Position numbers and translations under genes: made by a program
Notes under the pieces: model-generated
What the model saw: the letters and a program-made list of their open reading frames with translations, nothing else
Database searches by the model: none
Told to the model about the DNA's origin: nothing
Shown: positions 1-20,000 of the stretch, in pieces
Position numbering within the stretch: position 1 is the first letter of the stretch
How the letters are laid out: each line of letters starts with the position of its first letter
From: an uncultured virus (IMG/VR IMGVR_UViG_3300014914_000005)
Lineage: Duplodnaviria; Heunggongvirae; Uroviricota; Caudoviricetes
Length of the DNA: 20,000 nucleotides
IMG/VR virus record: IMGVR_UViG_3300014914_000005
Reading direction: 5' to 3' (one strand)

Positions 1-1
1 T

Positions 2-175
2 GAAATTGAGGAATGGGATGGTACATTGGAAGATACTACCAAAATAAAATATACGACCGTCACTGATGATTTGGACACGGCCGGTTTATGGTCATTTCAG
101 GCTTATGTAGAACTTCCAGCTTGGCAAGGCCATGGGGAACTCGCGCAATACAATATTTTTGAATTAATGGAATAA
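2..175 (+). CDS. 3' end of a partial CDS (...EIEEWDGTLEDTTKIKYTTVTDDLDTAGLWSFQAYVELPAWQGHGELAQYNIFELME*), small beta-rich phage protein, possibly BppU-N/Ig-like
   Basis: Manually translated open frame from the window start to TAA at 173-175, immediately followed by the portal RBS. The DLD..G.W..QAYVE pattern resembles BppU-like domains (recognition only). Confidence 0.6.
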   Translation, partial: EIEEWDGTLEDTTKIKYTTVTDDLDTAGLWSFQAYVELPAWQGHGELAQYNIFELME

Positions 176-180
176 GGAGG
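176..180 (+). promoter_or_regulatory. Shine-Dalgarno (GGAGG) for portal gene
   Basis: GGAGG 8 nt upstream of ATG 189. Confidence 0.8.
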
Positions 181-188
181 ACCATATT

Positions 189-1709
189 ATGAAAGTAAGC
201 GAACTGCAGGAAGTTCACCCGTATTACACAAAGCACGTGACGGAGTGGCGGTTTCTGCTTGCCTGTTATGAGGGAGCCAAGGAATTAATTTCGCTTGGGT
301 ATCTTAAACAGAATGAGCGAGAAAGCACTGCCAATTACGAACGTCGGCTTGAAGAGGCTTACGGGTTTGGGTATAGTAAATCTGTTATCGACTTACTGTG
401 CTTTTACTTATTCAAGAAACCTGTAAAGCGGGATTTGGGTGATATACAGAATGATGAGCAATGGAACGCTTTTTCCGAGGACTGTAATTTGTATGGCGAT
501 GATCTGGACACGTTCTTGCATACGCAAGCTCGGTACGCTTCCATTATGGGCCATGTGGGAATATTAGTAGACAAGGCCTCTGTTGAATTTGAAAACAAAC
601 AAGCTGAATTGGAAGCCGGTGTATATCCATATCTTGCATCTTATTTTCCAACTGCAATTTTGGATTGGAAATTTGAGCGAGACGAATATAACCGTCCATT
701 CCTTGCTTATCTGAAACTGAAAGACGATGATGACAAATACAGATTATGGTACCCGGACAAATGGGAAGTGTACGAAGAGCCGGAAGTGCCCGCGCCACCG
801 GTACCAAAAGCGGCTAATCAGCAAACCACTGACACCGGTACTATTTCAACAGCCGGTTCTGACTTGGAAGCCGAACTTGTCGACAGCGGTGAGAACCCAC
901 TTGGTGCAATACCGTTTGTATGGCTATATAACGTCCGGAGCAAGACAATTCCGCTAGGCACATCGGACATTCACGACGTAGGCCGTATTGACGTGTCAAT
1001 TATGTGTAATCTGTCTCAAGGCGAGGAGATTATTAGTTACGCCGCGTTCCCAATGATGCGAAAGCCAATGCAGGAAGCAGGCGCACCCAGCGGTCCTGAT
1101 GAGGTCGGTGTAACAGCTGTTTTGGAATTCGACCCGGAAAATCCAGAATCGAAACCAGACTGGTTGGATGCACAAGTGGCAGAACCCATCGACGCAATAC
1201 TCACATGGATTGGCAGGAAGGTAGAAGAGATTTACAGAGCCGCAAATACTGGCGGTATGGCTTCAACCGAAATCCAAACAACGGCAAAAAGCGGAGTAGC
1301 GTTACGGACCGAATTTCAATTGCTCAATAGTAAGCTTGTGAGCAAGGCCACGAATCTTGAAAAGGCAGAAGTTAAGCTGATCGACTTTTGGTTACAATGG
1401 CAAGAGAATGAAGAGGCCATGGATAAAGTAACTATTGAGCGCGAGCGAACATATGACATTGAAAACCTTGCCGAGGACTTGGAGAATGCCTTAACGTCCA
1501 TGACCATTGTAAAGGCCCGTAAATTTCTTGATGCGGTCCGTAAACAAGTTGTGCGACGCATGCTCCCGGGATATACAGATGAGCAGATTTCTGAATTGGA
1601 TGACGAGATTGAAAACATGGAAGACATGCCGCCTGTATCCGAAGCCGCTTTTCAGCCCGGAGCCGGTCAGCCTTTCGTAGCGCCAGAACCAGAACCGGAA
1701 GAAGAATAA
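189..1709 (+). CDS. Phage portal protein (SPP1 gp6-like/DUF4055-type)
   Basis: 506 aa; N-terminal YEGA..L...YL...ERES...Y..RL..A pattern, NPLGAIPFV motif, AKSGVAL...F..LN..L..KA.NLE motif, acidic C-terminus; first gene of head module. Confidence 0.9.
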   Translation: MKVSELQEVHPYYTKHVTEWRFLLACYEGAKELISLGYLKQNERESTANYERRLEEAYGFGYSKSVIDLLCFYLFKKPVKRDLGDIQNDEQWNAFSEDCNLYGDDLDTFLHTQARYASIMGHVGILVDKASVEFENKQAELEAGVYPYLASYFPTAILDWKFERDEYNRPFLAYLKLKDDDDKYRLWYPDKWEVYEEPEVPAPPVPKAANQQTTDTGTISTAGSDLEAELVDSGENPLGAIPFVWLYNVRSKTIPLGTSDIHDVGRIDVSIMCNLSQGEEIISYAAFPMMRKPMQEAGAPSGPDEVGVTAVLEFDPENPESKPDWLDAQVAEPIDAILTWIGRKVEEIYRAANTGGMASTEIQTTAKSGVALRTEFQLLNSKLVSKATNLEKAEVKLIDFWLQWQENEEAMDKVTIERERTYDIENLAEDLENALTSMTIVKARKFLDAVRKQVVRRMLPGYTDEQISELDDEIENMEDMPPVSEAAFQPGAGQPFVAPEPEPEEE

Positions 1710-1719
1710 GGAGAGATAG

Positions 1720-2781
1720 ATGCCTCTTCCAACTTTAGCAGAATTACAAGAAGTCGCGGTTCAGTTTGAAACGTCTACCGAATTCTCTGCTTGGTTAAAT
1801 GAGAATTATACTGCGGCTGAAAGACGCCAGATTGTTACGATGTTTCGTGGCGCTGGTTATACAGGTCAACCAACCAGACATTTTTGGAGGACTGCCTATG
1901 CACAAGCCAGATTACAAGTTGTTCGGAGTACGGTAACAAGAACCAATGGACTTTTGGGTAATACAATTCGTGTTAATCAAAGGCGATTACAAAAAGCTAT
2001 TAAGCAATTAGAGCGAAACATTATTGATGCTGCTTCTGAATTGGCCACAGAGCGAGGGCGTTTGGTTTCTGTTCAAGCCAACCTAAAAGTATTACAAAGG
2101 ATTCATTCACGGTTAACCTTTTTGTTTGATGAGGAATATGGAGAAGGAGTGAGGCGAAGTATAAGTGGCTTTGATGCTATACTTACAAACATTAGTCAGA
2201 ATTTCCGTGACCTTAATGTGGTAATGGAGTTTACAAGCGTTGATAGAGATATCATTGCAAGTTTACGCCAAACAACCTTTAATAACTTTGCGGCGTATGG
2301 GGAAGCGGCTCAACAGCGGTTAGTTACTGAGATGTACAATCAAGTTGTTGCTGGAAACAAGATGTCGACATTGACTAACATTATAACAGGTATATTCACA
2401 GGACATGTCGATGTTCGTGGTCGTCCAATGGTAACATACGCTAATCAGTATGCGTTTGATTCGGTAATGAATTTTCATAATACTGTCAACAATAAGAAAG
2501 CGGAGGACACAGGACTTATTCATTTCCTTTATATGGGTGACATTATAAAAACAAGCCGTCCGTTTTGTATTCGTCGCGCTGGTCGCATGTATACAAAAGA
2601 AGAAATAGAATCATGGGATACAATGCCATGGGCGGGCAAATCAGGACCGGCGTTTACACATCGGGGAGGATATAATTGTCGACATCACTGGGTCGGTGTC
2701 CGTCCTGAATGGGTACCAGAAGAAGGTGTAGATGTACAAACTTACGAAGGATTTGTTGGGCCACGAGATCGGCAGCGTTAA
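1720..2781 (+). CDS. Minor head/capsid morphogenesis protein (SPP1 gp7/MuF/minor capsid 2-like)
   Basis: Follows portal; C-terminal SRPFC...GGYNCRH motif typical of this family; RBS AGGAGA upstream. Confidence 0.85.
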   Translation: MPLPTLAELQEVAVQFETSTEFSAWLNENYTAAERRQIVTMFRGAGYTGQPTRHFWRTAYAQARLQVVRSTVTRTNGLLGNTIRVNQRRLQKAIKQLERNIIDAASELATERGRLVSVQANLKVLQRIHSRLTFLFDEEYGEGVRRSISGFDAILTNISQNFRDLNVVMEFTSVDRDIIASLRQTTFNNFAAYGEAAQQRLVTEMYNQVVAGNKMSTLTNIITGIFTGHVDVRGRPMVTYANQYAFDSVMNFHNTVNNKKAEDTGLIHFLYMGDIIKTSRPFCIRRAGRMYTKEEIESWDTMPWAGKSGPAFTHRGGYNCRHHWVGVRPEWVPEEGVDVQTYEGFVGPRDRQR

Positions 2782-2810
2782 AAATAAATCCATGAGTAAG
2801 GAGAGGTGTA

Positions 2811-3104
2811 ATGATTTATAAAGTACCCATTGAGAGTGGAAACGGTGAAGGTTATGTGACGTACGATGAGGAGACAAAGACCTCGGAAGTTGTATTTACC
2901 GACCAAAAAGCCGCAAAAGCCATACGACGATATTTAGATACCGAACGGGACTTTTGGATTCCCGTATCACAGGATTTAGAAGACTATGAAGTAATCCGTC
3001 GAAAACCGTTAAGTGACCGATGTTATTGGGAATTGTCCCTCTGTACATTACACGCGCACTTGGGCATTTGGGTTTCATGGGATAAGATGACATATTCTGA
3101 ATAA
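2811..3104 (+). CDS. Hypothetical 97-aa protein between minor head and scaffold genes
   Basis: ATG with strong RBS (AAGGAGAGGT); no recognisable motif. Confidence 0.7.
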   Translation: MIYKVPIESGNGEGYVTYDEETKTSEVVFTDQKAAKAIRRYLDTERDFWIPVSQDLEDYEVIRRKPLSDRCYWELSLCTLHAHLGIWVSWDKMTYSE

Positions 3105-3166
3105 TCCAATAAAATAAATCAGTTATTTGTTTTTACATTTTTTTAAAGAAAAACCAAAAAAATCGA

Positions 3167-3196
3167 TTGACTAAAATATTTTTTATTTAATAAAAC
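3167..3196 (+). promoter_or_regulatory. Candidate sigma70-type promoter for scaffold/capsid operon
   Basis: TTGACT (3167-3172), 18-nt spacer, TAAAAC (3191-3196), preceded by A/T tracts, in the only long AT-rich intergenic gap. The -10 match is imperfect. Confidence 0.35.
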
Positions 3197-3259
3197 GGAA
3201 CCTGATAATGTTTGCGATCCCGAGAAGAATTTTAGCAAGGAAGTACAATGGTTAAGAGC

Positions 3260-3324
3260 GCACCGGATGGTGCAATACCAAACAACTTATTAACGGTCCC
3301 GGATGGGACAAGGAGGCGGATGCC
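3260..3324 (+). promoter_or_regulatory. Three GGAT-loop hairpins in the scaffold leader, the last overlapping the RBS
   Basis: GCACC-GGAT-GGTGC (3260-3273), GTCCC-GGAT-GGGAC (3296-3309), GGC-GGAT-GCC (3315-3324) overlapping SD AGGAGG (3311-3316). Confidence 0.75.
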
Positions 3325-4194
3325 ATGACATGGAAATTGAAGCTTGATGAAGAAGGCAAACCAGTATTCCAAGAGGAAAAGCCTGTGTATATCGACCCGG
3401 ATGGGAAAGAGATTGCACTAGACCCTCCCAGCATGTACGTCAAGATTATTGATCTTGGCAAAGAGAATAAGACGCGCCGGGAAGAGGCAGATGGCTTGTC
3501 GACAAAGTTGAAACTGTTTGAGGGAATCGACGATTTGGAGGAGTGGAAAAAGAAAGCAGACGATTCCATTGTAGCGGTTGAAAATTTTAACGACAAAGAT
3601 TGGATGAAAGCCGAAAAAGTCGAGAAGCTGAAAAGCGAAATGAAGAGTGCTTACGAGGAGCAAGAGAGCAATTTGAAAAGAAGCTTTACAGCTAAAGAGG
3701 ACGATTACAAGGGAACGATCAACAAGAAAGATCTACAGATTCGAACTCTTATGGTCTCCAACCGTTTTGCGACATCACCATTTTTTAGCGGAACAAACCC
3801 GAAAACAATTCTGCCGCCTGATATGGCTGAGACCTACTTTGGAAAATACTTCCGGGTAGAGGAAGACAATAACAGCGGTGAATTGAGCCTAGTGGCTTAT
3901 GACAAGAATAACGATCCCATTTTGTCCCGGCAGAACCCGGGAGAGATCGCAGGCTTTGATGAGGCCATGGCTGTTATTTGGGAAGCCTACCCACAAAAGG
4001 ATGCATTAATTCGTGGAGGCAAAAAAGGTTCTGGTGCTGGTGGTGGACAAGGCGATGATGAATTTGGTACTGATGCCGACCTCAAAAAGCTGGAAGAGCA
4101 GTATGCTGCGGCTAAAGAGGCTGGTGACGGAAAACAAATGGTTGCTCTTAAGAACCGTATTTTCGATCTAAAGCAAAAGAAAGCCGCTGCATAA
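3325..4194 (+). CDS. Capsid scaffolding protein (DUF6651-like)
   Basis: N-terminus KLKLDEEGKPV....KPVYIDPDGKEIALD, charged coiled-coil body, Gly-rich GSGAGGG linker and C-terminal helix; immediately upstream of major capsid. Confidence 0.85.
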   Translation: MTWKLKLDEEGKPVFQEEKPVYIDPDGKEIALDPPSMYVKIIDLGKENKTRREEADGLSTKLKLFEGIDDLEEWKKKADDSIVAVENFNDKDWMKAEKVEKLKSEMKSAYEEQESNLKRSFTAKEDDYKGTINKKDLQIRTLMVSNRFATSPFFSGTNPKTILPPDMAETYFGKYFRVEEDNNSGELSLVAYDKNNDPILSRQNPGEIAGFDEAMAVIWEAYPQKDALIRGGKKGSGAGGGQGDDEFGTDADLKKLEEQYAAAKEAGDGKQMVALKNRIFDLKQKKAAA

Positions 4195-4224
4195 AAACCC
4201 TATACTTAATGGAGGATTTTTATT

Positions 4225-5187
4225 ATGGCGAATGTAAATGCTGCAGCGACCGTTTGGAATTGCCCTAACTATACAGGCGAGCTGTATCTTATCGGCGCAA
4301 ACAAGACGCCGTTTCTTAACATGATTGGTGGACTGCAAGGCGGACGAATCCGGACCGTTGGAGATTTTCAGTTTCCGCTGGCACAGCCCTGGGCTCTGGA
4401 GGCCGCTTCTCAGCCTGAAATTACAGAGACCGCTTCTCTCACCGCCCCAAACCCATGGACCTATGTACGTGATCAGGATGTTAATACTGTCCAGATTTTT
4501 CAGCGACAGGTAAGCGTATCTTACGCAAAACAGTCTGTCACAGGTCAAGTCACCGCTGATGCTACCACAGGCCTTGTCGACATTAACGACGGTCAGCCCG
4601 TACAGAATGAGAGGGACTTTCAAATCTCTGCTCATATGCGGCAAATTTCTGTCAATGTCGATTACACCTTTCTTAATGGTGCATACCAGCAAGCCACAGC
4701 GGCAAATGTCGCCGCAAAGAACCGCGGGATTATTACCGCCTGCACAACCAATACCGTGAACGCCGCTGCCGCTGCCTTGTCTAAGGCTTTGGTGGACCAG
4801 TTGCTCCGGACCATGGCCTCTAATGGCGCTGAGTTTGTCAACCCGGTCATCTTCTGCAATGCTTTCCAAAAACAGAAGCTGAGTGATATTTACGGGTATG
4901 CGCCCCAAGACAGAAATGTCGGTGGTTACAATATCAAACAGATCGAAACGGACTTCGCCGTCCTTGGTATTGTATGGGCTCCCAATGTCCCAGCTGCTAC
5001 TCTGTTGATCGCCGATCTGGCGTTCTGTTCCCCAGTGTTCCTGGCGGTCCCGGAAAAAGGTGTTCTGTTCTATGAAGAGCTTGCCAAGACCGGAGCCAGT
5101 GAAAAGGGCCAGATTTACGGACAGATTGGATTGGATTATGGACCGGAGGAGTACCACGGAACCATCACCAGTCTGGCCACCTCCTAG
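4225..5187 (+). CDS. Major capsid protein (HK97 fold, DUF5309/SU10-like)
   Basis: 320 aa; TPFLNMIGGL, N.VQIFQ..VSVSY, FLNG.YQ, GQIYGQIGLDYGPE motifs; position after scaffold; RBS GGAGG. Confidence 0.9.
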   Translation: MANVNAAATVWNCPNYTGELYLIGANKTPFLNMIGGLQGGRIRTVGDFQFPLAQPWALEAASQPEITETASLTAPNPWTYVRDQDVNTVQIFQRQVSVSYAKQSVTGQVTADATTGLVDINDGQPVQNERDFQISAHMRQISVNVDYTFLNGAYQQATAANVAAKNRGIITACTTNTVNAAAAALSKALVDQLLRTMASNGAEFVNPVIFCNAFQKQKLSDIYGYAPQDRNVGGYNIKQIETDFAVLGIVWAPNVPAATLLIADLAFCSPVFLAVPEKGVLFYEELAKTGASEKGQIYGQIGLDYGPEEYHGTITSLATS

Positions 5188-5210
5188 TCATTGCTCTAGG
5201 TAGTAATGGC
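5187..5210 (+). terminator. Hairpin after capsid stop (possible weak terminator or mRNA-stabilising stem)
   Basis: GTCATTGCT-CTAGGT-AGTAATGGC, 9-bp stem with two G-U pairs; the T tract is not directly adjacent. Confidence 0.4.
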
Positions 5211-5242
5211 ATTCACATTTTGAAGAAAGGAGGATTCTGATT

Positions 5243-5407
5243 ATGGCTTTCAGGTATAACAAAGAAGACGTAAAAAACTTTGTGGAGAAGAACCCGGCCG
5301 TCCCTCCGAAAATGAGGGAATATTTTTCCTATGTCAACAATAACCTGTTGACATGGCCGACCACGACCACCACCACCACAACCACCACCACAACCACAAC
5401 CGCTTAA
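5243..5407 (+). CDS. Small 54-aa protein with C-terminal 14-Thr tail (MAFRYNKEDVKNFVEKNPAVPPKMREYFSYVNNNLLTWP-T14-A); candidate capsid decoration protein
   Basis: Absent from the ORF track, which shows nothing below 60 aa; strong RBS AAAGGAGG upstream, ATG 5243, TAA 5405-5407; fills the gap between capsid and next gene. Confidence 0.85.
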   Translation: MAFRYNKEDVKNFVEKNPAVPPKMREYFSYVNNNLLTWPTTTTTTTTTTTTTTA

Positions 5408-5452
5408 TAGTTTATTAAACCGAGTTGTGAAGTTGAATAGGAGGACGTTGTA

Positions 5453-5917
5453 ATGACAGAAGGACGAAAAAGAAAGTTTTATAGAGCTAACTTGCCCACG
5501 GTTGTTTGGGATGCTGGAAATGATAGAGCACTTGCCGAATTTGTCAATGGTCAGTTTGTTACAAGGGATCAAGACGTCGCCAAGAAGCTTTTGGGTTTGG
5601 GATATGTAGAGGTTGATATTAGTGCCGATGCACCGCCTCCGCTGCCTGACCCACCCATTCAACCGGCTGCAAGTCCGGATGTCCCACTGGCTGGCGCTTA
5701 TGCAAAGGAGCAAGCCGGTTCTGCTGAAGACGATGAGGATGAGAAAGAAGTAAAACCGGAGACCGAAGAGACGTTCACTGGTACTGATTCTCCGGAGACG
5801 CCTGAAGCAAAAGAAAAGAAACCGGCTAAGAAAAAAGCTTCTACGAAAAAGAAGTCAACCAAGTCGACGGCATCCAAAAAAGCTGCTTCCCGTTCTCTAA
5901 AGGGACGAGCAAAATAA
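5453..5917 (+). CDS. Small head-region protein with Pro-rich, acidic and Lys/Ala-rich (histone H1-like) low-complexity C-terminus
   Basis: RBS AGGAGG; compact N-terminal domain (AEFVNGQFVT.D....KLL.LGY) followed by low-complexity segments. Confidence 0.8.
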   Translation: MTEGRKRKFYRANLPTVVWDAGNDRALAEFVNGQFVTRDQDVAKKLLGLGYVEVDISADAPPPLPDPPIQPAASPDVPLAGAYAKEQAGSAEDDEDEKEVKPETEETFTGTDSPETPEAKEKKPAKKKASTKKKSTKSTASKKAASRSLKGRAK

Positions 5918-5929
5918 AAAGGGTGTGTC

Positions 5930-6370
5930 ATGGCGAATTATTCTACCGATCCGGATTTAGTGAAAATCCGTCCTAATATCCTTGAGCTTGGTGTCGCCTC
6001 TTGGAATACACAGCATACAGAAGCCAAAGCCCAGATCGACAGGATTTTGGAGTCTCGCTGGTATAATGAGGTGGCCGCAGAACATAGCATAAACTTCCGG
6101 TCTACACCATTTGATGCTGATAAGTGCGACGCGGCGCAACTGGTAAGAGTGGCATGTTACAAGACACTTGAATTGGCGTATTTGTTTTTAATGAAGGATT
6201 CGCCTGAACCGGATGGCTATGAAAGGGAAATGAAGCTCTTTGGTAAAATGTACAAAGAGGAGCTGAACCTTATTCTGTCTCTTGGAGTGAATTACGATTG
6301 GGACGATAGCGATACCATTGAGGATGACGAACGTTTGTTGCCTCGGTACCGCAGAACGCAGAGGGTATGA
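5930..6370 (+). CDS. Head-tail connector/adaptor protein
   Basis: 146 aa starting MANYSTDPDL, predicted helical; standard position after head genes. Confidence 0.7.
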   Translation: MANYSTDPDLVKIRPNILELGVASWNTQHTEAKAQIDRILESRWYNEVAAEHSINFRSTPFDADKCDAAQLVRVACYKTLELAYLFLMKDSPEPDGYEREMKLFGKMYKEELNLILSLGVNYDWDDSDTIEDDERLLPRYRRTQRV

Positions 6371-6822
6371 TGGCCGAACCGTTATTTGTAAACGTCGGGC
6401 CTGTTAGGCGGACACTCAGGGATATTGCGGATGGCTTAGATACTGCAGAAAGCCTATTTGCTGAGATTGGTGCATTTGTTAAGTCTCAAATTGATATCCG
6501 CACTGCCATGGGTGTTGACAAAAACGAGCGGCCATTTACGCCGTATAGTGCGGCTTATGCCTTGTTTCGCGAAGAGTCCGGAAGGTCGACAACGCCAAAT
6601 TTGTTTTTTACTGGTTCCATGATGTCTGCAATGACGTATGAAGCAACCGCTCGGCAGGCAAGGATCTTTTTTATGAATACCACAGATCCCAGTGGAGTCG
6701 CTAATCCCTTAAAAGCTTATTACCTAAATGAGGACAGAAATTTTTTCGGAATGAGCGAAGGTGACGTTAACAAGATTGTTGAAATGACAGAAAGGTATAT
6801 CGGCCGTATAATAGGAGATTGA
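6367..6822 (+). CDS. Virion morphogenesis/neck (tail completion, Mu gpG/HK97 gp10-like) protein
   Basis: F.PYS..Y...R, NLFFTGSMM, RNFFGMS motifs; ATGA overlap with previous gene. Confidence 0.75.
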   Translation: MMAEPLFVNVGPVRRTLRDIADGLDTAESLFAEIGAFVKSQIDIRTAMGVDKNERPFTPYSAAYALFREESGRSTTPNLFFTGSMMSAMTYEATARQARIFFMNTTDPSGVANPLKAYYLNEDRNFFGMSEGDVNKIVEMTERYIGRIIGD

Positions 6823-6823
6823 C

Positions 6824-7276
6824 ATGGCTGCTAATAGCCTGCGAGAAAGAATATTGGTTCAACTGGTTTCAACTGTTAGTGATGTGGAGGCGATTAGCAC
6901 TGTCCGCAGAACGAAACAGTCTTATGCGAAGTTAAAAGAATTCGCGGTTACGCAGTTTCCAGTTGTCGCCATAGTTGGCAGGCTCCCGCAACCTCTGGAG
7001 CATATTAAAGGACGTGCTCCGGGAGGTGCCGATCTATTTGTTTCAGATCTACAAGTTGATTTCTTTGTTTACGGCATGGCCAATGAGGATGAAGATACTT
7101 TGGTCAGTAATTTGGCTGATGATTTATGGGCTGTGTTACATGCAGACCAAACAGTCAATAATCTGGCTATTAGCACTTCCTTAGTATTTACGGAAGATCC
7201 GCAGTATTGGCCTCCCTTTGTCGCCTTCAAATTAACTGCTACTATCAAATATAAACATCTAATAGGAGGGATTTAA
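6824..7276 (+). CDS. Tail terminator protein
   Basis: 150 aa, N-terminal SLRERIL pattern, FP motif; directly upstream of tail tube. Confidence 0.7.
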   Translation: MAANSLRERILVQLVSTVSDVEAISTVRRTKQSYAKLKEFAVTQFPVVAIVGRLPQPLEHIKGRAPGGADLFVSDLQVDFFVYGMANEDEDTLVSNLADDLWAVLHADQTVNNLAISTSLVFTEDPQYWPPFVAFKLTATIKYKHLIGGI

Positions 7277-7278
7277 TA

Positions 7279-7836
7279 ATGCCGACTCCCCCAAGCACAG
7301 AAAACTATGCGATTGGAAAAGGGAAGCTGTATATTGCTGAATGGTCCGGCGCGACACCTCCGGCAACTGTCGACACTGCAATCGGTAATTGTACCAGCAT
7401 TGAAGTTGAGCCGACTGTCGAGCGCCTTGCACATTACAGTTCCCAAGCTGGTTTTCGAACAAAAGATAAAAACCCAATCATCCAAACTGAATATACAATC
7501 AATTTTGACTGCGACGAAATCGCCGCCACGAACCTTGCCATTTTTCTTATGGGCACTGTTAGCGGTAATATTGTCTCGGCCTTGCAAGGTACCAACAAGG
7601 AGTATGCGCTCAAGTTTGTGAGCGACAATCCCATCGGCCCCAACCAGACATGGGAGTTCTGGAAGGTTACGTTAACGCCGAACGGTGCATTGCAATTAAT
7701 TGGTGATGAGTGGATGGTGATGAGCTTTGCCGGTGAGGGTTTATCTGATGTCGCGAACCATGCATCAAGCCCGTACTTTACAGTTACGGAGGCAACTACT
7801 ACAACCACAACTACTACCACAACAACGACTGTATAG
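7279..7836 (+). CDS. Major tail tube protein with C-terminal T12-V tail
   Basis: NYAIGKGKLYI, IGNC, HYSS..G.R.KD, DEI...NLA.FL.G motifs; upstream of chaperone and tape measure; no sheath gene in the module (non-contractile tail). Confidence 0.85.
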   Translation: MPTPPSTENYAIGKGKLYIAEWSGATPPATVDTAIGNCTSIEVEPTVERLAHYSSQAGFRTKDKNPIIQTEYTINFDCDEIAATNLAIFLMGTVSGNIVSALQGTNKEYALKFVSDNPIGPNQTWEFWKVTLTPNGALQLIGDEWMVMSFAGEGLSDVANHASSPYFTVTEATTTTTTTTTTTTV

Positions 7837-7878
7837 TCGTAAAAGGTAATATTTCGTACGCAGCGAACGGAGGTTATT

Positions 7879-8259
7879 ATGGCGCGTAAAACGGAGACCT
7901 TTAAAATCGAGGGATATGATAAGAGCTTTACAGTTACCGAATTAACTGTGAAGCAAATTATCGGCCTCGTGCAAGACGATGTCCAAACGGCAGGTGATGA
8001 CTTTGATGCGTTACGTTCCATCTTCGCAGACAAAGTCCTCCCGCTTGCCTCAAATGTTACTATGGAAGATCTAGTAGAAATGGCTCCCAGCGATATCAAA
8101 GAGTTTTGGGATCATTTCTACAAAGTGAATTCCGTTTTTTTCGAGATGGCCCGCAAGTCCGGTCTGAAGGCAGTGCTGGAGACGTTACAAACAGCGATCC
8201 TTTCGGACTTTGGAAAGTGGCTTGCGGGCTCATTGAGGCCGGACATAAAGACGTCTTAG
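7879..8259 (+). CDS. Tail assembly chaperone (lambda gpG-like)
   Basis: 126 aa between tail tube and tape measure; ELTVKQI and VN..FF motifs; RBS GGAGG. Confidence 0.8.
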   Translation: MARKTETFKIEGYDKSFTVTELTVKQIIGLVQDDVQTAGDDFDALRSIFADKVLPLASNVTMEDLVEMAPSDIKEFWDHFYKVNSVFFEMARKSGLKAVLETLQTAILSDFGKWLAGSLRPDIKTS

Positions 8260-8405
8260 ATTATGGGTATTCGTTCTTTGTCGCTGCGTTAAATGAGCAC
8301 CAGAAGTTGAAGTTTGAGCGCCAAAAAGAATTAGCTGTTGCTGTGCGAATGGCGCAGCATGCAGACGGAAAGCAATGGCGTCAATACTTAAAACGAAAGG
8401 GCTAG
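8211..8405 (+). CDS. Tail assembly chaperone T segment (-1 frame), probably expressed as a G-T frameshift fusion
   Basis: Open -1 frame overlapping G (LIEAGHKDVLDYGYSFF...), no obvious own RBS/start, ends 3 nt before tape measure ATG. Start coordinate is the proposed slip site. Confidence 0.7.
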   Translation, partial: WKVACGLIEAGHKDVLDYGYSFFVAALNEHQKLKFERQKELAVAVRMAQHADGKQWRQYLKRKG

Positions 8406-8408
8406 AAT

Positions 8409-11018
8409 ATGCCAGACCGCAGCGATACATTCGAAATTCTTGTCCGCCTTAAAAACCTTGCCAAAGGTGGTTTGAAAGATGTCGATGACAGTTTAGAAAA
8501 AGTAGATCGACAGGCTAAGAAAACAAACAAAACTCTTGTTACACTCCGCAACGGCCTTTCTGGTATAGGTAAAGCCGCCTTCTCTCTTAAAGGCGCCTTT
8601 GTTGGTTTGGGCGTCGGCCTCATTGCAAAATCTTTTGTCGACGCTGCAAGCACCGCAGAACAATTCCGCACCCGTCTTGTTACCTTAACAGGTAGCGTTC
8701 AGGAAGCCAATAAACTATTCGAAGACATGAGCGAGTTTGCGTCCGGCGTCTCTTTTAGTTATGAAGAGATAATGGCCAGCGCTACAAACTTGACTGCTGT
8801 AATGAAAGGCGGTACGGCAGAGGTCCAACAGTATATGCCTTTGATTGCGGACCTTGCCGCGGCTTCCGGTTTAACAATTGAAGAAACAACCGGACAGGTT
8901 ATTAGAATGTACAGTGCCGGTGCGGCCGCTGCGGATATGTTTAGGGAACGTGGTGTTCTCGCAATGCTTGGTTTTCAGGCTGGTGTTTCTTACTCGGCAG
9001 AAGAAACAAAAGAAATGTTGATAGCGGCGTGGGAAGACCCAGCGTCTAAATTCCGTGATGCGTCTCAGGCATTGGCCACGACATGGGAAGGTATGTTGTC
9101 GATGATGGGTGACGCTTGGTTTCAATTCCGTACTATGGTATTTGAAGCCGGTGTATTTGATTACATGAAAGCCGCTCTCAGTCTTGTACTAGATTACATT
9201 AAACAAATAAAGTCCGGTGGCGATTTTGCTGATGTTGGTAAGAGTATTGCTGAACATATTATTTGGGGAATGGAGAAGGCTGCGCAAGCAGCGGCCCTTG
9301 TTGTAGATGCTTGGCGTGGTTGGAAATTAATATGGTTAACATTAAAGGCCGGCTTTACAACATTAATGTCGTTGATATACGACGGTATTAATAGTCTAAT
9401 TGGATTTCTCGATGATGTCCAAATCAAGATTGGCCAAGTGGCTCAAACTGCCGGTACTATGGTCAAAAATGCCGGTAGGTATTTAGGCGAAGATGTTAGA
9501 GACGCTGGCGAGGCATTGCAACAGCTCGGAACCGATATGGAACAATCGGCAAGAGCCAGCTCAGAAGGTCTACAAATAGCCGCTGATACTTGGGAGGAAA
9601 TGAAGAACGAAGCGAACTCTACATTGGTCTCCTATGCATTACAAGAATCGGCATTGACTAAAGTTAACAAAGTTCTTGGGCTTGTTAAGGAACGAGCTGA
9701 AGGATATGCCAAGGCCGCAAAAGAAGCCGCAGCTCAACCAGCGCCTGAAAGACCTGCAGCCGCTGCTCCCGCTGCATCGTTTGAAAAAGAGCTGGAGAGC
9801 GACTTAAGCAGAATGAAGGCCCATACCTCTACAACCATGGCGTTCTTGCAAGACGCTTACGATCAAGGCCTTGTGGGACTGGAAGATTACTTTGCCCAGA
9901 GGGAAACCAAACTTGTCGAAAGCTTTGAATTAGAAAAACGGGTATTGGAACAAAAGGCATTACTTGAAGAAAGCCCGGATAAGAAGCTAGCGGCCCAAGA
10001 TAAAATCTATGCTTTAGAGCAACAGCACCAAAGGGACTTGTTACAATTAACCATTGATCGACGTACAGCTGAAGAAGCAGAAGAACAAAGTATTTTGGAC
10101 GCCAAGGTGTTAATGGCCGATTTGAAAGTTCGCAGTGCTGAAGATGCTAGAGCCAAGACCCAGGCGCTTTTTGAACAAGAATTCTTAGATCTACAAACTA
10201 AACATATCAACGAGATTGCCGAGCTTGAAAATCTAAATGCAACCACGGCTATGATTAATGATGCTCATAGAGCACAGGAGCTTGAAAAGGAAAAGCTATA
10301 TGCAGACCAGAAAGCCCGCATAATGGAAATGACGTTTTCCGGTGTACAGCAAACACTGGGCTTTATGGAACAGGCTTTTGGGGACATGTACCAAGTAGCC
10401 GGTGAGGAGGCAAAGGAATTCTTCTATGCCCAAAAGGCGGTCCAGATTGCACAAACCATTATGTCGACTTATTCAACCGCTCAGAAGGCTTATGAGTCCC
10501 TTGCAAGCATACCATATGTTGGACAGGCTCTAGGTATTGCTGCAGCGGCCGCTGCTATTGCTTCCGGTTTGGCTAGAGTTAATATGATTAGAAGTCAGAA
10601 GCTAGCCGGTGGTGGTGAGGTCGCCGGCCATTCACCAACAGAGACAAGTGACAATGTACCTATCTGGGCCACGGCTGGAGAATTCGTACAAAGAAAATCA
10701 GCGGTCAGGCATTACGGAGTTGGTGTAATGGAGGCTCTTAATAAACGGTTAATTCCAAAAAGCCTGTTCAGCGGTTTCTCTTTACCTCACGTATTGCCTC
10801 ACCGCTCCATGGCATATCAAACCGGTGGCGCTGTAACACCTGCAAAGATCGACAGGCAGATGGAAAAACAACAGGAACCCATTAATGTCGTCAATGTTGT
10901 AGACCCGCAAATGTTTGATGAGTATTTGGCTTCTACAACTGGCGAACGTACATTGCTCAATGTAATGTCACGCAATCAGTATCAAGTCCAAAGAGTTTTA
11001 GGATTGGGAGGTGTTTAA
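8409..11018 (+). CDS. Tape measure protein
   Basis: 869 aa, Ala-rich and helical; tape-measure N-terminal domain (RLVTLTGS...A..LF.....FA); C-terminal GGG.V.G....SDNVPIWATAGEFV motif. About 125-130 nm tail by the usual ~0.15 nm/residue rule. Confidence 0.93.
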   Translation: MPDRSDTFEILVRLKNLAKGGLKDVDDSLEKVDRQAKKTNKTLVTLRNGLSGIGKAAFSLKGAFVGLGVGLIAKSFVDAASTAEQFRTRLVTLTGSVQEANKLFEDMSEFASGVSFSYEEIMASATNLTAVMKGGTAEVQQYMPLIADLAAASGLTIEETTGQVIRMYSAGAAAADMFRERGVLAMLGFQAGVSYSAEETKEMLIAAWEDPASKFRDASQALATTWEGMLSMMGDAWFQFRTMVFEAGVFDYMKAALSLVLDYIKQIKSGGDFADVGKSIAEHIIWGMEKAAQAAALVVDAWRGWKLIWLTLKAGFTTLMSLIYDGINSLIGFLDDVQIKIGQVAQTAGTMVKNAGRYLGEDVRDAGEALQQLGTDMEQSARASSEGLQIAADTWEEMKNEANSTLVSYALQESALTKVNKVLGLVKERAEGYAKAAKEAAAQPAPERPAAAAPAASFEKELESDLSRMKAHTSTTMAFLQDAYDQGLVGLEDYFAQRETKLVESFELEKRVLEQKALLEESPDKKLAAQDKIYALEQQHQRDLLQLTIDRRTAEEAEEQSILDAKVLMADLKVRSAEDARAKTQALFEQEFLDLQTKHINEIAELENLNATTAMINDAHRAQELEKEKLYADQKARIMEMTFSGVQQTLGFMEQAFGDMYQVAGEEAKEFFYAQKAVQIAQTIMSTYSTAQKAYESLASIPYVGQALGIAAAAAAIASGLARVNMIRSQKLAGGGEVAGHSPTETSDNVPIWATAGEFVQRKSAVRHYGVGVMEALNKRLIPKSLFSGFSLPHVLPHRSMAYQTGGAVTPAKIDRQMEKQQEPINVVNVVDPQMFDEYLASTTGERTLLNVMSRNQYQVQRVLGLGGV

Positions 11019-12040
11019 TGCATTACGTTAGCGGAACCACGACAGATTTTCATGATATTGTTGATGCCATGGTTAACCTAATGACTTCGGCATTGGGAGG
11101 CGGGTGGACAGTTATAATGTCTCGCAATACCCGTGATAACGCAGCTAATTATGGTGCATCCGTAGAAGAACCGGATATGGCTTCTACATGTACTGAAATG
11201 ATTTTAAAGAGTACAGGATACGGTGGAGCAGATAACTTTTACATTGGAATCCGTGAATGGGACAGAGATGATTATGCTACTCCGTTATCCGGTTTTGACT
11301 TAGCCGTATTAAATCATTTTGTTCTAGCGCCTCCCACTATATGGAATTATTTATATGGTACAATGACGGGAGCGATTAATACTTACAATAACACTTATAA
11401 TCGCTTTTCAAGTCACCCAGGCTTCTGCACTACCCAAGGTGTTAACATGGACTATTGGATTTCCTCTAGTCCCCAAAGAGTAATGGCCGTTGTGAAAATC
11501 CTGTCTAATTATGAAAGCTTTTATGTTGGTGCTGGTGACAGGTTTGGTAATCCATCTGATTATCCATGCCCAATGTTTGCATGCTCTACAAGTCAAGGAA
11601 TAAATGCTCCAGACGAGGCTTTGGCAACCCGCGCCAAGTTTGTACCAGCCGGAGGGAGTGTAGCGCATGTTATTACTCCCGGGAATTACATGTTGACAGC
11701 TGGTAACATATTGACACTTCCATATGAGCAAATGCAGAATGTGACAAGTTATGAACTTCAAAGTTTAAATAACGATAGAAGGCTTTGTATGCCTGTCTTG
11801 CTTGTAAATGCTTCTACGAATCCTCATGAATTGTTAATGGAGCTTGAAGGTGTTTACCAAATATTCGGACAGTTGATTAGTAGCGAGGATGAAATAAGTA
11901 TTGACGGGAGCCGTCATTTAGTATTTCAAAATCTACATGAAACAGATTATTACCAATATATGGCGTTTCCAATTGCCACGTCGACAACCACGACTACAAC
12001 AACCAGTACCACAACAACCACAACGACAACCACTGTATAA
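11018..12040 (+). CDS. Tail-tip virion structural protein (YuA/phiJL001-like) with C-terminal Thr-rich tail
   Basis: M.Y.SGT..D..D start, GGGW, ELEGVY...G...SED.I.IDG..HLVFQN end, then TS-T7-S-T9-V; TAATG coupling to tape measure. Confidence 0.7.
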   Translation: MHYVSGTTTDFHDIVDAMVNLMTSALGGGWTVIMSRNTRDNAANYGASVEEPDMASTCTEMILKSTGYGGADNFYIGIREWDRDDYATPLSGFDLAVLNHFVLAPPTIWNYLYGTMTGAINTYNNTYNRFSSHPGFCTTQGVNMDYWISSSPQRVMAVVKILSNYESFYVGAGDRFGNPSDYPCPMFACSTSQGINAPDEALATRAKFVPAGGSVAHVITPGNYMLTAGNILTLPYEQMQNVTSYELQSLNNDRRLCMPVLLVNASTNPHELLMELEGVYQIFGQLISSEDEISIDGSRHLVFQNLHETDYYQYMAFPIATSTTTTTTTSTTTTTTTTTV

Positions 12041-12052
12041 GGGAGTTAAACA

Positions 12053-13006
12053 ATGACCAGTGTAAACACTTATACCTCGTACACGCCAGCAACCTGTCAC
12101 CTTGCATTAACAAGGATCAGAGAGTTTTTAATTGCTAATGGTTGGACGGAAGAAGAATATGTGTCCGGTATGGAATGGCTGTCTGATGGCGATGGTACGT
12201 ATTCTTGGCAGCTTGGAGGCGATGCAGAAACGTTTTTGGATATGTCCAGTCAAGGTTATAACGGACTCGGCAACCAAGATATGCGTTACAGATTCTGGGT
12301 GACGGCTTCTGGTGCTGACCCGTTAGCGGAATATTTATATGTTTCGTTGGTCGACCCTACCGATCCAGAAGTTGATGAGAATGTTTCTACGACTCCGGTA
12401 TTACAAAAGTATGTGACCTACCTTCGTATAGGCATTCCTACTGGAACCGGATTGACTATACATGCATTCGATTTAAATACCGGCTTCCCGACCTTTGCAA
12501 CTTTCATATTACAATTGACAGATTATTTCAATGTATTGTTTGCGATCGGGTGTCCTGATTTGTTTGTTACTACAGATGAAGTTTGGGGAATATGGGGAGC
12601 AAGTACCGCACTGGCTTATTATACTATCACAGGCCATAATCTACAAACACGCCAGCCTCTTGCTAAATGGAATAATTATAGAGGCGGAAATACTGGTGTA
12701 TGGCAGTCAAACCATTATTGCGGTGGGACTTACGGATGGAGCGCAACCAATTATGGTTTTATCGCGCCTTACGGAGGTGCGGTACAATTAAACGCTTATG
12801 CCGGTAGACGTTCTTTTATCAAACCGATTTATTTTTGTACAGACGATAACGACCAGCTCTGGCCGGTAGGCTCTTATCCATGGTATTACTGTAGATGGCC
12901 CGGGCTCGATCTTGGTGAAACAATAACTTATGGTGGACAACAATATGTGGTATTCCCGGATGGGTTTACCAGTAAAGATTATGGAATTGGAATGCGGATA
13001 GCCTAA
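12053..13006 (+). CDS. Second tail-tip virion structural protein, likely distant paralog of the preceding gene
   Basis: FLIANGW near N-terminus, GETITYGGQQYVVFP near C-terminus, paralleling the previous ORF. Confidence 0.65.
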   Translation: MTSVNTYTSYTPATCHLALTRIREFLIANGWTEEEYVSGMEWLSDGDGTYSWQLGGDAETFLDMSSQGYNGLGNQDMRYRFWVTASGADPLAEYLYVSLVDPTDPEVDENVSTTPVLQKYVTYLRIGIPTGTGLTIHAFDLNTGFPTFATFILQLTDYFNVLFAIGCPDLFVTTDEVWGIWGASTALAYYTITGHNLQTRQPLAKWNNYRGGNTGVWQSNHYCGGTYGWSATNYGFIAPYGGAVQLNAYAGRRSFIKPIYFCTDDNDQLWPVGSYPWYYCRWPGLDLGETITYGGQQYVVFPDGFTSKDYGIGMRIA

Positions 13007-14175
13007 TGTCTACAACTACGACAACTACAACTTCAACAACAACCACCACGTCGATCACGTGGTTTACAACTACCACTACAGAGCCGCCTCTGCAAGGTCA
13101 CGTTTATGGCTCAATGGATGTAGACGCTATATTTATTTCATCGGTAGATTGGGACGTCGGAACATATAAAGATGCACACCCACCAACGGCCATGGTTTTT
13201 GGAGAAGGCGGTACTCCGGAGCGAGAAGGAATTGTAACTACTTTTCATCCTCCAATTGTACATGTCAACGATTCACAAGGCCATAATCCATATGCGCAGG
13301 AATGGAATTTCGGTGTTATCTTTGATCCGTATTTTATTGATTGCGGTTTTATTGTATGGGATGTCGATTATACCATTTCTGTTTGGAACCAATGGAAAAC
13401 GAAAAGTGTTGATATCACGGATATTGTAATCAGTGGCGCAGCTGGTATTTCGTTAGATAAGTCAGCTCCGATAACTGTTCCACCTTATGGTCAAGAGCTA
13501 TTTACATTGACTGTTCATGGCGATGGCCCGCCATTCCAATCTTCCACGATTACATTTACAATTGATGGACAAGATTACGTTTGTTCAATTACTGGTTTGC
13601 GGGTGCTTCCAATGCCCATGGCCTGTAATTGGGAACAGCGGTATAGAATAGGCTATACGTTTAGAACCATATTACAAAGCAACCGCAAGTTTCACGAACA
13701 GCGACGGCCCACTTGGGATAAACCGAAACGGGATGTGGCCTATTCAGTATGGGAACAAGGTGTTAATATACAGTATGCCCGCAATCTTATAAAATACGGC
13801 CATGATAAATTCTTTATGGTACCTCTGTTTAATGAGCCAATATTTTCAGACCGGGTACATGGCTTAACAGGTTTTGATCATGTGACAGCGGATGCCTCGT
13901 TGGATATCGACCATTATTATAATCTACAAAATTTATGCGATTTTGTAATGATTATTGATCATGCAAGTTTGGCCACTGAAATAAAAGAAATTGATTCTAT
14001 TGTTGGAAACATAATAACATTTACAGAACTTGTAACTGGTTCTTTCAGTGAAGACTCGGCCATGATTTATCCGGCTTTTGTGGCTACAATAGATGGTGCC
14101 ATATATACATCTGAAACAGACGACTTGGATGAAATCGACCTTAAATTTGTGGAGTATATAAAAAGTGACAGATAG
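13006..14175 (+). CDS. Tail protein: N-terminal Thr tract, Ig-like beta-rich region and distal-tail (Dit)-like region
   Basis: MS-T7-S-T5-SITWF-T5 start; VWN...GI.L..P..VPP....L.V..DGPP segment; W...Y..GY.F.T......EQRR motif. Confidence 0.65.
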   Translation: MSTTTTTTTSTTTTTSITWFTTTTTEPPLQGHVYGSMDVDAIFISSVDWDVGTYKDAHPPTAMVFGEGGTPEREGIVTTFHPPIVHVNDSQGHNPYAQEWNFGVIFDPYFIDCGFIVWDVDYTISVWNQWKTKSVDITDIVISGAAGISLDKSAPITVPPYGQELFTLTVHGDGPPFQSSTITFTIDGQDYVCSITGLRVLPMPMACNWEQRYRIGYTFRTILQSNRKFHEQRRPTWDKPKRDVAYSVWEQGVNIQYARNLIKYGHDKFFMVPLFNEPIFSDRVHGLTGFDHVTADASLDIDHYYNLQNLCDFVMIIDHASLATEIKEIDSIVGNIITFTELVTGSFSEDSAMIYPAFVATIDGAIYTSETDDLDEIDLKFVEYIKSDR

Positions 14176-14791
14176 CCTTGAAGACTTAGGAACGATTGAT
14201 GTAATGACATGGGTATGGAATTGGAGTCCTGTTCCGCGTGTAGAGTTTTTGTTTAGCCGGACGCTTCGGGACTTTGGTTCTACTGCGCAAGAGGTAGTGA
14301 GCGAAACGGATTACAACCCATTTCAGGGACAGTATGAATTCCTAATTTCTGATAAAGAAACAGAGTATGACTTTCTCGAATTCTTTTTAGGCAAACGTGG
14401 CAGAACCCAAAAGTTTTGGTGTAAGAGCCCTCATCAAACATTTACATTAAAATCCAATGTTGGCGCGGGTTCGTCTTTGCTTTATGTAGAAGATAACAGA
14501 GCCGATTATATTTGGCAAGGCCATGAACGTATCTGGATCAAGCTTGCCAATGGAGACGAGATAACAAGACAAGTGAGCAATGTTGTCCGGGATACGGATT
14601 TGGACCGTATTGAATTACATTTAGAAACGTTGATTACGACAGGATTTGATATTGAAGATGTTGTATTTTTTGGTCGCATTTATCTTGTGCGATGCGACTT
14701 GGATAAATACCAAGTAAGTTATGAATCCGATAAGGTTTGTACTGTAACAATAAAAGTGTATGAGACTGTGAGAGAATACGATGACATATGA
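14165..14791 (+). CDS. Distal tail (Dit/DUF2460-like) protein
   Basis: GTG start with GGAG at 14151-14154; EFF...RGR...FW motif; precedes hub gene. Confidence 0.6.
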   Translation: MTDSLEDLGTIDVMTWVWNWSPVPRVEFLFSRTLRDFGSTAQEVVSETDYNPFQGQYEFLISDKETEYDFLEFFLGKRGRTQKFWCKSPHQTFTLKSNVGAGSSLLYVEDNRADYIWQGHERIWIKLANGDEITRQVSNVVRDTDLDRIELHLETLITTGFDIEDVVFFGRIYLVRCDLDKYQVSYESDKVCTVTIKVYETVREYDDI

Positions 14792-15626
14792 TACCAATTT
14801 AACAGAACACCAGATGGATGGATTACCTGAACTGTACAGGATTTCTTTTGGTAACAGTATTGAATATTTTACGTCTTGGCCTGAATCCCTTACATTTGGT
14901 GGACAACTATATAAAGCGGCTCCCATTAAACGTTCTGGTTTTAATCTCGACAGTCAATATAAAAATGTTACTATGACAATCAGCGCGCCGCCAACAGAAG
15001 CATTTGCTCAATACTTGGCAGGCTCTCCCGCTGGTGTAACAGAGATTATAATATACAGAGCACTAGAAACGGATTTGACGGATTACAAAGTTTTATTTAG
15101 TGGCAATATCAAATCGATTTCTTTTAAAGACCATTTGTGTTCAGCAGAAGTCGTTTCGAATAGTAATATATTGGATAACCCAATTCCGCCATACCTTTAT
15201 CAGAGTTATTGTAACCATACAATCTTTGATGCCGGGTGTTCGTTATCTGCATCGACTTGGTCACAGAATCTTGGTGGTATTGTTCTGGGTGAAGATGCGA
15301 ATGGTTATTATGCGGAACATGCTTATTTCGGCACTGGCTTTTATTCAGATGGTTACTTTACACAAGGTGTAATTGCAAGTGTCGACGGAGAGTTTGTGAG
15401 GTTGATTACATACCATGACCGCGCAAACGGTAAATGTTATTTACACGTTCCATTTGGATCAGATGAATTGGAGTCTGGTGATAATGCTTATGCATATCCC
15501 GGATGTGATGGTTCGCCCGGAGTTTGTGATAGTAAGTTTAGCAATCTACTTCATTTTCTTGGCATGCCTTATATTCCAAGTAACAACCCGGTCATTTGGG
15601 GTTTCTGTCAACCGAAGCCGGTATAA
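14781..15626 (+). CDS. Baseplate hub protein, DUF2163/phage BR0599 family (lambda gpL-like, probable Fe-S)
   Basis: Four conserved Cys in YCNHTIFDAGC and GCDGSPGVC; C-terminal KF.N..HFLG.PYIP..NP signature. Confidence 0.88.
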   Translation: MTYDTNLTEHQMDGLPELYRISFGNSIEYFTSWPESLTFGGQLYKAAPIKRSGFNLDSQYKNVTMTISAPPTEAFAQYLAGSPAGVTEIIIYRALETDLTDYKVLFSGNIKSISFKDHLCSAEVVSNSNILDNPIPPYLYQSYCNHTIFDAGCSLSASTWSQNLGGIVLGEDANGYYAEHAYFGTGFYSDGYFTQGVIASVDGEFVRLITYHDRANGKCYLHVPFGSDELESGDNAYAYPGCDGSPGVCDSKFSNLLHFLGMPYIPSNNPVIWGFCQPKPV

Positions 15627-15628
15627 TT

Positions 15629-16129
15629 ATGGAAAGCATATTTGTAGACAATAAAAAGTATAAGGAATTTGAAACGGCGCTTGTGTCATGGCTTGGAACG
15701 CCATATAAACACTTTACTATGGTAAAAGGCCGCGGAGCCGATTGTGCTTTGTTTGTTATGGCCTGTTACAAAGAAGCAGGCGTATTGTCCCATGTTAATA
15801 CTGATGATTATTACCCAAAGGATTGGTGGAGGCATGGTGGAGGAGAATTCATAAGAACACAGTTTGTACAGCATATGGATTTATATGCCTTGCAAGGTTA
15901 TACCTCTATCTGGATCGACAAGGGAGACGAAGACGAAATGTTACAAGGTGATTTAATTGGTTTCTCTTTGTCTAAGACTGGCATTACTCATCATTGCGGA
16001 ATACTACTGGCAAACAAAATTGAAATGATACATAGCATTAACCACCGAGGAGTTGTAAAGGTTCCCTATTCACCATGGTGGGAGCGTCACAGAACCGGTG
16101 TAATTCGTATTATTAAAGGAACTGACTAA
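15629..16129 (+). CDS. NlpC/P60 family tail-associated peptidase
   Basis: WLGTPYKH...GADC, HCGI and MIHS give Cys-His-His residues. ATG 15629 preferred over the track's TTG 15596. Confidence 0.88.
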   Translation: MESIFVDNKKYKEFETALVSWLGTPYKHFTMVKGRGADCALFVMACYKEAGVLSHVNTDDYYPKDWWRHGGGEFIRTQFVQHMDLYALQGYTSIWIDKGDEDEMLQGDLIGFSLSKTGITHHCGILLANKIEMIHSINHRGVVKVPYSPWWERHRTGVIRIIKGTD

Positions 16130-18399
16130 TGGGATATGAACTGGCAATTGCTTTAATCGTTGGAGTAGTATTATATGCGGTAGCGTATTTGTATTATGGC
16201 TCCGGTGGAGACATGGAGCAGGATAATGCTAGTCCGGCAACTTTAGATGAGTTCTCAGTTACACAAAGTAATGAAGGTTCTGCGATTCCTTTAATATATG
16301 GTCGTAAAAGAACTCGTGGGAATGTTTTGTGGTACGGTAATCTTATGACCGAAGCAGTATGGTCCGGTGGTGGTGGTAGTGATGACCCGGACCCGGTTAT
16401 TATTGGTTACAAATATTATTTAGATGTATGGCAATCCGTTTGTATTGGTCCCGCGACATTAGTTGCGTATTATGTAGACAATGATGATGACCTTGGAATT
16501 ACCAGTTCAGGTGAGACATGGAATGATGGAAGCACTTATTCGTTCCCAACCGAGCCGGGACAGTATGCCGCGCCGTTGTTTGGTACTGCGCATATTTTTT
16601 GGGAGCAATGGTTAGTTGGAGAAAACAGAACAAGGCTTCCGACCGTCCATTTTGTTGTAGAACATTACCCAACTGGTTCTGGCTTGAGTTATATTGAAGA
16701 AACAAACGGATGTAATCCGGCTGCTATAATATATGACTTGCTCATACGAGCACAAGCTACAAACGAAGATATAGACATAGCTTCTTTCCAAGCTGCCAAT
16801 ACGTACTGGCACAACGCCGGTTATGGCTTGAATATGTCGTTTAGCAGACAAGTCAGCTGCAGGGAAGCCATTGCTGCAGTGCTCAAACAGGTTGGCGGCG
16901 TGTTCTCTGTTACAAATGAAAATAAGTTTTATATCAAAGCGTTTGATCCGGATGAAGCAGCCGCCGCTACAATCGAAACAGAAAAGTTTTTGAATTTTGC
17001 TTTTGTGCGTAAAAGCTGGTCAGATACCTATAATGATTTTAGAGCCACCTTTGTCGATGCTTCTAATGATTACAGTAAAAGAACTGTCGCGGTTCGTAAT
17101 GTGGCGAACTTCTGGCTCACTGGAAAGAAGAAACAATTGAATGTCGATCTAAATGCTTTCCGGGATATTGACCAAGTCAGTCAGCGGTTATGGGAGGTAA
17201 TGAAGACACAGAGTTATCCATTTGCCGAGTTTGATTTTGCAACCAATTTAGAATTCTATAGTATTAATGTGGGCGATGTTGTTGAAATTGTAAATGATGA
17301 TTACGGTATTGTATCCGCTTATATACGTATAATGTCGAAAGACGTTAGTGAGTACGACCAGAACAGGGTTGGATTTAAAGGAAGCCAAATGGTCGAACGT
17401 GAGATGGATACTAATTATAGTGTGACAGGCGGTACGGAATGGGAGGAGCCGGACCAAACTATCACGCCAATTGTCAACCAGCAAGTTATCGAACTTCCGT
17501 TTATAAGCGGAGAGATTGGATATGGAGTTACTTATCTGTTACTTGCAGAAAGGCCGCATTCTTGGGAAACCTCTTTTGTGGTAATTAAAAGTTATAATGG
17601 TACAAACTACGAAACGCAACAGGTCGCACACCGCTGGGCTCAATATGGAACGCTTGATGAGGCCTATGTAGAAACGCCGGACATTGACGATGAAATAGGA
17701 ATACTGTATACGCCAAGCCGGGAGGACCCAAGTTTTGATAGTATATCACGAGCTGAATTATTTTCATTAAATAGACTGGCATATATAAACGGCGAGTTCT
17801 TTGGCTTTCAAACAGTTACACCAGAAGGTCCGTCAAGTATACGGTTAACCGGAGTTGTCAGACGTTTGTTTAATACTAATCAGGATTTTGCTACTCATGC
17901 TTCCGGTTCTACGATTTGGTTATTTGAATACCCAAGAAGTATTAATAATGTAATGATGTCAGAATTGGCTACAAGTTTTTATTTAAAGTTCTTACCATCG
18001 TTTGTTGGTGTTACTTTGGACGCTTCGGATGCTACGCAAATTTTAGTAACTGCCGCGACAGTTCTTAAACCATTTGCACCGACAAGAATTAAAGCGGTAC
18101 GAACTGGAACAAGCGTTGCAATTGAGTGGTGGCCGGCAACTCAAATATCACAAGGCGCAGGAGCAGTCGCAGCAGATGGACAAGTAGATCAATACCCGTT
18201 TGCTTTTAATGGTCAATTCCAATGGTGGGATTCTATTTCAGGTACTTACCCGGCCGACGCTGTAACATCGACAACTATTGTTCGGGCCGGATCATTTACA
18301 TTTAGAGTTCGTATGCAAGACATCGCCAGTCGATTAAGTGATTGGGCTGAATTAACTATTGGCGCGGCTGATGGAACATATATAGGACCAGACGCTTAG
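16129..18399 (+). CDS. Central tail tip/host specificity protein (lambda J/GTA gp15-like)
   Basis: 756 aa; EGSAIPLIYGR.R..GNVLWYG, GYKYYL, NPAAIIYDLL, LTGVVRRLFNT motifs; follows NlpC/P60. Confidence 0.85.
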   Translation: MGYELAIALIVGVVLYAVAYLYYGSGGDMEQDNASPATLDEFSVTQSNEGSAIPLIYGRKRTRGNVLWYGNLMTEAVWSGGGGSDDPDPVIIGYKYYLDVWQSVCIGPATLVAYYVDNDDDLGITSSGETWNDGSTYSFPTEPGQYAAPLFGTAHIFWEQWLVGENRTRLPTVHFVVEHYPTGSGLSYIEETNGCNPAAIIYDLLIRAQATNEDIDIASFQAANTYWHNAGYGLNMSFSRQVSCREAIAAVLKQVGGVFSVTNENKFYIKAFDPDEAAAATIETEKFLNFAFVRKSWSDTYNDFRATFVDASNDYSKRTVAVRNVANFWLTGKKKQLNVDLNAFRDIDQVSQRLWEVMKTQSYPFAEFDFATNLEFYSINVGDVVEIVNDDYGIVSAYIRIMSKDVSEYDQNRVGFKGSQMVEREMDTNYSVTGGTEWEEPDQTITPIVNQQVIELPFISGEIGYGVTYLLLAERPHSWETSFVVIKSYNGTNYETQQVAHRWAQYGTLDEAYVETPDIDDEIGILYTPSREDPSFDSISRAELFSLNRLAYINGEFFGFQTVTPEGPSSIRLTGVVRRLFNTNQDFATHASGSTIWLFEYPRSINNVMMSELATSFYLKFLPSFVGVTLDASDATQILVTAATVLKPFAPTRIKAVRTGTSVAIEWWPATQISQGAGAVAADGQVDQYPFAFNGQFQWWDSISGTYPADAVTSTTIVRAGSFTFRVRMQDIASRLSDWAELTIGAADGTYIGPDA

Positions 18400-18407
18400 A
18401 GGAGATT

Positions 18408-19574
18408 ATGGCAAAACTAAGTCCAACTTTATTAGAGACCATAGATTTTGGAACCCAGGGATGGACCGAAATTCTGAATGATAATTTCCGCAAGCTTAAT
18501 GACAATCTCCTGTTTGTGGCTTCGATGCTTGATGTCAATTTTGGTACATTGGCCGATGATGATATTTTGGTATGGGACGCCGGTTCGCAAAAATGGATTA
18601 ATCTGCCTTATACAGATTTAGCCACCTCAACAACCACGACCACAACTACAACTTACACAACCACAACGTCAATTACATGGTTCACAACAACCAGCACGAC
18701 TACAACCACATCGACAAGTACGACAACTACGTCAGTTACATGGTTCACAACCACAACCACTACGTCGACAACCACCACGTCAACAAGCACAACCACATCG
18801 ACAAGTACGGTCACAACCACAACCACTACGTCGACAACCACCACGTCAACAAGCACAACCACATCGACAAGTACGGTCACAACCACAACCATTAATCCAT
18901 TAGATTACGATGTATTAATGATTCACAGTGATGATGCGGATGGCTCAACTACGTTTACAGACAGTTCAAGTTCTGGCCATACCATTACAAATAGCGCTTC
19001 GGTTGAACATAGTGAAGACGAACAATATTTTTGTAGATCATCGATTTACTATCCAAATAATACACAATGGTTGCAAGTGGCTGCGTCGGCTGATTTTAAT
19101 TTTGGAACCGGTGCATGGTGTATTGACTTCTTCCTTAAGATGGACGATTACGATGCCAACCAATATTTCTTTGATATTGTCACTGGCGTTAATGGCATGT
19201 ACCTCAGAACCAATGCCAAAATCATTGAGTTACGAGAAAGCAATATAGGTGCCGGTGTTTATCTAAGTTATACAGTGACAGAAGATACTGATTGGCACCA
19301 TCTAGCCGTGGAAGCAGACGGAGCCGGAAACCAATACATGTATTGGGATGGTACTATGGTTGATTCAGCCAGTGAATCCGGTTCTTGGGGCGGAACGGAG
19401 ATTTTCCATATTGGGGACGCTGGTAATCATGGAGCCTTCGGAATTAATAATGGTTATATAGATCACTTTAGAGTATTGAAAGGCGCGCGCCTTGGTAATG
19501 GCAGCGCATTTCCAGTTCCTACTGGGCCGATGGATTATACTTGTATGACAACGACAACTACGACGACGGTGTAA
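18408..19574 (+). CDS. Tail fibre/receptor-binding protein: anchor, 89-aa Thr/Ser stalk, LamG/ConA-like lectin domain, T7-V tail
   Basis: DGSTTFTDSS, FNFGTG.WCIDFF, WHHLAV, YWDG, NGYIDHFRVLKG.R motifs typical of phage LamG domains; RBS GAGGAG. Confidence 0.82.
   Translation: MAKLSPTLLETIDFGTQGWTEILNDNFRKLNDNLLFVASMLDVNFGTLADDDILVWDAGSQKWINLPYTDLATSTTTTTTTTYTTTTSITWFTTTSTTTTTSTSTTTTSVTWFTTTTTTSTTTTSTSTTTSTSTVTTTTTTSTTTTSTSTTTSTSTVTTTTINPLDYDVLMIHSDDADGSTTFTDSSSSGHTITNSASVEHSEDEQYFCRSSIYYPNNTQWLQVAASADFNFGTGAWCIDFFLKMDDYDANQYFFDIVTGVNGMYLRTNAKIIELRESNIGAGVYLSYTVTEDTDWHHLAVEADGAGNQYMYWDGTMVDSASESGSWGGTEIFHIGDAGNHGAFGINNGYIDHFRVLKGARLGNGSAFPVPTGPMDYTCMTTTTTTTV
18745..18891 (+). repeat. Perfect 66-bp tandem repeat (about 2.2 copies) within the Thr/Ser stalk
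   Basis: Unit TCACAACCACAACCACTACGTCGACAACCACCACGTCAACAAGCACAACCACATCGACAAGTACGG starts at 18745 and 18811, partial copy at 18877. Confidence 0.92.
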
Positions 19575-19576
19575 TT

Positions 19577-19783
19577 ATGACATTATTATCTCCATCCAAT
19601 TTAGAAACAGCGGATTACAATTTGGCACGATGGCAAAGAATATATAATAAGAATATTCAATTGCTCAATACTGTCCTATTGAAAATATCTGCTCTTGGTG
19701 ATGTTGATACAACTGATTTAATCGATGGTTCTTATTTACAATGGAATGCGTCGACAAGTACATGGGAGGCGAAACATAAATAA
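19577..19783 (+). CDS. 68-aa anchor-only paralog of the tail fibre N-terminal domain
   Basis: ATG 19577 preferred over the track's TTG 19541; MTLLSPSNLETADY...W...N...LN..LLK..L.DV....DG..L.W....W aligns by eye with residues 1-65 of the fibre. Confidence 0.75.
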   Translation: MTLLSPSNLETADYNLARWQRIYNKNIQLLNTVLLKISALGDVDTTDLIDGSYLQWNASTSTWEAKHK

Positions 19784-20000
19784 TGGCCACCTCATTGACT
19801 CCAAGCAATTTAATAGTTACAGACGATTATGGCGAATCAACTTGGGAAGATTCGTTCGACGCCAATTTTATATTGTTAAATAATACATTATTAAAACTTG
19901 GTGCTTTATTCGATGTCGATGTTACCGGCATTAGCGATGGAGATTTGTTATTCTATAATACCAGTACGTCGAAATGGGAGGCCAAAGCGGAGCCGACTAC
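19783..20000 (+). CDS. 5' part of a third fibre-anchor paralog (MATSLTPSNLIVTDDYGESTWEDSFDANFILLNNTLLKLGALFDVDVTGISDGDLLFYNTSTSKWEAKAEPT...), truncated by window end
   Basis: TAATG coupling; frame open to end of window; same anchor motif as the two preceding genes. Confidence 0.8.
   Translation, partial: MATSLTPSNLIVTDDYGESTWEDSFDANFILLNNTLLKLGALFDVDVTGISDGDLLFYNTSTSKWEAKAEPT

Follow-up and report, generated by a model that had tools for sequence, protein, structure and literature searches.

Conserved threonine tracts on virion proteins of an uncultured sediment phage: candidate acceptor tags for O-glycosylation

Our analysis shows that the threonine tracts of this phage are kept as runs of hydroxyl amino acids on the termini or linkers of virion proteins, and the comparative support makes it quite probable that they are genetically encoded acceptor tags for O-glycosylation. 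Since relatives pair threonine runs with one enzyme family and serine runs with another, the particle of this phage is probably sugar-coated. The acceptor interpretation, first put forward in the initial annotation, is supported comparatively by the glycosyltransferase cassettes of relatives, the absence of tags and of the paired enzyme from a sister lineage, the restriction of tags to the virion strand, and the position of the tail-tube tag.

Results

A check of the open reading frames (ORFs) in the window, that is, the whole 20,000-nucleotide stretch analyzed, found all five threonine tracts initially annotated. The genes described here lie on the plus strand. The SU10-type major capsid protein (4225..5187; Pfam SU10_MCP, E 1e-61) is without a threonine run. 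The 54-aa post-capsid protein (5243..5407) consists of a conserved anchor of ~39 aa followed by T14 (5360-5401), and its slot is tagged in most of 83 capsid-related loci. It is a probable capsid decoration protein, presumably binding the capsid. Its anchor weakly resembles the N terminus of a probable Ig-like protein of tagless sister phages (hhalign probability 24%, E 9e-4; Atlas TM ~0.6), and a complex prediction for capsid protein and anchor scored 0.00, which is evidence neither way.

The tail tube protein (7279..7836; phrog_807) matches the YSD1_22/Chi tail tube (E 4e-25; Foldseek 6xgr, E 2e-11) and ends in T12 (7795-7830), whose residues are unstructured in the predicted model (pLDDT ~60). 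In the alignment, this tag begins where the C-terminal Big-1 domain (domain 3) of YSD1_22 begins, a domain that, in the text available from PMC7385642, lies away from the tube. The earlier expectation that the tails face outward therefore stands in part, for the tail tube, where homology with this outward domain would place the tag at an exposed C terminus. The two homologous tube proteins share this attachment point, but YSD1_22 displays a folded Ig-like domain there, whereas the present protein carries a 12-residue unstructured threonine run.

Further downstream, a tail/baseplate structural protein (11018..12040; phrog_687), whose homologues are also tagged, ends in TS-T7-S-T9 (11978-12034, with T7-S-T9 at 11984-12034) and weakly matches JBD30 baseplate chain 8rk3_c (E 0.0025). 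The tail assembly protein (13006..14175; phrog_1082; JBD30 chain 8rk3_U, E 3e-5) has an N-terminal tag (13009-13080, with T7/T5/T5 at 13012-13080) that is missing from homologues in most relatives. The product of 18408..19574 (phrog_701, phrog_32294) is a probable fibre/adhesion protein that combines an N-terminal attachment domain, a Thr/Ser stalk (18624 to ~18890), a virion-protein domain, and a C-terminal T7 (19548-19568). It is followed by two paralogues of its attachment domain: an untagged 68-aa protein (19577..19783), recognized by alignment and with homologues that are untagged too, and a third copy cut by the window end (19783..20000). The suggestion that this last ORF begins a sixth tract was borne out, as contigs of both sequencing runs extend beyond base 20000 and continue it with 11 in-frame codons (9 Thr, 2 Ser). 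Its homologues in two relatives (G003 and G009) carry threonine tags at their ends.

A run of at least seven threonines is expected by chance 5e-5 times in ~6300 codons with 6.9% background threonine. The description of the tagging as virion-wide was an overstatement: 6 of the 23 annotated ORFs are tagged, and among the window ORFs no threonine tag was found on the major capsid, portal, neck, terminator, hub, NlpC/P60, or large tip proteins.

Across the 83 capsid-related loci, 62 were Thr-type (two mixed T/S loci, divided by script, were scored in this class), 13 Ser-type, 3 untagged, and 5 uninformative. Serine tags occupy the same slots as threonine tags, and the post-capsid and tail-tube tag types agree inside each genome. 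The claim that the tracts are confined to structural genes agrees with six complete genomes, in which all 39 tagged ORFs lie on the virion-gene strand and none of the 212 opposite-strand ORFs is tagged. None of 33 loci is tagged in the sister lineage whose post-capsid slot holds the probable Ig-like protein, and none of 17 records from it, including 2 complete ones, encodes the glycosyltransferase A1. A tagless record, G019, gave a weak GT2 match below the cutoff (E 2e-6).

In relatives, A1 leads a cassette, located where the virion operon ends, that comprises soluble glycosyltransferases and enzymes for sugar tailoring. Fifteen of 20 longer records were Thr-tagged; 12 of these reach the cassette position and all 12 encode A1, while the remaining 3 end within tail genes. 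Co-occurrence of tags with phage-encoded glycosyltransferases, as initially predicted, is thus seen in relatives, and tags and A1 are both absent from the sister lineage. A1 is a soluble enzyme of the GT-B/GT4 fold (AF2 pLDDT 85) without a hydrophobic segment, with Foldseek matches to BshA/MshA, and its family comprises 634 protein clusters at E <=1e-20. GtfA ranked only 25th in the structure comparison (Z 12.2, rmsd 16.9, 335 aligned), and because A1 resembles GT4 enzymes generally, its fold does not show that the acceptor is a protein. A8, found near 32 of 64 A1 loci, is a soluble ppGalNAc-transferase-like GT2 enzyme of ~350 aa without a hydrophobic segment. Pfam matched GT2 only, and its three best PDB matches, weak at E 3e-5 to 6e-4, are polypeptide GalNAc-transferases, the best matches including GalNAc-T10, PGANT9, and GalNAc-T4; a DxH motif (D137/H139) is invariant. 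Serine-tagged phages encode a GT9-GT4 fusion, A2, in place of A1, and a profile comparison of the two detected no relationship. We also compared A2 with the BAHT (TibC/AAH) protein heptosyltransferases (PMC4358343); neither a single A2 sequence nor a 10-sequence profile had a TibC chain among the matches listed. Enterotoxin B-chain matches in the A2 profile search (E above 0.3) were dismissed as chance.

The pairing of tag residue and enzyme was also visible when the search began from the enzymes. Among 64 A1 loci, 37 had a strict threonine tag and 4 a serine tag; among 12 A2 loci, the counts were 0 and 10. With enzymes clustered at 70%, the serine fraction of the tags was <=0.52 in 27 of 28 tagged A1 clusters and >=0.83 in all 8 tagged A2 clusters, the A1 outlier being G020, which has both enzymes and both tag types. 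It is nonetheless conceivable that the tags work unmodified, as a flexible hydrophilic brush, as beta-strands, or in mineral or polysaccharide binding, while the cassette, associated with them by common descent alone, modifies a different target such as the host surface. No tag lay within the fetched locus for 16 of 44 A1 clusters, and whole-record checks of A1 records found tags in 14 of 24 searched, with 9 fragments unclassified. The complete 92-kb genome G043 encodes A1, yet its tail tube is untagged and it has one Thr/Ser patch elsewhere. Of 20 long viral records chosen only for a 12-Thr run, 3 contained A1 and 4 gave a strong A8 match; threonine runs in general are thus not accounted for by these enzymes. 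Tag type is moreover clustered on the capsid tree, a quick tree on which serine tags need 5 changes, only 1 of them forced by well-supported branches; the tree does not establish independent Thr/Ser switches, and the relatives share ancestry. Phage glycosyltransferases can also alter host serotype, according to excerpts of PMC12619734. What this explanation leaves unaccounted for is that the tag residue follows the enzyme family, that G020 has both pairs, and that the Mu-like provirus G040, with unrelated head genes, encodes A1 and A8 and has head-decoration, tail-tube, and baseplate proteins that carry EEETTTT tags. In addition, the enzymes tested are soluble, and G003 encodes its TAGT-family DNA-type glycosyltransferases elsewhere, on the replication arm. 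We therefore consider unmodified tags unlikely.

The window itself contains no glycosyltransferase, as no such family was found among its 23 ORFs. Pattern searches for DNA continuing it into its own cassette returned nothing; the nearest record, 4.5 kb long, matches window positions 3599-8151 exactly. Queries with the large tip protein and the 68-aa ORF matched no viral loci, and searching for extended versions of the last ORF was equally fruitless. All 8 records with the window's tail-tip type and downstream coverage nevertheless encode A1, and an A1-led cassette most likely lies a few kilobases past the window end in this phage. The lack of an enzyme in the window could instead mean that the tags are modified here by other means, either host O-glycosylation or direct O-sulfation, methylation, or phosphorylation of threonine. 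PMC13445384 reports a phage tail protein whose modification depends on the host, and the cassettes of relatives include sulfo- and methyltransferases. These enzymes vary between cassettes while A1 is constant, however, and together with the 8 relatives sharing this tail type, this makes a different chemistry quite improbable.

The mixed codons of the tracts had been taken as a sign of selection at the protein level, and the codon statistics agree. The window tracts use all four threonine codons, and identical codons are neighbors in 14 of 65 pairs (22%) versus 27.5% expected from codon frequencies; among 78 distinct tags of relatives, the corresponding figures are 241 of 1,044 (23%) versus 26%. 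As identical neighbors are not above expectation, there is no signature of microsatellite slippage. Serine accounts for 108 of the 130 residues that interrupt the relatives' tags, through both TCN (62) and AGY (46) codons; the other interruptions include 3 Ala and 0 Pro/Ile/Asn/Lys. Contigs from the second sequencing run span the tail-tube, 11018, and 13006 tracts with zero differences, so these are not assembly artefacts. Although tags differ greatly in length (up to 64 Thr) and the stalk (18624-18890) contains a 66-bp tandem repeat in 3.6 copies, codon-neighbor statistics, the predominance of serine interruptions, tag slots fixed across the lineage, and the identical second run lead us to reject slippage and assembly artefact and leave neutral low-complexity expansion or artefact a very remote prospect.

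Discussion

We propose a model for virion glycosylation in which the tracts act as acceptor tags. Late in infection, a phage glycosyltransferase would add the first sugar to tag threonines (or serines) in the cytoplasm, the best candidates for priming being the GT4-fold A1, which every tagged relative covering the region encodes, and the ppGalNAc-transferase-like A8. Further glycosyltransferases and methyl-, acetyl-, and sulfotransferases could then lengthen and decorate the chain; acetyltransferases do occur in the cassettes, as does UDP-sulfoquinovose synthase in those of some genomes. Head, tail tube, baseplate, and fibres would thereby acquire a mucin-like brush, hydrophilic and often anionic, at positions where relatives display Ig-like domains.

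The benefit, hypothetical as it is, likely consists in control of particle-surface interactions in sediment, through less sticking to minerals or decoys, protease resistance, or host-surface binding. Escape from mammalian antibodies is an effect reported for mycobacteriophages. For a phage of sediment, it is an unlikely driver.

The tags and enzymes may even form an interchangeable code, in which poly-Thr is read by A1, with A8 as partner, and poly-Ser by the GT9-GT4 fusion. Instead of an Ig-like domain, any exposed terminus could receive a tag, and tag-enzyme pairs would swap within the capsid lineage and move to unrelated phages. We regard this code as a serious possibility, if somewhat short of probable. 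Were it true, there would be a sediment-phage glycocalyx and a source of cytoplasmic, tag-directed enzymes for mucin-type O-glycosylation. If the tags are acceptors, glycosylated virions would be common among uncultured sediment phages, given the many A1 clusters. The acceptor could be read from sequence, and enzyme-substrate pairs could be tested with synthetic peptides without phage culture, with the Thr-versus-Ser switch as a built-in specificity control. Soluble enzymes glycosylating a short Thr/Ser tag in the bacterial cytoplasm would, if real, be of use for glyco-engineering.

Within the literature searched, phage virion glycosylation has been shown only in mycobacteriophages. In Che8 and others (Freeman et al. 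2023, Cell Host Microbe), phage-encoded glycosyltransferases O-glycosylate the virion, with glycans reported at the C termini of capsid and tail tube subunits, according to the sections available from PMC12619734 and PMC13445384. The present system would be similar in its phage-encoded glycosyltransferases, here seen in relatives, but differs in habitat and in its proposed acceptors, which are long Thr/Ser runs on six proteins and not on the major capsid protein. Searched with one representative each against 50,697 phage records, A1 and A2 had no cultured-phage match, and A8 matched a single Tunturiibacter phage glycosyltransferase and no mycobacteriophage. Literature searches on phage poly-threonine, virion O-glycosylation, and threonine-rich or mucin-like phage structural proteins, run on open-access article texts, returned no description of the system; the retrieved text of PMC6821194, found with phage and poly-threonine, contains nothing on virion tags.

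Outside phages, the closest parallels are the GtfA/GtfB system, which glycosylates serine-rich repeat proteins (SRRPs), and the polypeptide GalNAc-transferases of mucin-type O-glycosylation. In the SRRP system, Ser/Thr-rich repeats receive their first sugar from a cytoplasmic GT4-type enzyme, and the chain is then extended by glycosyltransferases of the same cluster, as described in parts of PMC12809243. A1 also has the GT4 fold and would be a candidate for such priming. Unlike the SRRPs, which are exported, wall-anchored adhesins with an accessory Sec system, the substrates here would be phage structural proteins; A1 shows no greater similarity to GtfA than to other GT4 enzymes, and neither a GtfB-like partner nor accessory Sec genes were seen in the cassettes scanned. 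A8 resembles the GT27 ppGalNAc-transferases in its weak GT-A-type match with the DxH motif and in its Thr-rich putative acceptors, but it is without a membrane anchor and has no room for a ricin-type lectin domain. Another cassette gene, the unannotated A9, resembles a nucleotide-diphospho-sugar transferase.

Results

The window is filled by a siphophage head-to-tail-tip operon (portal, SU10-type capsid, neck, tail tube, tape measure, baseplate/hub, NlpC/P60, and tip), with a tail tube akin to the YSD1, Chi, and JBD30 tubes and two baseplate genes that weakly match JBD30 chains. Its DNA is present in two sediment metagenome runs, and one of the two may have been where it came from. The closest cultured-phage capsids are at most 61% identical to its own, the best-scoring among the matches listed being 39% identical, and the MAGs with relatives are labeled Desulfobacteraceae, Zixibacteria, and Desulfovibrio.

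Threonine tracts were confirmed in all five structural genes for which the initial annotation had claimed them, namely, those for the 54-aa post-capsid protein (ORF 5243; tract at 5360-5401), the tail tube (7279..7836; 7795-7830), the tail-tip protein (11978-12034), the tail protein beginning at 13006 (13009-13080), and the probable fibre (18408..19574; 18624-18890 and 19548-19568). Runs of at least seven Thr have a chance expectation of 5e-5 in the window, far below what is observed, and the second run reproduced three of the tracts with zero differences. The suspected sixth tract, in the cut-off last ORF (start 19783), was borne out by 11 further in-frame codons (9 Thr, 2 Ser) in both runs, so that 6 of the 23 annotated ORFs carry tags. 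Tagging is nevertheless not virion wide, as the major capsid, portal, neck, terminator, hub, and large tip proteins are untagged. The peptide TTTTS(I/V)TWFTTT occurs in two unrelated genes (13036-13080 and 18654-18760) with synonymous differences, which suggests that tags were copied between genes. Three adjacent paralogues (18408-18620, 19577-19783, and 19783-20000), two tagged and one untagged, share an N-terminal domain of ~68 aa and possibly form a heterotrimeric fibre-attachment module.

Microsatellite slippage does not account for these tracts. The window and 80 related loci together supplied 78 distinct Thr tags, in which adjacent Thr codons were identical in 241 of 1,044 pairs (23%, versus 26% expected), which argues against fresh slippage, and 108 of the 130 interrupting residues were Ser, drawn from both Ser codon families; Ala contributed 3, and Pro, Ile, Asn, and Lys contributed none, though they are single-base neighbors of ACN. 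What selection preserves, at the protein level, is a stretch of hydroxyl-bearing side chains. In six complete tagged genomes, all 39 tagged ORFs share the strand of the virion genes, and none of the 212 ORFs of the opposite strand is tagged (G005 has nearly all its genes on a single strand).

The tail-tube tag most likely faces outward, as initially proposed, because the alignment of the tube core with YSD1_22 runs to about residue 281, where outward domain 3 begins; the YSD1 report describes this next domain as a flexible Big-1 domain directed away from the tube (PMC7385642). AlphaFold leaves the tag unstructured. Judging by gene position and a weak relationship to Ig proteins, the 54-aa protein is probably on the capsid.

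Among 83 capsid-related loci (80 viral loci, the best of the 136 relatives found by a capsid search, plus 3 from MAGs), tags at the post-capsid protein and/or tail-tube C terminus were of the Thr type in 62, including two mixed Thr/Ser loci assigned by eye, and of the Ser type in 13, with 3 tagless and 5 uninformative loci; both slots carry the same type inside one genome. On a quick tree of 64 distinct near-full-length capsids, Ser tags need five changes, only one of which is forced by well-supported branches. A second post-capsid gene (L036:4521-4877, L014:3382-3744, and L046:11224-11442) encodes unbroken stretches of 28 to 64 Thr.

Fifteen of 20 longer records of relatives are Thr tagged, and A1, a soluble GT4-fold family, is present in all 12 of these that are long enough to cover the end of the virion operon, the other 3 stopping inside the tail genes. 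By predicted structure and structure search a GT-B/GT4 enzyme, A1 usually heads a cassette of GT4, GT2, and GT9 enzymes and methyl-, acetyl-, and sulfotransferases. The GT2 family A8, which has a DxH motif and whose top PDB hits are polypeptide GalNAc-transferases, though weak ones (E 3e-5), lies near A1 in 32 of 64 A1 loci. Two Ser-tagged records (G008 and G021) lack A1, and a GT9-GT4 fusion, A2, occupies its position; Ser-tagged G014 stops short of the cassette position. No membrane segment was found in the A1, A8, and A2 proteins tested. The GT9 domain of A2 has four invariant Cys.

Enzyme-first searches, which yielded 64 viral loci for A1 and 12 for A2, bore out the expected co-occurrence of tags and glycosyltransferases, with residue type following enzyme family: strict Thr tags were found in 37 A1 loci versus no A2 locus, and Ser tags were found in 4 versus 10. 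Twelve A1 loci were shared with the capsid search; of the 52 newly found loci, 28 contain a tag, and 9 of the other 24 have a Thr run in another part of their record. Eight of the remaining 15 were examined, giving four mixed Thr/Ser tags, one EEETTTT tag (G040), two uninformative fragments, and one tagless genome (G043). After clustering at 70% identity, 28 of 44 A1 and 8 of 11 A2 clusters have an in-locus tag, whose Ser fraction is at most 0.52 in 27 of the 28 and at least 0.83 in all 8; Thr-majority tags occur in 23 of 28 versus 0 of 8 (Fisher p 4e-5, the clusters being phylogenetically nonindependent). The lone A1 outlier, G020, has both enzymes and both tag types in one genome. A2 subfamilies track Ser-tag sub-dialects (L215-L219 versus L208-L213), the distant group having Ser/Arg/Cys and the close group Ser/Glu or Ser/Lys/Gln.

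The three tagless capsid relatives have, as their post-capsid gene, one for a 140-aa protein with an N terminus weakly like the 39-aa anchor of ORF 5243; a TM of about 0.6 offers a tentative lead that its modeled body may be Ig-like. Tags were absent from 33 of 33 loci of this protein family, and neither A1 nor Thr runs occurred in 17 of the corresponding records, 2 of them complete. The complete tagless G024 gave no PF00534 or PF00535 match, and tagless G019 gave a weak GT2 match. The clearest exception is G043 (L221:6518-7840), which is complete and encodes both A1 and a tail tube of related type but lacks virion tags, possibly through tag loss or use of a different acceptor; in this one clear tagless A1 genome, no A8 lies near A1. 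Among 20 long records picked solely by a 12-Thr run, A1 was present in 3 and a strong A8 match in 4, which counts against generality.

Discussion

Hydroxyl runs are selected and confined to virion genes, and their presence and residue type co-vary with soluble glycosyltransferase families of the same operon. Reading these sequences together, we consider it likely that A1 and/or A8 would O-glycosylate the tags in the cytoplasm, the sugar chains then being extended, sulfated, or methylated to yield a mucin-like brush on the particle. A1 is the constant gene among the priming candidates, and A8 is the closer look-alike of a peptide O-glycosyltransferase. The proposed system would parallel virion glycosylation in mycobacteriophages and the GtfA-primed modification of serine-rich repeat proteins, although A1 shows no specific structural closeness to GtfA, and one representative each of A1, A8, and A2 matched no mycobacteriophage glycosyltransferase among 50,697 phage records. 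In the literature searched, we came across no account of glycosyltransferase cassettes accompanying homopolymeric tags.

The Mu-like provirus G040 (L236/L237, e.g., L237:427-924, minus strand) combines A1 and A8 with the tail module of the window, and its head-decoration, tail-tube, and baseplate proteins bear EEETTTT repeats, a third tag dialect; because it is a provirus, it may be the easiest case to test. One type of cassette includes a gene for an SQD1-like UDP-sulfoquinovose synthase (E 1e-95; L096:17819-19054 in G005, also in G006, G010, G015, and G020), which suggests a sulfonated sugar on the particle. In the replication arm of G003 (L087:17443-19112, minus strand), two TAGT-family glycosyltransferases adjoin radical SAM genes and probably represent a separate DNA-modification system.

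Follow-up and report, generated by a model that had tools for sequence, protein, structure and literature searches.

Several virion proteins encoded by this uncultured siphovirus carry runs of threonine or serine, and what is conserved is the run itself rather than the valine or alanine that follows it in the four C-terminal tails. Sequence comparisons and structural models together suggest that the tails are probably acceptor tags for a phage-encoded mucin-type O-glycosylation that would coat the particle.

The analysed window, i.e. the whole 20-kb stretch of DNA (20,000 nucleotides; G+C 43.7%), is a virion module. It encodes a portal protein (189–1709; phrog_145), an SU10-type major capsid protein (4225–5187; PF17236, E 1e-61), a major tail (tube) protein of 185 aa (7279–7836, plus strand; phrog_807, E 3e-33), a tape measure protein (8409–11018), a set of tail-tip genes of the kind found in alphaproteobacterial phages and gene transfer agents (14781–18399; PF09931, PF09356, NlpC/P60, PF13550, PF23666) and a fibre of 388 aa (18408–19574, plus strand; phrog_24074 and phrog_701). 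The two open reading frames that follow the tube gene, 7879–8259 and the overlapping 8106–8405 in the −1 frame, resemble the usual tail assembly chaperone pair, and a T-TTT-TTC slippery heptamer lies in the correct register inside their overlap (8136–8142). Searched against cultured phages, region 4225–9000 gave no match by megablast, and every tblastn match of the tube protein was below 60% identity. The nearest record (G001) is an identical fragment of only 4.5 kb. A metagenome scan for long close relatives returned 15 loci (best 76% identity), nearly all on short contigs, and the downstream region of the window was not among them. A scan of species-representative genomes gave a single match, an 83-kb contig (L016) in a metagenome-assembled genome titled Desulfobacteraceae; no host can be named from this contig, and the C-terminal sequence of its tube protein is that of an 83-kb viral record (G010).

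Four proteins of the window end in a threonine run, all on the plus strand. The first is a 54-aa protein directly after the major capsid gene (5243–5407), whose position suggests a capsid decoration protein; its residues 40–53 form T14, followed by alanine and the stop codon (GCT TAA; tail DNA 5360–5404). The tube protein ends in T12-V (tail 7795–7833), with T12 at 7795–7830 followed by GTA and TAG. A 340-aa protein directly after the tape measure gene (11018–12040; phrog_687, ‘structural protein’) ends in T7-S-T9-V (GTA TAA; tail DNA 11984–12037), and the fibre ends in T7-V (GTG TAA; 19548–19571). The four tails are therefore where the original prediction had placed them, with V, V, V and A ends encoded by GTA, GTA, GTG and GCT, although the ‘T9-V’ that it had assigned to the tail-tip protein is only the last part of a longer T7-S-T9-V tail. 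Its statement that the tailed proteins are non-homologous also held: in an all-against-all BLASTP comparison with SEG filtering against a six-protein database, the best match outside the tails had an E value of 0.089, and the proteins belong to different PHROGs. The protein at 11018–12040 and its neighbour at 12053–13006 both match phrog_687 without significant pairwise similarity, and only the first of them has a Thr tail.

Two further runs on the same strand had been overlooked. The 389-aa tail protein encoded at 13006–14175 (phrog_1082, ‘tail assembly protein’) starts with M-S-T7-S-T5-SITWF-T5 (13012–13080), and the fibre contains an internal Ser/Thr stalk of 89 residues (73–161; 18624–18890) with two S[IV]TWF interruptions, such that it consists of an N-terminal domain of ~70 aa, the stalk, a C-terminal globular part and the T7-V tail. 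A hydrophobic island containing tryptophan often stands just before or between the Thr runs: SITWF in the 389-aa tail protein (13051–13065), SITWF and SVTWF in the fibre (18669–18683 and 18732–18746) and LTWP ahead of the small protein's T14 (5348–5359), with VTWI, GWS, AWT and PWT as pre-tail counterparts in relatives. This island could be an anchor or a recognition element.

Because only ~3e-7 T7 tails are expected among the 21 open reading frames of the window (Thr frequency 7.7% outside the runs), a chance origin of the tails is excluded. All four Thr codons are mixed within the tracts and the longest run of an identical codon is 2–4; thus the tracts are not simple DNA repeats and are maintained at the protein level. 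Extension of the tube protein beyond its stop codon by readthrough or frameshifting was considered and rejected, as 42 bases of intergenic DNA follow and a second stop lies one codon later.

The tail of the tube protein was then scored by a fixed rule in the best 120 homologues (56–86% identity). A C-terminal Ser/Thr tail was found in 114 of them (93 Thr-type, 18 Ser-type, 3 mixed); the remaining six comprise two with short or interrupted Thr runs, three with Ser/Glu-rich tails and one without a tail (P0050). Among tube relatives in IMG/VR that retain an intact C-terminus, all 24 have a poly-T tail (42–100% identity). Thr and Ser are interchangeable in the tails of the homologues while other polar residues are absent, making the hydroxyl residues near-exclusive. 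One subgroup (P0007, P0014, P0029, P0033 and others) carries poly-Ser instead of poly-Thr, typically with one L/R interruption and an A or AA end; it is a clean natural exchange of Thr for Ser, from which acceptor preference could be learned.

These data bear on the proposal that the runs are functionless, being either low-complexity expansions generated by replication slippage or linkers left behind after loss of a C-terminal domain. Tail length does vary among the tube homologues (0–54 residues, median 14), and ACN repeats could grow by slippage. However, nearly all homologues keep the tail, even at 42% identity, the tracts of the window mix synonymous codons with none occurring more than four times in succession, the tract is always read as Thr/Ser, and it is confined to virion proteins. 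We consider a neutral origin very improbable.

The positions that carry tags are common to the relatives: the small protein after the capsid gene, the tube protein, the protein after the tape measure and the fibres. A homologue of the 5243–5407 protein in a 95-kb relative (G006; L067:7065–7217) has an NPAVPP-MR motif and a Ser/Thr tail, and small tailed proteins occupy the same position in L002 and L003. At the position of 11018–12040, the proteins of L003, L005 and G006 likewise end in Ser/Thr tails. G006 encodes eight tailed virion proteins in total, each ending in S or T, and its fibre (L068:1459–3729) has five Ser/Thr runs between domains in addition to a T16 tail.

The original prediction had read the C-terminal tails, each a Thr run plus a single small aliphatic residue, as a defined recognition motif for a modifying enzyme, binding partner or protease, and had itself made the terminal residue of homologues the test of this reading. 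The residue is unconserved. After the last S/T, the 120 tube homologues have no further residue in 47 cases, A in 25, V in 21 and AP in 11, with AA, GA and P found three times each and I, GPP, AAP, RFGQ, G, IP and PP once each; the closest distinct homologue (P0001, 86% identity) ends in T10 without a cap. The tube relatives in IMG/VR end in V, S, T, A, AA or E (E in L016 and L032), and the eight tails of G006 all lack a cap. Moreover, Thr tags occur at the N-terminus of the 389-aa tail protein and inside the fibre and so are not confined to C-termini. What speaks for the proposal is that all four tails of the window end in V or A, that 61 of the 73 caps present in the tube family start with A or V, and that these two residues lead a wider sample: an IMG/VR scan for T10-X-stop returned at least 129 stretches, of which 80 loci were examined; at least 34 of their tails belong to open frames 100 aa or more in length, and among the matches listed X was T in 16, V in 7, S in 5, A in 3, E in 2, L in 1 and P in 1, placing V and A at the head of the 13 residues other than S/T. 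Yet 6 of the 17 untailed open reading frames in the window also end in V or A, so that finding such an end on four of four tails is only mildly unusual (~0.015, i.e. 0.35^4). The homologue survey thus largely refutes the terminal motif, to which we now attach hardly any credence. Existing caps are biased to A, V or P, so the last residue is not random, but the protein can do without it. One possible source of the bias is mutational proximity, since Thr→Ala and Ala→Val are single transitions; another is avoidance of charge beside an acceptor site.

For the tube protein, an AlphaFold2 model (mean pLDDT 83.4) found its best PDB folds in the tail tube proteins of YSD1 and Chi (6xgr, E 3.9e-11; 8vhx, E 9e-11), with blocks within residues 171–185 reaching only 62 and 58. 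The window protein shares with this type (phrog_807) the tube-domain fold at ~34% identity, and in both the C-terminal appendage occupies an equivalent place in the chain. In FSL SP-030, a Chi-like phage, a Big_1 Ig-like domain (298–378) comes after the region that matches residues 9–172 of the window protein, whereas the window protein has a Thr tail of 13 residues and a Pfam search of its 185 aa found no Ig domain. The Ig-like domains of the YSD1 and Chi tube proteins face outward. With a Thr tail in place of the Ig-like appendage, the suggestion that the tail is displayed along the whole phage tail therefore gains indirect support.

The same observations can be read differently. The tails could be unmodified, disordered hydrophilic bristles or spacers that replace the Chi-type Ig-like domain and either keep particles from sticking to each other and to debris or act as weak adhesins, while the glycosyltransferase genes described below would serve the host surface or DNA. 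The low confidence of the modelled tail and its location at the Big_1 position of Chi-like tube proteins agree with such a role, but the near-exclusive use of hydroxyl residues and the Thr/Ser swap fit an acceptor better than a generic spacer. Considering also the enzyme data that follow, we regard unmodified bristles as unlikely.

No glycosyltransferase was detected within the 20-kb window by PHROG and Pfam searches, but related records encode a GT2-type enzyme, nine full-length copies of which are 40–48% identical and share the motifs MxxLSxIIPFxNE, FxDAH and IYGGGENF. Because the Pfam model PF00535 under-detects this enzyme (it misses G016), a dedicated profile (A2) was used instead. With it, the gene was found in 11 of the 15 records carrying the tailed tube protein, including every one of the seven with a completeness of 74% or more; the other four records are fragments, complete to no more than 58%. 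The outgroup G018, with a distant and tail-less tube protein, had no match to the profile. In all 11 records the gene is on the strand of the tube gene, and in ten it lies 17–31 kb downstream of it; in the eleventh (G004) it is upstream in the linear record, which we infer to be circularly permuted, and this would place it 14 kb downstream. The window ends 12 kb past the tube gene, so the enzyme gene would fall outside it. By extrapolation from relatives with 42–71% tube-protein identity, the phage studied here would be expected to carry the enzyme as well.

The gene lies in a cassette. Behind the eight tailed proteins of G006 come a weak GT4 match, a GT9–methyltransferase fusion, a methyltransferase, a weak sulfotransferase match, the GT2 enzyme and a conserved 142-aa protein (cassette in L067/L068); G003 contains GT1, GT2, two methyltransferases, an unknown protein and the GT2 enzyme of the A2-profile family (cassette in L009/L012). 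From this content in relatives, the presumed glycan may be methylated or sulfated. The GT2 gene is flanked by two conserved proteins of unknown family, of ~260–300 aa upstream and ~130–150 aa downstream. Directly after it in G004, on the opposite strand, is a 328-aa TIR-domain protein (L010:2273–3259, minus strand; PF13676, E 2.7e-6), and an unrelated 269-aa open reading frame occupies this position in G003. The placement of the glycosyltransferase cassette downstream of the tailed genes and on the same strand argues against a bristle that is never modified and is consistent with the tails being its substrate.

Polypeptide GalNAc-transferases (ppGalNAc-Ts) start mucin-type glycosylation in animals. 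When the GT2 profile was compared with the sequences of solved structures, the best match was ppGalNAc-T10 (E 6.7e-7), and ppGalNAc-Ts made up 9 of the 19 matches. An AlphaFold2 model built from 56 sequences (mean pLDDT 93.3) was searched against the PDB with Foldseek, and among the matches listed ranks 1–49 were all ppGalNAc-Ts, their sources being human, mouse, fly and Toxoplasma (lowest E 9e-16, TMq 0.59–0.69, ~14% identity). Residues D137 and H139 (DxH), G242-G243-E244 and H269 are invariant in the 56 sequences. The DxH aligns to the DSH of ppGalNAc-T10 (2d7i) and PGANT9, H269 aligns to the GH of PGANT9 (6e4q/6e4r), and IYGGGENF, with its invariant G-G-E, aligns to IWGGE/IWGGEN, the Gal/GalNAc-T motif (WGGENxE...) being kept only in part. 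The phage enzyme thus resembles the ppGalNAc-Ts of animals and protists (CAZy GT27; 2d7i, 2ffu, 6h0b, 6s24) in its GT-A catalytic fold and in having the DxH metal motif, a GGxEN-type motif and a later conserved His. The substrates of ppGalNAc-Ts, Thr/Ser-rich mucin repeats, are likewise similar to the phage Thr/Ser tags. It differs in being only ~14% identical, in its length (320–360 aa in this comparison) and in being cytoplasmic: Pfam finds Glycos_transf_2 alone in the GT2 proteins, with neither a ricin-type lectin domain nor an N-terminal membrane anchor, and these proteins (305–358 aa) start directly at the first strand (MxxLSxIIPF). We therefore describe the enzyme as GT27-like in predicted fold and motifs rather than as a member of GT27. 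That its nearest solved relatives all glycosylate polypeptides is a further point against unmodified bristles, and the existence of a conserved polypeptide-GalNAc-transferase-like enzyme in the relatives lends indirect support to the one part of the original recognition proposal that concerned a modifying enzyme.

The enzyme family is not restricted to this lineage. It was found at 71 loci in IMG/VR, and 34 of the 42 enzyme-family records searched (13 of 17 among those with a completeness of 90% or more) encode no tube protein of the tailed lineage. T8 runs were present in 12 of 16 tested enzyme-positive records lacking this tube protein and in none of the three controls negative for the enzyme (G018, a Chi-like Salmonella phage and Tunturi_4), which form a small control set, and the co-occurrence of enzyme and tail is partly phylogenetic and inflated by relatedness. 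One of the four enzyme-positive records without T8 (G065) carries tails of mixed Ser/Thr composition close to that gene. Of the 71 loci, 24 have at least one tail by the fixed rule no more than 10 kb from the enzyme gene, giving 33 tails; six of these look spurious (small open reading frames that overlap the enzyme gene or lie on the minus strand), and the remainder are, with one exception, upstream and co-oriented. A 277-kb jumbo phage record with direct terminal repeats (G076) also carries the family and has 78 overlapping matches to the T8 pattern, 77 inside its first 27 kb and one at ~240.7 kb.

The converse does not hold throughout. Of 19 unrelated records chosen by the T10-X-stop pattern, none had the GT2 family. 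Three of the T10-X-stop records with tails in real open reading frames (G022, G023 and G025) contain another PF00535 gene, and G024, a complete genome with a real tail, has no PF00535 match. Poly-Thr tails therefore exist without the GT2 family, and tailed phages without the enzyme, such as G024, are what one would expect if the tails were bristles only. Against 50,697 phage records, tblastn with the GT2 enzyme gave one match, in Tunturibacter phage Tunturi_4 (24.5% identity), where a distant glycosyltransferase lies between terminase and portal and Ser/Thr tails are absent.

Returning to the tails as glycosylation acceptors, the following sequence of events is proposed. The Thr/Ser runs would serve as portable O-glycosylation acceptor tags at the termini of surface-exposed particle proteins and as linkers inside fibres. 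Late in infection, the soluble cytoplasmic GT-A glycosyltransferase of the phage would add the first sugar to Thr/Ser hydroxyls, after which the products of the neighbouring genes (glycosyltransferases, methyltransferases and a sulfotransferase-like protein) would elongate the glycan and decorate it. Tail tube, tail tip and fibres, and probably the head, would in this way acquire a mucin-like brush, with the last residue (V, A, AP or none) being a tolerated uncharged end position and not a signal. In this scheme the enzyme presumably acts on the tails and the coat presumably has a role. A broader statement, in our judgement evenly poised between right and wrong, is that tailed phages of several unrelated lineages possess a self-contained eukaryote-like mucin-type system, in which a small soluble ppGalNAc-T relative and a portable Thr/Ser tag, placed at either end of or inside exposed virion proteins, would produce a particle-wide glycocalyx (head decoration, tube, tip and fibres), A/V/AP ends tuning acceptor quality.

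In mycobacteriophages, the sugars are reportedly carried by the C-terminal parts of capsid and tube subunits. Glycosylation of phage virions is already known from mycobacteriophages, and the system described here would be a variant with another enzyme family and homopolymeric tags. According to two open-access articles (PMC12363180; PMC12582341), mycobacteriophages attach sugars to proteins of their capsid and tail tube by means of their own glycosyltransferases, which shields the particles from antibodies, and virion O-glycosylation in Che8, Corndog and Myrna is credited there to Freeman et al. (2023, Cell Host Microbe). The likeness is that phage-encoded glycosyltransferases modify capsid and tube subunits and give the particle a sugar coat, which in the present case is a proposal. 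The differences are that the enzyme belongs to another family (tblastn with the GT2 enzyme matched no mycobacteriophage, and thus no homology to Che8 gp110 or Corndog gp38 was found) and that homopolymeric Thr/Ser runs are present here on many proteins, tip and fibres included. In the open-access literature searched, no description of poly-Thr or Thr-rich tags on phage virions was found; a threonine-rich match in PMC9973310 concerns a host S-layer protein and not a phage virion tag.

Should the tails prove to be glycosylated, the coating of particles with sugars would be more than a curiosity of a few mycobacteriophages: a modular pairing of tag and enzyme would extend across environmental phages, and an enzyme type regarded as eukaryotic would be in use by phages. 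Such a coat would be relevant to the way in which phages escape aggregation, adsorption to debris, proteases or recognition by the host, and the run itself would offer a short, genetically encodable tag for protein glycosylation in bacteria.
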